A stretch of 64,000 bases of DNA from an uncultured Alphaproteobacteria bacterium (GCA_902618385.1 CACNAF010000001.1:40207-104206); one strand, 5' to 3'; counted from the first letter of the stretch, positions 1 to 64,000 are shown. Made by a program: numbers and translations. Notes: a model not told the origin generated them from the sequence alone.

Positions 1-37
1 AAAGATATTGTAATTCGGTTAAAAGATGGATTTTTTT

Positions 38-898
38 CTAGTTAAAATTTATTGAAGAAATTTTATGATTTTTTTCAAATTTAATAATGATCTGAGCTTT
101 TTTATTTAGATCCTTCATCATCCATTTAGTTATTTTCTCATAATGTTGAATAAAATAGTTAATTTCATTTGAAGTCATTCTTTTTGATTTTTTGTTTTTT
201 GATTGATTAGTTTTTTCCTGCATTAATCGCCATTTAAAAACATTATCAAAAGAGGATGTTTTCAAAAAAATAAGTTCATCAAATAACTTAAATAATTTTT
301 TATATTCTAATTTTAATTTATTATTATAGAAATTTCTCCATTGATATTTTGGATCTTTAATTTTTTCTAAATTATTTATATTTTTATGAAGAATTTTTTT
401 TGGAATTTCTGAACTTCCACAACACCAACCTTCTAAGAAAAGAATATCACATTTAGTTTTAGTTATTTTAGTTGATTTACTCGTATCATCAATCAACTTA
501 TCAAATATAGGGGTTGTGATAGGGTATTTACTATTATTAAATTGTTTTATATTTTTAATTAATTTTTCAATGTCATGTGTTCCTGGAACACCTCGAGTTA
601 TTAACAAGTGATGTATTTTTTTAGATAATTGAGATCGTTGTTTTCTTGATAAATAATAATTATCTAAACTAAGCAAAAGTATTTTCTTATTATAAAATTT
701 TTCAATGGTTTTAGAGATAATATTAATAAATGATGATTTTCCAATACCCTGAGAGCCTCCAAATAGGAATTTTTTTGATTTACTAGAGCAAATATAATTT
801 ATGATTGGAATTAATTTATCTACTATGTACTTTTTGGAATATTTTTTATTATATGTTTTGTGTATTTCTATTTGAATATAGTCTATTAATGCACTCAT
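38..898 (-). CDS. P-loop kinase, D-glycerate 3-kinase-like (predicted kinase of the plant/yeast GLYK type)
   Basis: 286-aa ORF with Walker A GGSQGIGKSS, then LSLDNYY and ITRGVPGTHD blocks typical of this uridine-kinase-like fold. Lies beside glycerol-P metabolism genes. Confidence 0.6.
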   Translation of the reverse strand: MSALIDYIQIEIHKTYNKKYSKKYIVDKLIPIINYICSSKSKKFLFGGSQGIGKSSFINIISKTIEKFYNKKILLLSLDNYYLSRKQRSQLSKKIHHLLITRGVPGTHDIEKLIKNIKQFNNSKYPITTPIFDKLIDDTSKSTKITKTKCDILFLEGWCCGSSEIPKKILHKNINNLEKIKDPKYQWRNFYNNKLKLEYKKLFKLFDELIFLKTSSFDNVFKWRLMQEKTNQSKNKKSKRMTSNEINYFIQHYEKITKWMMKDLNKKAQIIIKFEKNHKISSINFN

Positions 899-930
899 TT
901 AATATTTATTTATAAACAAAATACTTATAC

Positions 931-1521
931 ATGAAATTTCTTTTTGATTTAGGTGGTGTTTTTTTTGATTGGGACCCTCATTATTTTTATAAAGATGTAA
1001 TTGAAGACAAAGAAGAAAGAGACAATTTTCTCAATAATATTTGCAATGATGAATGGAATATCCAACAAGATGCTGGAAGACTTATAAAAGATGCAGAAAC
1101 TGATCTAATAAAAACTTATCCTGATTATGAAGATAAAATTAAATTATATTATAAAAATCATCATAAAATGTTTAGAAAAATCTTTCAGTATTCAGTTGAT
1201 GTTTTAGATGTTTTAAAAAATAAAAAATATAAGTGTTATGTTTTGTCAAACTGGTCTTGGGAAACATTTCAAGATATGGATAAAAAATATCCATTCCTAA
1301 ATAAATTTGATGGCCTAATAATATCTGGAAAAGAAAAATTGGTTAAACCTAATGCTGAAATATATAAGTTAGCTACAAGTCGTTTTAATCTAATTCCAGA
1401 GGAAACTGTGTTTATTGACGATAAAAAAGAGAATATTGAGGCCGCAAAGAAACTTGGTTTTTTAACTATACATTTAACTGACCCTGAAATAATAATCCAC
1501 GAAATTAATAGATTTATTTAA
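931..1521 (+). CDS. HAD-superfamily phosphatase (YihX-like subfamily IA)
   Basis: N-terminal motif I FDLGGVFFDW (nucleophile Asp). LSNWS (motif II-like) and FIDDKKENI (motif IV) are present. 196 aa. Confidence 0.7.
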   Translation: MKFLFDLGGVFFDWDPHYFYKDVIEDKEERDNFLNNICNDEWNIQQDAGRLIKDAETDLIKTYPDYEDKIKLYYKNHHKMFRKIFQYSVDVLDVLKNKKYKCYVLSNWSWETFQDMDKKYPFLNKFDGLIISGKEKLVKPNAEIYKLATSRFNLIPEETVFIDDKKENIEAAKKLGFLTIHLTDPEIIIHEINRFI

Positions 1522-1528
1522 TTTAAGC

Positions 1529-2680
1529 ATGAATGAAACTTTTGATATTTTAGTTATTGGTGGAGGGATTAATGGTGCTGGAATTGTTAGAGATGCATCA
1601 GGCAGAAATTTAAAAGTTTGTTTAGTTGAAAAAAACAAAGTTGGTTCAGCAACCTCGTCCTGGTCTACAAAATTAATACATGGCGGATTAAGGTATCTTG
1701 AAAATTACGAATTTCGTCTTGTACGTGAATCTCTCAAGGAAAGAGAAGTAATAAAAAAAATTGCCAGTAATATAACAACACCATTACCTTTTATTATACC
1801 TTATCAAAAATCTTTAAGGCCTAAATGGTTAATTAAATTAGGATTATTTTTATACGATAACATTGGTGGTAAAATGACTATACCAAAATCTTCAACTATA
1901 AATATTAAAAACGAAATGCCTAATATTTTAAAAGATCAATTTAAAATTGGTTTCCAATATTATGATTTACAAGTTGATGATAAAAAACTTGTTCAGTTAA
2001 ATGTTGAAGATGCAAAGAAAAAAGGTGCTATTATTATTCAAAATAGAAAAGTTATAGATGCAAAACGAAATAAAAATATTTGGGATATAACTTTAGATGA
2101 TAATACTATACTTCAATCTAAAATTCTTATTAATGCTGCCGGACCTTGGATAAATGAAGTTTTAAGTAATGTTATTAAATTAAATTCAAATAAATCAATT
2201 CGACTTGTAAAAGGTAGTCACATAATAACTAAAAGTCTTTACAATCAGAAAAAAGCTTTTACTTTACAAAATGAAGATAACAGAATAATTTTTGTTATAC
2301 CTTATAAAGATGAATATTCTCTTATTGGCACCACCGAAACGGAAGTTTTTTCACCAGAAAATCCAAAAATTGATGAAAGTGAAATTGATTATTTATTAAA
2401 TTCAGTAAATAAATATTTCATTAAACAAATATCAAGAGATGATATTGTAAGTTCTTATTCTGGAATTAGACCACTTATTGAAGATTTTAAAGAAGCATCA
2501 AAAGTTACTAGAGACTATATATTTGACTTAAATGAGGATGGTTCACAGGCACCATTATTAAACATCTATGGAGGAAAACTAACGACGTATAGAAAATTAG
2601 CTGAAAATGTTCTTTTAACTCTTAATAAACATATTTCAATAAATAAGGAAAATTCTTGGACTGCGAAACAAAAACTATAA
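1529..2680 (+). CDS. glpD: FAD-dependent glycerol-3-phosphate dehydrogenase, short form
   Basis: FDILVIGGGINGAG dinucleotide-binding motif, SSWSTKLIHGGLRYLE and GGKLTTYRKLAE blocks match GlpD. Only 383 aa, ending soon after the GGKLTTYR block. Confidence 0.8.
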   Translation: MNETFDILVIGGGINGAGIVRDASGRNLKVCLVEKNKVGSATSSWSTKLIHGGLRYLENYEFRLVRESLKEREVIKKIASNITTPLPFIIPYQKSLRPKWLIKLGLFLYDNIGGKMTIPKSSTINIKNEMPNILKDQFKIGFQYYDLQVDDKKLVQLNVEDAKKKGAIIIQNRKVIDAKRNKNIWDITLDDNTILQSKILINAAGPWINEVLSNVIKLNSNKSIRLVKGSHIITKSLYNQKKAFTLQNEDNRIIFVIPYKDEYSLIGTTETEVFSPENPKIDESEIDYLLNSVNKYFIKQISRDDIVSSYSGIRPLIEDFKEASKVTRDYIFDLNEDGSQAPLLNIYGGKLTTYRKLAENVLLTLNKHISINKENSWTAKQKL

Positions 2681-2684
2681 TTGG

Positions 2685-2742
2685 TATCCCTCTTAAATAA
2701 CTTTTCAAAGTTGGTGGGCAGAAAAGTTTTATAAGAGGAATA
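2685..2742 (+). other. Long imperfect hairpin (about 22-bp stem, 14-nt loop) directly downstream of glpD
   Basis: tatccctcttaaataacttttc (2685-2706) pairs with gaaaagttttataagaggaata (2721-2742) with 3 mismatches. Loop is aaagttggtgggca. Confidence 0.4.
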
Positions 2743-2834
2743 CTTCTTATAGGAGGAAATAATATGAACCCTCTGCCCTTAATTATTTTAGTTTAAATTT
2801 ATGATATTTATTGAAAGTTTTTAAAAAAACGAAG

Positions 2835-2860
2835 TATTGCCCCTTAAATTAGGGGCAATA
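2835..2860 (-). terminator. Rho-independent terminator of the ABC ATPase gene
   Basis: taTTGCCCCT-taaatt-AGGGGCAAta hairpin. On the minus strand it is followed by a T-run (complement of aaaaaaa at 2823-2829). Confidence 0.6.
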
Positions 2861-2875
2861 ATCAATACGATTCTA

Positions 2876-3955
2876 TTATTTAAATGCTTGTCCTGAACTA
2901 TCAAATAATTGGCATCTTCCAGCAGGAAAACCAACTTTTACAGTATCACCAACTTTAATTTCTGAATGTCCTTCAGTTTCAGCAACTAATGGCTCTCCAT
3001 CTTTTTCAAGGTATAGGTAAGTAACGTCACCAAGTTTTTCGACAACAAATACTTTACTTTCCCAAGATCCATCTGCATCACCATTTACTACTAAGTGTTC
3101 TGGTCTAATACCTAGAGTTACTGAATCACCCTCTGAGGAGGATGCTGACAGTTTTGAAACTGATATTTTTGACATTCCCATAATATCAACTTCTGTAGCA
3201 TTAGAACTTTTGCTTAATATCTTACTAGAAATAAAGTTCATTTTTGGTGATCCAATAAATCCACCTACGAACATATTATTTGGTCTATCATAAAGTTCGA
3301 GCGGAGATCCTTTTTGTGAAACGATACCCGTATCAAGAACAACAATATCATCAGCTAAAGTCATTGCTTCTGTCTGATCGTGTGTAACGTAAATCATTGT
3401 TGCTTCTAGTTCATTATGAAGTTTTGCTAATTCAACTCTCATTTGAACCCTTAATGCAGCATCAAGATTTGAAAGTGGTTCATCAAATAAGAAAACTTTT
3501 GGTTTTCTTGTAATTGCTCTTCCAATAGCAACACGTTGTCTTTGACCACCTGAAAGTTGTTTTGGCTTTCTTTGAAGATAATCTTCTATTTGAAGAATTC
3601 TTGCTGCCTCATTAACTCTTTCATTAATTTCATCTTTTGATCTTTTTTCTAATTTCAAACCAAAAGCCATGTTATCAAATACAGTCATGTGAGGGTATAA
3701 TGCATATGACTGAAACACCATTGCAATATTTCTTTGTTTTGGTGGTAAATCATTAACTACTTGACCATCAATTGAAATTGTACCTGAATTTATATCTTCA
3801 AGTCCTGCGATCATTCTTAACATAGTAGATTTTCCACAACCACTAGGTCCAACTAGAACTGTGAATGATTGACTTTTGATATCTAGGGATACATCCTTAA
3901 TTACATGGACATCTCCAAAATATTTATTAACAGTATTTATATTTATATCTGCCAC
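2876..3955 (-). CDS. CUT1-type sugar/glycerol-P ABC transporter ATP-binding protein (UgpC/MalK/MsiK-like)
   Basis: Walker A GPSGCGKST, signature LSGGQRQRVAIGRA, Walker B VFLFDEPLSNLD, and a C-terminal MalK-type regulatory domain. Start moved from the ORF-track TTG (3982) to an in-frame GTG at 3955, which has GGAGG 5 nt upstream. Confidence 0.9.
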   Translation of the reverse strand: MADININTVNKYFGDVHVIKDVSLDIKSQSFTVLVGPSGCGKSTMLRMIAGLEDINSGTISIDGQVVNDLPPKQRNIAMVFQSYALYPHMTVFDNMAFGLKLEKRSKDEINERVNEAARILQIEDYLQRKPKQLSGGQRQRVAIGRAITRKPKVFLFDEPLSNLDAALRVQMRVELAKLHNELEATMIYVTHDQTEAMTLADDIVVLDTGIVSQKGSPLELYDRPNNMFVGGFIGSPKMNFISSKILSKSSNATEVDIMGMSKISVSKLSASSSEGDSVTLGIRPEHLVVNGDADGSWESKVFVVEKLGDVTYLYLEKDGEPLVAETEGHSEIKVGDTVKVGFPAGRCQLFDSSGQAFK

Positions 3956-4059
3956 TTCATCCTCCTTTGAGCGATCTTTCAAGTGTATGAAAACTCATCA
4001 TACAAATATATAAATATTTAACGATAATTTTATAAAAAAATCAATAGTTAAAAGGATTT

Positions 4060-4884
4060 TTATCCTTTTACCGCACCAGCAGTAAGCCCTTTAACAATTC
4101 TATTTTGAAAAATTAATACTACAATTAAAACAGGTATAGTAACAAGAACCGAAGCTGCCATAATATTTGGCCATGGGATTTCAAATTCACTTTCACCCCT
4201 AAAACTAGCCATGAATACGGGAAGGGTTGTAACCTCTGGAGATATTGTTAATGTTAATGCAAATAAGAATTCATTCCATGCCCCTATAAAAGCTAATATT
4301 CCTGTTGTCACCATTGCAGGCCACATTAAAGGTAAAAAAACTTTAAATAAAATCACGTAAGAATTTGCCCCATCAACCATTGCTGCCTCTTCAATTTCAA
4401 TAGGTAAATCTCTTATGAATGCAGTCAATATCCACACAGTGAAGGGTAAAGAAAAAACAACATAAGACATTATAAGACCTTGATACGTATTATAAACACC
4501 AAGACTTCTTACTAATTCAAACATTCCTGATAATATTGCTACTTGAGGGAACATTGATGTGCCTAGAATTCCAAGGAGTAAAACTGTCCTTCCCTTAAAT
4601 TGAATTCTTCCTAAGGCATAAGAAGCTGTCAATGCAATTAGAAGACAAAATAAAACTGTTAATGTTGAGACTAAAAAAGAATTAAAAAATGTGGAACCAA
4701 ATGCTGGCCTATTAAGAACATAAATAAAATTTTTAAGAACAGGTTCGCTAGGCCAATATTCTACAATAAAAGTCCCTGTACCAGCTTTTTTTAATGCCGA
4801 TACGATTGCCCAATAAAAAGGAAAGCATGTATAAACTAATATTATTAACAATAAGAATACCAGAGATATTTTTTTCCAACTCAT
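4060..4884 (-). CDS. CUT1 ABC permease (UgpE/MalG-like)
   Basis: 274 aa, 6 predicted TM segments, EAA-loop IEEAAMVDGANSYVILFKVFLPL. Start overlaps the upstream stop. Confidence 0.9.
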   Translation of the reverse strand: MSWKKISLVFLLLIILVYTCFPFYWAIVSALKKAGTGTFIVEYWPSEPVLKNFIYVLNRPAFGSTFFNSFLVSTLTVLFCLLIALTASYALGRIQFKGRTVLLLGILGTSMFPQVAILSGMFELVRSLGVYNTYQGLIMSYVVFSLPFTVWILTAFIRDLPIEIEEAAMVDGANSYVILFKVFLPLMWPAMVTTGILAFIGAWNEFLFALTLTISPEVTTLPVFMASFRGESEFEIPWPNIMAASVLVTIPVLIVVLIFQNRIVKGLTAGAVKG

Positions 4885-5795
4885 TAATAAACTCCCTGTC
4901 TATCAAAACTTGTTTTAGTGATAATCAAGTAAAGAATTGTGGCAATCGTCAAAAATGCAAATAATAAAGTTGATGCAGCAGATCCTTGTCCAACTTCCAT
5001 GAAATCAACTAGCCATTGTCTTGCGTATACGGACATTGAAGCTGTTTCTCTAGAATTGGTAGTAAGCACATATAACAAATCAAAGACTCTCAAAGCATCT
5101 AATGTTCTAAATATAATTGCTATAACTAAAGTTGGTTTAATTAATGGTAGAGTGATATTCCAAAATACTTTCCATGAACTAACACCATCAATTCTTGTTG
5201 ATTCATAAATATCTGTAGGGATCATTTGCAGAGCTGCTAAAGTCAACAGTGTTATAAAAGGCGTAGTTTTCCATACGTCTACAATAATAGCAGCTGCCAT
5301 AGAGCTATCTGGATAAGCTAAAAAAGCAATGGGTTCTGAAATTATGCTTAAGTCCATTAAAATTTCATTAAAAACACCAAATTGTTGATTAAACATCCAT
5401 TGAAACATTTTTGCATTAACAATAGTTGGTATTGCCCAAGGTATTAAAATTGCAGCTCTTACAATACCTCTTGCCGGCATGTTGTTATTTAATATTAAAG
5501 CAAAGGTGACACCAATGATGGTTTCAAAAAAAACAGAAAAAAAAGAAAAGATAAAAGTATTTTTAACCGAAACCCACCACCATTCATCATAAAAAAAAAG
5601 TGTTTCATAATGAAACCATCCAACATAATTATAATTGTATAAATCTCCTAATCTAGCGTCTGTAAAACTATAATTTATTGTTGTTATAAGAGGGTATATG
5701 GCAACGACTGCAAGACAGATAAACATCGGTGTTAAAAATATCCATGCAGACCTAATTCTTTCTTTTGAAAGCTTTGTTCTTTGAATTTTTGTCAT
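4884..5795 (-). CDS. CUT1 ABC permease (UgpA/MalF-like)
   Basis: 303 aa, multi-TM, EAA-loop YESTRIDGVSSWKVFWNITLPL. Confidence 0.9.
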   Translation of the reverse strand: MTKIQRTKLSKERIRSAWIFLTPMFICLAVVAIYPLITTINYSFTDARLGDLYNYNYVGWFHYETLFFYDEWWWVSVKNTFIFSFFSVFFETIIGVTFALILNNNMPARGIVRAAILIPWAIPTIVNAKMFQWMFNQQFGVFNEILMDLSIISEPIAFLAYPDSSMAAAIIVDVWKTTPFITLLTLAALQMIPTDIYESTRIDGVSSWKVFWNITLPLIKPTLVIAIIFRTLDALRVFDLLYVLTTNSRETASMSVYARQWLVDFMEVGQGSAASTLLFAFLTIATILYLIITKTSFDRQGVY

Positions 5796-5811
5796 ATGAT
5801 AAACTAATTAG

Positions 5812-5838
5812 ATTACTGGCGCATTTAGCGCCAGTAAT
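5812..5838 (-). promoter_or_regulatory. Intercistronic GC-cored hairpin between the binding-protein and permease genes
   Basis: ATTACTGGCGC-attta-GCGCCAGTAAT, 11-bp perfect stem, no T-run on the transcribed strand. Confidence 0.5.
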
Positions 5839-5851
5839 AAAAAATATATTA

Positions 5852-7120
5852 TTAGAACTTTCTAGCTAATGCTTTTAAGTCCTTTTCCATTGCAGCCGCT
5901 GCATCTTCAGCACTTTTTGAACCAGTTAATACTGAATGTACTTCATTGAAGAACACGTTACTAACTTGTCCATAATACTTATGAGATACAGTTGATGGTC
6001 TTGCAACAGCGTTATTAAATGTATCAAATAGCATTCCAAAGAAAGGGTTTGCTGCTTTTACATCTGGATCATCATATAACACAGGTCTTGTTGGAAGATT
6101 TGAAGTATCAATTGCTTTAGTCTTCATAACTTCAACACTTGTCATGTGTTTAATTAAATCAGCTGCAATTTCAGGATTCTTTGAATTTTTATTCACCATT
6201 AATTGCCAGCCTCCTAATGCACCAGTCATTTTTCCATCTGATCCACCACCAGGTAGTGCCATAGCGCCAACTTTATCTTTAATTGGACTATCATCAGCTT
6301 GCGAACGACTCCATGCATATGGCCAGTTTCTCATAAACACTGCATTACCAGTTTGCCATACACCTCTTGCATCTTCTTCTTTATAAGTAACAACATCTTC
6401 AGGAGAAATTGTTCCTACCCAAGAAGCAGCAGTTTCAAGTGCAGCAATGGCATTTGGATTATTGATTGATACTGTACCATCAGCTTCAATAATATTTCCA
6501 CCACCAAATGAGTTTACCCATTCAATACCATCACAAGTTAAACCTTCATAAGCAGCACCCTGCCATACAAAACCTTGCATTTTAGAATTTCCTGCAGCTC
6601 TTTCTTTATCTTGAATGAACTGAGCAGTTTCTGCTAATTCACTCCATGTTGAAGGTGGGCTTTTGCCATACTTATCAAGTAAGTCTGTTCTGTAGTATAA
6701 AAGACCTGCATCCGTGAAATAAGGAACAGCAACATATTTACCACCAACAGTGTTATTTCCAACAATACCTTCAAAGAAATCTGCTTTATGAGCATCATCA
6801 AAAATATTATTTAAATCATATGCACAATCAGCAAAAATTCCTGGCCAAATAACATCAATCATAAAAATATCGATATCACTTGATCCTGAACTACAAATTT
6901 GTTGATACAAATTTAAAGTGTCAGTTGCACTAGCTGGTCTGTAAACATAACCAATTTCGTGACCATTTTTTTCAGCCCAATCAAGAGCAAATCTATAATG
7001 CTCTCTCATAGCTCTTTCGTCATCACCACCCATTGTAATTGTAATTTTTGCAGCAAAAACATTGAATGACATCATTAGTGCAACAAAAAAAGTAGCGATC
7101 AGTTTTAGAGATAATTTCAT
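5852..7120 (-). CDS. Periplasmic sugar-type solute-binding protein (CUT1 family)
   Basis: 422 aa with a signal peptide (MKLSLKLIATFFVALMMSFNVFA). Family-1 extracellular SBP-like sequence. AGGAGG SD at 7125-7130. Confidence 0.85.
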   Translation of the reverse strand: MKLSLKLIATFFVALMMSFNVFAAKITITMGGDDERAMREHYRFALDWAEKNGHEIGYVYRPASATDTLNLYQQICSSGSSDIDIFMIDVIWPGIFADCAYDLNNIFDDAHKADFFEGIVGNNTVGGKYVAVPYFTDAGLLYYRTDLLDKYGKSPPSTWSELAETAQFIQDKERAAGNSKMQGFVWQGAAYEGLTCDGIEWVNSFGGGNIIEADGTVSINNPNAIAALETAASWVGTISPEDVVTYKEEDARGVWQTGNAVFMRNWPYAWSRSQADDSPIKDKVGAMALPGGGSDGKMTGALGGWQLMVNKNSKNPEIAADLIKHMTSVEVMKTKAIDTSNLPTRPVLYDDPDVKAANPFFGMLFDTFNNAVARPSTVSHKYYGQVSNVFFNEVHSVLTGSKSAEDAAAAMEKDLKALARKF

Positions 7121-7142
7121 ATTTCCTCCTACTTAAATGTAA

Positions 7143-7161
7143 TTGTACAGTTACTGTACAA
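7143..7161 (-). promoter_or_regulatory. 19-bp perfect palindrome TTGTACAG-tta-CTGTACAA upstream of the SBP gene (operator or 5'-UTR hairpin)
   Basis: Perfect 8+8 inverted repeat centred 32 nt upstream of the start codon. A TTGACA hexamer on the same strand lies at 7195-7200. Confidence 0.4.
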
Positions 7162-7267
7162 ATATAAATCACCTATTTACCATCATTATATTAATGTCAA
7201 TTGGCTAAATAATTCAAAGTGCACAAATTATGGTGAAAGTTTTAAAACTATTAAAATCTGATAGTAT

Positions 7268-8269
7268 TTAACTGCTAGATGGCACTTCTTTTAATATGTA
7301 ATAACTATTATCTTTATGCTGTTTGATTATAGCTGGTAATATTTCTTTATAAGCATCAATCAAACTTGTGTTAGCTTTAGGTAATTGATCTTTAATTAAA
7401 TTACTTAATTTTGGCAAGTTGTAGGAAGGCACAGAAGGAAACATATGATGTTCAACATGATATTCCATATGCCAATATAAAAAACTAAAAATTGGATTAA
7501 ATCGTACTGATCTAGTTGTATACCGGTGATCTTTGATATCTTCTGGGAGCCCAAGATGTTGAGTCATATTAAATATATTAATTATATTACCCCAATATCT
7601 CGGAAAAAAGATTAGTAATGCCGGAAGTGGGTTTATTAAATAAAAAGATAAAACAAATGAAGCTGTCCAAAGTGTAACATGTATTCTTGAAATACGACGA
7701 CACTTAGAAATTTCATTTTGAGGAATGCAGTCTCTCATAACAGGAGTTGTTATACCTATTGCGTGCTTAATTATTTCAAACTTAAAAGAGTTTTTGAAGT
7801 ATATTAACTCATAGAAAGGAACAAAACTAAATAGGAAACTTTTTAAACTGGGGTATTGATGAAACAACGCAGCTTCAAAGTCGTGAGGATCATTCACTGA
7901 GGACGTATTACTGTGATGTCTGAAATGACTCCAAGTCCATCTTGTGGGTTCAAAGTCAGTCATAAAAGAACCAATTTGGTAAAAAATTTCATTTAAATAT
8001 TTTGACTTAAAGGCTGTTCTATGACCACACTCATGCCAAATTGGATTACTAGAATAAAAAAGAACTCCATAAAGCCATAGCCATAGCACTGTCCACCATG
8101 TACCCCAAGTTTCAACAGACATGTATCCAAAAAAGAATAAAAGCGAAAAATATAAAGTAACATGTTGCAGTCCCTTTAAATCACTTTTTTTAGAAAGATC
8201 TTTTAAATCTTTTTTGCTAATATTGGCTCTAAACCACTTTTCATTAACATTGTCTAATTTTTCACTCAT
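7268..8269 (-). CDS. Membrane fatty-acid-desaturase-family di-iron oxygenase (paralog 1)
   Basis: Three histidine boxes: HECGH, HFRHH, HVEHH. Hydrophobic segments are present. About half identical by eye to the ORF at 20077-21087. Confidence 0.8.
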   Translation of the reverse strand: MSEKLDNVNEKWFRANISKKDLKDLSKKSDLKGLQHVTLYFSLLFFFGYMSVETWGTWWTVLWLWLYGVLFYSSNPIWHECGHRTAFKSKYLNEIFYQIGSFMTDFEPTRWTWSHFRHHSNTSSVNDPHDFEAALFHQYPSLKSFLFSFVPFYELIYFKNSFKFEIIKHAIGITTPVMRDCIPQNEISKCRRISRIHVTLWTASFVLSFYLINPLPALLIFFPRYWGNIINIFNMTQHLGLPEDIKDHRYTTRSVRFNPIFSFLYWHMEYHVEHHMFPSVPSYNLPKLSNLIKDQLPKANTSLIDAYKEILPAIIKQHKDNSYYILKEVPSSS

Positions 8270-8430
8270 AATTATTTATACAATTAATTTTATTTAATTT
8301 AACTATAAAATTGGTCATTTATTGTCACAATCATGAAATATGAACACAATTCAGATTACTATAAATATGGTTAATTTTTAAAATTATTGATTTTTTGATC
8401 AATTTTAGTAACTTAAATACTGTCGATAAC

Positions 8431-9150
8431 ATGAAAATTAATAAAAAAAGTTTTGAGGAAAATGGCTATCTGGTGCTGCCTGATATTGTATCAAAATCTA
8501 CATTATCTAAGCTAAACAAAAATGCTGATCAAATGATAAGTGATTTTAAAAAAGGTATTAATAGAAAACAATCAAATAATACTAGAAAAAAGCATGGTGA
8601 TATCAGTAAAAATGGAAAAATTTTTTTTGGTAATCAGTGCGAATATTATTCACATATAAATGCATACGCAAAGGGAAAGTTTGTAAAAAATATAGTTTCA
8701 AAAATATTGGGCAAAAAAATTTTTTTATTTAATGAACAACTGGTAAATAAAAATCCCAACACACCTAGTTCATTTAGTTGGCATCAAGATTCTGGTTATA
8801 TTCATTTCAAACATAAACCATATATATCTGTTTGGCTTGCCTTAACTGATACAAATGAAAAAAATGGAGCTTTAAGTATTATTCCTACAAATTTAAAAAA
8901 AACTAAACATGCAAAACTACATAGATGGCAAAAAAAATCAAAAGATTTAGGTATCAAAGTTAATGAAAAAAAAGCTGTTCAGCTTTGTGTTAGCGCTGGA
9001 ACATTAATAATATTCTCAAGTTTAACTCCTCATTCATCTAGTGCTAATGTTACGAAAAAAAATCGCAAAGCATATTTATCTCAATACTCTTCTGAAAATA
9101 TTATTGATCCTTTCAATGGCATTCAAAGAGGAAGAGCATATTTGATGTAA
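8431..9150 (+). CDS. Phytanoyl-CoA dioxygenase (PhyH) family Fe(II)/2-oxoglutarate oxygenase
   Basis: N-terminal FEENGYLVLPDIVS, HxD motif in WHQDSGY, distal His in LTPHSS. The ORF track starts at TTG 8395; the first ATG is at 8431. Confidence 0.75.
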   Translation: MKINKKSFEENGYLVLPDIVSKSTLSKLNKNADQMISDFKKGINRKQSNNTRKKHGDISKNGKIFFGNQCEYYSHINAYAKGKFVKNIVSKILGKKIFLFNEQLVNKNPNTPSSFSWHQDSGYIHFKHKPYISVWLALTDTNEKNGALSIIPTNLKKTKHAKLHRWQKKSKDLGIKVNEKKAVQLCVSAGTLIIFSSLTPHSSSANVTKKNRKAYLSQYSSENIIDPFNGIQRGRAYLM

Positions 9151-9152
9151 AT

Positions 9153-9977
9153 ATGAAAAAAATTTATAACTTTGCAGGTAATCTTAGTTATAGAAACTAT
9201 ACAATCAAAGATCTTTTTGAATGTAAGGGTAAAAGAAAACTTTCACAAATAAATGTAAAAAATGAAGAGGAAACTAATATTGCTCTTGATGCGAAAGTTG
9301 ATTTATTAATTACAGGTCTTGCTGCAATTAAAAAAGTGAGATCAATTGCGAAAAATAATTTTATAACGGTCGCCATACCTTTCACTGAGTTTAAAACGAA
9401 TGATGAAATTTTAAAGGCATCTTTAGAAGCTCTAGATAATGGTGCTGATGCAATCTACACTGCAAGATCACCAAGAGTAGTTGAGTATTTGGCAAAAGAG
9501 TCAATTCCAGTAATGGCTCATTTAGGCTTGGTGCCAAGAAAATCAATTTGGATTGGTGGACTGAGAGGAGTAGGAAAAACTGCATCGGAGGCTTTAAAAT
9601 TATTTCAAGAATTTAAAACGATGGAAAGTGCTGGGGCATTTGCTGTTGAAGCAGAAGTGATAGCAGATCAAACTCTAAAATTTATTTCTGAAAACGTGAA
9701 TTTAATAACAGTATCTTTAGGATCGGGAAACCACGGTGATGTAAATTATTTGTTTATGGATGATATTTGTGGTGAGAATGAAGAAATACCAAGACACGCT
9801 TTTAGTTTGACAAAAATTTATAAATTAAGAGAAAAAATTTACAGAGAAAAAGTTAAAGCTGTGCATAAATTTAATAAAAAAGCCAAAACGACTAAATTTG
9901 TCACATCTCGAAATATAGTAAAAATAAATAATAGTGAGCTTCAAAAATTTAAAAAAAAGGCTAATTTACTTTATTAA
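9153..9977 (+). CDS. PanB-like (ketopantoate hydroxymethyltransferase fold) protein, probably non-canonical
   Basis: The C-terminal half matches PanB (MAHLGLVPRKSIWIGGLRGVGKT; ITVSLGSGNHGDVNYLFMDD). The expected GDS, DLPF and KIEGG motifs of the N-terminal half are not recognisable. Confidence 0.5.
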   Translation: MKKIYNFAGNLSYRNYTIKDLFECKGKRKLSQINVKNEEETNIALDAKVDLLITGLAAIKKVRSIAKNNFITVAIPFTEFKTNDEILKASLEALDNGADAIYTARSPRVVEYLAKESIPVMAHLGLVPRKSIWIGGLRGVGKTASEALKLFQEFKTMESAGAFAVEAEVIADQTLKFISENVNLITVSLGSGNHGDVNYLFMDDICGENEEIPRHAFSLTKIYKLREKIYREKVKAVHKFNKKAKTTKFVTSRNIVKINNSELQKFKKKANLLY

Positions 9978-10058
9978 TTTAATTCAATATCCTTAAAAAT
10001 TAGTATTTTAATTTAGTATTTTTTGTGATTAATTTTTCTTATTTTAGGAGGGTTAAGT

Positions 10059-11399
10059 ATGAAAAAAATACTATTTACTTTTATTTCTTCTATTTTGTTA
10101 TTTTCTAATTCAGTTTTCAGTATGACATTATGGACTACTGAAACACAGCCTGGAAGAATGCAAATTCAAGAAGAATTAATCGCAAGATTTACAGCAAAGA
10201 CTGGAATTGAAGTTAAATTAGTTCCTCAGGAAGAAGACGAATTAATTGAAAAAGCTTCTGCTGCTTTTGCTGCTAACAGTTTACCTGATGTAATTTTTAA
10301 TGCTGCATGCGTTAATTTTTGTGCTTGGGCTTATGATGAAGGAGTATTCGATTCAGATGCTGCAACAGAAATTGTTAATTCATTAGGAATTGATACATAT
10401 AGTGCAAAAGGTGTATTAGCTATGTCAGAGGTTGAGCCAGGAGTATATGCTTCTGTACCTTCAGGTGCATGGCCAAATGCTACTTACTATCGTATGAGCT
10501 ATTACAATGATAATGGTTTAGCTACACCAACTAATTATGCAAATATTTTAGCTGGTGCTAAAGCTCTTCATAATCCGCCAAATCGTTATGGGGCAATTGT
10601 TCCTACTGATGTTGCAGCTGGTTTTATGAGTCAATGGATGGAAACTTTTGCTATTGCTAATGGATTACACCCAGTAAAAGAAGATGGATCAATTAACTTT
10701 GATAAGAAAAAAACTATCGAAATGTTAGAAACTTATAAAGCTTTAGTTGAAATGTCACCTGAAGGTATTCATCACTGGCAAAATGGAAGAGACTTTTACG
10801 CAAGTGATGTTGTTCCATTAACTTTTTGGGCTTCTTATCTTTTAGATGATATTGCAGGTACAAGAGACAATGTTCCAATTATGGTAGATGACAATCCACA
10901 ATCTCTAGCATTAGCACAAGATACTAATGTTATAGTAGGTATGGCTGGTCCTTCTAATCCAGATGGTGGAACATGGGTTGAAGTTCACAACTTTGGTGTA
11001 ACTGTTGATGCTAATACTGATGAAGCAGCAGCATTCATTGAATATGTTATGAACGAAGAGTATGTTACTTGGTTAGGAATGGCTCCTGAAGGTAGTTTCC
11101 CTATTAGACCAGGACCAAATGCTGGTTCAAAAATTTTTATTGAAGAATGGGGTAATTTGCCAATTGGAGTAGATAGAAAAATTCCAATAAACCAAATCTA
11201 TTCAGAAGAAATTATTGAATCGCTTATTAATGGATTAGCTGTTGGTACAAGATGGGGGGCTAAAGAAGGCCAACTTCCTGTTGCAGCTAAGTTAGTAAAT
11301 AGTGGATTAATGAATAGGCTGATGATGGAATACATCAATGGCGATCGTTCTGCGGAAGATACTGTTGATATGCTAAATTCAGAAGCAGCAAAACTGTAA
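10059..11399 (+). CDS. Periplasmic solute-binding protein (CUT1 sugar type)
   Basis: 446 aa with a signal peptide. GGAGG SD is 6 nt upstream. Family-1 SBP-like composition. Followed by two permease genes. Confidence 0.85.
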   Translation: MKKILFTFISSILLFSNSVFSMTLWTTETQPGRMQIQEELIARFTAKTGIEVKLVPQEEDELIEKASAAFAANSLPDVIFNAACVNFCAWAYDEGVFDSDAATEIVNSLGIDTYSAKGVLAMSEVEPGVYASVPSGAWPNATYYRMSYYNDNGLATPTNYANILAGAKALHNPPNRYGAIVPTDVAAGFMSQWMETFAIANGLHPVKEDGSINFDKKKTIEMLETYKALVEMSPEGIHHWQNGRDFYASDVVPLTFWASYLLDDIAGTRDNVPIMVDDNPQSLALAQDTNVIVGMAGPSNPDGGTWVEVHNFGVTVDANTDEAAAFIEYVMNEEYVTWLGMAPEGSFPIRPGPNAGSKIFIEEWGNLPIGVDRKIPINQIYSEEIIESLINGLAVGTRWGAKEGQLPVAAKLVNSGLMNRLMMEYINGDRSAEDTVDMLNSEAAKL

Positions 11400-11418
11400 T
11401 TCGTATTAATTAATCTTA

Positions 11419-12693
11419 ATGGGCTCCAGTTCTTATAAAAAAAGAATGGGGCCCATTGAAAAACAAGGGGTAGTACAAGCTTATACAATGCTTGTCCCAA
11501 CAGTGGCCATTGTTATGGCTATTGTTTTATTTCCACTTATTGCCAATTTTTGGATAAGCTTTAAGGATGTTACTGTATCTGATTTAAGAATAGCTGAAAT
11601 AAAAGTAACTGAAAAATTTCAAAAAAAACCAAAAACAAAAGGAGATATTTCTAAAGTAGAGTATCGGTTTAATAATTTTTCAAAAAGTTCAAATATAAAA
11701 AATGTAAACTTCAAAGATATGATACCTAAAGGTTTGTTAATTAAAGAATTACCTGATAACTGTTCTATCTCAGATAATTTAATAAATTGTGAATTAGGTG
11801 ATTTTAAACCAAAAGAAAAAAAGAAACTAAAATTTGAAACAATCGCAGATAATGACTATTTTATTAATCAGGAAAATCCAAAAGACACCTCACCAATAGT
11901 TAAAGGAAAATCAGAAAATAGATTATTAAACTTTGAATTAAAATCAAAAAATTTTGAAGAAATATTTACTTCCCCAAATTTTTGGAAAACAATTAGAATA
12001 AGTTTTGCGTATTCTTTATTTTCAGCAATTGGATCGTTAACACTTGGTATTTTAGCAGCACAACTATTAATGACTACTTTTATTGGCAGAGGTATAATAC
12101 GTGGTATTTTTTTATTTCCATATATTGCACCTATCATAGCCGTTACCATTACCTGGAAAATTTTAACTGATCCTTTTTTTGGAACAATTAATGGAATTCT
12201 TACACAGTTACAAATTTTAAATGAACCTATTAGTTTCTTGCAAGTAAGAGATATGACAATTAATTTCATAGGTTTTGAATTTAGTTTCCCAGTTGCTTTA
12301 TCATTTGTTATTTTATTTGAGTCTTGGAGATATTTTCCCTTAGCGATGATTTTTATCTTAGCAAGATTACAATCTGTTCCTAAAGAACTTTTTGAAGCTG
12401 CTGAAATTGATGGTGCCACACCTTTGCAAAAATTTAGAAGTATTACATGGCCCTTAATTCTAGGAGTGTTATTTGTTTTGTTTCTTCTTAGATTTATTTG
12501 GACATTTAATAAATTTGATGACATTTTTCTATTAACTGGCGGTGCCGCTGGTACTAAAACTTTAACTGTAGATGTTTATGAAACAGGTTTTAATATTGGT
12601 AATTTAGGAACTGGAGCGGCAAATGCAGTATTAGTTTTCTTAATTTTAGTTTTCGCTGCAATATTTATAATAAGATTTTCACCGAAAGAATAA
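11419..12693 (+). CDS. CUT1 ABC permease (MalF-like) with a ~140-aa insertion after TM1
   Basis: 424 aa, EAA-loop FEAAEIDGATPLQKFRSITWPL. Residues ~50-190 are a hydrophilic Lys/Asn-rich insertion absent from the ~290-aa paralogs in this window. Confidence 0.85.
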   Translation: MGSSSYKKRMGPIEKQGVVQAYTMLVPTVAIVMAIVLFPLIANFWISFKDVTVSDLRIAEIKVTEKFQKKPKTKGDISKVEYRFNNFSKSSNIKNVNFKDMIPKGLLIKELPDNCSISDNLINCELGDFKPKEKKKLKFETIADNDYFINQENPKDTSPIVKGKSENRLLNFELKSKNFEEIFTSPNFWKTIRISFAYSLFSAIGSLTLGILAAQLLMTTFIGRGIIRGIFLFPYIAPIIAVTITWKILTDPFFGTINGILTQLQILNEPISFLQVRDMTINFIGFEFSFPVALSFVILFESWRYFPLAMIFILARLQSVPKELFEAAEIDGATPLQKFRSITWPLILGVLFVLFLLRFIWTFNKFDDIFLLTGGAAGTKTLTVDVYETGFNIGNLGTGAANAVLVFLILVFAAIFIIRFSPKE

Positions 12694-12695
12694 GA

Positions 12696-13916
12696 ATGAG
12701 CAATAGTCAAAAAATTTTAATTTCTTTAATAATTAGTTCATTTTGGGGGTTAATCAGTAATATCGTTTTAGGAGTATTTTTTATTCTTCTTATTGGGAGT
12801 ACAATTCAATTTAATTATTTTTCTTACATTATTTCATCTTCAATAATCACATTATTGATTGTTTTTTATGATAGAAAAAGCCTACAAATTTATATTAGTT
12901 TATTTATTTTAACTTTTATATTGATCTTAATTTTTACAGGCCTTTCTCCTTATGGTTTAAATATAAATGAAAATAGTTTTTTGCAGATATTATTTTTATT
13001 AATCCAATCATTTATAATATTAATTGGCAATATTATTTGCCTCTCTGGAATCAATAAAATGTCTTTTAATAGATTATTTTTAGAAATTTTATTTCTTAGG
13101 GTTTTAAAAGGTTTTGGTTTTACTTTCTTTTTAACAATTGTGTTATTTCCATTTTATGTAATGATTTTGATGAGCTTAAAAACTCATCAGTTATTAATTC
13201 TTAATCCTCTTGATCTATCAATTGATATTACACGAGGATTAAATATGTTTAGAAGTTATATTGAGCTATTTACTGATTGGGGATTTGGTTATTACTTACT
13301 TAATTCATTAATAGTTTCTTTGTCTTCAATTTTTATTGCTTTAATTTTTGCAATACCGGGTGCTTATGCAGTTGCGAGATTTAATTTTCCAGGAAAATTA
13401 TTAATGATTAACTCAATATTATTAATTTATTTAATCCCTATGATTACTTTGTTAATTCCTTTGTATTCATTTTTTACATTTATAAATTTAAGAGATTCTT
13501 TATTTGGACTTATAATTGTTTATCCTGCAGTTACTATTCCCGTAGCAATTTATATGTTACAGGGATATTTTCAAACAATACCTCAAGAGCTGGAAGAAGC
13601 TGGTTTAGTTGATGGGTTATCAAGGACTGGGGTTATATTAAAAATTACTTTACCTTTATCACTTCCAGCAATAGCTTCAGTTTCTCTATTTATTTTTATG
13701 GTAGCATGGAATGAATATTTGTTTGCATATATGTTTTTAGATACTCCAGCTATATTTACACTCCCAAGAGGTTTAGAACAATTAGATGGAACAGAGGTGC
13801 CAAGACAGCATTTGATGGCTGGTTCAGTTATTGCAACCGTACCTGTAATAGCAGTTTTTTTATGGGCTGAAAGATACTTAACTGGAGGATTAACTGCAGG
13901 AGGAATTAAAGGATAG
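12696..13916 (+). CDS. CUT1 ABC permease (MalG-like) with a ~125-aa N-terminal multi-TM extension
   Basis: 406 aa. The canonical core starts near residue 130. EAA-loop LEEAGLVDGLSRTGVILKITLPL. The extension is an uninterrupted in-frame hydrophobic region. Confidence 0.8.
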   Translation: MSNSQKILISLIISSFWGLISNIVLGVFFILLIGSTIQFNYFSYIISSSIITLLIVFYDRKSLQIYISLFILTFILILIFTGLSPYGLNINENSFLQILFLLIQSFIILIGNIICLSGINKMSFNRLFLEILFLRVLKGFGFTFFLTIVLFPFYVMILMSLKTHQLLILNPLDLSIDITRGLNMFRSYIELFTDWGFGYYLLNSLIVSLSSIFIALIFAIPGAYAVARFNFPGKLLMINSILLIYLIPMITLLIPLYSFFTFINLRDSLFGLIIVYPAVTIPVAIYMLQGYFQTIPQELEEAGLVDGLSRTGVILKITLPLSLPAIASVSLFIFMVAWNEYLFAYMFLDTPAIFTLPRGLEQLDGTEVPRQHLMAGSVIATVPVIAVFLWAERYLTGGLTAGGIKG

Positions 13917-13919
13917 TAT

Positions 13920-14990
13920 TTAACTTAGATCTATCCATTCATTTTTTTCTGAACTTAAAAAACAACTATCTAAAATTTTTTGAATATCAGCACCTCTTTT
14001 GAAATCAGGTTGATCATTTTTACCAGAAATAATTGACGTTATAAATCTTTCATAGTTGGAGGGAGTAGGGTCAGTTTTTACAATTTCCCAATCCAAACTT
14101 TTTTCATTATTAGGAGAGGTGGAATTTATATCAGTGCAAATTGAGTAGTAATTTCCCTGAGTTATAGGATCATCAAATTTCATAGCTACTGCACCTTTGT
14201 CACAATATATGTTTAATTCTAATCTATTAACATTACCTGTTGCAAATCTAGTTGAATTTATTGTTCCTATGGCACCATTATCAAATTCTACCATTGAGAT
14301 AAAAGAGTCATTAGCATCTAAAACATATTCATCAATTTTTTCGCCCTTATCTTTAAAGGTTTTAAGTCGACAATTTATTTTTTTAATATTACCAACTGGA
14401 TACGATGCAAAATCAAATATATGAACACCAAGATCACCAAGAACTCCTTTACTGCCATGCTTTTCTGATAATCTCCATAACCATTTTTGTTCCTCTTTCC
14501 AATCACCCCAATACTTACATGTTAACCAAGATTGATAATAACTAGCATCAACATGTCTGACTTTACCTAATTCATTATTATGCAAAACTTTACTTAAGTT
14601 TTGCCAACCAGAGGAATTTCTGTAACTCAGGTTAACCATATTAATACAGTTTGTATTTGCTGATGCTTTGTACATTTCCTCTGCATCTGGATAGTTTTCA
14701 GCTAAAGGTTTTTCTGAAAAAATGTGCTTATTTTTATTTAAAGATTTTAACGCAATTTCTTTATGAAATGAATCAGGGGTTACATTGCTTATTGCATCAA
14801 GTTCACACTTATCAAGCATTTCATCAAAAGATGTGAACGTTTTATCAATATTATATTCTTTAGCAAAATTTAAGACTCTTTCTTCAATGACATCACAAAC
14901 TGCAACTATTTCTACATCTTTAATATTTTTGAATGCTGCAGCATGGGCATTGGCCATCCCTCCAGTACCAACAATTGCTAATTTAATCAT
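13920..14990 (-). CDS. Gfo/Idh/MocA-family NAD(P)-dependent oxidoreductase (ThuB-like)
   Basis: N-terminal Rossmann motif IKLAIVGTGGMANAH and EKPLA motif. Overlaps the upstream ThuA-like gene by 4 nt. Confidence 0.85.
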   Translation of the reverse strand: MIKLAIVGTGGMANAHAAAFKNIKDVEIVAVCDVIEERVLNFAKEYNIDKTFTSFDEMLDKCELDAISNVTPDSFHKEIALKSLNKNKHIFSEKPLAENYPDAEEMYKASANTNCINMVNLSYRNSSGWQNLSKVLHNNELGKVRHVDASYYQSWLTCKYWGDWKEEQKWLWRLSEKHGSKGVLGDLGVHIFDFASYPVGNIKKINCRLKTFKDKGEKIDEYVLDANDSFISMVEFDNGAIGTINSTRFATGNVNRLELNIYCDKGAVAMKFDDPITQGNYYSICTDINSTSPNNEKSLDWEIVKTDPTPSNYERFITSIISGKNDQPDFKRGADIQKILDSCFLSSEKNEWIDLS

Positions 14991-15772
14991 TTTTTATAAT
15001 TATGATCTACTTGATAGCCTTTTACTTCAATTGGTTGAACAGGATCTTTTCTTTCCATGTTATCAATACCTTTTGCTATTCTGTCTATCCACAAACCAGA
15101 TGTTTTTTCAGGACAAACCCAATGAATAGAATTTTTAATTACTCTTTGCACATCTTTATTATAATAAACAGGATAAGATTCATGTCCTGGTCTGAAATAA
15201 AATATTTTTCCATTTCCTCTTTTGTAACAAAGGCCAGATCTAAATACCTCTCCGCCTTCAAACCAACTCACAAAAACTGTTTCATCTGGGGCAGGGACCT
15301 GAAAAGGCTCTCCATACATTTCGGTCATCTCAATTTCAAAATATTCTCCTAGGCCCTCTGCAATAGGATGACCTGGGTTACAAACCCAAACTCTTTCCAT
15401 TTCACCTCTTTCAGCCCATCTTATATTTGCAGTTGTACCCATCATTCGTTTGAAAATTTTAGAATGATGTCCTGAATGTAAAACTAGAAGACCCATTCCT
15501 TCTAAAACTCTTTGCTGAACTCTATCGACAATTTTATCTTCAACCAACTTATGCGCTTTATGACCCCACCAAATTAACACATCCGTTTTATCTAATAATT
15601 CTTCACTTAAGCCATGATCCTCTTCTTCTAATGTTGCAGTTTTAATATTTAGACTTTTATCATCAGATAAAAATTCTTTAATACAACCGTGAATTCCCTT
15701 TGGGTAAATTGATTTTACATGTTCATCCTCTTGTTCATGAACAAATTCATTCCATATAACTACGTTTACCAT
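14987..15772 (-). CDS. ThuA-like (trehalose-utilisation, GATase1-like fold) protein
   Basis: 261 aa. The N-terminus VNVVIWNEFVHEQ and the overall pattern resemble the ThuA family. Paired with a Gfo/Idh/MocA oxidoreductase, as in thuAB. Confidence 0.7.
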   Translation of the reverse strand: MVNVVIWNEFVHEQEDEHVKSIYPKGIHGCIKEFLSDDKSLNIKTATLEEEDHGLSEELLDKTDVLIWWGHKAHKLVEDKIVDRVQQRVLEGMGLLVLHSGHHSKIFKRMMGTTANIRWAERGEMERVWVCNPGHPIAEGLGEYFEIEMTEMYGEPFQVPAPDETVFVSWFEGGEVFRSGLCYKRGNGKIFYFRPGHESYPVYYNKDVQRVIKNSIHWVCPEKTSGLWIDRIAKGIDNMERKDPVQPIEVKGYQVDHNYKK

Positions 15773-15774
15773 TG

Positions 15775-16749
15775 CTACCTTACTCTCCCTCCGTGGAATC
15801 TGTGACCAAGAATTGCGAGTATAATAATCAACCCATTAAAGAATTGTCTCCATACCCCACTCATTCCCATCGCCACAACTCCAACTTCCATATATGCAAT
15901 AACACCAACACCAAACACAGCTCCTACAATCGTTCCTACACCTCCCCATGTGGGAGTTCCACCAATAAAGACAGCAGCTAGAGCAAGTAATAAGTAGCCA
16001 AATCCTTGTGTTGGCCACCAGGTAAAATTAATTAAACAGGAAAAAATTCCTGCAAGTGCCGCACCTAAACCAACATACATAAACGCACTGATTCTTACCC
16101 AGTTAACATTAATTCCCATTTGTGCAGCTGAGTCTGGATTATCTCCAACATGATGAATATGGATTCCAAACACATGCTTCCTGTAAAGATAATAGGAAAA
16201 AATTGTAAACAACGCAGCCCAGTAAACTTGCATTGGAACCCCAAAAAGTTTCCCAACTAACACATCGTAGATCCAGTGATCAGAAATTTCCATAAAAGAA
16301 ATTGATTTACTATCACTAGCTACAAACAAAAATCCCCTTATAAAAAATAATGCTCCAAGAGAAGCAACCAAGGATGATAGGCGTCCGTAAACAACTAAAC
16401 ATCCCATAAGTATTCCAACTACTGCACCAGAGAGTATTCCTATAAGAATACATAATAATGGATCAAGTCCTGCTTTTAATAAAAGAGCAAAAATGTATGC
16501 TGACAATCCAAAAGTAGAGGCAAAGGACAAGTCTATTTCTCCTGCAGTAACTAAAAAAACAAGAGGGATAACCATAAACATAATTACTGGAAGCATTACA
16601 AAAACAGATTGATGTAAATTTGGTCTCATCATTACTTCTGGAGCACCAATTAGAAAAACCAACATTAAAATTATAAAGTAACCTAAGCTTCCTAATGCTC
16701 TTCCATTTTTTCCAATTAAATTTTTAAATGTATTTTCTTTGGTACTCAT
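15775..16749 (-). CDS. CUT2 (ribose/fructose-type) ABC permease
   Basis: 324 aa with about 9-10 hydrophobic segments. Branched-chain/ribose-type permease-like (RbsC/FrcC). Confidence 0.85.
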   Translation of the reverse strand: MSTKENTFKNLIGKNGRALGSLGYFIILMLVFLIGAPEVMMRPNLHQSVFVMLPVIMFMVIPLVFLVTAGEIDLSFASTFGLSAYIFALLLKAGLDPLLCILIGILSGAVVGILMGCLVVYGRLSSLVASLGALFFIRGFLFVASDSKSISFMEISDHWIYDVLVGKLFGVPMQVYWAALFTIFSYYLYRKHVFGIHIHHVGDNPDSAAQMGINVNWVRISAFMYVGLGAALAGIFSCLINFTWWPTQGFGYLLLALAAVFIGGTPTWGGVGTIVGAVFGVGVIAYMEVGVVAMGMSGVWRQFFNGLIIILAILGHRFHGGRVR

Positions 16750-17495
16750 TAATGTTTACTCACTGCATCTTTCATAACTTTCATAAGTGCTTCAGGCCCT
16801 TCAATATCATTTTTATTCAATTGATGAACAACTTCACCTCTGTCTAAAACAATAAATCTATCAGAGATATCATAAACATGATAAATATTATGACCAATAA
16901 ATAAAACTGATCTTCCAGATTTTTTAACATTATCTACAAAATCAAAAACTTTTTGAGTTTCAATAAGTGAAAGGGCTGTTGTTGGCTCATCTAATACAAT
17001 TAACTCTGCATTATTATAAATTGCTCGTGCTATTGCTACTCCTTGTCTTTCACCACCTGATAAATTACCAACAGGTGATTCAGCATCAATCAGTTTAGAA
17101 GTAAAACCAATTTCTCTAATTAATTTGTTTGCTTCTCTTACTTGTTCTTTTTCTCTTATAAAACCAAATCTATGTTTTAATTCTTTTCCCATAAAAATAT
17201 TCCACACTATCGATTGCTGTGGACATAAAGCTCTGTCTTGAAAAACAGTTTCTATTCCAGCCTCTCTAGCTTTTGAGGCATTCCAATTTTTAACTTCATT
17301 TCCTCTAATTATAATTTGACCATCATCGGGAGCATGAACACCAACTAACGTTTTAATTAAGGTAGATTTACCAGCTCCATTATCTCCAATTAGCCCAACA
17401 ACTTCTCCAACATCAACTTTTATTGATGCTTTTTTTAAAGCTGTGATTCCGCCAAAACTTTTGGAAACATTTTTAAGTTCTATTATTGCGCTCAT
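16749..17495 (-). CDS. ABC transporter ATP-binding protein, single-NBD (FrcA-like)
   Basis: Walker A GDNGAGKST, signature LSGGERQGVAIARA, Walker B LIVLDEPTTAL. At 248 aa it is one NBD, not the fused double NBD of RbsA. Confidence 0.9.
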   Translation of the reverse strand: MSAIIELKNVSKSFGGITALKKASIKVDVGEVVGLIGDNGAGKSTLIKTLVGVHAPDDGQIIIRGNEVKNWNASKAREAGIETVFQDRALCPQQSIVWNIFMGKELKHRFGFIREKEQVREANKLIREIGFTSKLIDAESPVGNLSGGERQGVAIARAIYNNAELIVLDEPTTALSLIETQKVFDFVDNVKKSGRSVLFIGHNIYHVYDISDRFIVLDRGEVVHQLNKNDIEGPEALMKVMKDAVSKH

Positions 17496-17501
17496 ATATG
17501 T

Positions 17502-17528
17502 AGCTGATCCACTTACAGTAGATCAGCT
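17502..17528 (-). promoter_or_regulatory. Intercistronic hairpin between the binding-protein and ATPase genes
   Basis: AGCTGATC...GATCAGCT inverted repeat, extendable to 11 bp with one mismatch. Confidence 0.45.
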
Positions 17529-17541
17529 CTGTTTGATATAT

Positions 17542-18531
17542 TTATCTTAAACCTGCGTTAGCAAGTTCCATAACTGATTTGTAATTCTCAGTATGTACAA
17601 ATCCTGCACCAGTATCTTGATTTAATGCTCCAGTTCCAAGAACTTTCATTTGACATAAAGCAAGTACAGGTAGGTAGCCTTGTAAGAATGGTTGCTGATC
17701 AGAAGTTAAATGAACATAACCATTTTCAAAAGCCGTCATGATTTGCGGACTAGTATCAAAGCCAATTTGCAATAATTCTCCTGGACCATATCCAGCAGCT
17801 TTAGCATATGCTTCAGCATTTCCTAGTTTCTGACCACCATCATGTACAATAATTTTTGTATCAGGATTTGCAGCTAGTGCAGCTGAAAATACAGGGATTG
17901 CAAGATTTGGATCAGTTGCTTGTTCTGGAGTACCATCTAGAACTACAACGTTCATTCCATGTTCTTCAAAAATTATTCTAGCACCGTCTTCTCTTTGCGC
18001 TCTTGAATAATCTCCAATTGGAACCATTACAATAGCTGTATCACCAGCTTTAAGATCAAATCTTCTAATCGCTTCTCTTGCTAATTCTTTACCTTGAGTT
18101 GCAAGATTTGCACCAACGTATCCACCCCCAAAAGCAGCTCTTACTGCAGGAACATCAACGTTTTGATACATCATTAAGATACCAGCTTCACTAGCCATTT
18201 TAGCTAGAGGCATAATTGCATCATCACCAGGGTGACCCATCATACCGATACCATCAACGCCAGCACCAATTGCTTCTCTTAGTTGTTGAATCATTCTGTC
18301 TGACTGCCATTCTGAATAAAGAATTTCTGCATCAGCACCAGTATCTCTTATAGCATTTTCCGCACCAGTTTGAACTATTCCTGCGAAACCATCACCTTCA
18401 GCTCCACCAGCAAAGAAGTGAATTCTTACATCACTACACCATCCATCACCTAAGTTTTTATCAATAGCATAAACTGAACCACTGAAATAAAAAACGAAGA
18501 GTGTTGATAATAAAATTTTTAATATTTTCAT
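17542..18531 (-). CDS. Periplasmic sugar-binding protein (RbsB/FrcB-like, type I PBP)
   Basis: 329 aa with a signal peptide. GGAGG SD upstream. Periplasmic binding protein/LacI-like fold pattern. Confidence 0.85.
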   Translation of the reverse strand: MKILKILLSTLFVFYFSGSVYAIDKNLGDGWCSDVRIHFFAGGAEGDGFAGIVQTGAENAIRDTGADAEILYSEWQSDRMIQQLREAIGAGVDGIGMMGHPGDDAIMPLAKMASEAGILMMYQNVDVPAVRAAFGGGYVGANLATQGKELAREAIRRFDLKAGDTAIVMVPIGDYSRAQREDGARIIFEEHGMNVVVLDGTPEQATDPNLAIPVFSAALAANPDTKIIVHDGGQKLGNAEAYAKAAGYGPGELLQIGFDTSPQIMTAFENGYVHLTSDQQPFLQGYLPVLALCQMKVLGTGALNQDTGAGFVHTENYKSVMELANAGLR

Positions 18532-18593
18532 TATTCCTCCCTTGAATAAATATAATGTAAATGAACTTAAAAAATTAAATTAATAATGTCAAC

Positions 18594-20030
18594 CTAGTAG
18601 AGTCTTTTACTAATCCTTTTAGTCTGTCCGTGACTATACACCCCATCTACGCCACCATCTCTTCCATAACCTGATCTTTTGTAACCACCACCTGGAAGAT
18701 TATTTCCATCAACAAACCAATCGTTTTGCCAAATTATTCCAGCCTGAATTCTATCAGCAGTCCATTTTGCTTTTTGATCATCTGAAGTAAATACTCCGGA
18801 AGCAAGACCGTATTTTGTTGAATTAGCTATACTTATTGCCTCTTCTTCATCTTCAAAATCAAATATTGATGTTACAGGGCCAAATATTTCTTCTTGAGCT
18901 ATTGTTGCATCAACTTTGACATTATCAAAAATAGTTGGTTGATAAAAATTTCCATCATTTCTTTCAGCTTTATCTCCGCCTATTGTTAAAGTAGCACCTG
19001 ATTGTACACCAGATTTTACATAATTTGAAACTCTTTGCATTTGATCAGTTGAGATTAAGGGTGTAACTTCCGTTCCTTCCTCATCACCTGCACCTATTTT
19101 TAATTTTTGGGTTTTTGCAACAAGCTTTGTCATATACTCATCTTTAATTTTTGGATGAACTATAACTCTAGACATTGCCACACATATTTGACCTGCATTT
19201 GGTTTAAAAATTCCTTTAACTGTGCTGTCTACAGCTTTATCAATATCAGCATCGGGATAAATTATAGCTGCAGACTTTCCTCCTAATTCAAAATGAGTAG
19301 GAATAATTCTATCTGCTGTTTCTTTTAGAATTTCAGATGCAACTTCAGGCGATCCAGTAAATACAATATAATCACTTCCAGGATGTTGAACCAGTTTTCT
19401 TCCAGTTGTTTCACCATAACCATGAACAATATTTATAATTCCATCTGGAACGCCTACATCTTTAAATATTTGACCATAAAAATTAGATGATATAGGACAA
19501 AGTTCAGGAGGTTTGATAACTATTGTATTTCCAACAATCCAGTTTTGCGCAACCATACCTGAAAAAATAGAAACAGGATAGTTCCACGGAACAATTTGAA
19601 GAGCTACCCCAAAAGGCTCAAGTACAACATAATTTAAAGTATCATGTCCAGAAGGTATAAGTTTATTTTCTATTTTATCTGTAAGTCCTGCATAAAAATC
19701 AAAGGTGTCTGCAGCACCTTTAAATTCATCAATACATTGTTTAATCGTTTTACCATTTTCTTGGCTAAGAAGTTTACCGCCTTCTTCTTTTTTTTCTCTT
19801 AATTTTTGAGCAATAGCTCTCATCATGTTTGATTTATTTTTTGAGTCCATATCGACTAAAATTCTTTTATCGAATGCTCTTTTTGCAGCTTTGAAAGCTA
19901 AATCTATTTCTTCATCCAAAGCTTCATCAATATTACCAACAATTTTTTGATTAGCCGGATTTAATATAGGAATATTTTTCTTTGAGAGTGAATCAATGAA
20001 TTTACCATCAATAAAATTTCTTAACTCCAT
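18594..20030 (-). CDS. NAD(P)-dependent aldehyde dehydrogenase
   Basis: 478 aa. ELGGKS and catalytic-Cys region GQICVAMSR, plus EEIFGPV, all typical of the ALDH superfamily. Confidence 0.9.
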   Translation of the reverse strand: MELRNFIDGKFIDSLSKKNIPILNPANQKIVGNIDEALDEEIDLAFKAAKRAFDKRILVDMDSKNKSNMMRAIAQKLREKKEEGGKLLSQENGKTIKQCIDEFKGAADTFDFYAGLTDKIENKLIPSGHDTLNYVVLEPFGVALQIVPWNYPVSIFSGMVAQNWIVGNTIVIKPPELCPISSNFYGQIFKDVGVPDGIINIVHGYGETTGRKLVQHPGSDYIVFTGSPEVASEILKETADRIIPTHFELGGKSAAIIYPDADIDKAVDSTVKGIFKPNAGQICVAMSRVIVHPKIKDEYMTKLVAKTQKLKIGAGDEEGTEVTPLISTDQMQRVSNYVKSGVQSGATLTIGGDKAERNDGNFYQPTIFDNVKVDATIAQEEIFGPVTSIFDFEDEEEAISIANSTKYGLASGVFTSDDQKAKWTADRIQAGIIWQNDWFVDGNNLPGGGYKRSGYGRDGGVDGVYSHGQTKRISKRLY

Positions 20031-20076
20031 ATAAAGATATAGATAAAACTAAAGCTGAAGATGTGTCAAGTATAGT

Positions 20077-21087
20077 TTAATTATTCGGAACTTGAACTTG
20101 AATAAAATAATCTGGATTTTTAGATTTCTTAATAACTGCTGGTATAATTTCTTTATACGCTTGATATAAAGTTTGTGGTTCAGGCATTTGATCTTTTATA
20201 ACTTCATATAATTTAGGAAGATTGTATGAAGGTATCATAGGAAACATATGATGCTCAATATGGTATTCCATCTTCCAATAAATAAAACTAAAAATTGGGT
20301 TAAGTCTAACTGATCTTGTTGATAGTCGGTGATCCTTTGCATTTTCTTTTAGACCCATGTGTTGTGTTACACCCCAGATGCCATTAATGCCAAAGAACTT
20401 TGGAATTAAAAATAAAAATATTGGAAGAAAGTTAGAAAAGTAAATTGAGGCAGCTATAATTGATATCCATAGTAAGACAAAAATTCTAGAACTATTAATA
20501 CAATCTTTTATTTTATCTTCTGGAATGCAATCTTTCATTACATCAGTCTTAATACCTAAGGCATGTTTTATAATTTCTACATAAAGAGATTTATGAATAG
20601 TGAAAAAACCAATTCCAGGAATAAAATTTAAAATAAAACTTAAAAATGTATGTTTGGCAAAAATACTCCCATCAACTTCATAGTCATGAGGGTCGACTGA
20701 AGCTGTATAACTATGATGAAGAGAGTGACTCCATTTCCATCTAACAGGTTCAAAATTGTTCATAAAACTAGCAATGTTATAGAAAAATTTATTTAACTTT
20801 CTATTTTTGAAGGCGGTTCCATGACCACACTCATGCCATATAGCGTCAGCTCCACCCCAAACGGTACAATAAGCAAGGTAGGCAGGTACAAACCATAAAG
20901 TTTGCCATGTATAAATTGATAATACGCATAGAGCAGTTAATGATATTGTATAAATAATTATATGTTTCCAGCCTTCAAAATCTGATCTTTTAGAGAGTTT
21001 TTTAAGAGTTTTTCTATCTATATTAGCTCTAAACCATTCTTCGGAGATGTTATTTATACCTGTTTGAACTTTTTTAATTTCTGACAT
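20077..21087 (-). CDS. Membrane fatty-acid-desaturase-family di-iron oxygenase (paralog 2)
   Basis: His boxes HECGH, HSLHH, HIEHH. Start set at MSEIKKV (21087) by analogy with the paralog's MSEKLDN; the ORF-track start is 21135. Confidence 0.8.
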   Translation of the reverse strand: MSEIKKVQTGINNISEEWFRANIDRKTLKKLSKRSDFEGWKHIIIYTISLTALCVLSIYTWQTLWFVPAYLAYCTVWGGADAIWHECGHGTAFKNRKLNKFFYNIASFMNNFEPVRWKWSHSLHHSYTASVDPHDYEVDGSIFAKHTFLSFILNFIPGIGFFTIHKSLYVEIIKHALGIKTDVMKDCIPEDKIKDCINSSRIFVLLWISIIAASIYFSNFLPIFLFLIPKFFGINGIWGVTQHMGLKENAKDHRLSTRSVRLNPIFSFIYWKMEYHIEHHMFPMIPSYNLPKLYEVIKDQMPEPQTLYQAYKEIIPAVIKKSKNPDYFIQVQVPNN

Positions 21088-21203
21088 TACAACATATAAA
21101 TAATAAAAATTTAGACTTTTTCCAGTAAAATTCACTTATTTATTTTATAACAAATAATAAATATTTAGGTTATTGAGACAGAAATTTTAATACATTCTGC
21201 ACT

Positions 21204-22502
21204 ATGATGAATCTTACAATCGTTGGTACTGGTTACGTTGGTTTGGTGACGGGAGTTTGCTTTGCTGAATTTGGATATTCTGTAAGATGCATCGATAAAG
21301 ATTCAGAGCGTCTTGAAAAACTCCAATCAGGTACGTGTCCATTTTTTGAACCTGGAATGGATAAGCTTTTAGATAAGCATATTAATAAAACAAAATTATT
21401 ATCTTTTGCTTCAAGTATAAAAAATAATTCAGAAAATACAGATATTTTTTTTATAACTGTTGGAACTCCTACAAGAAGGTTAGAAGATGAAGCAGATTTA
21501 AGTTTTGTATGGCAAGTCGCAGATGAAATTTCAGAAAGTATAAAAAAATATTGTTTAGTTGTAACTAAATCCACCGTACCAGTTGGAACAACATGTGAAG
21601 TAAAAAAAATTATATCTAATAAAGTTGATCAAAAATTTTTTGATGTAGTTTCTAATCCAGAATTTTTACGAGAAGGATCTGCTATTGATGATTTTATTAG
21701 ACCAGATAGAGTTGTAATAGGAACAGATAATAAAAAATCTGAAAATATAATGAGGGAACTTTATAGACCTTTATTTCTTAAAGAAACTCCAATAGTGGCT
21801 ACATCAATAGAAACTGCAGAAATAATTAAATATGCATCCAATAGTTTTCTAGCAACTAAAATTGCATTTATTAATGAGGTTGCTGACTTATGTGAAGTAG
21901 TAGGAGCTGATGTTCAGCAAGTAGCACATGCAATGGGAATAGATAAACGTATTGGTTCGAAATTTTTAAATGCGGGACCTGGATTTGGAGGTTCATGTTT
22001 TCCAAAAGATGTAAAAGCATTCGCCTCTACAGCTAAAAAGAAAAATATTAATTTATCTATAATTAATGCAGTGAATAATTCTAATCAAGATCGTATAATT
22101 AAAATTTCTAATAAAATTAGTTCGAAAATAAAAAATAATTCTATCGTTACCTTTCTTGGTCTAAGCTTTAAACCTAACACAGATGATGTAAGAGATTCTA
22201 CATCGATGAAAATTGCATCATCACTTTTTGAACAAGGATTTAAAATACAATGTTATGATCCAGAGGCAATGGACAATGCTAAAAAAGAAAATTCTAATCT
22301 TGTTTTATGTAATTCTGCCTATGAAGCTTGTGAGGGATCGTCTGCAATCATTATTGGAACAGAATGGAATGAATTCAGAGCATTAAATTTTGAGAAAATA
22401 TCTAAATTATTAAAAGACAAAATAATATTTGATTTAAGAAACATCTATATTCCAAAAGATTTAAAAGAAATGGGCTATGAATACTATGGAACAGGTAAAT
22501 AA
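21204..22502 (+). CDS. ugd: UDP-glucose 6-dehydrogenase
   Basis: N-terminal GTGYVGLV Rossmann motif, catalytic region GFGGSCFPKD. 432 aa. Confidence 0.9.
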   Translation: MMNLTIVGTGYVGLVTGVCFAEFGYSVRCIDKDSERLEKLQSGTCPFFEPGMDKLLDKHINKTKLLSFASSIKNNSENTDIFFITVGTPTRRLEDEADLSFVWQVADEISESIKKYCLVVTKSTVPVGTTCEVKKIISNKVDQKFFDVVSNPEFLREGSAIDDFIRPDRVVIGTDNKKSENIMRELYRPLFLKETPIVATSIETAEIIKYASNSFLATKIAFINEVADLCEVVGADVQQVAHAMGIDKRIGSKFLNAGPGFGGSCFPKDVKAFASTAKKKNINLSIINAVNNSNQDRIIKISNKISSKIKNNSIVTFLGLSFKPNTDDVRDSTSMKIASSLFEQGFKIQCYDPEAMDNAKKENSNLVLCNSAYEACEGSSAIIIGTEWNEFRALNFEKISKLLKDKIIFDLRNIYIPKDLKEMGYEYYGTGK

Positions 22503-23892
22503 ATTGAAAATTGAAAATTTCGATAAAGAGGTTTTAAGAGAGTATGATATCCGAGGAGTGGTTGGAAATAATATTAATCAAAATACTGCTTATACTATTG
22601 GAAGAACATTTGCATACACGGTAATTAATCGATTAAAATCTAACATAATTGCTACAGGTTATGATGGAAGATTAACATCACCAGATTTACATAAAGCACT
22701 ATGTGAAGGTTTAAAAGATTCAGGTGCTAAGGTAATTAATATTGGTATGGGTCCTACACCTATGACTTACTTTGCTCATTACCATCTTAATGCAGATGCT
22801 GTTATAATGGTTACAGGCTCTCATAATCCTTCAGAATATAATGGCTTTAAAATGGTTTTAAATAAGCATTCTTTTTATGCCGAAGATATTCAAAGCCTTC
22901 AAAAATTAATTGATCAAAATGATTTAAAATTAATTGAAGGTAAAATCATTAATCAAGATATTAAAAAAGATTATAACGAAAGATTATTACAAAATATTAA
23001 TCTCAATAAAAAAATAAAGATAGCTTGGGATATTGGTAATGGTGCGATGGGAGCTGTCATTAAGGAAGTTACAAATAATTTAAATAATTCTGAAAACATA
23101 TTAATTAATGAAGAAGTTGATGGAAATTTCCCTAATCATCATCCAGATCCAACTGTTCCAAAAAATATGGAGCAATTGATAAAGTCAGTCAAAGATAACA
23201 AATGTGATATAGGTCTGGCTTTTGATGGAGATGGAGATCGTTTAGGTGTTGTAGACAACTTAGGGAATTTAGTTTGGGCAGATCAATACATGTTACTACT
23301 ATGCACAGAAATTGCTAACTTATACGATAACCCAAAAATAATTATGGATGTCAAATGTAGTAAAGTTTTTTTTGATGAAGCAAAAAAACTTAATTGCGAT
23401 CCTATTATGTCTAAAACTGGTCACTCTCCAATAAAAGAAAAAATGAAAGAATTACAATCCCCTTTATCAGGAGAAATGAGTGGTCATGTATGTTATTCAG
23501 ATGATTTTTATGGTTACGACGATGCTATGTACGTAGCATTACGATTACTTAGAATACTATGTAATCAAGAAAAATCCTTGAATGAGTTAATTAATGTATA
23601 TCCAAAAACTTATTCAACTCCTGAAACAAGGTTTGATGTAGATGAAACAAAAAAATTTTTAATTATTGAAGAAATAAAAGAAAGAATAAAAAATACAGAA
23701 GGTAAAATAATAGATATTGATGGAATAAGAGTTGAAAATGATGATGGGTGGTTTCTAATGAGAGCTAGTAATACCCAAAACCAACTAACTTGTAGAGCAG
23801 AGTCTACTTCCCAAGAAGGCCTTAAGTCTTTAATAGCAATTATCGAAAATCAGTTATCTCTAAGCAGTGTAAATTATAAGTTTACAGTCTAA
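22477..23892 (+). CDS. Phosphomannomutase/phosphoglucomutase
   Basis: REYDIRG, phosphoserine loop TGSHNP, metal loop FDGDGDR, sugar loop GEMSGH. The start could instead be Met4 (22486). Confidence 0.9.
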   Translation: MNTMEQVNKLKIENFDKEVLREYDIRGVVGNNINQNTAYTIGRTFAYTVINRLKSNIIATGYDGRLTSPDLHKALCEGLKDSGAKVINIGMGPTPMTYFAHYHLNADAVIMVTGSHNPSEYNGFKMVLNKHSFYAEDIQSLQKLIDQNDLKLIEGKIINQDIKKDYNERLLQNINLNKKIKIAWDIGNGAMGAVIKEVTNNLNNSENILINEEVDGNFPNHHPDPTVPKNMEQLIKSVKDNKCDIGLAFDGDGDRLGVVDNLGNLVWADQYMLLLCTEIANLYDNPKIIMDVKCSKVFFDEAKKLNCDPIMSKTGHSPIKEKMKELQSPLSGEMSGHVCYSDDFYGYDDAMYVALRLLRILCNQEKSLNELINVYPKTYSTPETRFDVDETKKFLIIEEIKERIKNTEGKIIDIDGIRVENDDGWFLMRASNTQNQLTCRAESTSQEGLKSLIAIIENQLSLSSVNYKFTV

Positions 23893-24994
23893 CAAAACAA
23901 TCACGATTATATTTTTTTAGTCTTTTACAAGCTGTATACGCTTCTTTTTTAGAATAATTTTCAAATCTAGATTCATAAAGTTGTTTACCACTAACTTTTA
24001 TCAACACTATATTCGATATTTTATCTTTTGTAGAAACTGGATATTTACTTTTAATTAATTTGATTTGTTTTTCTGCATTATTTCTATACTTAAATGTTCC
24101 AACAACAATGGAATAAGCATTTTTTTTCTTTTCAATTTTTTTCTTTGCAGTCTCGTCTTTTTTAACTATTTTTTTGTTACTACTTTTTGTCTTAATATTT
24201 AATTCAGCAAATTCTTTATCCATTATTATTTTCAAAGATTTATTGCGTTGGCTTCCAGTATCACCTCCAAAAATAATTCCTATTAATCTCTTATCATCTC
24301 TAACTGCTGAAAAAGCTAACTGAAAACCAGATGCTTTTATATATCCAGTTTTAATTCCATCAGCACCATCGTAGCTTAACATTAATTTATTATGCGTTTT
24401 GTACGTCTTACCCTTATAAGTAAATTTTGTTTTGCTAAACAATTTATACTCTTCTGGAAAATTTGAAATTAGTGCATGTGAAAGTTTTGCTATATCTCTT
24501 GCAGTTGTTAATTGCGCTCTATTGGGAAGACCTGACGCATTTTTAAATGTTGTATTATTCATACCTAAATTTTTTGCATAGCTTGTCATAAGTTTGGCAA
24601 ACTCTTTTTCACTACCTGATATATTTTCAGAAACTACAGTTGCTACATCATTTGCTGATTTAATTATAAGCGCATTAATTGCATCTCTAACTTTTATACT
24701 TGATCCTGCTTCTAAATAAAGTTTACTTGGTGATCTTGAAGCGGCAATATTTGATACACTTAATTGACTATCATAAGTAAGCTTTCCTCTATTAATATAA
24801 TCAAACACTATGTAGAGAGTCATTATTTTAGTTAAGGATGCTGGATAATTTCTCGTATCGGCGTTAACTTCGAATAATACTTCTTCTGTGTCAAAATCAA
24901 TAACGATTGCTGCTTTTTTAGCAAAAAGATTTGATGAAAAACCTAATATAAAAAAACTATTTAAAATTATGATTAATAATAAATTTTTTTTCAT
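23882..24994 (-). CDS. D-alanyl-D-alanine carboxypeptidase (PBP5/6-type, S11) with a C-terminal SPOR-like domain
   Basis: Signal peptide, SxxK (ASLTKIMT), SAND (SxN) and KTG motifs. The C-terminal ~75 aa (YSIVVGTFKYRNNAEK...) resemble a SPOR domain. Confidence 0.85.
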   Translation of the reverse strand: MKKNLLLIIILNSFFILGFSSNLFAKKAAIVIDFDTEEVLFEVNADTRNYPASLTKIMTLYIVFDYINRGKLTYDSQLSVSNIAASRSPSKLYLEAGSSIKVRDAINALIIKSANDVATVVSENISGSEKEFAKLMTSYAKNLGMNNTTFKNASGLPNRAQLTTARDIAKLSHALISNFPEEYKLFSKTKFTYKGKTYKTHNKLMLSYDGADGIKTGYIKASGFQLAFSAVRDDKRLIGIIFGGDTGSQRNKSLKIIMDKEFAELNIKTKSSNKKIVKKDETAKKKIEKKKNAYSIVVGTFKYRNNAEKQIKLIKSKYPVSTKDKISNIVLIKVSGKQLYESRFENYSKKEAYTACKRLKKYNRDCFVRL

Positions 24995-25077
24995 TTTTTC
25001 ATGATTAACATAAGATTTTCGATGCTTTCAAACAGAAAAATACTTTAAAATATTTTAAAACATATTATTTAATAATT

Positions 25078-25413
25078 ATGGCAAATGAGGATCAAAATAA
25101 TAACAATAATAAGGACGATTTTCAAAGAGGCCTTTTATTAGATACAAAGCCTAAGACAAAAAAACCATCTATGTATAATGTTCTACTTTTAAATGATGAC
25201 TATACCCCTATGGAGTTTGTTGTTATGGTATTAGAAAAAATATTTAATAAAAAACAGGAGGAGGCTACACAAATCATGCTACATGTTCACAAAAATGGTA
25301 TTGGTGTTTGTGGAACATTTACTTATGAAGTAGCTGAGTCTAAATGCAAATCAGTAATGGATATGGCAAAAAAAAATGAACATCCTTTACAATGCACAAT
25401 GGAAAAAAATTAA
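25078..25413 (+). CDS. clpS: ATP-dependent Clp protease adaptor ClpS
   Basis: [18 protein letters not shown] core motif. 111 aa, immediately upstream of clpA. Confidence 0.9.
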
Positions 25414-27686
25414 TGCTGTCACAAAATTTAGAAAAAACATTAAGAGAAGCATATCAACTAGCGACTACTTATAAGCATGAGTATGTAACTCTAGAGCATT
25501 TATTATTTTCTCTTTTGGAAGACCAAGATGCAATTAGTGTTCTAAAAGCGTGCGCAGTAGATATTTCAAATTTAAAAGAAAGTGTTGAGAAATTTATTAT
25601 TAATGATTTAGAAAATCTCAAAGAGAACTTTACTGGAGAGCCAAAATTAACAAATGGTTTTCAAAGAGTTTTGCAAAGAGCTGCTATTCACGTGCAATCG
25701 AGTGGAAGAGAGAGTGTTACAGGAGCTAACATGATTGTAGCTTTATTTTCTGAGAAAGAAAGTCATGCAGTATATTTTCTTCATCAACAAAATATGAGCA
25801 GATTAGATGCTGTTCAATATATTTCACACGGTATTTCTAAAAGTAATGAAAGTTTTGAAAATGAAGAATTTGTAGATAGTCAAACAAATGACAATAATGA
25901 ACAACAAAAACCGAAAAGTGCTTTAGGTCAATTTTGTATTAATTTAAATGAAAAATCAAAAGATGGTAAAATTGATAAGCTAATCGGAAGAAGCAAAGAA
26001 CTAGATAGAACAATTCAAATTTTATGCAGAAGACAAAAAAATAATCCTTTATTTGTTGGAGATCCTGGTGTTGGGAAAACAGCAATTGCTGAAGGATTGG
26101 CAAAAAAAATTACAGAAAAAAAAGTACCTAAAATTATGGAGGACGCAATTATATATTCACTGGATATGGGCGCTCTACTTGCAGGTACAAGATACAGAGG
26201 TGATTTTGAAGAGAGATTGAAAGCAGTTCTTAAAGAGTTACAAAAAAAAGACAAAGCTGTTTTATTTATAGATGAAATCCATACTGTTATTGGAGCAGGA
26301 GCTACCAGTGGAGGATCAATGGATGCTAGTAACTTATTAAAACCTTCTCTAGGCAATGGTACTCTTAAATGCATTGGGTCAACTACTTATAAGGAGTTTA
26401 AAAACTATTTTGAAAAAGATAGAGCTTTGGTCAGAAGATTCCAAAAAATTGACGTTAAAGAACCATCAAAAGATGAAACAATCAAAATTCTTGAAGGTTT
26501 AAAAACTTACTATGAAGAACATCATAATATTAAATATTCACCTGAAGCAATTATTAGCGCTGTTGAATTATCAAATAAATATATAGGTGATAGGAAACTT
26601 CCAGATAAAGCCATTGATGTCATTGATGAAGCAGGTGCATCACAATATTTATTGCCCGAAGAGAAAAGAAAGAAAATTATTCTATCAAAAGACATAGAAG
26701 CAGTTGTTGCTTTAATGGCAAGAATTCCAACAAAATCTGTTAATCAAAGTGATAAGAATAGTCTAAAAAATCTAGAAAGAGATTTGAAAAATTTCGTATT
26801 TGGTCAAGACAAAGCTATAGAAGAACTTTCATCTTCCATAAAGTTAGCAAGAGCAGGGCTTAGAGAAGATGGTAAGCCAATAGGCTCCTATTTATTTTCT
26901 GGACCTACTGGAGTTGGAAAGACTGAGGTAGCTAAACAATTAAGTAATACACTTGGTATTAAACTTCTTAGATTTGATATGTCCGAATATATGGAACGTC
27001 ATACTGTGAGCAGATTGATCGGGGCTCCTCCAGGTTATGTTGGTTTTGATCAAGGGGGATTATTAACAGATGGAGTAGATCAAAATCCTCATTGTGTACT
27101 TCTTTTAGATGAAATTGAAAAAGCTCACTTTGATTTATTTAATATACTACTTCAAGTAATGGATTATGGAAAACTGACTGATCACAATGGAAAGACTATA
27201 GATTTTAGAAATGTTATATTAATCATGACAACTAATGCTGGTGCAATTGATGTATCTAAAAACAAAATAGGATTTAATGCAAAAAGATCTAACGATGATA
27301 GTAGTGACGCAATTAATAGAATCTTTTCACCCGAATTTAGAAATCGAATTGATTCAATAATACATTTTAATCATTTATCTAAAAATATAGTACTTTCTAT
27401 CGTAGATAAGTTCATCATAGAAATTGAGGCTCAACTTGAAGATAAAGGTGTTTCATTATCAATTAATAAGGAAGCAAAAGAATTATTAGCCGAAGAAGGC
27501 TATGATGAGGTTTATGGCGCAAGAGAATTGGGAAGAGTAATACAAGAAAAAGTCAAAAAACCTATGGCTGAAGAACTAATTTTTGGCAAATTATCTAAGG
27601 GTGGCCACGTAGAAATAACATGCAAGGATAAAAAAATTAGTTTTGAATTTTCGAATAAGCAAGAAGTTAAAAAAGAACTTGCTTAA
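25413..27686 (+). CDS. clpA: ATP-dependent Clp protease ATP-binding subunit ClpA
   Basis: Two AAA+ modules (GDPGVGKTA and GPTGVGKTE Walker A). N-terminus [10 protein letters not shown] resembles E. coli ClpA. Start is taken at the ATG overlapping the clpS stop (TAATG); the ORF-track start is 25392. Confidence 0.95.
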   Translation: MLSQNLEKTLREAYQLATTYKHEYVTLEHLLFSLLEDQDAISVLKACAVDISNLKESVEKFIINDLENLKENFTGEPKLTNGFQRVLQRAAIHVQSSGRESVTGANMIVALFSEKESHAVYFLHQQNMSRLDAVQYISHGISKSNESFENEEFVDSQTNDNNEQQKPKSALGQFCINLNEKSKDGKIDKLIGRSKELDRTIQILCRRQKNNPLFVGDPGVGKTAIAEGLAKKITEKKVPKIMEDAIIYSLDMGALLAGTRYRGDFEERLKAVLKELQKKDKAVLFIDEIHTVIGAGATSGGSMDASNLLKPSLGNGTLKCIGSTTYKEFKNYFEKDRALVRRFQKIDVKEPSKDETIKILEGLKTYYEEHHNIKYSPEAIISAVELSNKYIGDRKLPDKAIDVIDEAGASQYLLPEEKRKKIILSKDIEAVVALMARIPTKSVNQSDKNSLKNLERDLKNFVFGQDKAIEELSSSIKLARAGLREDGKPIGSYLFSGPTGVGKTEVAKQLSNTLGIKLLRFDMSEYMERHTVSRLIGAPPGYVGFDQGGLLTDGVDQNPHCVLLLDEIEKAHFDLFNILLQVMDYGKLTDHNGKTIDFRNVILIMTTNAGAIDVSKNKIGFNAKRSNDDSSDAINRIFSPEFRNRIDSIIHFNHLSKNIVLSIVDKFIIEIEAQLEDKGVSLSINKEAKELLAEEGYDEVYGARELGRVIQEKVKKPMAEELIFGKLSKGGHVEITCKDKKISFEFSNKQEVKKELA

Positions 27687-28816
27687 TTTTTGAACGGGAG
27701 AAAATCATCTAATCTTTCTTTCTGACTATCAATTAACTGACTTTCATTATCTAGAAAATTTTGAATTGCCTTGCTAAATTCTTGATCTTTAATCCAATGC
27801 GTACTCCATGTTTTAGTTGGAACATATCCTCTCTGCAACTTATGTTCTCCTTGAGCACCAGCTTCAACTATTTTAATATTATTTCTAATGGCATATTCTA
27901 TTGCTTGATAGTAACAGAGCTCAAAATGTAAAAAGGGAACTTCGTATTTTGACCCCCATAAACGACCATATAAATGAGTTTTACTTATAAAATTAATTGC
28001 AGAGGCAACCATTTTGTTTTCTTGGAAAGCCATTATAAGCAAAATATTATTTTTGAAATTATCTAATATTTCAAAGAAAAATTCTTTAGTTAAATACGTG
28101 GATCCCCATTTTCTTCCAGTAGTATCTAAGTAACAATCGTAAAAAAAACTTATATGCTCTTCTTTAATATCATCTCCATTAAGTAATTTTACTTGTAAAT
28201 TATTTTTTTCAATACATTGTCTTTCCCGTCTAATTATTTTTCTTTTTCTAGAAGATAGGTCATTTAAAAAATCTTCAAATTTTTTATATTCATTATTATG
28301 CCAATGGAACTGTATACCTGATCTAATCATAATATTCTCAACATCATTCCAATTAGAAGCATCATTAACAAAATTAAAATGCAGGGAAGAAACATTTATT
28401 TTTTTAGCTTCTTCTATAATATTCTTAATTACTTGAACTTGTTTTTTCTTTTTATCTTTAACTGACTTATTTAAAATAATTCTATCACCAGTAACAGGTG
28501 TAAACGGTATTGCAGATTGAAGTTTGGGATAATAATTTATTCCATATCGATGATAAGCATCAGCCCAAGAATGATCAAAGATATATTCTCCAAACGAATG
28601 GTTCTTTATGTAAAGAGGACATAATGAAATAATTTTATCATTTTCTTTTTCTATGTAATGATATGGTTGCCAACCTGTTTTGGTATTTGCGCTTTTACTC
28701 TCTTCTAATGCGTGAAGAAATTCATATTGCAAGAATGGATGATCATTTCCAACACATTCATTCCAGTCTGATTTTTTAATATCATTAAGAGAAGAGCAAA
28801 AAAAATATTTACTCAT
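27683..28816 (-). CDS. FemAB-like/GNAT-fold conserved protein (DUF482-type)
   Basis: 377 aa. The N-terminal WNECVGNDHPFLQYEFLHALEES pattern is typical of this conserved family. Function unknown. Confidence 0.6.
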   Translation of the reverse strand: MSKYFFCSSLNDIKKSDWNECVGNDHPFLQYEFLHALEESKSANTKTGWQPYHYIEKENDKIISLCPLYIKNHSFGEYIFDHSWADAYHRYGINYYPKLQSAIPFTPVTGDRIILNKSVKDKKKKQVQVIKNIIEEAKKINVSSLHFNFVNDASNWNDVENIMIRSGIQFHWHNNEYKKFEDFLNDLSSRKRKIIRRERQCIEKNNLQVKLLNGDDIKEEHISFFYDCYLDTTGRKWGSTYLTKEFFFEILDNFKNNILLIMAFQENKMVASAINFISKTHLYGRLWGSKYEVPFLHFELCYYQAIEYAIRNNIKIVEAGAQGEHKLQRGYVPTKTWSTHWIKDQEFSKAIQNFLDNESQLIDSQKERLDDFLPFKN

Positions 28817-28826
28817 ATTAAATTTA

Positions 28827-29291
28827 TTATTTGATTTTAATGATGGCGTCTATTTCAACAGAAATATTTAAAGGAAGTGCGTTTGAACCAACTGCAAATC
28901 TTGAGTGTCTTCCTTTGTCACCAAAAATATTCACTAATAAATCTGATGCTCCATTTATGATTTTTGGTTGATTGGTAAAGTTATCATTGCAATTTACGAA
29001 ACCTCCAAGTTTTAAAAAAGAATCTAGTCTGTCCCAATCACCATCTATCGATGTTTTAAGAGCTGCAATAATATTAATGCAACAAGTTTCAGCAGCTTTT
29101 ATTCCTTCTTCTTCAGAAATATCTACACCAACTTTTCCACTATAAAGAATTTTACCATCAATTACGGGCCCTTGACCAGATACATAAACGGTATTATCTG
29201 CAACCTTAAAGGGTACGTAATTTGCAATTGGTGTTGGCATATCTGGAATTTTTAGATCTAATTTCTTGATATTTTCTTCAAAGATGTGCAT
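28827..29291 (-). CDS. RidA/YjgF-family protein
   Basis: YVSGQGP motif and C-terminal VEIDAI typical of RidA/YjgF. Start set at Met15 to avoid overlap with the divergent gene. Confidence 0.8.
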   Translation of the reverse strand: MHIFEENIKKLDLKIPDMPTPIANYVPFKVADNTVYVSGQGPVIDGKILYSGKVGVDISEEEGIKAAETCCINIIAALKTSIDGDWDRLDSFLKLGGFVNCNDNFTNQPKIINGASDLLVNIFGDKGRHSRFAVGSNALPLNISVEIDAIIKIK

Positions 29292-29335
29292 TACATATAT
29301 ATAAAACAATTTGGGTGAAGGTAAAGAAAACAAAT

Positions 29336-29902
29336 ATGAATAAACTTAAAAAACTATTTATTTTCATCTACATATTCTCAATATTCTTAAAAGGGGGGAT
29401 TTCAATGGCTGATGAAAAGAAAGATACTATTCATATGACACTTAAGGATGGTATTGTTGTAATAGAGACAAAACCAAACGTAGCACCAAAACATGTAAAA
29501 CAAATCAAACAACTTATTGAAGAAGGACAATATGATGGAGTTGTTTTTCATAGAGTTATAGATGGCTTTATGGCTCAAACCGGTGATGTAGAATTTGGAA
29601 ATTCAAGTAATGATAATTTCAACTTATCAAGAGCAGGCACAGGTGGATCAAAACTTCCTGATATTGAAGCAGAATTTTCTTCTGAGAATCATGGAAGAGG
29701 GGCAGTATCAATGGCAAGAGCTCAAAATCCAAATAGTGCAAATAGTCAATTTTTCATTTGTTTTAATGATTGCTCTTTTTTAGATGGTCAATATACCGTT
29801 TGGGCTCAGGTTACTGAAGGTATGGAATATGTTGATAATATCACAAGAGGCGAACCACCTGCTGATCCAGATAAAATAATTAAAATGGAGATTGTAAAAT
29901 AA
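29336..29902 (+). CDS. Periplasmic cyclophilin-type peptidyl-prolyl cis-trans isomerase
   Basis: Signal peptide, then FHRVIDGFMAQTGD and NSANSQFFI motifs. Confidence 0.9.
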   Translation: MNKLKKLFIFIYIFSIFLKGGISMADEKKDTIHMTLKDGIVVIETKPNVAPKHVKQIKQLIEEGQYDGVVFHRVIDGFMAQTGDVEFGNSSNDNFNLSRAGTGGSKLPDIEAEFSSENHGRGAVSMARAQNPNSANSQFFICFNDCSFLDGQYTVWAQVTEGMEYVDNITRGEPPADPDKIIKMEIVK

Positions 29903-29906
29903 TTAG

Positions 29907-30989
29907 ATGTTTGTTGCTGACTTGCATAATGATCTTGTGCAAAGAGTTATTGAAGGTGAAGATGTTACAAAGCTAACATCGCATGGGCATACGGACATAC
30001 CAAGGTTACTTAAATCTGAAATTGATTTAGAGATTTTAATTATTTGGGTCTCTAGCAATGCTAAAGAACCAAATTTTTTTAAGAGAGCCGATAAAATGTA
30101 TGATGAGATTGAAAGAATTTCATCACATGTAGAAATTATCATCCCCAAAAAAATCTCAGACATTAATGAAGGAATAGATAAAAATAAGACAATGCTTCCA
30201 ATTTCAATGGAGGGTGGAGAGGGCTTAGAAAATGATATCAATAATTTATATCACTTTATTGAAAGGGGGCTTTTCTATTTTGGCCCAACCTGGAATCATT
30301 CTTTGGATTGGGTTTCTTCAAATTATGATGAGACATACAATTTGTCAAAACTTAAAAGCCATGGCTTAAATGAATTTGGGAAAGAGGTTGTTTCTATTTG
30401 CCAAGATAATAATGTGTTAATTGATGTTTCTCACATTGGAGAGAAAAGTTTTTGGGACATTGCATCAATAAGTACCAAACCTTTTATTGCCTCACATTCT
30501 AGCGTGTATAATTTGTGTCCACATTTTCGTAATTTAAAAGATGATCAAATTGAAGCTATCAAAAAATCAAAAGGATTAATTGGTTTAAATCCATATCCTT
30601 TTTTTATTGATAAATCTTTTAAAGAAAGAGAATCAAAAGAAAGGAATAAATATCTTGATGAATTAAATTCTATTGAAAGAAAATATTCCAATAAAACTTC
30701 TCAATGGATAGCAAAACAACATTTTCTACAAAAAAAATTAGCAGACATATGCCCAAGTATAGAAGTATTTGTTGATCATATTGAATATGTAATTAATCAA
30801 ATAGGAATTGATTATGTAGGTATAGGCAGTGACTATGATGGACTTGATTGTTTGCCTCATTCATGGAATGATTGTTTAGACCATATGATAATTCAAGAGT
30901 CTTTAGAAAAAAGAGGTTATAAATTTTTAGAGATTGAAAAAATTATGGGAAAAAATATTTTAAGAGTTTTAGAAGAAATCTACAATTAG
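29907..30989 (+). CDS. Membrane (renal-type, M19) dipeptidase family protein
   Basis: N-terminal ADLHND metal motif, VDVSH and GIGSDYDG motifs. 360 aa. Confidence 0.8.
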   Translation: MFVADLHNDLVQRVIEGEDVTKLTSHGHTDIPRLLKSEIDLEILIIWVSSNAKEPNFFKRADKMYDEIERISSHVEIIIPKKISDINEGIDKNKTMLPISMEGGEGLENDINNLYHFIERGLFYFGPTWNHSLDWVSSNYDETYNLSKLKSHGLNEFGKEVVSICQDNNVLIDVSHIGEKSFWDIASISTKPFIASHSSVYNLCPHFRNLKDDQIEAIKKSKGLIGLNPYPFFIDKSFKERESKERNKYLDELNSIERKYSNKTSQWIAKQHFLQKKLADICPSIEVFVDHIEYVINQIGIDYVGIGSDYDGLDCLPHSWNDCLDHMIIQESLEKRGYKFLEIEKIMGKNILRVLEEIYN

Positions 30990-31577
30990 CAAAATACCAA
31001 TTAAAACTAAAATAAATCCTGATATTTTTTGAATTATACCTTGCCTTTTTTGGAAAAAATCATTCATTCCATAACTTGTCACAACAAGGGAAACAATAAT
31101 GTACCAAATACCATCAATAACGGAAGCAGTTACAACAAGAATTGAATGAGAATAATAGGAGGCATCAATTTTTACAAATTGAGAAAAGACAGCTGAAAAC
31201 CATATAAGAATTTTGGGATTAAAAATCGCTATCAAAAATCCTTGTAGAAAAGAATTAATACTTTTTTGCTCCTTAATTTTATCTATGTCCTCATTTTTTT
31301 TAAATATAAATTGAAAACCTAAATATAATAAAAAAAGAATTCCAATTATTTGAATTAATTGAAATAATAATTCGTTTGCTGTTAAAATTATTGATAATCC
31401 AGTAACTGCAAATACAGCATAAATACCCATTCCTAACCCATGACCAACAGCAGTCATAAAGCCAGCATATCGATTAATTGTAATACTATTTCTTATAATT
31501 AACGCTAAACTTGGACCTGGTGACATTGCTCCTGCAACACAAACAGTAGCAAACTGAAGCCAAAATATAAAAGTCAC
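30969..31577 (-). CDS. LysE/RhtB-family amino-acid exporter
   Basis: 202 aa, 6 TM segments, N-terminal AMSPGPS motif. The 3' end overlaps the convergent dipeptidase gene by 21 nt. Confidence 0.85.
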   Translation of the reverse strand: MTFIFWLQFATVCVAGAMSPGPSLALIIRNSITINRYAGFMTAVGHGLGMGIYAVFAVTGLSIILTANELLFQLIQIIGILFLLYLGFQFIFKKNEDIDKIKEQKSINSFLQGFLIAIFNPKILIWFSAVFSQFVKIDASYYSHSILVVTASVIDGIWYIIVSLVVTSYGMNDFFQKRQGIIQKISGFILVLIGILLIVDFF

Positions 31578-32312
31578 TTAATTATTTGTTAGGGTTAAAT
31601 ATTTTTTTATTGTTTCTTGTAAGCCAAATTCAAAAGTATCACAGATGAGAGCATGACCAATAGATACTTCTTTAACATTATTTATTTTATTTAAAAAAAA
31701 CTTTAAATTTTCTAAATTTAAATCATGACCAGCATTTAATTCAATTTTTGGAAACTCTTTTTTTAGATAGTTTGCTACATCGATATAATCTTTAATTGCT
31801 TTTTCCTTATTTTCATTAAAGGTATGAGCATAATCAAAAGTATAAAGTTCTACTCTATCAGCTTGTATCACATCTAAATTTTCCAGTGTTTTTATTGATG
31901 GGTTAATAAATATTGAAACGCGAATATCATTTTTTTTAAATTCACTAACTATGTCTGTTAATAAATTTTTATTAGTTTCACAGTCCCAACCAAAAGAAGA
32001 GGTTAATGCGCCAGGTGGATCTGGGACTAAAGTTACTTGATCTGGTTTAACTTCAATTACTTTTTTGACAAAAAAATCTGATGGATATCCCTCTACATTA
32101 AATTCCTTATTTTCAAATTTTGATAATAAATTTTTTAAGGGTTCAAGGTCAGAAAATTTTGCGTGTCTTTCATCAGGACGGGGGTGTACTGTAATTCCAT
32201 CAGCTCCATAATCTAAACATTTATTACTAATATCAATTAAGTTTGGTAAATCAGCACCTCTAGCATTTCTTACTAAAGCAAATTTGTTAACATTAACACT
32301 TAGTGCTGTCAT
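31578..32312 (-). CDS. pdxJ: Pyridoxine 5'-phosphate synthase
   Basis: LSVNVNKFALVRNARG, GITVHPRPDERH and LNAGHDL motifs. Start taken at Met15 of the ORF. Confidence 0.9.
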   Translation of the reverse strand: MTALSVNVNKFALVRNARGADLPNLIDISNKCLDYGADGITVHPRPDERHAKFSDLEPLKNLLSKFENKEFNVEGYPSDFFVKKVIEVKPDQVTLVPDPPGALTSSFGWDCETNKNLLTDIVSEFKKNDIRVSIFINPSIKTLENLDVIQADRVELYTFDYAHTFNENKEKAIKDYIDVANYLKKEFPKIELNAGHDLNLENLKFFLNKINNVKEVSIGHALICDTFEFGLQETIKKYLTLTNN

Positions 32313-32320
32313 TTTAACAA

Positions 32321-32977
32321 CTAAATAATTTTTCCATATGTTTTCATCATCCATTCATTGACCTTTGGATGATTGTAGATTTCTTCCCTTAATTTTTTTA
32401 ATCTTTCATAAGGCTCTAAAATATTTGTTGGCACTCCATCTAAAAGGCCTGATGTTAGCCAACCTAGTAATCTCCAAATTGCTAGATCAGCAATAGAAAT
32501 ATTTTTACCAACAAAAAAACTAGACTCCTCATTTTTTTCAAGTAAGTTTTCAAGAAATTGAAACCATTTGGGCAGATGTTTTGTAGATAATATTTTTCTT
32601 GCTAATTCTAATCGATCCTTTTCTTTATCTCTGCCAGATAGAGTGACGAGATAATTAATGTCTTGTGCTGCATCAATAATTTGATCTATTTGAGCTGCTT
32701 CAAAATCATTATCTTTTGGATATAAGTCTGATAATTTTCCACAAAATCTTGCAATGGCACCTGTTTGAGCAATAATTTTACCATCAACATCTAATATTGG
32801 TAATTGCTTAAAAGGAGCAATTTGCTTATTCGGTAATAATCCCGTTGCTTTGAGGTCATCAATTTCTTTTCCTTCTACACGATAATCGTTAAAGGGAATA
32901 TCTCCTATAAATAAAGCCAGTCTTGTAACTTCTGCTCTCCAAAAAGGTATCTTAAAATAGTATAAAGTAATTTCCAT
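32321..32977 (-). CDS. Glutathione S-transferase, sigma/alpha-like (Tyr-type)
   Basis: LYYFKIPFWRAEVTRL, FKQLPILDVDGKIIAQTGAIARF and a helical C-terminal domain, resembling sigma-class GSTs (YFxxRGRAE; PxLEVDG...QSxAIARY). Confidence 0.8.
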   Translation of the reverse strand: MEITLYYFKIPFWRAEVTRLALFIGDIPFNDYRVEGKEIDDLKATGLLPNKQIAPFKQLPILDVDGKIIAQTGAIARFCGKLSDLYPKDNDFEAAQIDQIIDAAQDINYLVTLSGRDKEKDRLELARKILSTKHLPKWFQFLENLLEKNEESSFFVGKNISIADLAIWRLLGWLTSGLLDGVPTNILEPYERLKKLREEIYNHPKVNEWMMKTYGKII

Positions 32978-33012
32978 ATTGATTATTTATTTTTTTTACA
33001 TGATACACAGAT

Positions 33013-33414
33013 ATGTTCAAAAAAAATATAAATAATTTAATCATTATTATTAATATTATTTTCTTCTCCTACTATGCTATTCAACTTTTAGTATTTACTG
33101 ATGAATTTGCTTTGAACAACTTAGGTTTCTTTAATCATGCCGTAGCTGGATTATCAGAGATTATTGGTATAATTTTTTTAGCTTTTGCCTTATCTTTTAT
33201 AAGTATAATTTTTCGAGGTATAGAAAAACAATCTCCACTTATTTACTGTATTTTTACAATACAATTTTTAGTATCAATTAATTTTTGGAGATATGTAATT
33301 ACAAATAGTCCAGGAGAAACAAATTTGGATATTATTTCCATTAACGCCATGTTTTTTTCATTTGTTACATCTTTAAATTTACTATTAATAATCAAAAATT
33401 TTAAAAAGATTTAA
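33013..33414 (+). CDS. Small 4-TM membrane protein, unknown function
   Basis: 133 aa with four hydrophobic segments. Motif FALNNLGF is shared in position with the ORF at 34691. Confidence 0.5.
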   Translation: MFKKNINNLIIIINIIFFSYYAIQLLVFTDEFALNNLGFFNHAVAGLSEIIGIIFLAFALSFISIIFRGIEKQSPLIYCIFTIQFLVSINFWRYVITNSPGETNLDIISINAMFFSFVTSLNLLLIIKNFKKI

Positions 33415-33456
33415 TATAATTAAATTTAAAAAAGAATATATGTTTGAATAATTCTT

Positions 33457-34632
33457 ATGAATATAGATATACTTAGTAATAAAATTGAAAATATTTTTAA
33501 TCAACACAAGATACCTTCCTTATCTGTCATAATCACAAATAAGAATAAAAATATTTTTGAGCAATATCATGGTTATAATCATTTAGAAAAACAGATTCCT
33601 TTTAATGAAAATTCAATTGTAAGAATTGCATCTATGACCAAGCCAATTACATCGTTATGTATTTTTCAATTAATTGAAAGAAACTTAATCAGTTTAGAAA
33701 CAAATATAGAAGATATTGATAAACGTTTTTCAGATATAAAAATTGTTCAATTGATAGGTGATAAACCTGAGTATTCAAAAGCTAATACTAAAATTAAAAT
33801 TAAACATTTACTAAATCATACTTCTGGATATGGGTATCAATACCTAAATCCTGAAATTAAATTTCTTGTTGATCAAAAGATATTGCAAGATATGCAAAAT
33901 GATAGTGAAGATTTTCTAGATGCCCCAATTTTATTTGAACCTGGCAGCAGATGGAATTATGGTATCAGTACGGATTTACTTGGTTACATAATTGAAAAAT
34001 TAACTAATAAAAAATTAGATGAGTACATGAAAGAAAATTTATTTGATCAACTTGGTATGAAAAACACTACATTTAGCTTAGATGAAAACAAATTTAATAA
34101 TTTAGCTTATATCTATGACTATATTGATAATAAAATCATCATCAATAAAAGAATCGCTAAATATCAAGATGAAAGAGTAGGGAGATCTTTTCACTTGGGA
34201 GGAGGAGGGTTAACCTCAACTACACAAGATTATGCAAAATTTATGCGTTTATTTTTAAGTAATGATAATAGTATTATTTCTGAAAATTCAATAAATCTGA
34301 TGAAGTCCAATCAAATAGGTAAGTTCAAAGTTGAAACTATCGCATCTGTTGATCAAGAATTGTCAGCATCATTAGATCATGACGATAGTATCGAAAATAA
34401 ATTCGGATATGGTTTTATGATAAATAAAGATAATACCCCTGAAGGTAGACCAAAGGGAAGTATTTCATGGTCGGGTATCTTTAATAGTTTTTTTTGGATT
34501 GATTTTGAAAATCAAATTGGATGTGCAATATTTATGCAAATGTTACCTTACATGAATGTAGCATCTTTAAAAACATTTTCAGAAATAGAAACAAGTATCT
34601 ACGAAAATATTAATAATAAGAATTCAATATAG
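33457..34632 (+). CDS. Beta-lactamase-fold serine hydrolase (class C/EstB-like esterase family)
   Basis: SxxK nucleophile motif SMTKPITS, Tyr motif region HTSGYGY. 391 aa, no signal peptide. Confidence 0.8.
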   Translation: MNIDILSNKIENIFNQHKIPSLSVIITNKNKNIFEQYHGYNHLEKQIPFNENSIVRIASMTKPITSLCIFQLIERNLISLETNIEDIDKRFSDIKIVQLIGDKPEYSKANTKIKIKHLLNHTSGYGYQYLNPEIKFLVDQKILQDMQNDSEDFLDAPILFEPGSRWNYGISTDLLGYIIEKLTNKKLDEYMKENLFDQLGMKNTTFSLDENKFNNLAYIYDYIDNKIIINKRIAKYQDERVGRSFHLGGGGLTSTTQDYAKFMRLFLSNDNSIISENSINLMKSNQIGKFKVETIASVDQELSASLDHDDSIENKFGYGFMINKDNTPEGRPKGSISWSGIFNSFFWIDFENQIGCAIFMQMLPYMNVASLKTFSEIETSIYENINNKNSI

Positions 34633-34690
34633 AAAATCGCAGAGAATCAAAAATTTATAGTTTATATTACAATTAATTAAGGGAGATTTT

Positions 34691-35092
34691 ATGATTGAAA
34701 CAGCTGGAGGCATGATACCTTTTATATGTCATGTTTTTTTAATATTATTTGGTGGTTTTTTTGGTTTAAGTTTTGCTTTTAACAAAAATTTTGTACAAAA
34801 TAGTCTTGGATTTGCATCAAAAGACGCGATGTTTATGGGTCGACCTCTTGGATTTTTAATGATCGGTGTAGTTTTAATGTTAATTGCTACATTATTTCAA
34901 ATTGGTGGTTTTACTTCACCAAATGAAGTTATAGGCATTATGTTTATTTTCACTATTTTTGCTTTTTGTTACAATCTTGGAACCACGTTAAAAATCTTTG
35001 AGAGTTTTGATGGTAATGATTGGCCAATAAAAAATGCTATAAGACCATTAATACCAATGGTAGTGATTTTAATACGTTATTTTACTTTGTAA
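34691..35092 (+). CDS. Small 4-TM membrane protein, unknown function
   Basis: 133 aa, four hydrophobic segments, FVQNSLGF motif. GGGAG SD upstream. Confidence 0.5.
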   Translation: MIETAGGMIPFICHVFLILFGGFFGLSFAFNKNFVQNSLGFASKDAMFMGRPLGFLMIGVVLMLIATLFQIGGFTSPNEVIGIMFIFTIFAFCYNLGTTLKIFESFDGNDWPIKNAIRPLIPMVVILIRYFTL

Positions 35093-35102
35093 AATAAATA
35101 AA

Positions 35103-35128
35103 TTTAGCACTCTTATAAGAGTGCTAAA
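35103..35128. terminator. Bidirectional hairpin terminator
   Basis: Perfect 26-nt palindrome tttagcactctta/taagagtgctaaa between the membrane-protein gene and tRNA-Thr. Confidence 0.6.
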
Positions 35129-35132
35129 ACAC

Positions 35133-35207
35133 TGGTGCTGATACCGAGAATCGAACTTGGATCTGACCGTTACCAACGGCCTGTAATAACCATTATACTA
35201 TATCAGC
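35133..35207 (-). tRNA. tRNA-Thr (anticodon GGU)
   Basis: The reverse complement folds as a cloverleaf: acceptor GCTGATA/TATCAGC, anticodon stem GGCCG/CGGTC with loop TTGGTAA, T-loop TTCGATT, encoded CCA. One A-C mismatch in the T stem. Confidence 0.9.
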
Positions 35208-35250
35208 TCAATGTTAGTAATATCAGAAATTAAATTAATGAAAAGATTTG

Positions 35251-35278
35251 TAATTAGCGGATGAATGTCCGCTAATTA
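35251..35278. terminator. Hairpin terminator downstream of the tandem unknown genes
   Basis: TAATTAGCGG-atgaatgt-CCGCTAATTA, 10-bp stem, with T-rich tracts on both strands. Confidence 0.55.
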
Positions 35279-35312
35279 TCTTTTTAAATTATATCGTTTT
35301 ATTTGAGCTTAA

Positions 35313-35927
35313 TTATTCCCAAGTTGTTTCTAGTATCCTAACAAGACTCATACCTCTTGGCTCTACTTCATCTAGAAAATCTTTATGATCCAACCAAAAA
35401 TTATCACCATTTAGTTTGTCTTGAGCTAAACCATATTCTTTCATAGTATTGAAACGAACAGCAAATCCGAAGGAGCCATTATCTTTTCCATTCATCCTAC
35501 CAACGGTTCCTCCTGTTGCGCCATTATCCATCCAAGCTTTAATAAAAATATCACCTTTATCTTGAATTAAGTTGATATCTTTATGATAAAACATCCACTG
35601 TGCAAAAACAGGTTTAATACCAGCATCTGAAGGCATATTATGAACCAATGGTTCGTAAAAATTATTTGTTTCCCATTTAGTGTCAGAAAAAAATTGCTCC
35701 ATATCCTTTGCCCAATTTTCATCATTAGATAATTTATCATCTACCTCTCCAAAATGAGCATAATTTTCATATCCAATGTTTGTTGTGTACAAACCATTAT
35801 CTCTTCCAAGATGGCTTGCAAGTGATGATCCAACAGCACCATATTTTTTAAAATATTCTGCTGCAGTATTGTATGCTTTAATAGCATTCGCATTAGATAT
35901 ACTGTATGTCCAACTTCCTACAATCAT
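35313..35927 (-). CDS. Unknown protein with internal duplication (NIPSNAP/dimeric alpha-beta-barrel-like by eye), paralog A
   Basis: 204 aa with no signal peptide. AGGAGG SD 4 nt upstream. Paralogous to the adjacent ORF. Confidence 0.6.
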   Translation of the reverse strand: MIVGSWTYSISNANAIKAYNTAAEYFKKYGAVGSSLASHLGRDNGLYTTNIGYENYAHFGEVDDKLSNDENWAKDMEQFFSDTKWETNNFYEPLVHNMPSDAGIKPVFAQWMFYHKDINLIQDKGDIFIKAWMDNGATGGTVGRMNGKDNGSFGFAVRFNTMKEYGLAQDKLNGDNFWLDHKDFLDEVEPRGMSLVRILETTWE

Positions 35928-35940
35928 ATTTCCTCCTTTT

Positions 35941-36555
35941 TTAATAAATATCTCTTCTAATTACTCTGGCATTATAATTTAGATGAATAGTTAAGTTTGC
36001 ATAATAATCTTTATGACTTTCCCAATAATCTGGAGAATTTTGGTTAGCATCCATGCACTTGCCTAACTCTTGCATACTGTTAAATCTTGCAGCAAATAAA
36101 TATTGATTATTTCTATCACCAAACATTCTATGAATTGCAATTCCTGATGAACCATTTGACATGTAGTGTTTTTCATCAATTTCAAAACTTTTTTTTATAG
36201 CATCTACATCTGGATGACTAAAAACAAAATGTGCCCATACAGGCATTTCCTCAGTAGCACCTTTAATATTTCCAATCAATTCAGTTAAATAAACAGCTTC
36301 AACTAATTGATTGTTTACAAAATTTGGTTGCATTTTTTGCCACCATTCTGGAGATGAAGCCCAAGCATCATCATTTTTTCCAAATGCTTCATAACTCTCA
36401 AATCCTGCTACCATAGTGAATGTATTATCATCACCACCAATATTATGCGTAACATTAGTCATTCGAGCTCCACTTTCTTTAAACCAAGGTGAAACTTTAT
36501 CAAAAATATCTACAGCATTTGCGTAGTCAGTTCTTATTTTCCATGTTGCAAACAT
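35941..36555 (-). CDS. Unknown protein with internal duplication, paralog B
   Basis: 204 aa from Met9 of the ORF (MFATWKIR), which has GGAGG 5 nt upstream. Shares W..A....FK..GA, E.Y..FG..DD, RFN.M.E.G and HKD blocks with paralog A. Confidence 0.6.
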   Translation of the reverse strand: MFATWKIRTDYANAVDIFDKVSPWFKESGARMTNVTHNIGGDDNTFTMVAGFESYEAFGKNDDAWASSPEWWQKMQPNFVNNQLVEAVYLTELIGNIKGATEEMPVWAHFVFSHPDVDAIKKSFEIDEKHYMSNGSSGIAIHRMFGDRNNQYLFAARFNSMQELGKCMDANQNSPDYWESHKDYYANLTIHLNYNARVIRRDIY

Positions 36556-36752
36556 ATTTACCTCCTTTGTTAATTGCAATAAGATGATTATTATGAATTT
36601 ATTTCATAGAGATTAAAAATATTTTTTTTTAATAATATTTTTGATGTATTTTGTTACAAGAAAGCTCTAAAAAAAAAGAATTATTATGCTTTTGTTTTAA
36701 ATTTAATTTAGAATGATTATAAAATAATATTTAATTTAAATTATAATTTCAT

Positions 36753-37604
36753 ATGGATGTGAATAAAATTACACTAGGATACTGGAGTACAAAAGGACTT
36801 GGCTCTGCATCAAGACAAATGATTATTTATGCAGGCGTTCCTCTAATAGCAAAAATTTATAAAGTACTTCCTAAAGAAGAAAATAATCAGATTATATATG
36901 AGGGAAGTTCATGGCATGATAATGATAAAATTGATTTAAAAAAAAAAAATAGTTTAATTAATTTACCATACTTAAAATATTTTAAGGATGATAAAGAATT
37001 CATAATATCTCATTCCAATACCTGTCTAACTTTTTTGGGTAAAGAATTTGGTATGTTTGGTGAGACGCAAGAGGAAGAGATAGAGTGTGAGCAGTTACTG
37101 CAAGAAACTGTAGATTTAAGATCAATTGTAACAAGATTTGCTTACACTCATTTTAATTCTAAAGATGAAGAATTATTAGCAGCTAAAGAAGTTTACAATA
37201 CAGCATTTGAAAATTCTAACTCTGGTAAACTTCAGAAATTCGAACATTGGCTCTCCTCTAAAGATAAAAGCAAAACTAAATTATTTTTAGTAGGTAATAA
37301 AATTTCTTCTCCAGATTTTAACCTTTTTGACACTTTAGATCTTTATTGTGAGTTTTTACTTTATTATAATTTTGTTGAAAATGCAGATAATAATAATGTT
37401 TTTGCTTTGCTGGAATATCCTCTGATTTCAGATTTTTTTAATAACTTTAAGCAACTTCCCAAAATGCAAAAATATTTTGAATCTGAATTATACAAACTGC
37501 CATTTACAAATAAAGGAGCTAAATTCGGATCAGGTAAAAGTGGTATAACGTGGAACCCAAGTATTGATACTGATACAACACCAGATCAAATAATTGTTGA
37601 ATAA
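36753..37604 (+). CDS. Glutathione S-transferase, mu-class-like
   Basis: LGYWSTKGLGSASRQ (compare mu LGYWDIRGLAHAIR), NLPYL, SHSNTCLTFLGKEFGMFGETQEEE, FLVGNKISSPDFNLFDTLDL. Carries inserts relative to ~218-aa animal mu GSTs. Confidence 0.7.
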   Translation: MDVNKITLGYWSTKGLGSASRQMIIYAGVPLIAKIYKVLPKEENNQIIYEGSSWHDNDKIDLKKKNSLINLPYLKYFKDDKEFIISHSNTCLTFLGKEFGMFGETQEEEIECEQLLQETVDLRSIVTRFAYTHFNSKDEELLAAKEVYNTAFENSNSGKLQKFEHWLSSKDKSKTKLFLVGNKISSPDFNLFDTLDLYCEFLLYYNFVENADNNNVFALLEYPLISDFFNNFKQLPKMQKYFESELYKLPFTNKGAKFGSGKSGITWNPSIDTDTTPDQIIVE

Positions 37605-37630
37605 AAATATAAAATTTATAAAGTAATTTT

Positions 37631-38236
37631 ATGGAAGAGGTAAATTTTTGGTTTTCAATAGGAAGTACTTATACGTATTTAACAGTCAATAGGTTGCATG
37701 AGGTTGCAGAAAAAGAAAACATTAAATTTAATTGGCATCCTTTTAGTGTAAGAAAAATTATGATGGATATGGATAACATTCCATTCACTCCACCAGCCAA
37801 AAAAATAAAATCAGATTACATGTGGAGAGATATTGAAAGACGAGCAAAATTTTATGGCTTTGAAGCTAAGGTGCCAGCACCATATCCATTAAAAGAATTT
37901 GATTTAGCAAATCAAATTGCAATTCTTGGAATGAATGAAGGGTGGGGAGTTGATTATGTTTACAAAACATATCAAAGATGGTTTCAGCAAGGAAAAGAAC
38001 CAGCTACGCAGCCAAACTTAAACGAAATATTTAAAGAGCTTAACCTAGATTCAGAAGAAACTATAAAGAAAGCTAATACACAGGAAATAAAAGATAAATA
38101 TCTAAGCAATACTGAATATGCCTACAAAAAAGGAGTTTTTGGAAGTCCTACATTTGTATATGATGGCAAAGAAGTATTTTGGGGAGATGACAGACTTGAA
38201 GATTGCATTAAATGGATTAGGTTAAAGGGTAAGTAA
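37631..38236 (+). CDS. 2-hydroxychromene-2-carboxylate isomerase / DsbA-like (kappa-GST-related) protein
   Basis: N-terminal FWFSIGSTYTYL and C-terminal GVFGSPTFVYDGKEVFWGDDRLE, typical of the HCCA isomerase family. Confidence 0.8.
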   Translation: MEEVNFWFSIGSTYTYLTVNRLHEVAEKENIKFNWHPFSVRKIMMDMDNIPFTPPAKKIKSDYMWRDIERRAKFYGFEAKVPAPYPLKEFDLANQIAILGMNEGWGVDYVYKTYQRWFQQGKEPATQPNLNEIFKELNLDSEETIKKANTQEIKDKYLSNTEYAYKKGVFGSPTFVYDGKEVFWGDDRLEDCIKWIRLKGK

Positions 38237-38370
38237 ATTAATATGAAGTTCCTAAATTTTATTTTTCCAAAAGGTCAATGGTCATTAACTAGAGTGGCAA
38301 TACTATTTATAATATTTATGATCCTTGATTTTATTGTTGTTTATTACAAAATTATATAAGACTTAAATTA

Positions 38371-40185
38371 GTGGCTAGTGATTTATTATTTTCTCTAAGA
38401 GATGTAGAAATCAAATTTGGCAAAAAAGTTATTTTCCAAGATCTAAACTTAAATTTACACAAGGGTGATATGATTGCGCTTGTTGGTAAAAATGGTGTTG
38501 GCAAAACAACACTTATGAAAACTATAAATGGTGATCAAGATTTAGATGCAGGAGAATTATGGAATTACCCTGGTCTTAAAGTTGGATATTTTAATCAGAA
38601 ATTTGAAAAACTAGATAATAAAACCATTGAAGAGAATTTTTCAGATTTACTTAACGAACAAAATAAACATTTTGTTGATATATTTTGCAATAAACTCAAT
38701 TTAGACAAATTTACTAATGTTGAAGATCTTTCAGGAGGGCAAAAAAGAAAAGTTTATTTAATTAGGTCTTTATTAAAAGACTCCGATGTTTTGTTATTAG
38801 ATGAGCCAACCAATCATCTAGATTTGCAATGCATCGAATGGCTAGAAAGTTATTTACGCAATTTAAATAAGACAATTATATGTGTGAGTCATGATCGAAC
38901 TTTTCTCAGTAATTTTACTAACAAAGTTTTTTGGATAGATAGAGGAAAATTACGAGTAAGTCCTAGAGGATTTAAAGATTTTGATAAATGGTCAGAGGAG
39001 TTACTTGATCAAGAATATAGAGAATTAAGAAATAGAAAGCAATTTGTTAATATTGAACTTGAGTGGGCAAATAAAGGCGTTAAAGCTCGTGTAAAGAGGA
39101 ATGAAAAAAGATTAAAAAGAGCAAAAGAATTAAAAGCGCAATTAGAAAAAGATGAAGCTTCTTATAGAAGTGCAATTAAATCTTTAAGACCGCAAGTTTC
39201 TAAAAAATCGACTGATCAATCGAAATTTATTGCTGAACTTCAAGAAGTGTTTGTGAAATATCCAAATCAAAGTGAATTTGTTTTTAAAAACCTATCTATT
39301 AAAATTTCAAAAAATGATCGTATCGGTCTGTTAGGTAATAATGGAAGTGGTAAATCAACTTTTCTTCGAACAATCCTCAATGAAATAAAAATTTCTAAAG
39401 GTAAAATCAAACTGAAAAAAAATTTAGAATTTTCTTATTTTGATCAAATGCGTAATGATCTTAATGGCAGAAAATCTATTAAAGATATCTTAGTGCCCTC
39501 TGGAGGAGATTATTTAAAAGTTCAGGGAAGAGATAGGCATGTTTGCAGTTACGTGAAAGATTTTCAGTTTGATCCTAAAAATGTCAATCATACGATACAA
39601 ACATTATCAGGTGGAGAGCAAAATAGATTACTTTTAGCAAAAGTTTTAGCTAATCCGAAGACTGGACTTATTTTAGATGAGCCAACAAATGACCTAGATT
39701 TAGAAACATTAGATCTATTAACTGAAATGTTATCCAATTATAGTGGAACGTTATTAATAGTATCGCATGATCGAGATTTTTTAGATCAAACTGTAAATAA
39801 AATTCTACATTTCAAAGAGGATGGAAATGTATCATTATTTTTTGGTGGATACAGTGATTTTCTGAAATCCGAAAATCAACAAGTTACTAAAAATAAAGAA
39901 ACAAAAAAATCACATTCAGAAAATAACAAAGTAAAAAGTTCAAAACATAAATTATCGTATAAGTTTCAATATGAATTAGAGCAATTACCAAACCAAATAA
40001 AAAATATTCAACAAGAATTAGACGATATTAAAAATGAATTAAAGGATACAAACCTATATTTGGAAAATTATGAACGTTATAAAGAAATAACTTCTAAAAT
40101 GGAAGTTCTTAATAGTGATCTCAATACAAAAGAGAATAGGTGGTTTGAATTAATTAAAATGGAAGAGGATCTAGTTAGTAATTAA
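38371..40185 (+). CDS. ABC-F family ATPase (Uup-like)
   Basis: Two NBDs (GKNGVGKTT, GNNGSGKST; LSGGQKRK, LSGGEQNR), a charged linker, a C-terminal coiled-coil, no TM domain. GTG start. Confidence 0.9.
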   Translation: MASDLLFSLRDVEIKFGKKVIFQDLNLNLHKGDMIALVGKNGVGKTTLMKTINGDQDLDAGELWNYPGLKVGYFNQKFEKLDNKTIEENFSDLLNEQNKHFVDIFCNKLNLDKFTNVEDLSGGQKRKVYLIRSLLKDSDVLLLDEPTNHLDLQCIEWLESYLRNLNKTIICVSHDRTFLSNFTNKVFWIDRGKLRVSPRGFKDFDKWSEELLDQEYRELRNRKQFVNIELEWANKGVKARVKRNEKRLKRAKELKAQLEKDEASYRSAIKSLRPQVSKKSTDQSKFIAELQEVFVKYPNQSEFVFKNLSIKISKNDRIGLLGNNGSGKSTFLRTILNEIKISKGKIKLKKNLEFSYFDQMRNDLNGRKSIKDILVPSGGDYLKVQGRDRHVCSYVKDFQFDPKNVNHTIQTLSGGEQNRLLLAKVLANPKTGLILDEPTNDLDLETLDLLTEMLSNYSGTLLIVSHDRDFLDQTVNKILHFKEDGNVSLFFGGYSDFLKSENQQVTKNKETKKSHSENNKVKSSKHKLSYKFQYELEQLPNQIKNIQQELDDIKNELKDTNLYLENYERYKEITSKMEVLNSDLNTKENRWFELIKMEEDLVSN

Positions 40186-40192
40186 GCGACAA

Positions 40193-40981
40193 TTAATATG
40201 CGCTAGTATTATCAGATTTAGTATCTACATCTTTCAATTCTTTTAATAAACTTTCAGCATGTGATGTCATCATTCTAAAATCAGAAAGTAAAGTGGTAAA
40301 TTGAAAACCGTACTCCATCATTTCTTTCATATACTTTACCGATCCATTATGGATACCTGCAATCTTTCCTTTTTCTTTTGCTTTTTTTGCAATCATTTTA
40401 ATATTTGAAAATACTGGATCTTCACGAACATCAAATTTAGGTGGCAAACCATAAGAAGAACTCATATCTGCAGGTCCAATATAAATACCAGTTAAGTTTG
40501 GAACCGAGAGAATGGCATCTAGGTTCTCCACTGCTTGTTTCGTTTCGATCATTGCTAAACTTACAATATTATCATTTGCATGTTGATAGTAATCTGAACC
40601 ATAAACTACTTGAGCTCTCATAGGGCCAAAACTTCTTTGACCTATGGGAGGATAATAACAATATGAAACAAATTTTTCACAGTCCTCTTTAGTATTAATC
40701 ATTGGCGCAATAATTCCTTGAACACCTAAATCTAACATTTTCATAATAATACCAGGTTCGTTCCATGGAACTCTTGTCATAGGTACAGTATCACTATTTG
40801 TTAAACCTTGTATCATTGCAATTGAACTTGAATAATCATTCTGGCCATGCTGCATATCGATGGTTACTGAATCCCAACCCATTTTACCAAAGGCTTCTGC
40901 CGTAAAAGAATTAGGTATAGAAAGCCACGCATTGATAGATGCTTTATCTTTTTTCCAAATATCAAATAATTTGTTTTTCAT
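40193..40981 (-). CDS. HpcH/HpaI-family aldolase
   Basis: 262 aa. GWDSVTIDMQHG and IIAPMINTKED motifs are typical of class II 2-keto-3-deoxy-acid aldolases. Confidence 0.8.
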   Translation of the reverse strand: MKNKLFDIWKKDKASINAWLSIPNSFTAEAFGKMGWDSVTIDMQHGQNDYSSSIAMIQGLTNSDTVPMTRVPWNEPGIIMKMLDLGVQGIIAPMINTKEDCEKFVSYCYYPPIGQRSFGPMRAQVVYGSDYYQHANDNIVSLAMIETKQAVENLDAILSVPNLTGIYIGPADMSSSYGLPPKFDVREDPVFSNIKMIAKKAKEKGKIAGIHNGSVKYMKEMMEYGFQFTTLLSDFRMMTSHAESLLKELKDVDTKSDNTSAY

Positions 40982-41240
40982 AATTATGATTAGAATATAC
41001 TTATAATTTATATTATATTATTACTATCCTTAAACATTATTTAATTTATAAAAACTATAAAATGATAAAATTTATAATTTGGTCTTTAATAGCAATTTTT
41101 TTAATAGTTATTTTTTATTTTTCTTTTAACTATTTTTTAAGTTTAATTAGGGAGCAAATGATTTTTATGCTTTAGATTAATTTTTTGTCGCAATTCCTAA
41201 TTTTCTTCGTTTTTTTGGGTCAAAATATTTCATAAATAGA

Positions 41241-41269
41241 TTTACAGGGTTTCTATTTGTAGTATAAAT
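41241..41269 (+). promoter_or_regulatory. Candidate sigma70-type promoter of the SBP/ARH-like operon
   Basis: TTTACA (41241-41246), 16-nt spacer, TATAAA (41263-41268), about 22 nt before the start codon. Confidence 0.3.
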
Positions 41270-41290
41270 TTCTTATATATGGAGGAAATG

Positions 41291-42616
41291 ATGAATAAAA
41301 TTTTAAATATTTTTTTAACTTTTATTCTTACAGCTTTTTTCGCAACTTCAACATTTGCTGCCACTAAAGTAGTTTGGTGGATGGAAAGTAGTGCAGATAC
41401 TGACCCTACAGTTCAAGAAATGATGTGTGATGCTTTTAATGCTGAACAAGATGAAGTAGAATTAGAATGTGTATTCAAAGAAGACATTAATGATACTATC
41501 AGACCAGCTCTTTTATCTGGAAGTGGACCGGACATGTTTGATACACCTGGTGCTTCTTACATAAAAATTTACCAAGATGCAGGTCTTGTTAAATCTATGC
41601 AAGAGTATGCTGATCAATATGGTTGGCAAGATAAACTTCTAGGTTGGGCTTACAACTCAGGAGTATTTGATGGTGAATTATATTCAATTCCAAAAAACTA
41701 TGAAACAATGATTTATTTTTATAATAAAACTTTGTTTGAAGAAAATGGATGGAGTACGCCAAATAATTTAGAAGAAGTTGAATCTTTAGCTGCTAAAATT
41801 AAAGCTAAGGGAATGAATGTTTACGCGTATGGTTCTGCTGGATGGCAGCCAACTCACGAACATTTAGTAGGAAACTATTTCAACACTTATGCTGGACCAG
41901 ATAATGTCTATAAAGCATTAATTGGTGAAAAAAAGTGGACTGATCCAGAGTTTGTAGAAGCAATTGAACTTTTAAGAAAACACATGGTAGATGAAGGTTA
42001 TTGGTCTGGGGATTTAGAGACATATTATTCTTTAGATTGGGATGATTTTAATAACGAGTTTGCTACTAGAGGTTCTGCGATGCTCATGATTGGAACTTGG
42101 GGTTTCAATGTAACGGCAACGAATTTTGGAGAAACTTCTGATGATTGGGATTGGAATCCTTTACCGATTCTGAATTCACAGGCAGGAAGTGCTCCTAATT
42201 ACCAACTTGCAACAGGTGGAACAATGTCCATTAATGCAGCATCTAAAAATGCTGATGGAGCTGCAAAAGTAATTGATTGGATTCTTTCTGATAAAGAAAG
42301 AGCTCTTAAAGTTACTGGTAGTTTAGGTTATGGCGCTTGGTTGTTACCACTAAAATACACTGATGCTGACTTTGATCCTAATATTGATCCAAGACAAAAA
42401 AGATTCTTAACTGAATTCGCAGAAGCTTCTGATTCTGGAAACTATGGATATACAACATGGACGTTCTATCCGAATGATCCAGGTGTTCATATTTGGAAAG
42501 ACATGGAAGTGGTTTGGGCTGGAGATATTACTCCACTTGAATTCATGGAAGAATCTCAAAGACTTTGGGATCAAGCTCGTGCAGACGATGCATTAGTTCC
42601 AGTTGGAAAAAGATAA
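41291..42616 (+). CDS. Periplasmic sugar-type solute-binding protein (CUT1 family)
   Basis: Signal peptide MNKILNIFLTFILTAFFATSTFA. The GGAGG inside the ORF-track N-terminus (41281-41285) argues for a start at 41291. Family-1 SBP-like. Confidence 0.85.
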   Translation: MNKILNIFLTFILTAFFATSTFAATKVVWWMESSADTDPTVQEMMCDAFNAEQDEVELECVFKEDINDTIRPALLSGSGPDMFDTPGASYIKIYQDAGLVKSMQEYADQYGWQDKLLGWAYNSGVFDGELYSIPKNYETMIYFYNKTLFEENGWSTPNNLEEVESLAAKIKAKGMNVYAYGSAGWQPTHEHLVGNYFNTYAGPDNVYKALIGEKKWTDPEFVEAIELLRKHMVDEGYWSGDLETYYSLDWDDFNNEFATRGSAMLMIGTWGFNVTATNFGETSDDWDWNPLPILNSQAGSAPNYQLATGGTMSINAASKNADGAAKVIDWILSDKERALKVTGSLGYGAWLLPLKYTDADFDPNIDPRQKRFLTEFAEASDSGNYGYTTWTFYPNDPGVHIWKDMEVVWAGDITPLEFMEESQRLWDQARADDALVPVGKR

Positions 42617-42629
42617 TTTATAAATTTAA

Positions 42630-42654
42630 ATAAGGGGAAATATTTTCCCCTTAT
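42630..42654 (+). promoter_or_regulatory. Intercistronic hairpin after the SBP gene
   Basis: ATAAGGGGAAA-tat-TTTCCCCTTAT, 11-bp perfect stem, followed by an A-rich rather than a T-rich tract. Confidence 0.5.
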
Positions 42655-42670
42655 TAAAAATAATAAAATT

Positions 42671-43549
42671 ATGCCAAAATTTTTAACAAGTATAAATGCA
42701 ATTTCCTGGTACTTTTTATTTCCAGTAATATTTATTCATTTCTTTGTGGTGATGTTTCCATCGGTACTAAGTTTATTGTTATGTTTAACGGACTGGAATG
42801 GTTTTGGCAGAATAAATTACGTTGGATTAGAAAACTTTCAAGAATTATTTAGAGACCGTGTTTTCAAGAAAGCAGTTAAACACAACATAATTTGGACAGT
42901 AATGTTCTTAACAATACCAGTAATAGTAGCACTTATTATAGCCTATCTTTTAACTGGAATAAAAAGAGGACAACTTTTTTATAGGCTAGTATATTTTTTT
43001 CCATATATTTTAGCCAGTATCGTTAACTGTTTGATTTGGAGATACATATTCCATCCAAGACATGGTTTAGGTGGTTGGTTTGAGAATCAAGGTATTGATT
43101 TTCTTGCTAAGTCACCTTTTGCAATGAAAGAGACTGCTTTATACGCTGTTGCCTGGGTAGATATGTGGCACTTCTGGGGCTTCTTAGTTATTATTTATTT
43201 AACTGGCATGTATCAAGTTGATGATTCTCTTTATGAAGCAGCAGATATTGAAGGAGCAACAAAATTTCAAAAATTTAGATATATTACTTTACCAATGATA
43301 CGTCCAATTTTTGTTTTATCTTTAATAATTATCATTATCTGGTCTGTCCCAACATTTGATTATGTATACATTTTAACAATGGGTGGGCCAGCATACAGTT
43401 CTGAAGTTGTAGCAAATCATCTGTACTCTCAAGCCTTTCAACGAATGAATGTTGGTTACGCGTCTACTATAGGTGTTATGATGTTCTTCTATGTCGGTAT
43501 TATAGTTGGTTTTTTTGCAATTTTAAGGCGGATGGGTTGGGAGGTATAA
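42671..43549 (+). CDS. CUT1 ABC permease (MalF/UgpA-like)
   Basis: 292 aa, EAA-loop YEAADIEGATKFQKFRYITLPM. Confidence 0.9.
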   Translation: MPKFLTSINAISWYFLFPVIFIHFFVVMFPSVLSLLLCLTDWNGFGRINYVGLENFQELFRDRVFKKAVKHNIIWTVMFLTIPVIVALIIAYLLTGIKRGQLFYRLVYFFPYILASIVNCLIWRYIFHPRHGLGGWFENQGIDFLAKSPFAMKETALYAVAWVDMWHFWGFLVIIYLTGMYQVDDSLYEAADIEGATKFQKFRYITLPMIRPIFVLSLIIIIIWSVPTFDYVYILTMGGPAYSSEVVANHLYSQAFQRMNVGYASTIGVMMFFYVGIIVGFFAILRRMGWEV

Positions 43550-43557
43550 AATTATAA

Positions 43558-44400
43558 ATGGCAACTGCAAGATTTAGACAAAGATCTAGCTATATAAATC
43601 ACGCCATTTTGATTTTTATGGCTTTAACAATTATTTTACCATTACTAGTTTTAGCTTTTAATTCTATAAAACCATCTTCTGAATTTGGAGCAAATCCTTT
43701 AGGTTTTCCAAATGAAATAAGATTGATGAATTATTATGATGCTTGGGTAAATGGAAATTATACTCAAATATTTACGAATTCACTTACTTTGGTTATCGGG
43801 ACATTGATATTAAATTTGACTGTTTCAGGCCTTGCTGCTTTCAGTTTGGCAATTTTAAACCCAAGAGGAATTCAAACAATTGTTGTTGGCTTATACCTTT
43901 TAGTTGGAATAAGTATTCCTGCTCAATTATTTATTTTACCATTATTTTTAATGTGGAAAAGTTTATATCTCCTAGACACAAGGATTGGTTTAGTTATTAT
44001 TTATAGCGCCTTAAATGCCCCTTTCGCAACTTTCTTAATTCGATCATATATGTTGCAACTACCTACAGAACTATTTGAAGCTGCTAAACTAGATGGGGCA
44101 TCTGTTATGCAATTGTTTACAAGGGTTGCCCTACCTTTATCTTGGCCAGTTTTTTTAACAACAGCGCTTATTGTGTCATTAACAGTTTGGAATGAGTTTT
44201 TATTTGCTATTACTTTTATTATTACTGATGAGTACAAACCTATTTCATCAATTTTGTTTACATTCCAAAGTAGATTTGCAAATGATTATGGGTTGGTAAG
44301 CGCAGCTTCAATTTTAATGGCTGCACCAATTGCTATTTTATTTATGTTTTTCCAAAGAAGGTTTATTGCTGGTTTAACGAGTGGAGCAACTAAAGGTTAA
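43558..44400 (+). CDS. CUT1 ABC permease (MalG/UgpE-like)
   Basis: 280 aa, EAA-loop FEAAKLDGASVMQLFTRVALPL. Confidence 0.9.
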   Translation: MATARFRQRSSYINHAILIFMALTIILPLLVLAFNSIKPSSEFGANPLGFPNEIRLMNYYDAWVNGNYTQIFTNSLTLVIGTLILNLTVSGLAAFSLAILNPRGIQTIVVGLYLLVGISIPAQLFILPLFLMWKSLYLLDTRIGLVIIYSALNAPFATFLIRSYMLQLPTELFEAAKLDGASVMQLFTRVALPLSWPVFLTTALIVSLTVWNEFLFAITFIITDEYKPISSILFTFQSRFANDYGLVSAASILMAAPIAILFMFFQRRFIAGLTSGATKG

Positions 44401-44422
44401 TATTTAAAACGGGAGTAATTAA

Positions 44423-46585
44423 ATGGACCTAAATAAGACTTTTGAAGATAAAGTATACGCAGGTGTATTAGGAAAAATCATTGGTGTTTACTTAGGCCGT
44501 CCTTTTGAAGGTTGGTATTACGACCGAATAATGAAAGAACTTGGTCCAATTAATTATTATGTAAATGATAAATTAGATTTTCCCATTCATGTAACAGATG
44601 ATGACTTAACAGGAACATTTAGATTTATTAATGCTTTGAAGCATTTTAATTTTGATAAAAATATTACCGCAAAACAAATTGGTCAAACCTGGTTAAATTA
44701 TTGTTTGGAAAATCAGACTGTACTTGCATGGGCTGGAAAAGGTATCTTAACTGAAGAAAGTGCTTTTATGAATTTGAAACAAGGTATTCATGCTCCTGAA
44801 AGTGGTTCTATTAAAATGAATGGAAAAGTAATTGCCGAGCAAATAGGTGCTCAAATATTTATTGATGGATGGGGAATGGTCTCGCCAGGAGATCCCGAGC
44901 AAGCAGTTGAATTAGCAAAAAAAGCTGGCAGTGTAAGTCATGATGGTGAATCTGTTTACGGTGCTCAAGTGGTAGCTGCAATGGAAGCATATTCTTTTAT
45001 TGAAAATGATATTAAAAAAATAATTGAAAACAGTAAAAAGTTTGTTCCTTCTGACTCGACAATTTACAAACTTATTTCTGATATTCAAGATTGGAGTTCA
45101 GGTAATTTAGACTGGGAGCAAGCAAGAACTAAAATTGAAGATAAATATGGTTATGCAAAATTTCCAGGTAATTGTCATATCGTTCCCAATCATGCTTTAA
45201 TTATTCTCGCACTACTTTTTGGTGATGATAATTTTCAAAAATCTTTAATGATTGTAAATACTGCTGGTTGGGATACTGATTGTAACTCGGGTAATGTTGG
45301 GTGTATTTTAGGAATCAAAAATGGCCTAGAAGGTATTAAAGATGGTCCAGACTATATTACGCCTGTTAACGATATAATATATTTACCTACCGCATATGGC
45401 TCGGAAACAATGACCGATGCCTTAATAGAAAGTCAGAATATTATTAATATTACGAGAAGAATGAATGGACTAGAAAGTAAGTCTATAAAAAATAACGCAA
45501 GATATAATTTTGAGATGGAAACATCGACACAAGGTTGGATGGTAGATAAATCAAATGATAATAATTTAAACACTAAAATTTCAAATGTTGATTATAAATC
45601 TAATATTGGACAGAGAGCTCTAGAGATAAATTTTACTGACTTATCTTTTGGTTTATCAAGTGAAATTTATGTAGAAAGTTTTTTTCCTGAATGGTTTACA
45701 AGGTTAGAAGGTTATCAATTCCAAAGATACTTTCATTATGATTATGTAGCTTGCCCAACCGTATATAGCGGTCAAAAAATTAAGACAGAATTGATCTCAG
45801 ATACTGATAAAGATTTAAAAATTAATTTATTTATCAAATATTGGGGTGCTGATGATAAGCTCATTAAAGTATCATCTGATGATTTTAATATTAAGAATAA
45901 AGAAAGTAAAATTATAGAATGGATTGTACCTGATACTTTATCAAATCCAATTGGTCAGATTGGTATTAGTATTAACTCAGATAATAATAATAATGGCAAA
46001 ATTCTAATGAATTATTTAGATATTTCTGGAACACCTAAAATGACATTCAAAAGACCTGATCACATTGATGAATATACAAGAGGTATTTTTTATAAAGAAC
46101 AGCCTTACGGTCAATTATGGAAAAGGGCTTGGGTGAATGATGTAGATAAATGGCAATTTAGATGGCAAGAAGCTTTTAAAATTGTAAGAGGTATTGGAAG
46201 GGGCCACATTATGACTGGAAGTGAGACATGGAAAGATTATACAATCTCATCAAAGATATCCATTCCACTTGCATCTGCTGCTGGTCTGATACTAAGATCT
46301 CAAGGCTTAAAAAGATATTATTCTCTTGAGCTCACTTCTGACAAAAAGTTAAAAATAAATAAAATGGAGTATGAATTAAAAACTCTAAAAGAAATAGATT
46401 TTGATTTAGAATTTTTTAAAGATTACAATTTAAAATTCAAAGTTAAAGGCAATCATTTACAAGGTTTTGTCGATGATAATTTAATGATTGAGGTTGAAGA
46501 TAATGAAAATTCATTTGAACAAGGGATGATTGGTTTCATAACTGAAAATGGAGCTATTCAGAGTGAATCAATTTCAATAGAATAA
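44423..46585 (+). CDS. ADP-ribosylglycohydrolase-fold protein with a long beta-rich / lectin(jelly-roll)-like C-terminal extension, paralog 1
   Basis: 720 aa. ARH-family blocks are GVYLGRPFE, VTDDDLTGTF, GSVSHDGE, NTAGWDTDCNSGNVGCILG. The C-terminal ~160 aa (WKDYTISSKISI...GFITENGAI) resemble a LamG/DUF1080-type jelly roll. Confidence 0.7.
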   Translation: MDLNKTFEDKVYAGVLGKIIGVYLGRPFEGWYYDRIMKELGPINYYVNDKLDFPIHVTDDDLTGTFRFINALKHFNFDKNITAKQIGQTWLNYCLENQTVLAWAGKGILTEESAFMNLKQGIHAPESGSIKMNGKVIAEQIGAQIFIDGWGMVSPGDPEQAVELAKKAGSVSHDGESVYGAQVVAAMEAYSFIENDIKKIIENSKKFVPSDSTIYKLISDIQDWSSGNLDWEQARTKIEDKYGYAKFPGNCHIVPNHALIILALLFGDDNFQKSLMIVNTAGWDTDCNSGNVGCILGIKNGLEGIKDGPDYITPVNDIIYLPTAYGSETMTDALIESQNIINITRRMNGLESKSIKNNARYNFEMETSTQGWMVDKSNDNNLNTKISNVDYKSNIGQRALEINFTDLSFGLSSEIYVESFFPEWFTRLEGYQFQRYFHYDYVACPTVYSGQKIKTELISDTDKDLKINLFIKYWGADDKLIKVSSDDFNIKNKESKIIEWIVPDTLSNPIGQIGISINSDNNNNGKILMNYLDISGTPKMTFKRPDHIDEYTRGIFYKEQPYGQLWKRAWVNDVDKWQFRWQEAFKIVRGIGRGHIMTGSETWKDYTISSKISIPLASAAGLILRSQGLKRYYSLELTSDKKLKINKMEYELKTLKEIDFDLEFFKDYNLKFKVKGNHLQGFVDDNLMIEVEDNENSFEQGMIGFITENGAIQSESISIE

Positions 46586-46610
46586 ATTTTAATTTAAAAA
46601 AGGATGCGTT

Positions 46611-48770
46611 ATGAAACTAGATAAGACTTATGAAGAAAAAGTATACGCTGGAGTGCTCGGTAAATTAATTGGTGTGTATTTAGGCCGTCCTTTTGAGCAG
46701 TGGTCACATGAAAGGATTATGGAAGAGCTAGGTGAAATTAATTACTATGTTAATGAGCAATTAAATGTCCCATTAGTTGTAACAGATGATGATATAACTG
46801 GAACATTTACATTTCTCCGTGCTCTAAGAGAAAATAATTATGACCCTAATATAAGTCCAAAACAAATTGGTCAGTCTTGGCTTAATAATTTAATTGAGAA
46901 CAAAACAGTTTTATGGTGGGGAGGAAGAGGTCATTCAGCTGAAGATACTGCATATCAAAATTTAAAAGCTGGAATAGAAGCTCCTATGAGTGGATCAATA
47001 GAAACAAATGGTAAAGTAGTTGCGGAACAAATAGGTGCTCAAATATTTATTGACGGTTGGGCTTTAGTCACTCCTGGTGATCCAGAAAAAGCAGCAGATC
47101 TTGCAAGAAGAGCAGGAAGTGTCAGTCATGACGGGGAAGCAATCTATGGTGCTCAGATGGTTGCAGCTATGGAGTCACTAGCATTTGTTGAGACTGATAT
47201 TAACAAAATTATTGATGAGTCAAAAAAATATATCCCAAATAGTTCTCTTATTTATAAACTGATTGGTGAACTTCAAAATATGAGAGCTGGTAATAATGAT
47301 TGGATGCAGGCAAGAGAGTTTCAAGCTGAAACATATGGATATGACAAATATCTTGGCGGATGTCATATGATACCTAATCATGCAATAATTATACTGTCAC
47401 TATTATTTGGTGATGATGATCTTCAAAAAACTCTTATGATAGTAAATACCGCTGGTCATGACACTGATTGTAATTCTGGTAACGTTGGTTGCATTATGGG
47501 CATTAAAAATGGTCTTGAAGGCTTAAGGAATGGTCCAGATTATTTAACACCTATACAAGATAGAATGTATTGTCCGACTGCTAATGGAGGTGAAACGCAA
47601 ACTGATGCCTTAACAGAAGCTTATAAGGTTATTAATACTGCTAAAAAAATGAATAAAGAAGAAACTGTTGAGCCTAAAAATGGTTCAAGATTTCATTTTG
47701 AAATGCCTGGTTCTGTTCAAGGTTGGAGATCAAGTTTTAAAAATAACAAAAATATTTCAACTATTGTCCAAAATACTGAGTATGAAAGTAGTATAGGAAA
47801 AAGAGCATTAGAAATTAAATTTGACAGAGTCGCGCCTGGTGTTTGTTCTGAGGCTGTTGTTGATACTTTTTTTCCTCAGGAATTGTATGAGTTAACAGGG
47901 TCTGCAAGAGAAAGATTTTTTCAAAGTTATAACTTTATTTCCTGTCCACTTTTATATTCAGGACAAAATATAGAAAGTGAAATCATTTTTAAGTCGAATT
48001 CTCAAAAACCAATTACGGTTACATGTTTTATCAATGTTTTTGGAGAAGAGGATAATTATGAAAGAATAAATTCTGAAAGCGTAGTGCTTTTTCCTGATAA
48101 ATCACAAAAACTTAAATGGAAAATTCCTTCAACAGAAGGCAATCCTATTACACAAGTTGGTTTTTCTATAGAATCAGATGAAGCAAATTCTGGAAGTTTA
48201 ATTTTAAATTATTTAACTTTCACTGGTGAGCCAAATTGTAAATTTTCTAAACCTAACCATATTGGAAAACATAAAAGGGGTGTTAAATTTTCAAATGCTA
48301 AAATGTGGAAAGCTAGTTGGGTCGATGCTCTAGATAAATGGGATAGTGGAGAGAGAACTTTTAGAGTCTGTAAAGATAGTGGTAGAGGAATGTTAATTAC
48401 AGGAACTGATTTATGGAAAAACTATAAAGTTACTTCCGATATTGCAATTCAGCGAGTAAAAACAGGCGGTCTTGCTGTGAGAGTGCAAGGATTAAATAGA
48501 TATTATGGTTTAGTGATTAGTGCATCAAATAAACTTCAATTAATAAAAGTAATTAATGAACCAAAAGTGTTAAAAGAAATAGATTTTGATCTTGAATATT
48601 ATAAAGATTACAAATTATCTCTTAAAGTCGAGGATAATAAATTGTCTGGTTATCTTGATAATAAAGTTGTTTTAGAGTTCACTGATAATTCTGATGTGCT
48701 TGAAAATGGAGCTATGGGATTAATTGTTGAAGATGGAACTATGGTGACTGATGAAGTCATTGTAGAATAA
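46611..48770 (+). CDS. ADP-ribosylglycohydrolase-fold protein with a long beta-rich / lectin-like C-terminal extension, paralog 2
   Basis: 719 aa, collinear with paralog 1. Same blocks: VTDDDITGTF, GSVSHDGE, NTAGHDTDCNSGNVGCIMG, WKNYKVTSDIAI...GLIVEDGTM. Confidence 0.7.
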   Translation: MKLDKTYEEKVYAGVLGKLIGVYLGRPFEQWSHERIMEELGEINYYVNEQLNVPLVVTDDDITGTFTFLRALRENNYDPNISPKQIGQSWLNNLIENKTVLWWGGRGHSAEDTAYQNLKAGIEAPMSGSIETNGKVVAEQIGAQIFIDGWALVTPGDPEKAADLARRAGSVSHDGEAIYGAQMVAAMESLAFVETDINKIIDESKKYIPNSSLIYKLIGELQNMRAGNNDWMQAREFQAETYGYDKYLGGCHMIPNHAIIILSLLFGDDDLQKTLMIVNTAGHDTDCNSGNVGCIMGIKNGLEGLRNGPDYLTPIQDRMYCPTANGGETQTDALTEAYKVINTAKKMNKEETVEPKNGSRFHFEMPGSVQGWRSSFKNNKNISTIVQNTEYESSIGKRALEIKFDRVAPGVCSEAVVDTFFPQELYELTGSARERFFQSYNFISCPLLYSGQNIESEIIFKSNSQKPITVTCFINVFGEEDNYERINSESVVLFPDKSQKLKWKIPSTEGNPITQVGFSIESDEANSGSLILNYLTFTGEPNCKFSKPNHIGKHKRGVKFSNAKMWKASWVDALDKWDSGERTFRVCKDSGRGMLITGTDLWKNYKVTSDIAIQRVKTGGLAVRVQGLNRYYGLVISASNKLQLIKVINEPKVLKEIDFDLEYYKDYKLSLKVEDNKLSGYLDNKVVLEFTDNSDVLENGAMGLIVEDGTMVTDEVIVE

Positions 48771-48773
48771 GTT

Positions 48774-49757
48774 ATGAAATATAGAAAATTTGGCTCACTG
48801 GATTGGAATGTTTCCGAAGTTGGTTTAGGTTGTTGGCAAATAGGAGCTGATTGGGGGAATGTAACTGAAGACAGTGCTCAAGAAATTTTAAAATCATCGT
48901 ATGAAAATGGTGTAAACTTCTTCGATACAGCTGATGTCTACGGAATGGGTAGAAGTGAAAAATTTGTAGGCGATTTCCTTAAATCAGTATCTGATAGAAT
49001 TTATGTAGCAACAAAAGCAGGAAGACAAATAAATCCCCATGTTGCTGAGGGATACTATGATAAAGCTTTAATGGAGTCTTACGTAGATCAATCTTTATTA
49101 AACCTTAATGTGGAAACGATTGATCTTTTACAAATGCATTGTCCTCCAACAGAAGTGTATTCATCTGACAACACATTTGAAATGTTAGATTATTTAGTGA
49201 GTAAAGGTAAAATTCAAAATTATGGTTTTAGTGTTCAAACAGTTGACGAGGCTCTTGAATGCATCAAACGACCAAATACAAAATCTATTCAGGTTATATT
49301 CAATATTTTCAGACAAAAACCTGCTGAAAAATTATTTAAAATTGCAAAAGAAAAAAAAGTTGCAATTATTGTTAGAGTACCCCTTGCAAGTGGATTATTA
49401 ACTGGAAAGTTTAATAAAGATTCATCATTTGCTCCTGATGATCATCGTAATTACAATATTAATGGAGATGCGTTTGATGTAGGTGAAACATTTTCAGGCG
49501 TAAATTTTAATAAGGCATTAGAAGCTGTTGATGAATTAAAAAATATATTACCAGAAGGTATTACGTTATCACAGTTATCACTTAAATGGATTCTAATGCA
49601 TGATGCTGTTAGTATTGTCATTCCTGGTGCTAAAAATAAAGATCATGTAGGTCTGAATACTTCTTCTTCAGAATTAGATACTATTTCTTCTTTAATGAAT
49701 GAAATAAATAGTGTTTACACAAAATATTTTTTTGATGATGTTCATCATCGTTGGTAA
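48774..49757 (+). CDS. Aldo/keto reductase
   Basis: GLGCWQIG, FFDTADVYG and IPGAKN motifs. 327 aa. Confidence 0.9.
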   Translation: MKYRKFGSLDWNVSEVGLGCWQIGADWGNVTEDSAQEILKSSYENGVNFFDTADVYGMGRSEKFVGDFLKSVSDRIYVATKAGRQINPHVAEGYYDKALMESYVDQSLLNLNVETIDLLQMHCPPTEVYSSDNTFEMLDYLVSKGKIQNYGFSVQTVDEALECIKRPNTKSIQVIFNIFRQKPAEKLFKIAKEKKVAIIVRVPLASGLLTGKFNKDSSFAPDDHRNYNINGDAFDVGETFSGVNFNKALEAVDELKNILPEGITLSQLSLKWILMHDAVSIVIPGAKNKDHVGLNTSSSELDTISSLMNEINSVYTKYFFDDVHHRW

Positions 49758-50911
49758 AAATATTTGTGTCAGAGGAAATTAAAATATTTAGAAGGGCAAC
49801 GCTTGCTTCAGTAATCACTTCAACTTATCCCATGATAGTTGTTGGCTGTTATTTTGGTGTTACGCCTTGGATTTTTAATAGATTATCCATAGATGAATCT
49901 GATTTCAGTTTTGCGATACTGCTTTTTGGTATCTTCTTTATTATCTCTAATCAGATAGCAGGTCGTATACTTGTACCAAAGTATGGAACAAAATTAATTA
50001 TGTCTCTAGCTTTTCCATTGGTTACCTTTTCTACCTTTTTAGCTATTATTTCTTCTTCATATTTTTATTTTTTATTAACATTTATACCGGCTGGAATTGG
50101 ATGGGGAGCATCTGGACCAATAGGAGGAATACATAGTCAATTAATTGAAAAACATTTTAAAAAAATTATTACACCTTACTATGCTATGGGTTTCAATTTA
50201 GGTATTTTAGTTGGCGGTTCATTAGCAGGTATAATTATGAGAAATAATTATGAGCCTTATTTATTTTTTGGAATTTTATCTTTTCTATCACTATTTGTTT
50301 CTATTTTTGTATATTTGTTCGGATTACCTCGAAATTTAGATTTTAGAGGTGAAGGAGAAAAATTCAAAATTCCAGAGACTAATGTTCTTTTATTTGGGTT
50401 TTTATTATTTTTTGTGTTCGGTTCAGGTGGAATAATTATGGATTGGTCAACATTATGGTTATCAAAAGATTTAAATGCTCCTCTTTACTTAGCTAGTATG
50501 GGATTAATATTTTTCAGTATTGGAGGTATTTTTGCTAATCTATTTTCAAATTCTTTGATTAAATTATTTACAGAAAAAGTTGTTGGTTGCCATTTTGTAA
50601 TGATTGGAGCATCAATAATGTTTTTATCCTTATTAACTAATAATTTTTATATTATTCTTGCAGTTCTAAGTCTTTATGGATTTGCCATAGCTAATTTAGT
50701 TCCAATTGTGATTAGACAAGCAGTCAAACAGTCCTCAGAGAGTATTCCTATGACAGTTACCAATCTTATTACAATTGGATTATCCTCAACAATGATTATG
50801 CCAGCAGCAATTGGCTTTTTAGCTGAAACCTTTTCGCTTACTTTAAATATGTATTTATTGTGTATTATAGTCTTTACTTCTGGAGTTGTTTTTTTACTAA
50901 AGTTTAAATAA
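49751..50911 (+). CDS. MFS-type transporter
   Basis: 386 aa with about 11-12 hydrophobic segments. Non-ATG start (TTG 49751 or GTG 49766) overlapping the AKR stop. Confidence 0.6.
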   Translation: MVKIFVSEEIKIFRRATLASVITSTYPMIVVGCYFGVTPWIFNRLSIDESDFSFAILLFGIFFIISNQIAGRILVPKYGTKLIMSLAFPLVTFSTFLAIISSSYFYFLLTFIPAGIGWGASGPIGGIHSQLIEKHFKKIITPYYAMGFNLGILVGGSLAGIIMRNNYEPYLFFGILSFLSLFVSIFVYLFGLPRNLDFRGEGEKFKIPETNVLLFGFLLFFVFGSGGIIMDWSTLWLSKDLNAPLYLASMGLIFFSIGGIFANLFSNSLIKLFTEKVVGCHFVMIGASIMFLSLLTNNFYIILAVLSLYGFAIANLVPIVIRQAVKQSSESIPMTVTNLITIGLSSTMIMPAAIGFLAETFSLTLNMYLLCIIVFTSGVVFLLKFK

Positions 50912-50917
50912 ATTTAA

Positions 50918-51724
50918 ATGAATAAATTAAAAATATCTCAAGTTCAATTCCAAGCAAGTCACGTCCCAGCTTTAAATGCAAAAATTATTGAAAAAAGTTT
51001 TAATAATACATTAAAATTTAAACCTCACTTAATTTGCACACCAGAATGCTCGAACATCATTACTAATGATAAAAGTTATTTAATTTTTAACGCACCATAC
51101 CAAAATACATGCCCAGTTTTGAAGATGGCAAAAGATTTTGCTAAGAAAAATAAAGTAAATATAAATCTAGGTTCTTTACTTTTAAGAATTAAAAACAAAA
51201 GTAAATTGGTTAATAGATCTTTTTTTATAAACAATTATGGAGTCATAAAAAAAACATATGATAAGATACATATGTTTGATGTTGAAATTAATAACAAAGA
51301 AAAACATCAGGAATCATCTTTGTTCAAAGCTGGTAATAAAATAATTTTTACAAAAATTAATAATATTAAATTAGGAATGACAATTTGTTATGATTTACGA
51401 TTTCCTAATTTATATAGGCAACTTGCTAAAAAAGATTGTTCAATTATTTTAGTTCCTGCTGCTTTTACTAGACCAACTGGGAAAGATCATTGGGAGGTTT
51501 TGAATAGATCAAGAGCTATAGAGAATAATTTATTTATTGTGGCAACAGGTATGTGTGGAAATCATCATATGAAAAGAAAGACTTATGGGCATTCTCTTTT
51601 GGTAGATCCTTGGGGTAAAATTATAAATAGCACTAAAAATAAACCTGCAGTCATTAACTCAACTATTAATATTTCTGATGTAAATAAAATAAGAAAAAAA
51701 ATTCCTTCTTTAAAATATGAGTAA
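50918..51724 (+). CDS. Carbon-nitrogen hydrolase (nitrilase superfamily)
   Basis: Catalytic triad context: TPECS (Glu), YDKIHMF (Lys), MTICYDLRFP (Cys). Confidence 0.85.
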   Translation: MNKLKISQVQFQASHVPALNAKIIEKSFNNTLKFKPHLICTPECSNIITNDKSYLIFNAPYQNTCPVLKMAKDFAKKNKVNINLGSLLLRIKNKSKLVNRSFFINNYGVIKKTYDKIHMFDVEINNKEKHQESSLFKAGNKIIFTKINNIKLGMTICYDLRFPNLYRQLAKKDCSIILVPAAFTRPTGKDHWEVLNRSRAIENNLFIVATGMCGNHHMKRKTYGHSLLVDPWGKIINSTKNKPAVINSTINISDVNKIRKKIPSLKYE

Positions 51725-52340
51725 TTTTAAATCACTAGTTTCTGGCGTTGGCAATTTGAGTAAAACAACAAAATATTATGATGATTGGTCAGAAAATTAT
51801 GATGCAACACTCAAGTTATGGAATTATCAAGCACCTAAAAAGAGCATTAAATTTTTAAAAGAAACGATTAATATCAAACCAAAAAATATCTTAGACTTAG
51901 CATGTGGAACTGGTTTATTTGGTGCTGAATTAAAAAAAGTTTATCCAAAAAGTCATATTTATGGTTCAGATATTTCAAAAAAAAGCCTGAAAATTTCATC
52001 AGGAAAAAAAATTTATAAAAAATTACAAATAAAAAATTTTGAACAATTACATCATTATAAAATAAAATTTGATCTCATTTCCCTGATTGGCTCCATGACG
52101 TATTGCAAAAACTTTGACAAATTTTTTGCTAATATTAATAAAAATATTAAAGAAAAAGGCTTTGTACTATTTACCCATAGAATAGATTTATGGGAGAAAC
52201 AGAATTTTTTAAGTATTTTAAAAAAACATCAAAAGTCATTAAAAATCAATAAAATTTCTAGACCATTAAATTATCTACCTTTGAACAATGATTTCAAAAA
52301 TAAAATAAAAATAAAAATTGTTTTATTACAAAAATATTAA
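51717..52340 (+). CDS. Class I SAM-dependent methyltransferase
   Basis: Motif I ILDLACGTGLFG. 207 aa. Overlaps the upstream gene by 8 nt. Confidence 0.75.
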   Translation: MSNFKSLVSGVGNLSKTTKYYDDWSENYDATLKLWNYQAPKKSIKFLKETINIKPKNILDLACGTGLFGAELKKVYPKSHIYGSDISKKSLKISSGKKIYKKLQIKNFEQLHHYKIKFDLISLIGSMTYCKNFDKFFANINKNIKEKGFVLFTHRIDLWEKQNFLSILKKHQKSLKINKISRPLNYLPLNNDFKNKIKIKIVLLQKY

Positions 52341-52435
52341 AATTTAGGCTTTTTAATTAAAAAATTTGAGCCAAAACCGAGAATCGGGTATTTATTACTT
52401 AGGTTTATTTTCTATCCATAAACCAACGATGAAAA

Positions 52436-52467
52436 GAAGGGATATTCGCCGTGTCCCTTCTTTTTTT
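52436..52467. terminator. Hairpin plus T7 tract between convergent genes
   Basis: GAAGGGA-tattcgccgtg-TCCCTTC followed by ttttttt on the plus strand. On the minus strand it is followed by tttt. Confidence 0.6.
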
Positions 52468-52504
52468 ATACACTAGATAAAATTGATTTGGCAATAAATT
52501 AAAT

Positions 52505-52909
52505 TTATTTTTTCGAGTTAAAATTATCCATTTTTCGAAGTGTCTTTTCACTAACATGATGCTCTATTCCTTCAGCATCTTCTGAAGCTGTATTCTTGTC
52601 TAAACCAAGATTTAGTAAAAAATTGAATACAATATTATGCCTTTTTTTTGACTCACTTGCTATTTTTTGACCTTTAAAAGTTAAAAAAATTGATCGATAA
52701 GGTTCTCTTTTAATGAAACCCTGTGTTTGTAATCTTTGTATTGTTTTATTGGCTGTGGCTTGTGCAATACCCAAGCTTTCAGCAATATCAACAATACGAG
52801 CTTCACCTTTGGAATTTAAAAGTTCTGCAATTAGTTCTAAATAATCTTCAGTATTTTCTGTTTTATGAGCATTTCGGACTTTGCTGAAAGACATCCTTTT
52901 TTTTAGCAT
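52505..52909 (-). CDS. mntR: DtxR/MntR-family metal-dependent transcriptional regulator
   Basis: TEDYLELIAEL, winged-helix region ARIVDIAESLGIAQATANKTIQRL and EGIEHH metal-site motif resemble B. subtilis MntR. Start taken at the first ATG (52909). Confidence 0.75.
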   Translation of the reverse strand: MLKKRMSFSKVRNAHKTENTEDYLELIAELLNSKGEARIVDIAESLGIAQATANKTIQRLQTQGFIKREPYRSIFLTFKGQKIASESKKRHNIVFNFLLNLGLDKNTASEDAEGIEHHVSEKTLRKMDNFNSKK

Positions 52910-52943
52910 AATAATCAACAAAAATTAACAGAAAATGTAGCCA

Positions 52944-52965
52944 TAGCTATATTTATTAGCTATAT
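52944..52965. promoter_or_regulatory. Candidate MntR operator: two copies of TAGCTATAT, 13 nt apart
   Basis: TAGCTATAT at 52944-52952 and 52957-52965 in the 65-nt divergent intergenic region. The first copy sits in the palindrome ATAGCTAT, which recalls the CATAGC/GCTATG half-sites of enterobacterial MntR boxes. Confidence 0.4.
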
Positions 52966-52974
52966 ATACATTCA

Positions 52975-54123
52975 ATGAATGCTCTAATTAATGCTATTAA
53001 TGAAAAAACAAAGGTCATTCTTGAGAATGATGGAAGGTTATTAAAGAAATCTTTCTTTGGTTTATTATTACTTTCTCTTGTTTTTCAAGGAGGAGAGTTT
53101 GGAGAAGTTATACGATCATCAATGATAGATGCTTATATCCAGGTATCTGTTTTTGTTGGATTTACTCTATTTGTTTTTATTGGCTTGGATAGTTTAACAA
53201 AATTTGATGTTAAATATTTTTTATCTAAGACACAAAAGTTCCATGTCGGTATAGCTGCTTTTTTAGGTGCAATACCTGGATGTGGTGGAGCTATAATAGT
53301 TGTAACGCAATATATCCAGGGCCGTATTTCTTTCGGATCCTTAGTTGCTGTGTTAACAGCAACAATGGGTGATGCAGCTTTTTTAATACTTGCTATTGAG
53401 CCCACAACAGGACTTTTAATATTTGGTATTGGAATAATTGTTGGATCAATTTCAGGTTATATAATTGATTTTATTCATGGCATAAATTTTATGCAATCAG
53501 AGACAAAAATAAAAGTTGAATTTGAAAAAATAAATAAAACTTTTGTATCGAATTTTAATTTCTTTTGGCTTTTTTTATTTATCCCTGGTTTTATTTTAGG
53601 TATTCTAGTTGCATTCCAGATAGAATTTTCACCAGCTTACAACTCACTTTTAGTTTTTGTAGCATCTGCTGGAGCAATACTTTCAATATTTATGTGGTCA
53701 TTAAATCCATTAAGTGATTTTCAATGCTCAACTGACAAAAGTAGAGGATTATTATCAAGAGTAGTAGATACAACTAATTTTGTAACCACCTGGGTCATCA
53801 GTGGTTTTCTTGTCTTTGAAATATTTATGTACTTTACAAGTTTAGATTTAAAAATATTTTTTGATTTATGGCTACCGTTTGTTCCATTGGTAGCAATTCT
53901 ATTTGGTTTTTTACCTGGTTGTGGACCGCAAGTTGTTGTAGCAACGTTTTATCTAAATGGCTTTATTCCTCTTTCTGCTGAGCTTGGTAATGCTATTTCA
54001 AATGATGGTGATGCTTTATTCCCAGCAATTGCTCTTGCTCCAAAAGCTGCGATTTTAGCAACCCTTTATAGTGCAATTCCTGCATTAGTTGTTGCCTACG
54101 GATATTTTTACCTATTTGAGTAA
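52975..54123 (+). CDS. Multi-TM putative metal (manganese) transporter, two-repeat architecture
   Basis: 382 aa with about 10 TM segments. Repeated Cys motifs [10 protein letters not shown] and [10 protein letters not shown]. Divergent from the mntR-like gene. Family assignment (ArsP_2/DUF2899-type) is from memory. Confidence 0.55.
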
Positions 54124-54127
54124 AATC

Positions 54128-54274
54128 TTGAAGAAAAACTTACCATCAAAAGTTTGTATTGTTTGCAATAAGCCTTTCTCTTGGAGAAAAAAATGGGAAA
54201 GAGATTGGAAGAATGTTTTATATTGTTCTAAGAAATGCTCTAAAAATGGATTAAAAAAAAATAATAATAATTAA
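54128..54274 (+). CDS. Small zinc-ribbon protein (DUF2256-like)
   Basis: [30 protein letters not shown] matches the CxxC...WRKKW...YCSxxC pattern. The start is either in-frame TTG 54128 or ATG 54089, which would overlap the transporter by 35 nt. Confidence 0.55.
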
Positions 54275-54283
54275 ACCTTATTT

Positions 54284-54433
54284 ATGACAGATAAATTAAA
54301 TAAAGAAAAAGATACACATCAAGCAAAAGATGATTCTAAAAAAGAAATACGCTTAACGAGATTAAAAAGGTTAGAAAAAAAACTGAAATCAAATATTTTA
54401 AAAAGAAAACAAGCTATTAGAAAAAATGGATAA
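54284..54433 (+). CDS. Small (49-aa) lysine/arginine-rich protein, unknown
   Basis: ATG ORF MTDKLNKEKDTHQAKDDSKKEIRLTRLKRLEKKLKSNILKRKQAIRKNG. Its last codons and stop overlap the murA start (8-nt overlap, 54426-54433). Below the ORF-track length cut-off. Confidence 0.3.
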   Translation: MTDKLNKEKDTHQAKDDSKKEIRLTRLKRLEKKLKSNILKRKQAIRKNG

Positions 54434-55682
54434 ATTAATAATAAAAGGAGGTTCAAAAATTTCTGGATCAGTTAATGTTCACGGTTCAAAAAATTCTGCA
54501 CTACCGATTATAGTATCTTCTCTTTTATCTAAAAAAACTTTAAAACTCTCAAATGTACCTAATGTGGTTGATGTTTTAAATTTAATAAAATTACTGAAAA
54601 ATTATGGTGTAAAAATTGAACACAAAAAAAATAAATTAAAAATAAATCCATCAAAAATTAAGAATCTATCAGCAGATTATGATGTTGTGCGAAAAATGAG
54701 AGCCTCCATATTGATTCTAGGTCCATTACTTTCTCGATTTGGTGAGGCTAGAATATCTTTACCAGGAGGATGTGCTATTGGAACTAGGCCAATAGATATA
54801 CATCTTGCTGGTTTATCAAAATTGGGAGCTAATTTTGAAATTCAAAATGGTTTTGTTGTTGGTAGTGTTAAATCACAATTAATTGCAAATAAAATTAAAT
54901 TACCATTTCCAAGTGTAGGAGCAACTGAAAATATACTAATGGCCTCAGTATTGGCAAAAGGTGAAACTAAAATTTCTAATGCTGCAAGAGAACCAGAAAT
55001 AGAAGATTTGTCAAAATGTCTTATAAAAATGGGTGCAAAAATTGAAGGTCATGGAACAAAAACTATTCTTGTACAAGGTGTAACAAATTTAAAAGAAGCA
55101 GAGCATGAGATAATTGCTGATAGAATTGTAGCTGGCACATATATAATTGCAGCTTTAATGTTAAATTCAGCTTTAGAAATAAATAACTTTAACACTATTT
55201 ATTTAAAATCCTTAATTGATATTTTAAAAAAAATGGGTGCAAAATTAAAAGTAAGTAAAAATTCGATAAAAGTCTCTAAAGGATCAAAACTAAAATCTAC
55301 TAGTCTTTCAACTAGTCCATATCCAGGATTTCCCACCGATTTACAAGCTCAGTTAATGTCTCTTATGTGTATCTCTGATGGGAAGTCAAAAATTAAAGAA
55401 ACAATTTTTGAAAATAGATTCATGCATGTTCCTGAACTGAATCGATTAGGTGCGAATATTACAGTAGAAAAAGATACCGCTACAATAATAGGCAATCAAA
55501 CATTTAAAGGAGCGCAGGTAATGGCTAGTGATTTACGAGCTAGTATAAGTTTAGTGTTAGCTGCTATGAATGCGAATGGTCAAACGACACTAAATCGTGT
55601 CTATCATCTTGATAGAGGCTATGAAAATATTGAAAAAATATTAGGTAGTTTGGGAGCAAAAATAAAAAGACAGAAAAACTAA
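54426..55682 (+). CDS. murA: UDP-N-acetylglucosamine 1-carboxyvinyltransferase
   Basis: IKGGSKISGSVNVHGSKNSALPI N-terminus, active-site loop LPGGCAIGTRPID. 418 aa. Confidence 0.95.
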   Translation: MDKLIIKGGSKISGSVNVHGSKNSALPIIVSSLLSKKTLKLSNVPNVVDVLNLIKLLKNYGVKIEHKKNKLKINPSKIKNLSADYDVVRKMRASILILGPLLSRFGEARISLPGGCAIGTRPIDIHLAGLSKLGANFEIQNGFVVGSVKSQLIANKIKLPFPSVGATENILMASVLAKGETKISNAAREPEIEDLSKCLIKMGAKIEGHGTKTILVQGVTNLKEAEHEIIADRIVAGTYIIAALMLNSALEINNFNTIYLKSLIDILKKMGAKLKVSKNSIKVSKGSKLKSTSLSTSPYPGFPTDLQAQLMSLMCISDGKSKIKETIFENRFMHVPELNRLGANITVEKDTATIIGNQTFKGAQVMASDLRASISLVLAAMNANGQTTLNRVYHLDRGYENIEKILGSLGAKIKRQKN

Positions 55683-55728
55683 CTTTTTCTAGTTTTTTCT
55701 TTGATCACAATATAAAAGCCTGCAATTT

Positions 55729-56376
55729 ATGAGCAAAATAGTTATTGCAGTACCAAGAGGCAGAATAACAAAAGAATGTAAAAACTTGTTACTTAAAACA
55801 AGTTTTGCCCCTGATCCTTTACTATTTGATAAAGATACAAGAAAGTTAACTTTTAAATCTAAAAAAAGAAACATTGAGTATATCAAAGTAAGAGCCTTTG
55901 ATGCATGTACATTTGTTGCATTTGGAGCTGCTCAAATAGGAATAGCTGGTGAGGATGTAATTAATGAATTTGATTACTCAGAAATATATGCTCCGCTTGA
56001 TTTAAATATTGGGCATTGTCGAATTTCTGTAGCTGCTTTGAAATCTTTATTAAAAAAAGAGGATCCAGAAACTTGGAGTAATATTAGAATTGCTACTAAA
56101 TACCCAAATATTACTAAAAAATTTTTTTATAATAAGGGGATACAAGTAGAAATTATAAAACTAAGTGGATCTATGGAATTAGCCCCTTCTTTAAATATGT
56201 GTAGAAGAATTGTAGATTTAGTTTCTACAGGAAAAACATTGAAAGAAAATGGTTTGACTGAAATTGAAGAAATAATGAAAATTCAATCTAAATTAATTGT
56301 CAATAGATCAGCTTATAAGACAAATATGAATGAGGTTTCAAAAATTATTTCTGAAATAGGTACTTTTGTTAAATGA
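55729..56376 (+). CDS. hisG: ATP phosphoribosyltransferase, short form
   Basis: IAVPRGRI N-terminus and DLVSTGKTLKENGL motif. At 215 aa it is the HisZ-dependent short type. Confidence 0.9.
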   Translation: MSKIVIAVPRGRITKECKNLLLKTSFAPDPLLFDKDTRKLTFKSKKRNIEYIKVRAFDACTFVAFGAAQIGIAGEDVINEFDYSEIYAPLDLNIGHCRISVAALKSLLKKEDPETWSNIRIATKYPNITKKFFYNKGIQVEIIKLSGSMELAPSLNMCRRIVDLVSTGKTLKENGLTEIEEIMKIQSKLIVNRSAYKTNMNEVSKIISEIGTFVK

Positions 56377-57653
56377 AAATAATAAAATTTAATAAAAATT
56401 TTTATAATCAATTTCAGACAAAGATTGAAAAAAGAAATTCATTATCAAGTAAATCAATTCAAGAAGATGTAAAAAAAATTATTTATGATGTAAAAAAAAA
56501 TGGCGATAAATCTCTAATTAAGTATGCAGCAAAATTTGATAAAGTTAAAATTAGTAAACAAGATCTTAGTTTAGATTTATCTAAAATAAAAATACAACCT
56601 AAAGTTGAGCCACAAATATTTAATAGTTTTAAAAAAGCTATAAAAAATATTTCATCATTTCACAAAAAACAATTACCTAAAAATATTACCTATACTAATA
56701 ATGGTGCAACATTGAAATCTGTATGGAAGCCTATTGATTCAGTTGGCTTGTACGTACCTGGAGGAAGGGCTTTTTATCCCTCATCTTTAATTATGAATGC
56801 AGTACCTGCAATCATAGCTGGAGTAAAAAGAATTGTTTGTATCACGCCACCAACTAAATCAATTAATCCATATTTTATAAAATTAATAAGGGAATTAGGT
56901 ATTAAAGAAACATATTTTGTAGGAGGAGCTCAAGCTATTAGCGCACTAACGTTTGGCACTCAAACTATTAAGCCAGTCAATAAAATATTTGGACCTGGTA
57001 ATGCTTATGTAGCAGAGGCAAAAAAACAATTGTATGGAAAAGTAGGTATAGATTTGCTAGCAGGACCATCTGAAATAATAGTTGTTGCAAATAACAATAA
57101 TAATCCAGATTGGGTAGCTTCAGATCTAATAGCTCAAGCAGAACATGATGAAAATGCACAAGCAATTTTAATTACGGATAGTAAAGATTTTGCAACTAAA
57201 GTCTTAAGTTCAATTAAAAAAATTAAAAAAGATTTATCAAAAAAGAAAATAATTGAAAAAAGTTTAAATAATAATGGAATTATAGCTTTGGTCGATAATA
57301 TAGAACTTGCTTCAGAAATCATAAATTTTGTTGCACCAGAACATTTACATATTCACATTTCTAATAATAAAAAATTATTATCGAATATAAATAATGCTGG
57401 CGGTATATTTTTAGGTGAATACTCTGTCGAAGCTTTTGGTGATTATATTGTAGGAACTAACCATGTATTACCAACATCAGGAGCGGCAAAATTTTCATCA
57501 GGTCTAGGTGTTTTAGATTTTATGAAAAGAACCTCTGTTGTTGGTATGAATAAAAAATCTTTTAATGCTCTTTTGGAAGATACTGAAAAAATGTCAGGAC
57601 TTGAAGGTCTAGATGGACACAAATTGTCAGTTAAAATTAGACAAAAGAAATAA
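56373..57653 (+). CDS. hisD: Histidinol dehydrogenase
   Basis: GPGNAYVAEAK, AGPSE, QAEHD and PEHL motifs. 426 aa. Start overlaps the hisG stop. Confidence 0.95.
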   Translation: MKIIKFNKNFYNQFQTKIEKRNSLSSKSIQEDVKKIIYDVKKNGDKSLIKYAAKFDKVKISKQDLSLDLSKIKIQPKVEPQIFNSFKKAIKNISSFHKKQLPKNITYTNNGATLKSVWKPIDSVGLYVPGGRAFYPSSLIMNAVPAIIAGVKRIVCITPPTKSINPYFIKLIRELGIKETYFVGGAQAISALTFGTQTIKPVNKIFGPGNAYVAEAKKQLYGKVGIDLLAGPSEIIVVANNNNNPDWVASDLIAQAEHDENAQAILITDSKDFATKVLSSIKKIKKDLSKKKIIEKSLNNNGIIALVDNIELASEIINFVAPEHLHIHISNNKKLLSNINNAGGIFLGEYSVEAFGDYIVGTNHVLPTSGAAKFSSGLGVLDFMKRTSVVGMNKKSFNALLEDTEKMSGLEGLDGHKLSVKIRQKK

Positions 57654-57677
57654 TTTTTACTATAAGCTTATACAAAT

Positions 57678-57896
57678 ATGCCAAAAGAAGGATCGATTGA
57701 GTTTCAAGGAGTTGTATTAGAACTTCTTCCAAATGCAATGTTTAAAGTAAAATTAGAAAATGATCATGAAATTCTAGCTCACTCATCAGGAAAAATGAGA
57801 AAAAATAGAATAAGAGTATTAGCTGGTGATAAAGTGACAGTAGAAATGACACCTTATGATTTAACAAAAGGCAGAATTACTTTTAGATGGAAATAA
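57678..57896 (+). CDS. infA: Translation initiation factor IF-1
   Basis: 72 aa. [22 protein letters not shown]...[16 protein letters not shown]...[12 protein letters not shown] is canonical IF-1. Confidence 0.95.
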
Positions 57897-58066
57897 AAAA
57901 ATCTAAAAAAAATAATATCATTTCTTTAAAAAAAAAATCTAAATGCCCAACATGTAAAAAGGTTTCTAAGGAACCATTTATACCTTTTTGTTCAAAAAAA
58001 TGCGCTAGTCTTGATTTGATGAAATGGCTCACTGATGAACATGGGCTGCAAATAAAATCTGATTAA
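57887..58066 (+). CDS. yacG: DNA gyrase inhibitor YacG-like zinc-finger protein
   Basis: 59-aa ORF (below the track cut-off) overlapping the infA stop. CPTCKK...[19 protein letters not shown] matches the YacG CxxC...FCSxRCxxxDLxxW pattern. Confidence 0.75.
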
Positions 58067-58118
58067 TTATCCTATTTTTAATTGAATTTAATTATAAATA
58101 CTTTATCTGATGACTTGT

Positions 58119-58194
<76 letters not shown>

Positions 58195-58407
58195 CTTTTT
58201 TTTGAGGGTAACTTTTTTGCTTTTTCAAAGATAAACTACACAGCTTTTATTAGAGAAAAGTCTAAATTTTGATAATTATTGGTTAGTTAATTAGGTCGTA
58301 AATGTTACCTTTTATTACCCTCGAAATTTTTTGTTTTATTTACGCTATTTAATCCTACAATTCTTGAAAATTAGACTCTTAAAAAATTTGTGTTAAAGTG
58401 TTCTAAT

Positions 58408-59382
58408 ATGACTAAAAAAATTTTAGTTTTTTCAAATGGTGAAAAAATTGGAGATGGAATAATTAAATTACAACTTCTTCACGAAATTAAAACAAGACTT
58501 CCAGACTATAAATTATATTGGCTTACTAATAAGGGTAAAACTGTTTATTCAAGTACTCTTAAATTCATTGCAAGTAATTATATTGATGAGATTCTTGATC
58601 AAGCAAATCTTAGTCCATTTTTTTGGAATAAAATATCAAAAAAATATAATTTAGAGAGTGATTTTTTTGATTATATTTTAGATACACAAAAATCAGTAAT
58701 AAGAACTATAGCATTAAAACGAATCAAGCATAAAAATTTTATTTCTGGATCAGCTAATGGTTTTTTTTCTTCTAAAAAATTTAAAAGTAACAAGAAAAGA
58801 AAGTATTATTTAAACTACATTTTAGATTTATTAGATTTAATAGTTTTTAAAAAAAATAAAAGTGATTTTAAAATTCCAATAAGTGAAAATCTCGAAGGAA
58901 TAATAAGTAATATTTTATTAAAACATAAAAGCTATGTAGGAATTGCACCTGGTGCAGGTGAAAAAAATAAGATTTGGTCTTTAGAAAAATACATCGAGTT
59001 ATGTAACTATCTTCAAGTAAATAATAAGACTATAGTTTTTTTTATTGGACCTGATGAACTTTATTTAAAAGAAAAATTAAAAAATATATTTCCTCACTCA
59101 ATATTTATCGAGGATCATATTACTGGATTTCAAAATATAGAAATTATTATGGCTACCACCAAATATTTACAATTAGCCATATCGAACGATAGCGGTGTTA
59201 GTCATATGTTGTCCACTGGATATTGCCCATTAATTAAACTGTTTGGTCCAAAAGATTCTACAAAATTTACTCCTGAAAATCCAAATCTATTTTCTATATC
59301 TTCAAGTGATTTTAACTCAAAAAATATCAATAAAATACCTGTCTCTAGAGTGATTGAAGAAATAGAAAAAGTTCTGATTTAA
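58408..59382 (+). CDS. Glycosyltransferase family 9 (heptosyltransferase-like)
   Basis: KILVFSNGEKIGDG N-terminus, GIAPGAGEKNKIWSLEKY and ISNDSGVSHM motifs. Start taken at ATG 58408 rather than GTG 58390. Confidence 0.75.
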   Translation: MTKKILVFSNGEKIGDGIIKLQLLHEIKTRLPDYKLYWLTNKGKTVYSSTLKFIASNYIDEILDQANLSPFFWNKISKKYNLESDFFDYILDTQKSVIRTIALKRIKHKNFISGSANGFFSSKKFKSNKKRKYYLNYILDLLDLIVFKKNKSDFKIPISENLEGIISNILLKHKSYVGIAPGAGEKNKIWSLEKYIELCNYLQVNNKTIVFFIGPDELYLKEKLKNIFPHSIFIEDHITGFQNIEIIMATTKYLQLAISNDSGVSHMLSTGYCPLIKLFGPKDSTKFTPENPNLFSISSSDFNSKNINKIPVSRVIEEIEKVLI

Positions 59383-59441
59383 AATTTCATATATTAGAAG
59401 GTAGACAAGTATATTTTTCATCATTACTTGTTTACTTTTAT

Positions 59442-60149
59442 ATGTTCAAATTTGATAAACTTGTATTTGGCGATGCAGGGTGGGGCGATGAATTTCTTAT
59501 AGCAACACTCATGACTTTACTAGTAAGCATTTTATCAATGGGGTTAGGTCTTTTTTTAGCAATTATTACAGTTTGGGCAAAGATAATACAAAACAGAATA
59601 GCAAGATTTATTGCAAATTTTTATACAACAGTAATAAGAGGTGTTCCTGAATTATTAGTTATCTATCTAATTTTCTTTGGCGGCAATTCTGTTGTTATGA
59701 GTATAGCTAAAGTATTTGGATATAATAAATATATAGAACTAAACGCACTTACAATTGCGACAATAGCCATTGCAGTAATATCAGCTACATATTCGAGTGA
59801 AGTTTTAAGAGCTTCTTATTTGGCTATATCTAAGGGTCAAATAGAAGCTGCAAGAGCACTGGGTATGAATAAATTTAGTATTTTTTTTAAAGTTATTTCG
59901 CCTCAAGTTATAAGACATGCTTTACCGGGAATAGGGAATGTATGGCAAATAACTCTTAAAGATACTTCCCTTATTTCCGTAACTGGTCTTGTTGAAATTA
60001 TGCGTCAATCTAGAATATCTTCTAACGTTGAGCATTCACCTTTAACTTTCTTAATAACAGCCGCAATATTGTATTTATGTTTAACAACAATCTCTGGCAG
60101 GGTTTTTAAAACGCTAGAAGTAAATTATTCAAAAGGATTTTCGATATGA
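59442..60149 (+). CDS. Polar amino-acid/opine ABC permease (HisQ/OccQ-like)
   Basis: 235 aa, EAA-loop IEAARALGMNKFSIFFKVISPQ. Confidence 0.85.
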   Translation: MFKFDKLVFGDAGWGDEFLIATLMTLLVSILSMGLGLFLAIITVWAKIIQNRIARFIANFYTTVIRGVPELLVIYLIFFGGNSVVMSIAKVFGYNKYIELNALTIATIAIAVISATYSSEVLRASYLAISKGQIEAARALGMNKFSIFFKVISPQVIRHALPGIGNVWQITLKDTSLISVTGLVEIMRQSRISSNVEHSPLTFLITAAILYLCLTTISGRVFKTLEVNYSKGFSI

Positions 60150-60856
60150 TTGAATATTTAAATAGTATTCAAAATTCTCTTATTTATAAAAATTTCTTTT
60201 TGGTCCTATCTGGCTTAGATAATACAATTTTATTATTATTAATTTCATTACCACTTGGTTTTGTCTTAGCATTATTATTTGCTCTAGGAAGAGTTTCTAA
60301 AATTACATTATTATCAAGAACAATTGCTAGTTATATTTTTGTTATTAGAGGAACGCCTTTACTTGTTCAAATATATTTAATTTATTTTGGTTTAGGTTCA
60401 GTAAAATTTATTAGAGAAAGTTTTTTATGGTACGCATTGAAAGAACCTTTTTGGTGCGGAGTAATAGCACTTACAATTAATACTGTTGCATATGGAGCAG
60501 AAATTTTTCGCGGTGGCATTCAATCAATTGAGAAAAGTCAGGTTGAATCAGGCCTATCTCTTGGGTTTGGAAAATTTTTACTTTTAAGAAAAATTATACT
60601 ACCTATAGCTATACGAAAAGTTCTACCGTCTTACGGTAATGAATTAATACTAATGGTTAAAGCAACCTCTTTAGTTAGTCTGACAACATACATGGAAATG
60701 ACAGGTATTGCTAGAAAGATAATGGCTAAAACATTTGCACCTGTTGAAGCATTTATTGCTGCAGGAATTCTTTATCTTTTTTTAAATTTTCTAATGGTTC
60801 AATTTGTTAAATATTTAGAATGGAAATATAATCCACACTTAAGATTAAATAATTAA
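60146..60856 (+). CDS. Polar amino-acid/opine ABC permease (HisM/OccM-like)
   Basis: 236 aa, EAA-loop VESGLSLGFGKFLLLRKIILPI. Overlaps the upstream gene by 4 nt. Confidence 0.85.
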   Translation: MIEYLNSIQNSLIYKNFFLVLSGLDNTILLLLISLPLGFVLALLFALGRVSKITLLSRTIASYIFVIRGTPLLVQIYLIYFGLGSVKFIRESFLWYALKEPFWCGVIALTINTVAYGAEIFRGGIQSIEKSQVESGLSLGFGKFLLLRKIILPIAIRKVLPSYGNELILMVKATSLVSLTTYMEMTGIARKIMAKTFAPVEAFIAAGILYLFLNFLMVQFVKYLEWKYNPHLRLNN

Positions 60857-61302
60857 TTTCTAAATTTTTTATGACAAGTGCTGCAATTTGCAGCCATTGC
60901 TTTAATAGCATCACTTATCATCTCTTTATCTTCTAATTCTATACTTAAAGATATCATTTCGATATCATCTACAAAGTTTTGGTTATATTCATTAAATGTC
61001 TCACGATCACTCCAAATATTATCACTAGCTCCTTCTGCTTGACTATTTTCAGGATAAAAATCTTTAAATTCAGATGCTGAATGAAGAAGAGTTTCATTAA
61101 GCTCCAACATTTCTTCATATTGATCTGAATTTATTAATCTGTAAAGTTTCGATGATGTGCTTTTAATTTTTTGCATTATTGCCATTCTTTCGTTAACAAC
61201 TTTTTCTAATGATTTGTCCTCTAAATTTACTTTGTGAGCTAAAACATATAAAGGAATGAATGAAATTAAAGTACTTATCGTTATTTTAAAGAATATACCC
61301 AT
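60853..61302 (-). CDS. Class II c-type cytochrome (cytochrome c'/c556-like)
   Basis: 149 aa with a signal peptide and helical composition. Single CxxCH (CSTCH) a few residues from the C-terminus. Confidence 0.7.
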   Translation of the reverse strand: MGIFFKITISTLISFIPLYVLAHKVNLEDKSLEKVVNERMAIMQKIKSTSSKLYRLINSDQYEEMLELNETLLHSASEFKDFYPENSQAEGASDNIWSDRETFNEYNQNFVDDIEMISLSIELEDKEMISDAIKAMAANCSTCHKKFRN

Positions 61303-62179
61303 TTTTTGTTATTATATTATGCAAGTAATTATGTCCTAATTTTGCATATTCAAGAGGGTTTGCTTTTTTAGGATCCTGCTCAGCTTCAATAATTAACCAT
61401 TTCTGATATTTTGCATCATATAGTATCTTAATTAATGGATCGTAATCGATGCAACCATCTCCAGGAACAGTGAAAACACCGTCTAAAAAAGACTCTCTAA
61501 AACTTAAGTCATCTTTAATAGATTTTAAAAAAATATCTTTTCTAATATCTTTACAATGAACATGGTTAATTCGAGAAATATAATTTTTTAATACTCTTTC
61601 GTAATTTGCTTCGGCAAACATTAAGTGTCCAGTATCGTAAAGCAAAAATGTATTTTGATTTGTCATATCCATAAATCGATCTACATCTTCCTCGGACTGT
61701 ATAATAGTTCCCATATGCTCATGATACGACATTGGCATTCCTTCATCCATCAGCATATCAGATAATTCACTGATTTTTTTGCAATAGCTATCCCATTCAT
61801 CTTTTTGAAGTATCGGTCTTTTACTAAGAGCTTTTGATTGATCGCCTTGGATTGATCCAGATACATCAGCAAAGACAAAAACATCCGCATTAATTAACTT
61901 TAATAAATTTAAATGATCTTGGAGTGCTATCCATTCTTCTTTTACACTTCTTTCTCTAAGCATTGCGCCATACCAACCACCTGGCATTTTTAAATTAAAT
62001 TTTTCTAAAAGATATTTTGTTATTCCAGGATTTCTAGGAAATTTTCCACCTAATTCAATACCTGAAAATCCAGATGTGCTTGCATCCTCTAAACATTTTT
62101 CAATAGGAGTGTCACCTCCTAGTTCTGGCATATCATCATTGCTCCAGGCAATAGGCGCGATACCAAGTTTAATTTTCAT
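61286..62179 (-). CDS. iolE: Xylose-isomerase-like TIM-barrel protein, inosose dehydratase (IolE)-like
   Basis: N-terminus KLGIAPIAWSNDDMPELGGDTP closely resembles IolE. 297 aa. The 3' end overlaps the cytochrome gene by 17 nt. Confidence 0.7.
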   Translation of the reverse strand: MKIKLGIAPIAWSNDDMPELGGDTPIEKCLEDASTSGFSGIELGGKFPRNPGITKYLLEKFNLKMPGGWYGAMLRERSVKEEWIALQDHLNLLKLINADVFVFADVSGSIQGDQSKALSKRPILQKDEWDSYCKKISELSDMLMDEGMPMSYHEHMGTIIQSEEDVDRFMDMTNQNTFLLYDTGHLMFAEANYERVLKNYISRINHVHCKDIRKDIFLKSIKDDLSFRESFLDGVFTVPGDGCIDYDPLIKILYDAKYQKWLIIEAEQDPKKANPLEYAKLGHNYLHNIITKNGYIL

Positions 62180-62222
62180 GAATTTTTACATATTTCATGA
62201 TAGATGAAAAATAAAGATAAAT

Positions 62223-63044
62223 ATGAACATATTATTAGTCGATGGAAATGAAAAAGAAGCTTCTGATCGATATATAAAATTGGGTATGGATACTCAATTT
62301 CATGTATATGAAAAAATTTTAAAAAAATATTCTAGTTCAACTATCAATATTACAACAATTCATCCTGCTGTTCATAATAATTATCTTCCTTTAGGCATAA
62401 GTCTTGATGATTTCGAAGCGGTTGCTTGGACAGGAAGCTTACTTAATATATATCATATGACAAAATCCATAACTAATCAAATAGATTTAGCTAAAGAATT
62501 ATTTAAAAAAAAGAATAAAATATTTGGTAGTTGTTGGGGGCTTCAGGTTTTAGTAACTGCCGCAGGAGGTAAAGTAAGAAAAAATCCAAATGGCCTTGAA
62601 GCAGTTTTAGCTAAAAATATTACATTAAATCAAGATGGTGAAATTCATCCCATGTATAAAAACAAAAAAAAATCATTTAATGCACTTTGTTGGCATTATG
62701 ATGAAGCAGAAAAGCTTCCAAAAGAAACTAAGGTACTAGCCTCAAATAAGATCAGTCAATTCCAATCTATAAGCTTTGAAGTAAATCAATCAAGTGTTTG
62801 GGCAGTTCAATACCATCCAGAATTTAATTCAAAATGGATGGCCGGACTTATGGAAATGAGAAAAGATATTTTGTTGGAACAAAAAGTATATGAAAATTTA
62901 TCAGAATTTGAAAACGAAAAAATGATTTTACAAAACCCTGATAATCTTGAGAAAAAAGAATTACATATATATGATGATGTAGTTGATGAAAACATCCATT
63001 CTTTAGAACTTTCAAATTGGTTAAATATTAATAAAAATTATTGA
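62223..63044 (+). CDS. Class I glutamine amidotransferase-like protein
   Basis: Nucleophile elbow GSCWGLQ and His motif QYHPEF. 273 aa. Confidence 0.8.
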   Translation: MNILLVDGNEKEASDRYIKLGMDTQFHVYEKILKKYSSSTINITTIHPAVHNNYLPLGISLDDFEAVAWTGSLLNIYHMTKSITNQIDLAKELFKKKNKIFGSCWGLQVLVTAAGGKVRKNPNGLEAVLAKNITLNQDGEIHPMYKNKKKSFNALCWHYDEAEKLPKETKVLASNKISQFQSISFEVNQSSVWAVQYHPEFNSKWMAGLMEMRKDILLEQKVYENLSEFENEKMILQNPDNLEKKELHIYDDVVDENIHSLELSNWLNINKNY

Positions 63045-64000
63045 CTACATTTATAATTGATTTCCACTTACTAATACTAGATGTTGAAATGGATTTGTTA
63101 ATATTTGCTTTTACTGTTTTATCTTTTTTCCAAAGTTTACTTATTTGGTTTGTATTTTTTAAATATCCAGATTGAATTGCTGCAAGATATGCTGCACCAA
63201 GTGAAGTAGTCTCAACATTACTTGGTCTAATAATTTTAATTTGAGAAATATTTGCTAAACTTTGTAGAAAGCTATTATTTTTAACCATACCTCCATCAAC
63301 TCTTATTTCACTAATCTTTGTCTTAGAATCTTTTTCCATACACTCAATTAATTCATAAGTTTGAAAAGATAGGCTGTCCAAAGTTGCTTTGATGATATCT
63401 TCTTTAGACGTATTTCTAGTGATGCCAAAAAATGTTCCTCTTGCATTAGGGTTCCAATATGGGGCGCCAAGTCCAGTTAAGGCTGGGACAAAAAATAAAC
63501 TTTCATCTTTATTAGCTTTTTTATACAATTTATCAGTTTCACTAGAATCTTTTATAAATTTTAAATTATCGCGAAGCCATTGTATGGCAGAGCCTGCTAC
63601 AAAAATACTTCCTTCATAACAAAACATTTTTTTACCATTTATTTTAAAAGCAACAGTTGTTAGTAATCTATTTTTAGATAATTTAAATTTTTCTCCAATA
63701 TTCATAAGAAGAAAACAGCCTGTACCATATGTACTTTTTGATTGCCCTTTTTTAAAACAAGCTTGACCAATTGTTGCTGACTGTTGGTCCCCAGCCATGC
63801 CTCCGATTGGTATTGAATCACCAAATAACTTAGTAGAGCCAAAATCATATGCATTTTCAACTACAGTTGGTAAGATATTTTTTGGAATATTAAATATTTT
63901 TAAAATTTTGTCAGACCACTGCTCTTTTTGAGAATCAAAAATCATAGTTCGTGAGGCATTTGATATATCTGTTAGGTGAGATTTTCCTTTGGTTAAATTC
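63028..64000 (-). CDS. glpK: Glycerol kinase, C-terminal ~2/3 (5' end runs off the window)
   Basis: GDQQSATIGQ, KSTYGTGCF, EGSIFVAGSAIQWLRD, FVPALTGLGAPYWNP and VDGGM motifs. The frame stays open to position 64000. Confidence 0.9.
   Translation of the reverse strand, partial: NLTKGKSHLTDISNASRTMIFDSQKEQWSDKILKIFNIPKNILPTVVENAYDFGSTKLFGDSIPIGGMAGDQQSATIGQACFKKGQSKSTYGTGCFLLMNIGEKFKLSKNRLLTTVAFKINGKKMFCYEGSIFVAGSAIQWLRDNLKFIKDSSETDKLYKKANKDESLFFVPALTGLGAPYWNPNARGTFFGITRNTSKEDIIKATLDSLSFQTYELIECMEKDSKTKISEIRVDGGMVKNNSFLQSLANISQIKIIRPSNVETTSLGAAYLAAIQSGYLKNTNQISKLWKKDKTVKANINKSISTSSISKWKSIINVVNNFY

Follow-up and report, generated by a model that had tools for sequence, protein, structure and literature searches.

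What might two long ADP-ribosylglycohydrolase (ARH)-type proteins do for a SAR11-like marine bacterium that encodes them side by side, directly behind a sugar importer? The two genes, A and B, lie in the 64-kb stretch of DNA analysed here on one strand (the window), at exactly the coordinates and with exactly the lengths, 720 and 719 residues, given in the original prediction. Judged from their sequences, their products are best read as predicted cytoplasmic, metal-dependent hydrolases of a widespread three-domain family, here termed ARHL.

A and B follow the genes of a sugar importer

The genes that bear on the question are the following:

41279 to 42616, + strand: SBP_bac_1 CUT1-type solute-binding protein, 445 aa, first gene of the cassette (PF01547, E = 4.5e-25)
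42671 to 43549, + strand: ABC permease 1, MalF/UgpA/GlcT-like, 292 aa (PF00528; NCBIfam GlcT/UgpA-like)
43558 to 44400, + strand: ABC permease 2, MalG/UgpE/GlcU-like, 280 aa (PF00528, E = 5.6e-17; NCBIfam GlcU/UgpE-like)
44423 to 46585, + strand: long ARH paralog A, 720 aa, ortholog of copy 3 of four-copy SAR11 arrays
46611 to 48770, + strand: long ARH paralog B, 719 aa, ortholog of copy 4, the earliest-branching SAR11 clade
48774 to 49757, + strand: aldo-keto reductase, 327 aa (PF00248, E = 2.6e-59), starting 3 nt past the stop of B
2876 to 3982, − strand: MalK/UgpC-type ABC ATPase of a second CUT1 system (NCBIfam)

A and B form a tight same-strand block immediately 3' of the binding-protein gene and the two permease genes. 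The proposed setting in a sugar-importer operon is borne out by Pfam and NCBIfam, which identify an SBP_bac_1 protein, bearing a signal peptide, and two BPD_transp_1 permeases. The binding protein is periplasmic, with the signal-peptide N-terminus MNKILNIFLTFILTAFFATSTFA/ATK, while A and B lack a signal peptide; permease 1 is co-conserved with the long ARH gene. No MalK/UgpC-type ATPase gene lies between 40982 and 52340. As the cassette itself thus lacks an ATPase gene, the ATPase encoded at 2876 to 3982 is a candidate for energizing its importer in trans; this protein exceeds the cut-off of the UgpC model (464.7 bits versus 432) and falls below that of the MalK model (486.5 bits, E = 4e-146, versus 568).

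The N-terminal domain retains the ARH metal-ligand motifs

44423 to 45457, + strand: A residues 1–345, predicted ARH-fold catalytic domain (PF03747, E = 2.9e-49)
about 46611 to 47645, + strand: ARH domain of B (PF03747, E = 6.7e-50)

Pfam family PF03747 spans residues 14–307 of both proteins (model positions 2–286 of 287), scoring 168.7 and 170.8 bits (gathering score 26.2). The motifs quoted in the original prediction, GVYLGRPFE, VTDDD(L/I)TGTF, GSVSHDGE and NTAG(W/H)DTDCNSGNVGC, are all found in both A and B, with B having a His where A has a Trp adjoining metal ligand D284. Metal ligands were assigned by aligning the ARHL motifs to MJ1187 and canonical short ARHs, and in A they fall in the motifs GRPFE29, T58-D59-D60-D61 and D284-T-D286-C287. 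Residues E29, D59, D60, D61, D284, D286 and C287 are each kept in 109–111 of the 111 family members, which come from several phyla; the T58 position holds Thr in 92 and Ser in 10 of them (either residue in 102), and conservation reaches 97% or more at 76 positions of the N-domain. This near-invariance, together with PF03747 E values of about 1e-49, upholds the assignment of the N-domain to the ARH family with its metal-ligand motifs intact. In 109 of the 111 members, Cys287 replaces a Thr/Ser metal ligand, a family-wide change that hints at altered metal chemistry and that we count against the function proposed below.

In a Foldseek search with an AlphaFold2 (AF2) model, the helical N-domain, modeled with a pLDDT of mostly 35–75 due to a shallow alignment, matched ARH3 (6g1q, TM score 0.59) and MJ1187 (1t5j, TM score 0.67). 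The ARHL family profile matched no ARH structure among PDB sequences, as the N-domain is too divergent, and its substrate geometry may therefore differ from that of the ADP-ribose enzymes. ARH1, ARH3 and DraG bind a ribose at a two-metal site and break its bond at C1'', and to our knowledge hydrolysis at ribose C1 is the chemistry of all ARH enzymes studied.

The ARH family also includes pseudoenzymes, such as jellyfish crystallin J1 and ADPRHL1, and A and B could likewise be non-catalytic sugar-binding or sensor proteins, or pseudoenzymes, built on a retained ARH fold. One ARHL member, P0196, has indeed lost the motifs, but it is the exception that shows what motif loss looks like, given the retention of the putative catalytic and metal residues in 109–111 of 111 members. 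The N-domain dN/dS of 0.03–0.06 (0.03–0.23 over every domain of both paralogs) likewise speaks against loss of catalysis, and we regard a non-catalytic role as extremely improbable.

Two beta-sandwich domains resemble carbohydrate-binding modules

45458 to 46102, + strand: A residues 346–560, middle beta-sandwich, CBM22/CBM4/CBM11/CBM16-type jelly roll (AF2 and Foldseek)
46103 to 46582, + strand: A residues 561–720, CBM66-like concanavalin-type beta-sandwich (Foldseek and family profile)
about 47646 to 48290 and 48291 to 48767, + strand: middle and C-terminal domains of B

The original prediction had described the C-terminal half as ending in a jelly roll of LamG/DUF1080 type. It had missed a second, CBM22/4-like jelly roll that precedes the terminal one: in the AF2 model of residues 350–578 (pLDDT 75), the top Foldseek matches are CBM jelly rolls throughout (E of about 2e-6, TM scores 0.4–0.6). 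For the last 130–160 residues, a lectin-type, carbohydrate-binding-like jelly roll was correctly foreseen, but it is CBM66-like rather than DUF1080. The C-terminal domain (AF2 pLDDT 84–97 over residues 591–720, 71–76 over residues 561–590) superimposes on 4b1m_C with a TM score of 0.84 and an rmsd of 1.8 Å (E = 5.8e-9, 158 columns, 22% identity), and the ARHL profile matches Bacillus subtilis CBM66 with an E value of 1.4e-5. Membership in the DUF1080/3-keto-disaccharide hydrolase family (PF06439) was rejected, with A scoring 15.6 bits, under the gathering cut-off of 26.8, and B giving no match in the Pfam search. B instead exceeds the cut-off for the GH59 C-terminal lectin domain (PF21708; 30.5 bits versus 27). 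PF06439 and PF21708 have a lectin-type beta-sandwich (jelly-roll) fold in common.

The concanavalin-type beta-sandwich of the C-terminal 130–160 residues is the same as that of CBM66 of the B. subtilis levanase SacC (4azz, 4b1l, 4b1m), a likeness at the level of sequence and fold. SacC is an extracellular GH32 fructanase, and its added CBM66 recognizes the ends of levan chains, whereas in A and B the module is joined to an ARH domain predicted to be cytoplasmic. Both added domains thus resemble carbohydrate-binding modules, and sugar binding by them is predicted from sequence and structural models.

ARHL is a widespread family with old tandem paralogs

The architecture is not peculiar to SAR11. 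The ~700–740-residue, three-domain arrangement is fixed and widespread among bacteria, and GTDB species representatives contain it at no fewer than 592 loci; carriers include SAR11-like single-cell genomes, Chloroflexota, Bacillota, Rhizobium, Deinococcus and Enterobacter. We found no characterized ARHL member in the PDB, NCBIfam or the searchable literature, in agreement with the view that this is not a described enzyme.

A and B are 51% identical (73% positives over 723 columns, BLASTP E = 0). Identity amounts to 65% in the N-domain (residues 1–345), 38% in the middle domain (346–560) and 39–40% in the C-terminal domain (561–720), which fits the estimates of about two-thirds identity in the N-domains and much more diverged C-terminal halves. 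Contrary to the original prediction, these diverged halves are not special to this pair: in orthologs, and also between phyla, the C-terminal half is the faster-evolving part by a factor of about three relative to the N-domain, so the divergence between A and B reflects a general rate difference. Nor is the pair a unique duplication, as the number of tandem copies in SAR11-like genomes is 1, 2 or 4. These copies are paralogs of long standing, with purifying selection acting on each, and they probably cover related but different substrates.

In other phyla, many ARHL genes adjoin sugar importers and some adjoin ribokinases

Outside SAR11, 45 loci had enough upstream sequence to be assessed, and in 26 of these, orthologous genes for the binding protein and two permeases lie directly upstream of the long ARH gene on the same strand; binding-protein orthologs in other phyla show 33–46% identity. 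A LacI regulator is present at 18 of 56 loci outside SAR11 and an adjacent PfkB kinase at 12 of 51. A self-contained operon of Rhizobium jaguaris encodes LacI, the binding protein, two permeases, ARHL as the sole enzyme and a MalK-type ATPase. In this species and in Agrobacterium, the ATPase gene lies directly 3' of the long ARH gene, and its product is 50% identical to that of the ATPase gene at 2876 to 3982.

Four of six kinases tested reach a true-ribokinase score. They constitute all tested members of one subgroup, pass the ribokinase equivalog TIGR02152 with 333–373 bits (cut-off 299.65) and come from different gene arrangements. The other subgroup, 7 of the 12 adjacent kinases, is ribokinase-like, with 62–64 bits against the same cut-off and best scores to ribose-1-phosphate kinase models. 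The synteny with importers and ribokinases in other phyla independently supports the idea of a ribosyl small-molecule or glycoside hydrolase.

ARHL may release ribose from an imported compound

We suggest, at about an even chance, that ARHL is a metal-dependent enzyme of the cytoplasm that hydrolyzes an imported riboside or ribose-containing oligosaccharide and thereby sets ribose free. Uptake of the ribose-containing glycoside or oligosaccharide would fall to the CUT1 ABC importer and its binding protein encoded alongside, and the ARH two-metal site would hydrolyze the bond at ribose C1, as in the studied ARH enzymes, to yield D-ribose, or a ribosyl unit, and an aglycone. The two beta-sandwich domains may help retain the substrate by its non-ribose portion. 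A ribokinase encoded by a neighboring gene would then phosphorylate the released ribose in many other bacteria; in SAR11-like genomes, the next gene instead encodes an aldo-keto reductase.

Several observations count against this proposal. A tblastn search revealed no ribokinase in the 64-kb window, transporter context is absent at about 40% of non-SAR11 loci, and only about one in four loci elsewhere has a PfkB kinase gene alongside. The divergence of the N-domain from known ARH structures and the low confidence of its AF2 model also weigh against the proposal. The closest PDB relatives of the binding protein are oligosaccharide binders, but at E values of only about 1e-17 they allow no ligand prediction. 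Moreover, some other loci also include GH2, GH35-like or trehalase-family genes, which could mean that the enzymes naturally act on a more complex glycan.

Some of the same observations would suit catabolic glycosidases that act on an imported compound but do not release free ribose. The glycone could be another furanoside (e.g. a fructo-, arabino-, galacto- or apio-furanoside), in line with the C-terminal domain being closest to CBM66, a fructan-end-binding module. Alternatively, a riboside could first be 5-phosphorylated by the neighboring PfkB kinase and cleaved to ribose-5-phosphate, a logic modeled on the pseudouridine kinase/glycosidase pair; in canonical ARH substrates, the ribose bears a phosphate at its 5'' position. 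The ribokinase-like scores of 7 of the 12 adjacent kinases, SAR11 loci without any kinase and the presence of other glycosidases at some loci point in the same direction. However, four kinases pass an equivalog cut-off trained on free-ribose kinases, the two-metal site that recognizes the ribose cis-diol is fully conserved, and the neighborhoods contain no recurring fructokinase, arabinose or galactofuranose genes. We consider such glycosidases possible but rather unlikely.

De-ADP-ribosylation is the sole biochemically established activity of PF03747 proteins, and the intact metal ligands would also allow A and B to be regulatory or repair enzymes of the DraG/ARH1/ARH3/Tri1 type that act on intracellular ADP-ribosylated proteins, nucleic acids or small molecules, with the transporter adjacent by coincidence. 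Coincidence is hard to reconcile with synteny to the orthologous sugar importer and LacI that is kept across phyla, with ribokinases adjoining ARHL at some loci, with the fusion of two carbohydrate-binding-like domains to the enzyme and with up to four tandem copies in a streamlined genome. In addition, no ADP-ribosyltransferase is found among the annotated neighbors, PADLOC gave no defense-system match, and neither A nor B matched any NCBIfam model, those for DraG and Tri1 included. We therefore judge this alternative very unlikely.

Comparison with known ARH enzymes and loci

With ARH3, ARH1, DraG, Tri1 and the structural-genomics protein MJ1187 (1t5j), ARHL has in common the predicted all-helical ARH fold, the motifs G-x-P-x-E, T-D-D and D-x-D-S/T (with Cys at the last ligand in ARHL) and, we infer, metal-assisted hydrolysis at ribose C1. 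The known enzymes are single-domain proteins of about 300–360 residues whose substrates are ADP-ribosylated macromolecules or O-acetyl-ADP-ribose, whereas ARHL proteins comprise about 720 residues with two extra beta-sandwich domains, and their genes lie in sugar-uptake operons, not beside an ADP-ribosyltransferase.

Bacteroidetes ribose-utilization (rus) loci with ribokinases often carry uncharacterized ARH genes, whose products have been proposed to free ribose from ribose-containing nutrients (Glowacki et al., 10.1101/574913). In locus content, rus loci are like ARHL loci in combining an ARH enzyme, one or more ribokinases and a sugar importer, often with LacI, and they serve as a precedent for the function proposed here. 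However, they employ SusC/D outer-membrane systems and an MFS-type permease rather than CUT1 ABC importers, and the three-domain architecture has not been reported for rus ARHs.

In SAR11-type loci, the aldo-keto reductase gene lies directly 3' of the last long ARH gene wherever the contig includes the downstream flank, regardless of copy number, and such genes are also found near the long ARH gene in loci L035, L044 and L048. The reductase is possibly, though not demonstrably, part of the same pathway.

The yegTUV genes of Escherichia coli encode a nucleoside-type MFS transporter, the short ARH YegU and the PfkB kinase YegV, under control of the GntR-family regulator YegW/GgaR (PMC10819704). 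None of these genes has a clear function according to that report, so the comparison provides no substrate for ARHL. YegU is short and single-domain and the transporter is of the MFS rather than the ABC type, yet the logic of transporter, ARH-fold protein and PfkB kinase is the same as at ARHL loci. The likeness extends to a GntR-type regulator at one SAR11-like locus (L002), where a GntR/UTRA regulator gene lies ahead of the cassette.

The paralogs lie in a sugar-importer cassette

The two adjacent genes singled out in the original prediction are real and had been described correctly, with all quoted motif strings present in both products, A and B. They belong to a run of genes from 41279 to 52340 that all lie on one strand, with gaps of at most 55 nt:

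41279-42616 (+), SBP_bac_1 binding protein with a signal peptide
42671-43549 (+), permease
43558-44400 (+), permease
44423-46585 (+), A, long ADP-ribosylglycohydrolase (ARH) paralog, 720 aa
46611-48770 (+), B, second paralog, 719 aa
then, up to 52340 (+), aldo-keto reductase (starting 3 nt past B), MFS transporter, CN-hydrolase and methyltransferase

A and B are collinear and separated by 25 nt, and both lack a signal peptide and are thus taken to be cytoplasmic. Neither an ABC ATPase nor a regulator gene is found in the cassette formed by the binding-protein, permease and long ARH genes. A MalK/UgpC-type ATPase encoded at 2876-3982 as part of a second CUT1 system could serve the cassette in trans. 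No riboswitch was detected upstream of the binding-protein gene, where Rfam gave a chance snoRNA match only; promoter and terminator scans of the AT-rich window DNA were uninformative, with promoter-like sites at shuffle level, and PADLOC returned no match to an anti-phage defence system. The 297-nt spacer 5' of the binding-protein gene contains a 37-codon ORF (41062-41175, +) for a hydrophobic peptide, MIKFIIWSLIAIFLIVIFYFSFNYFLSLIREQMIFML. All multi-copy SAR11-type loci retain this ORF, with substitutions that look coding-like, and one-copy loci lack it.

The ARH domain retains the metal-site motifs

The Pfam model PF03747 (ADP-ribosylglycohydrolase) matched residues 14-307 of A (E 2.9e-49) and B (E 6.7e-50), spanning about the whole model; no NCBIfam model matched either protein. 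We mapped the motifs of the family to which A and B belong (ARHL; an ARH domain followed by two beta-sandwich domains) by phmmer alignment to the archaeal ARH MJ1187 (PDB 1t5j) and by hhalign against canonical short ARHs. GRPFE29 corresponds to the G-x-P-x-E motif of ARHs, V-T58-D59-D60-D61 to Y-T-D-D-S/T, and D284-T-D286-C287 to D-x-D-S/T; going by ARH3, ARH1 and DraG, we take these residues to be the ligands of the binuclear Mg/Mn site. In an alignment of 111 full-length members from several phyla, E29, D59, D60, D61, D284 and D286 are retained in 109-111 sequences, and position 58 is Thr in 92 and Ser in 10.

Characterised ARHs carry Thr or Ser as the last metal ligand. This position (C287 in A and B) is Cys in 109 of the 111 ARHL members, a family-wide change that may reflect a softer metal. 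A second Cys seven residues further on (C294 in both proteins) is invariant in the alignment. The residue preceding D284 is Trp in 97 members; the B clade has His there, and seven further members have Arg. The single outlier is P0196, a database relative of 737 aa that has the complete three-domain architecture but in which almost none of the ARH metal-ligand motifs survive (GAGLGHHHL for GVYLGRPFE; GWGTAANLS for GWDTDCNSG); it is probably a pseudoenzyme offshoot. Extending that status from this one protein to ARHL as a whole seems highly improbable, given the near-complete retention of the ligands elsewhere.

No solid ARH match emerged from sequence searches of PDB entries. Single-sequence searches of the PDB gave only a weak match to MJ1187 (E 0.034 at full length; 0.0022 for the N-domain), and the ARHL family profile matched no ARH chain in the PDB, finding CBM66 alone. 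An AlphaFold2 model of A, built from a 17-sequence alignment, had a mean pLDDT of 71, with low confidence in the N-domain, mixed confidence in the middle domain (block pLDDT 54-92) and high confidence in the last domain. Foldseek comparison of the low-confidence N-domain model with the PDB yielded TM-scores of 0.59 for ARH3 (6g1q) and 0.67 for MJ1187. Judged by its HMM match and motifs, ARHL belongs to the ARH superfamily; no test run here supports its membership in the DraG, Tri1 or ARH3 functional groups.

Two beta-sandwich domains follow the ARH domain

The last ~160 aa of A matched Bacillus subtilis CBM66 in Foldseek (E 5.8e-9, TM 0.84, rmsd 1.8 Å, 22% identity), and the ARHL family profile matched CBM66 by sequence (E 1.4e-5). 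The expectation of a LamG/DUF1080-type jelly roll was right as to fold class, but PF06439 scored below threshold in A (15.6 vs 26.8 bits); B scores above threshold for PF21708 (GH59 lectin domain). For the middle domain, a separate model of A residues 350-578 reached a pLDDT of 75, and the top Foldseek matches were all CBM22/CBM4/CBM11/CBM16-type jelly rolls (E ~2e-6, TM 0.4-0.6). The ARHL architecture is thus ARH, CBM22/4-like and CBM66-like domains, in this order.

A HMMER scan of 1.84 billion representative proteins with the C-terminal half (aa 346-720) detected 828 relatives, and every near-full-length one (697-737 aa) matched at about residues 345-720. We considered that the C-terminal half also exists as a stand-alone protein and rejected this, as the shorter matches that were read (P0130, P0138, P0140 and P0142; 376-386 aa) start mid-sequence, so that shorter database matches were taken as gene fragments. 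The C-terminal half therefore appears to be essentially always fused to the ARH domain.

The paralogs are old and under purifying selection

End-to-end alignment of A and B showed 51% identity and 73% positives (E = 0). At the DNA level, even the best stretches are only 72-73% identical, indicating an old duplication and ruling out recent gene conversion. In a neighbour-joining tree, all SAR11-type ARHLs fall into one group, comprising B/copy-4, single-copy type, L012 (a homologous locus), copy 1, copy 2 and copy 3 (including A) clades, of which B/copy-4 branches earliest. With A in the copy-3 and B in the copy-4 clade, the two genes of the window are orthologous to copies 3 and 4 in the four-copy arrays of other loci.

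Amino acid identity (%) between ARHL proteins by domain

Comparison; N-domain (aa 1-345); middle (346-560); C-terminal (561-720)
A vs B; 65; 38; ~40
Orthologs of A; 92-94; 77-80; 82-84
Orthologs of B; 89-91; 75-78; 67-70
SAR11 vs Chloroflexota; 60-66; 28-33; 32-36
Among other phyla; 70-74; 43-47; 38-51

The original interpretation of the pair, a glycosidic or ribosyl hydrolase duo beside a sugar importer, was broadly right, but its argument from specially diverged recognition domains fails. Orthologs and inter-phylum pairs (60-74, 28-47 and 32-51% in the three domains) show the same pattern as A and B; the C-terminal half evolves about three times faster everywhere, so the asymmetry between A and B is not evidence of special recognition-domain divergence. 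In both paralogs, dN/dS between orthologs was 0.03-0.06 in the N-domain and reached 0.09-0.23 in the two domains that follow, values that are approximate because dS is near saturation; A and B are under purifying selection in all domains. Positions fixed within each SAR11 clade and differing among clades account for 6%, 10% and 11% of the N-, middle and C-terminal domains, respectively, a mild enrichment in the C-terminal half that is compatible with sub-specialisation of the paralogs.

ARHL is widespread and often lies beside an importer

The family proved far more widespread than supposed at the outset, with at least 592 loci in several phyla encoding a relative (one genome per GTDB species). 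In a word-indexed search, 7,227 protein clusters reached E <= 1e-10 among the 8,000 candidates that were scored; the best 120 of these were almost all marine-metagenome proteins of 718-734 aa, and the only source-given name among these 120 was 'ADP-ribosylglycohydrolase family protein'. Close marine-metagenome relatives form 90%-identity clusters of 400-530 member sequences. Proteins 57-100% identical are encoded in SAR11-like single-cell genomes ('uncultured Alphaproteobacteria' AG-xxx isolates), near-identity to which, together with ~30% GC, is the basis of the SAR11/Pelagibacterales label of the window. Full-length relatives with 42-49% identity occur in a Rhodobacteraceae bacterium, many Chloroflexota (including the cultured Dictyobacter alpinus), Bacillota, Abditibacteriaceae, Chthonomonadaceae and Nitrospirales, and further full-length homologs in Rhizobium and Agrobacterium megaplasmids, Deinococcus aetherius and Enterobacter hormaechei.

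We then compared gene neighbourhoods in 79 fetched loci, calling ORFs and clustering the neighbours. The flanks of the SAR11-like loci are 80-99% identical (left, ABC-F protein and HpcH aldolase; right, aldo-keto reductase, MFS, CN-hydrolase and methyltransferase genes). Between them lie strongly divergent versions of the cassette, with binding proteins 51-100% identical and one (L013-L020, L023), two (the window, L001-L003) or four (L004-L007, L009, L011) ARHL genes; binding proteins, permeases and ARHs of one-copy and multi-copy cassettes are only 51-72% identical. The cassette resembles an exchangeable island that occupies a fixed position. In L002, otherwise syntenic, a GntR/UTRA (HutC-type, by Pfam) regulator gene (6096-6785, +) is inserted after the small ORF and ahead of the binding-protein gene.

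Outside SAR11, orthologous binding-protein and permease genes (33-53% identity) lie directly upstream on the same strand in 26 of the 45 loci whose available upstream sequence spans 4 kb or more. A LacI regulator is present in 18/56 loci and an adjacent PfkB kinase in 12/51. In Rhizobium jaguaris, ARHL is the sole enzyme of a six-gene unit consisting of LacI, binding protein, permease 1, permease 2, ARHL and MalK-type ATPase. Four kinases (L048, L032, L042, L077) score 333-373 bits on the ribokinase equivalog TIGR02152 (cut-off 299.65), and their differing positions and orientations argue for repeated recruitment. Two tested members of a second kinase subgroup (L060, L074) are ribokinase-like only; related sequences occur in L052, L061, L062, L064 and L073. 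In nine Chloroflexota-type loci, ARHL is adjoined by a second, distinct ARH-family protein of ~380 aa (L041, L051, L052, L074, L078) or 441-589 aa (L026, L032, L040, L047), which suggests two ARH-type cleavage steps on one substrate. Additional glycosidases are a GH35/42-like protein in L077 and, in Deinococcus, GH2 and trehalase-family proteins. No pattern emerged among the remaining genes around non-syntenic loci (LRR, PQQ, DNA polymerase B, methyltransferase and others).

The Enterobacter hormaechei locus (CP103578.1, 333570-353657) has a LacI, long-ARH and binding-protein trio, without permease genes, between chiP and glnS; this record is labelled a 517-kb plasmid, yet has chromosomal housekeeping genes (seqA, pgm, fur, glnS, nagE/B/A).

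A proposed role in ribose release

To our knowledge, the ARH enzymes studied so far all break the C1'' bond of a ribose that is bound at the two-metal site. We suggest that the CUT1 importer would take up a ribose-containing glycoside or oligosaccharide, which ARHL would hydrolyse to free ribose and an aglycone, with a ribokinase then acting on the ribose. This most economical reading, which we regard as evenly poised, draws on the conserved two-metal site, the cytoplasmic location, the two carbohydrate-binding-like domains, the co-inheritance with a CUT1 importer, the position as sole enzyme of a LacI-controlled Rhizobium uptake operon and the recurrence of ribokinase as an extra neighbour. 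The motifs, synteny, selection and, by HMM match, the fold are shown here; hydrolysis, ribose as the glycone and a part for the beta-sandwiches are inferred. More broadly, ARHL is likely to be a catabolic hydrolase of the imported compound. SAR11-like loci have no kinase nearby, and no ribokinase is encoded in the 64-kb window; speculatively, the aldo-keto reductase that always comes next in SAR11-like loci may act on the sugar or on the aglycone. Action on another furanoside, or on a 5-phosphoriboside after a kinase-first step, is a rival reading; with four of the tested kinases scoring as ribokinases, we consider it rather unlikely. Removal of regulatory ADP-ribose marks, the signalling role of the ARH fold, appears quite improbable for an enzyme found within uptake operons.

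ARHL is probably an ARH-fold enzyme that was recruited, together with carbohydrate-binding-like domains, into nutrient uptake operons. No characterised member of this architecture was found in the PDB, NCBIfam or the searchable literature, in which no paper ties it to a function. A survey of SAR11 binding proteins, covering strain HTCC1062, includes no characterised ortholog of the binding protein encoded in the window (PMC11485210); the PDB matches of the latter do not include the glucose binder of that survey, SAR11_0769 (PDB 8HQQ). The closest precedents are uncharacterised as well: ARH genes in Bacteroidetes ribose-utilisation loci (10.1101/574913) and E. coli yegTUV, encoding an MFS transporter, the short ARH YegU and the PfkB kinase YegV, with the GntR-family regulator YegW (PMC10819704). 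The GntR/UTRA regulator ahead of the binding-protein gene in the SAR11-like locus L002 resembles the latter arrangement.

Tentatively, ARHL could found a new class of ARH-fold catabolic glycoside hydrolases so far absent from glycosidase classifications: binuclear-metal (possibly Cys-ligated) ribofuranosidases with built-in carbohydrate-binding domains. Their substrates would be unrecognised ribose-containing dissolved organic compounds imported by SAR11 via a dedicated ABC system, with one, two or four paralogs each serving a different variant. Such a class would carry the ARH fold beyond signalling into nutrient catabolism, and might represent a new mechanistic class of glycosidase in which, unusually, a Cys serves as metal ligand. 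SAR11 is the most abundant marine heterotroph, with streamlined genomes that hold few carbohydrate genes. Many SAR11-like single-cell genomes spend 2-9 kb on one to four ARHL copies beside a dedicated importer; this investment and the abundance in ocean metagenomes point to a quantitatively relevant organic substrate in seawater, which may matter for marine carbon cycling. The enzyme-importer module is also present in Chloroflexota of soil and wastewater, on rhizobial megaplasmids, and in Deinococcus and Enterobacter; working out one member would provide an annotation for thousands of genes.

Other sugar-uptake genes in the window

Sugar-uptake genes are unusually many for a streamlined genome of ~30% GC. 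The second CUT1 sugar ABC system (2876-7120, -) is complete, including the MalK/UgpC-type ATPase, and is probably an alpha-glucoside importer, judging by matches of its binding protein to 6J9W, the alpha-glycoside-binding protein of Thermus (E 1e-126), and to 1EU8, a trehalose/maltose-binding protein. Within 13920-21135 (-), a CUT2-type monosaccharide ABC system (Peripla_BP_4 binding protein, ATPase and permease) is flanked by an aldehyde dehydrogenase and a GFO/IDH/MocA oxidoreductase, the latter with levoglucosan dehydrogenase as top NCBIfam match, below cut-off. The fatty-acid-desaturase family is represented by two genes, 7268-8269 (-) and 20077-21135 (-).
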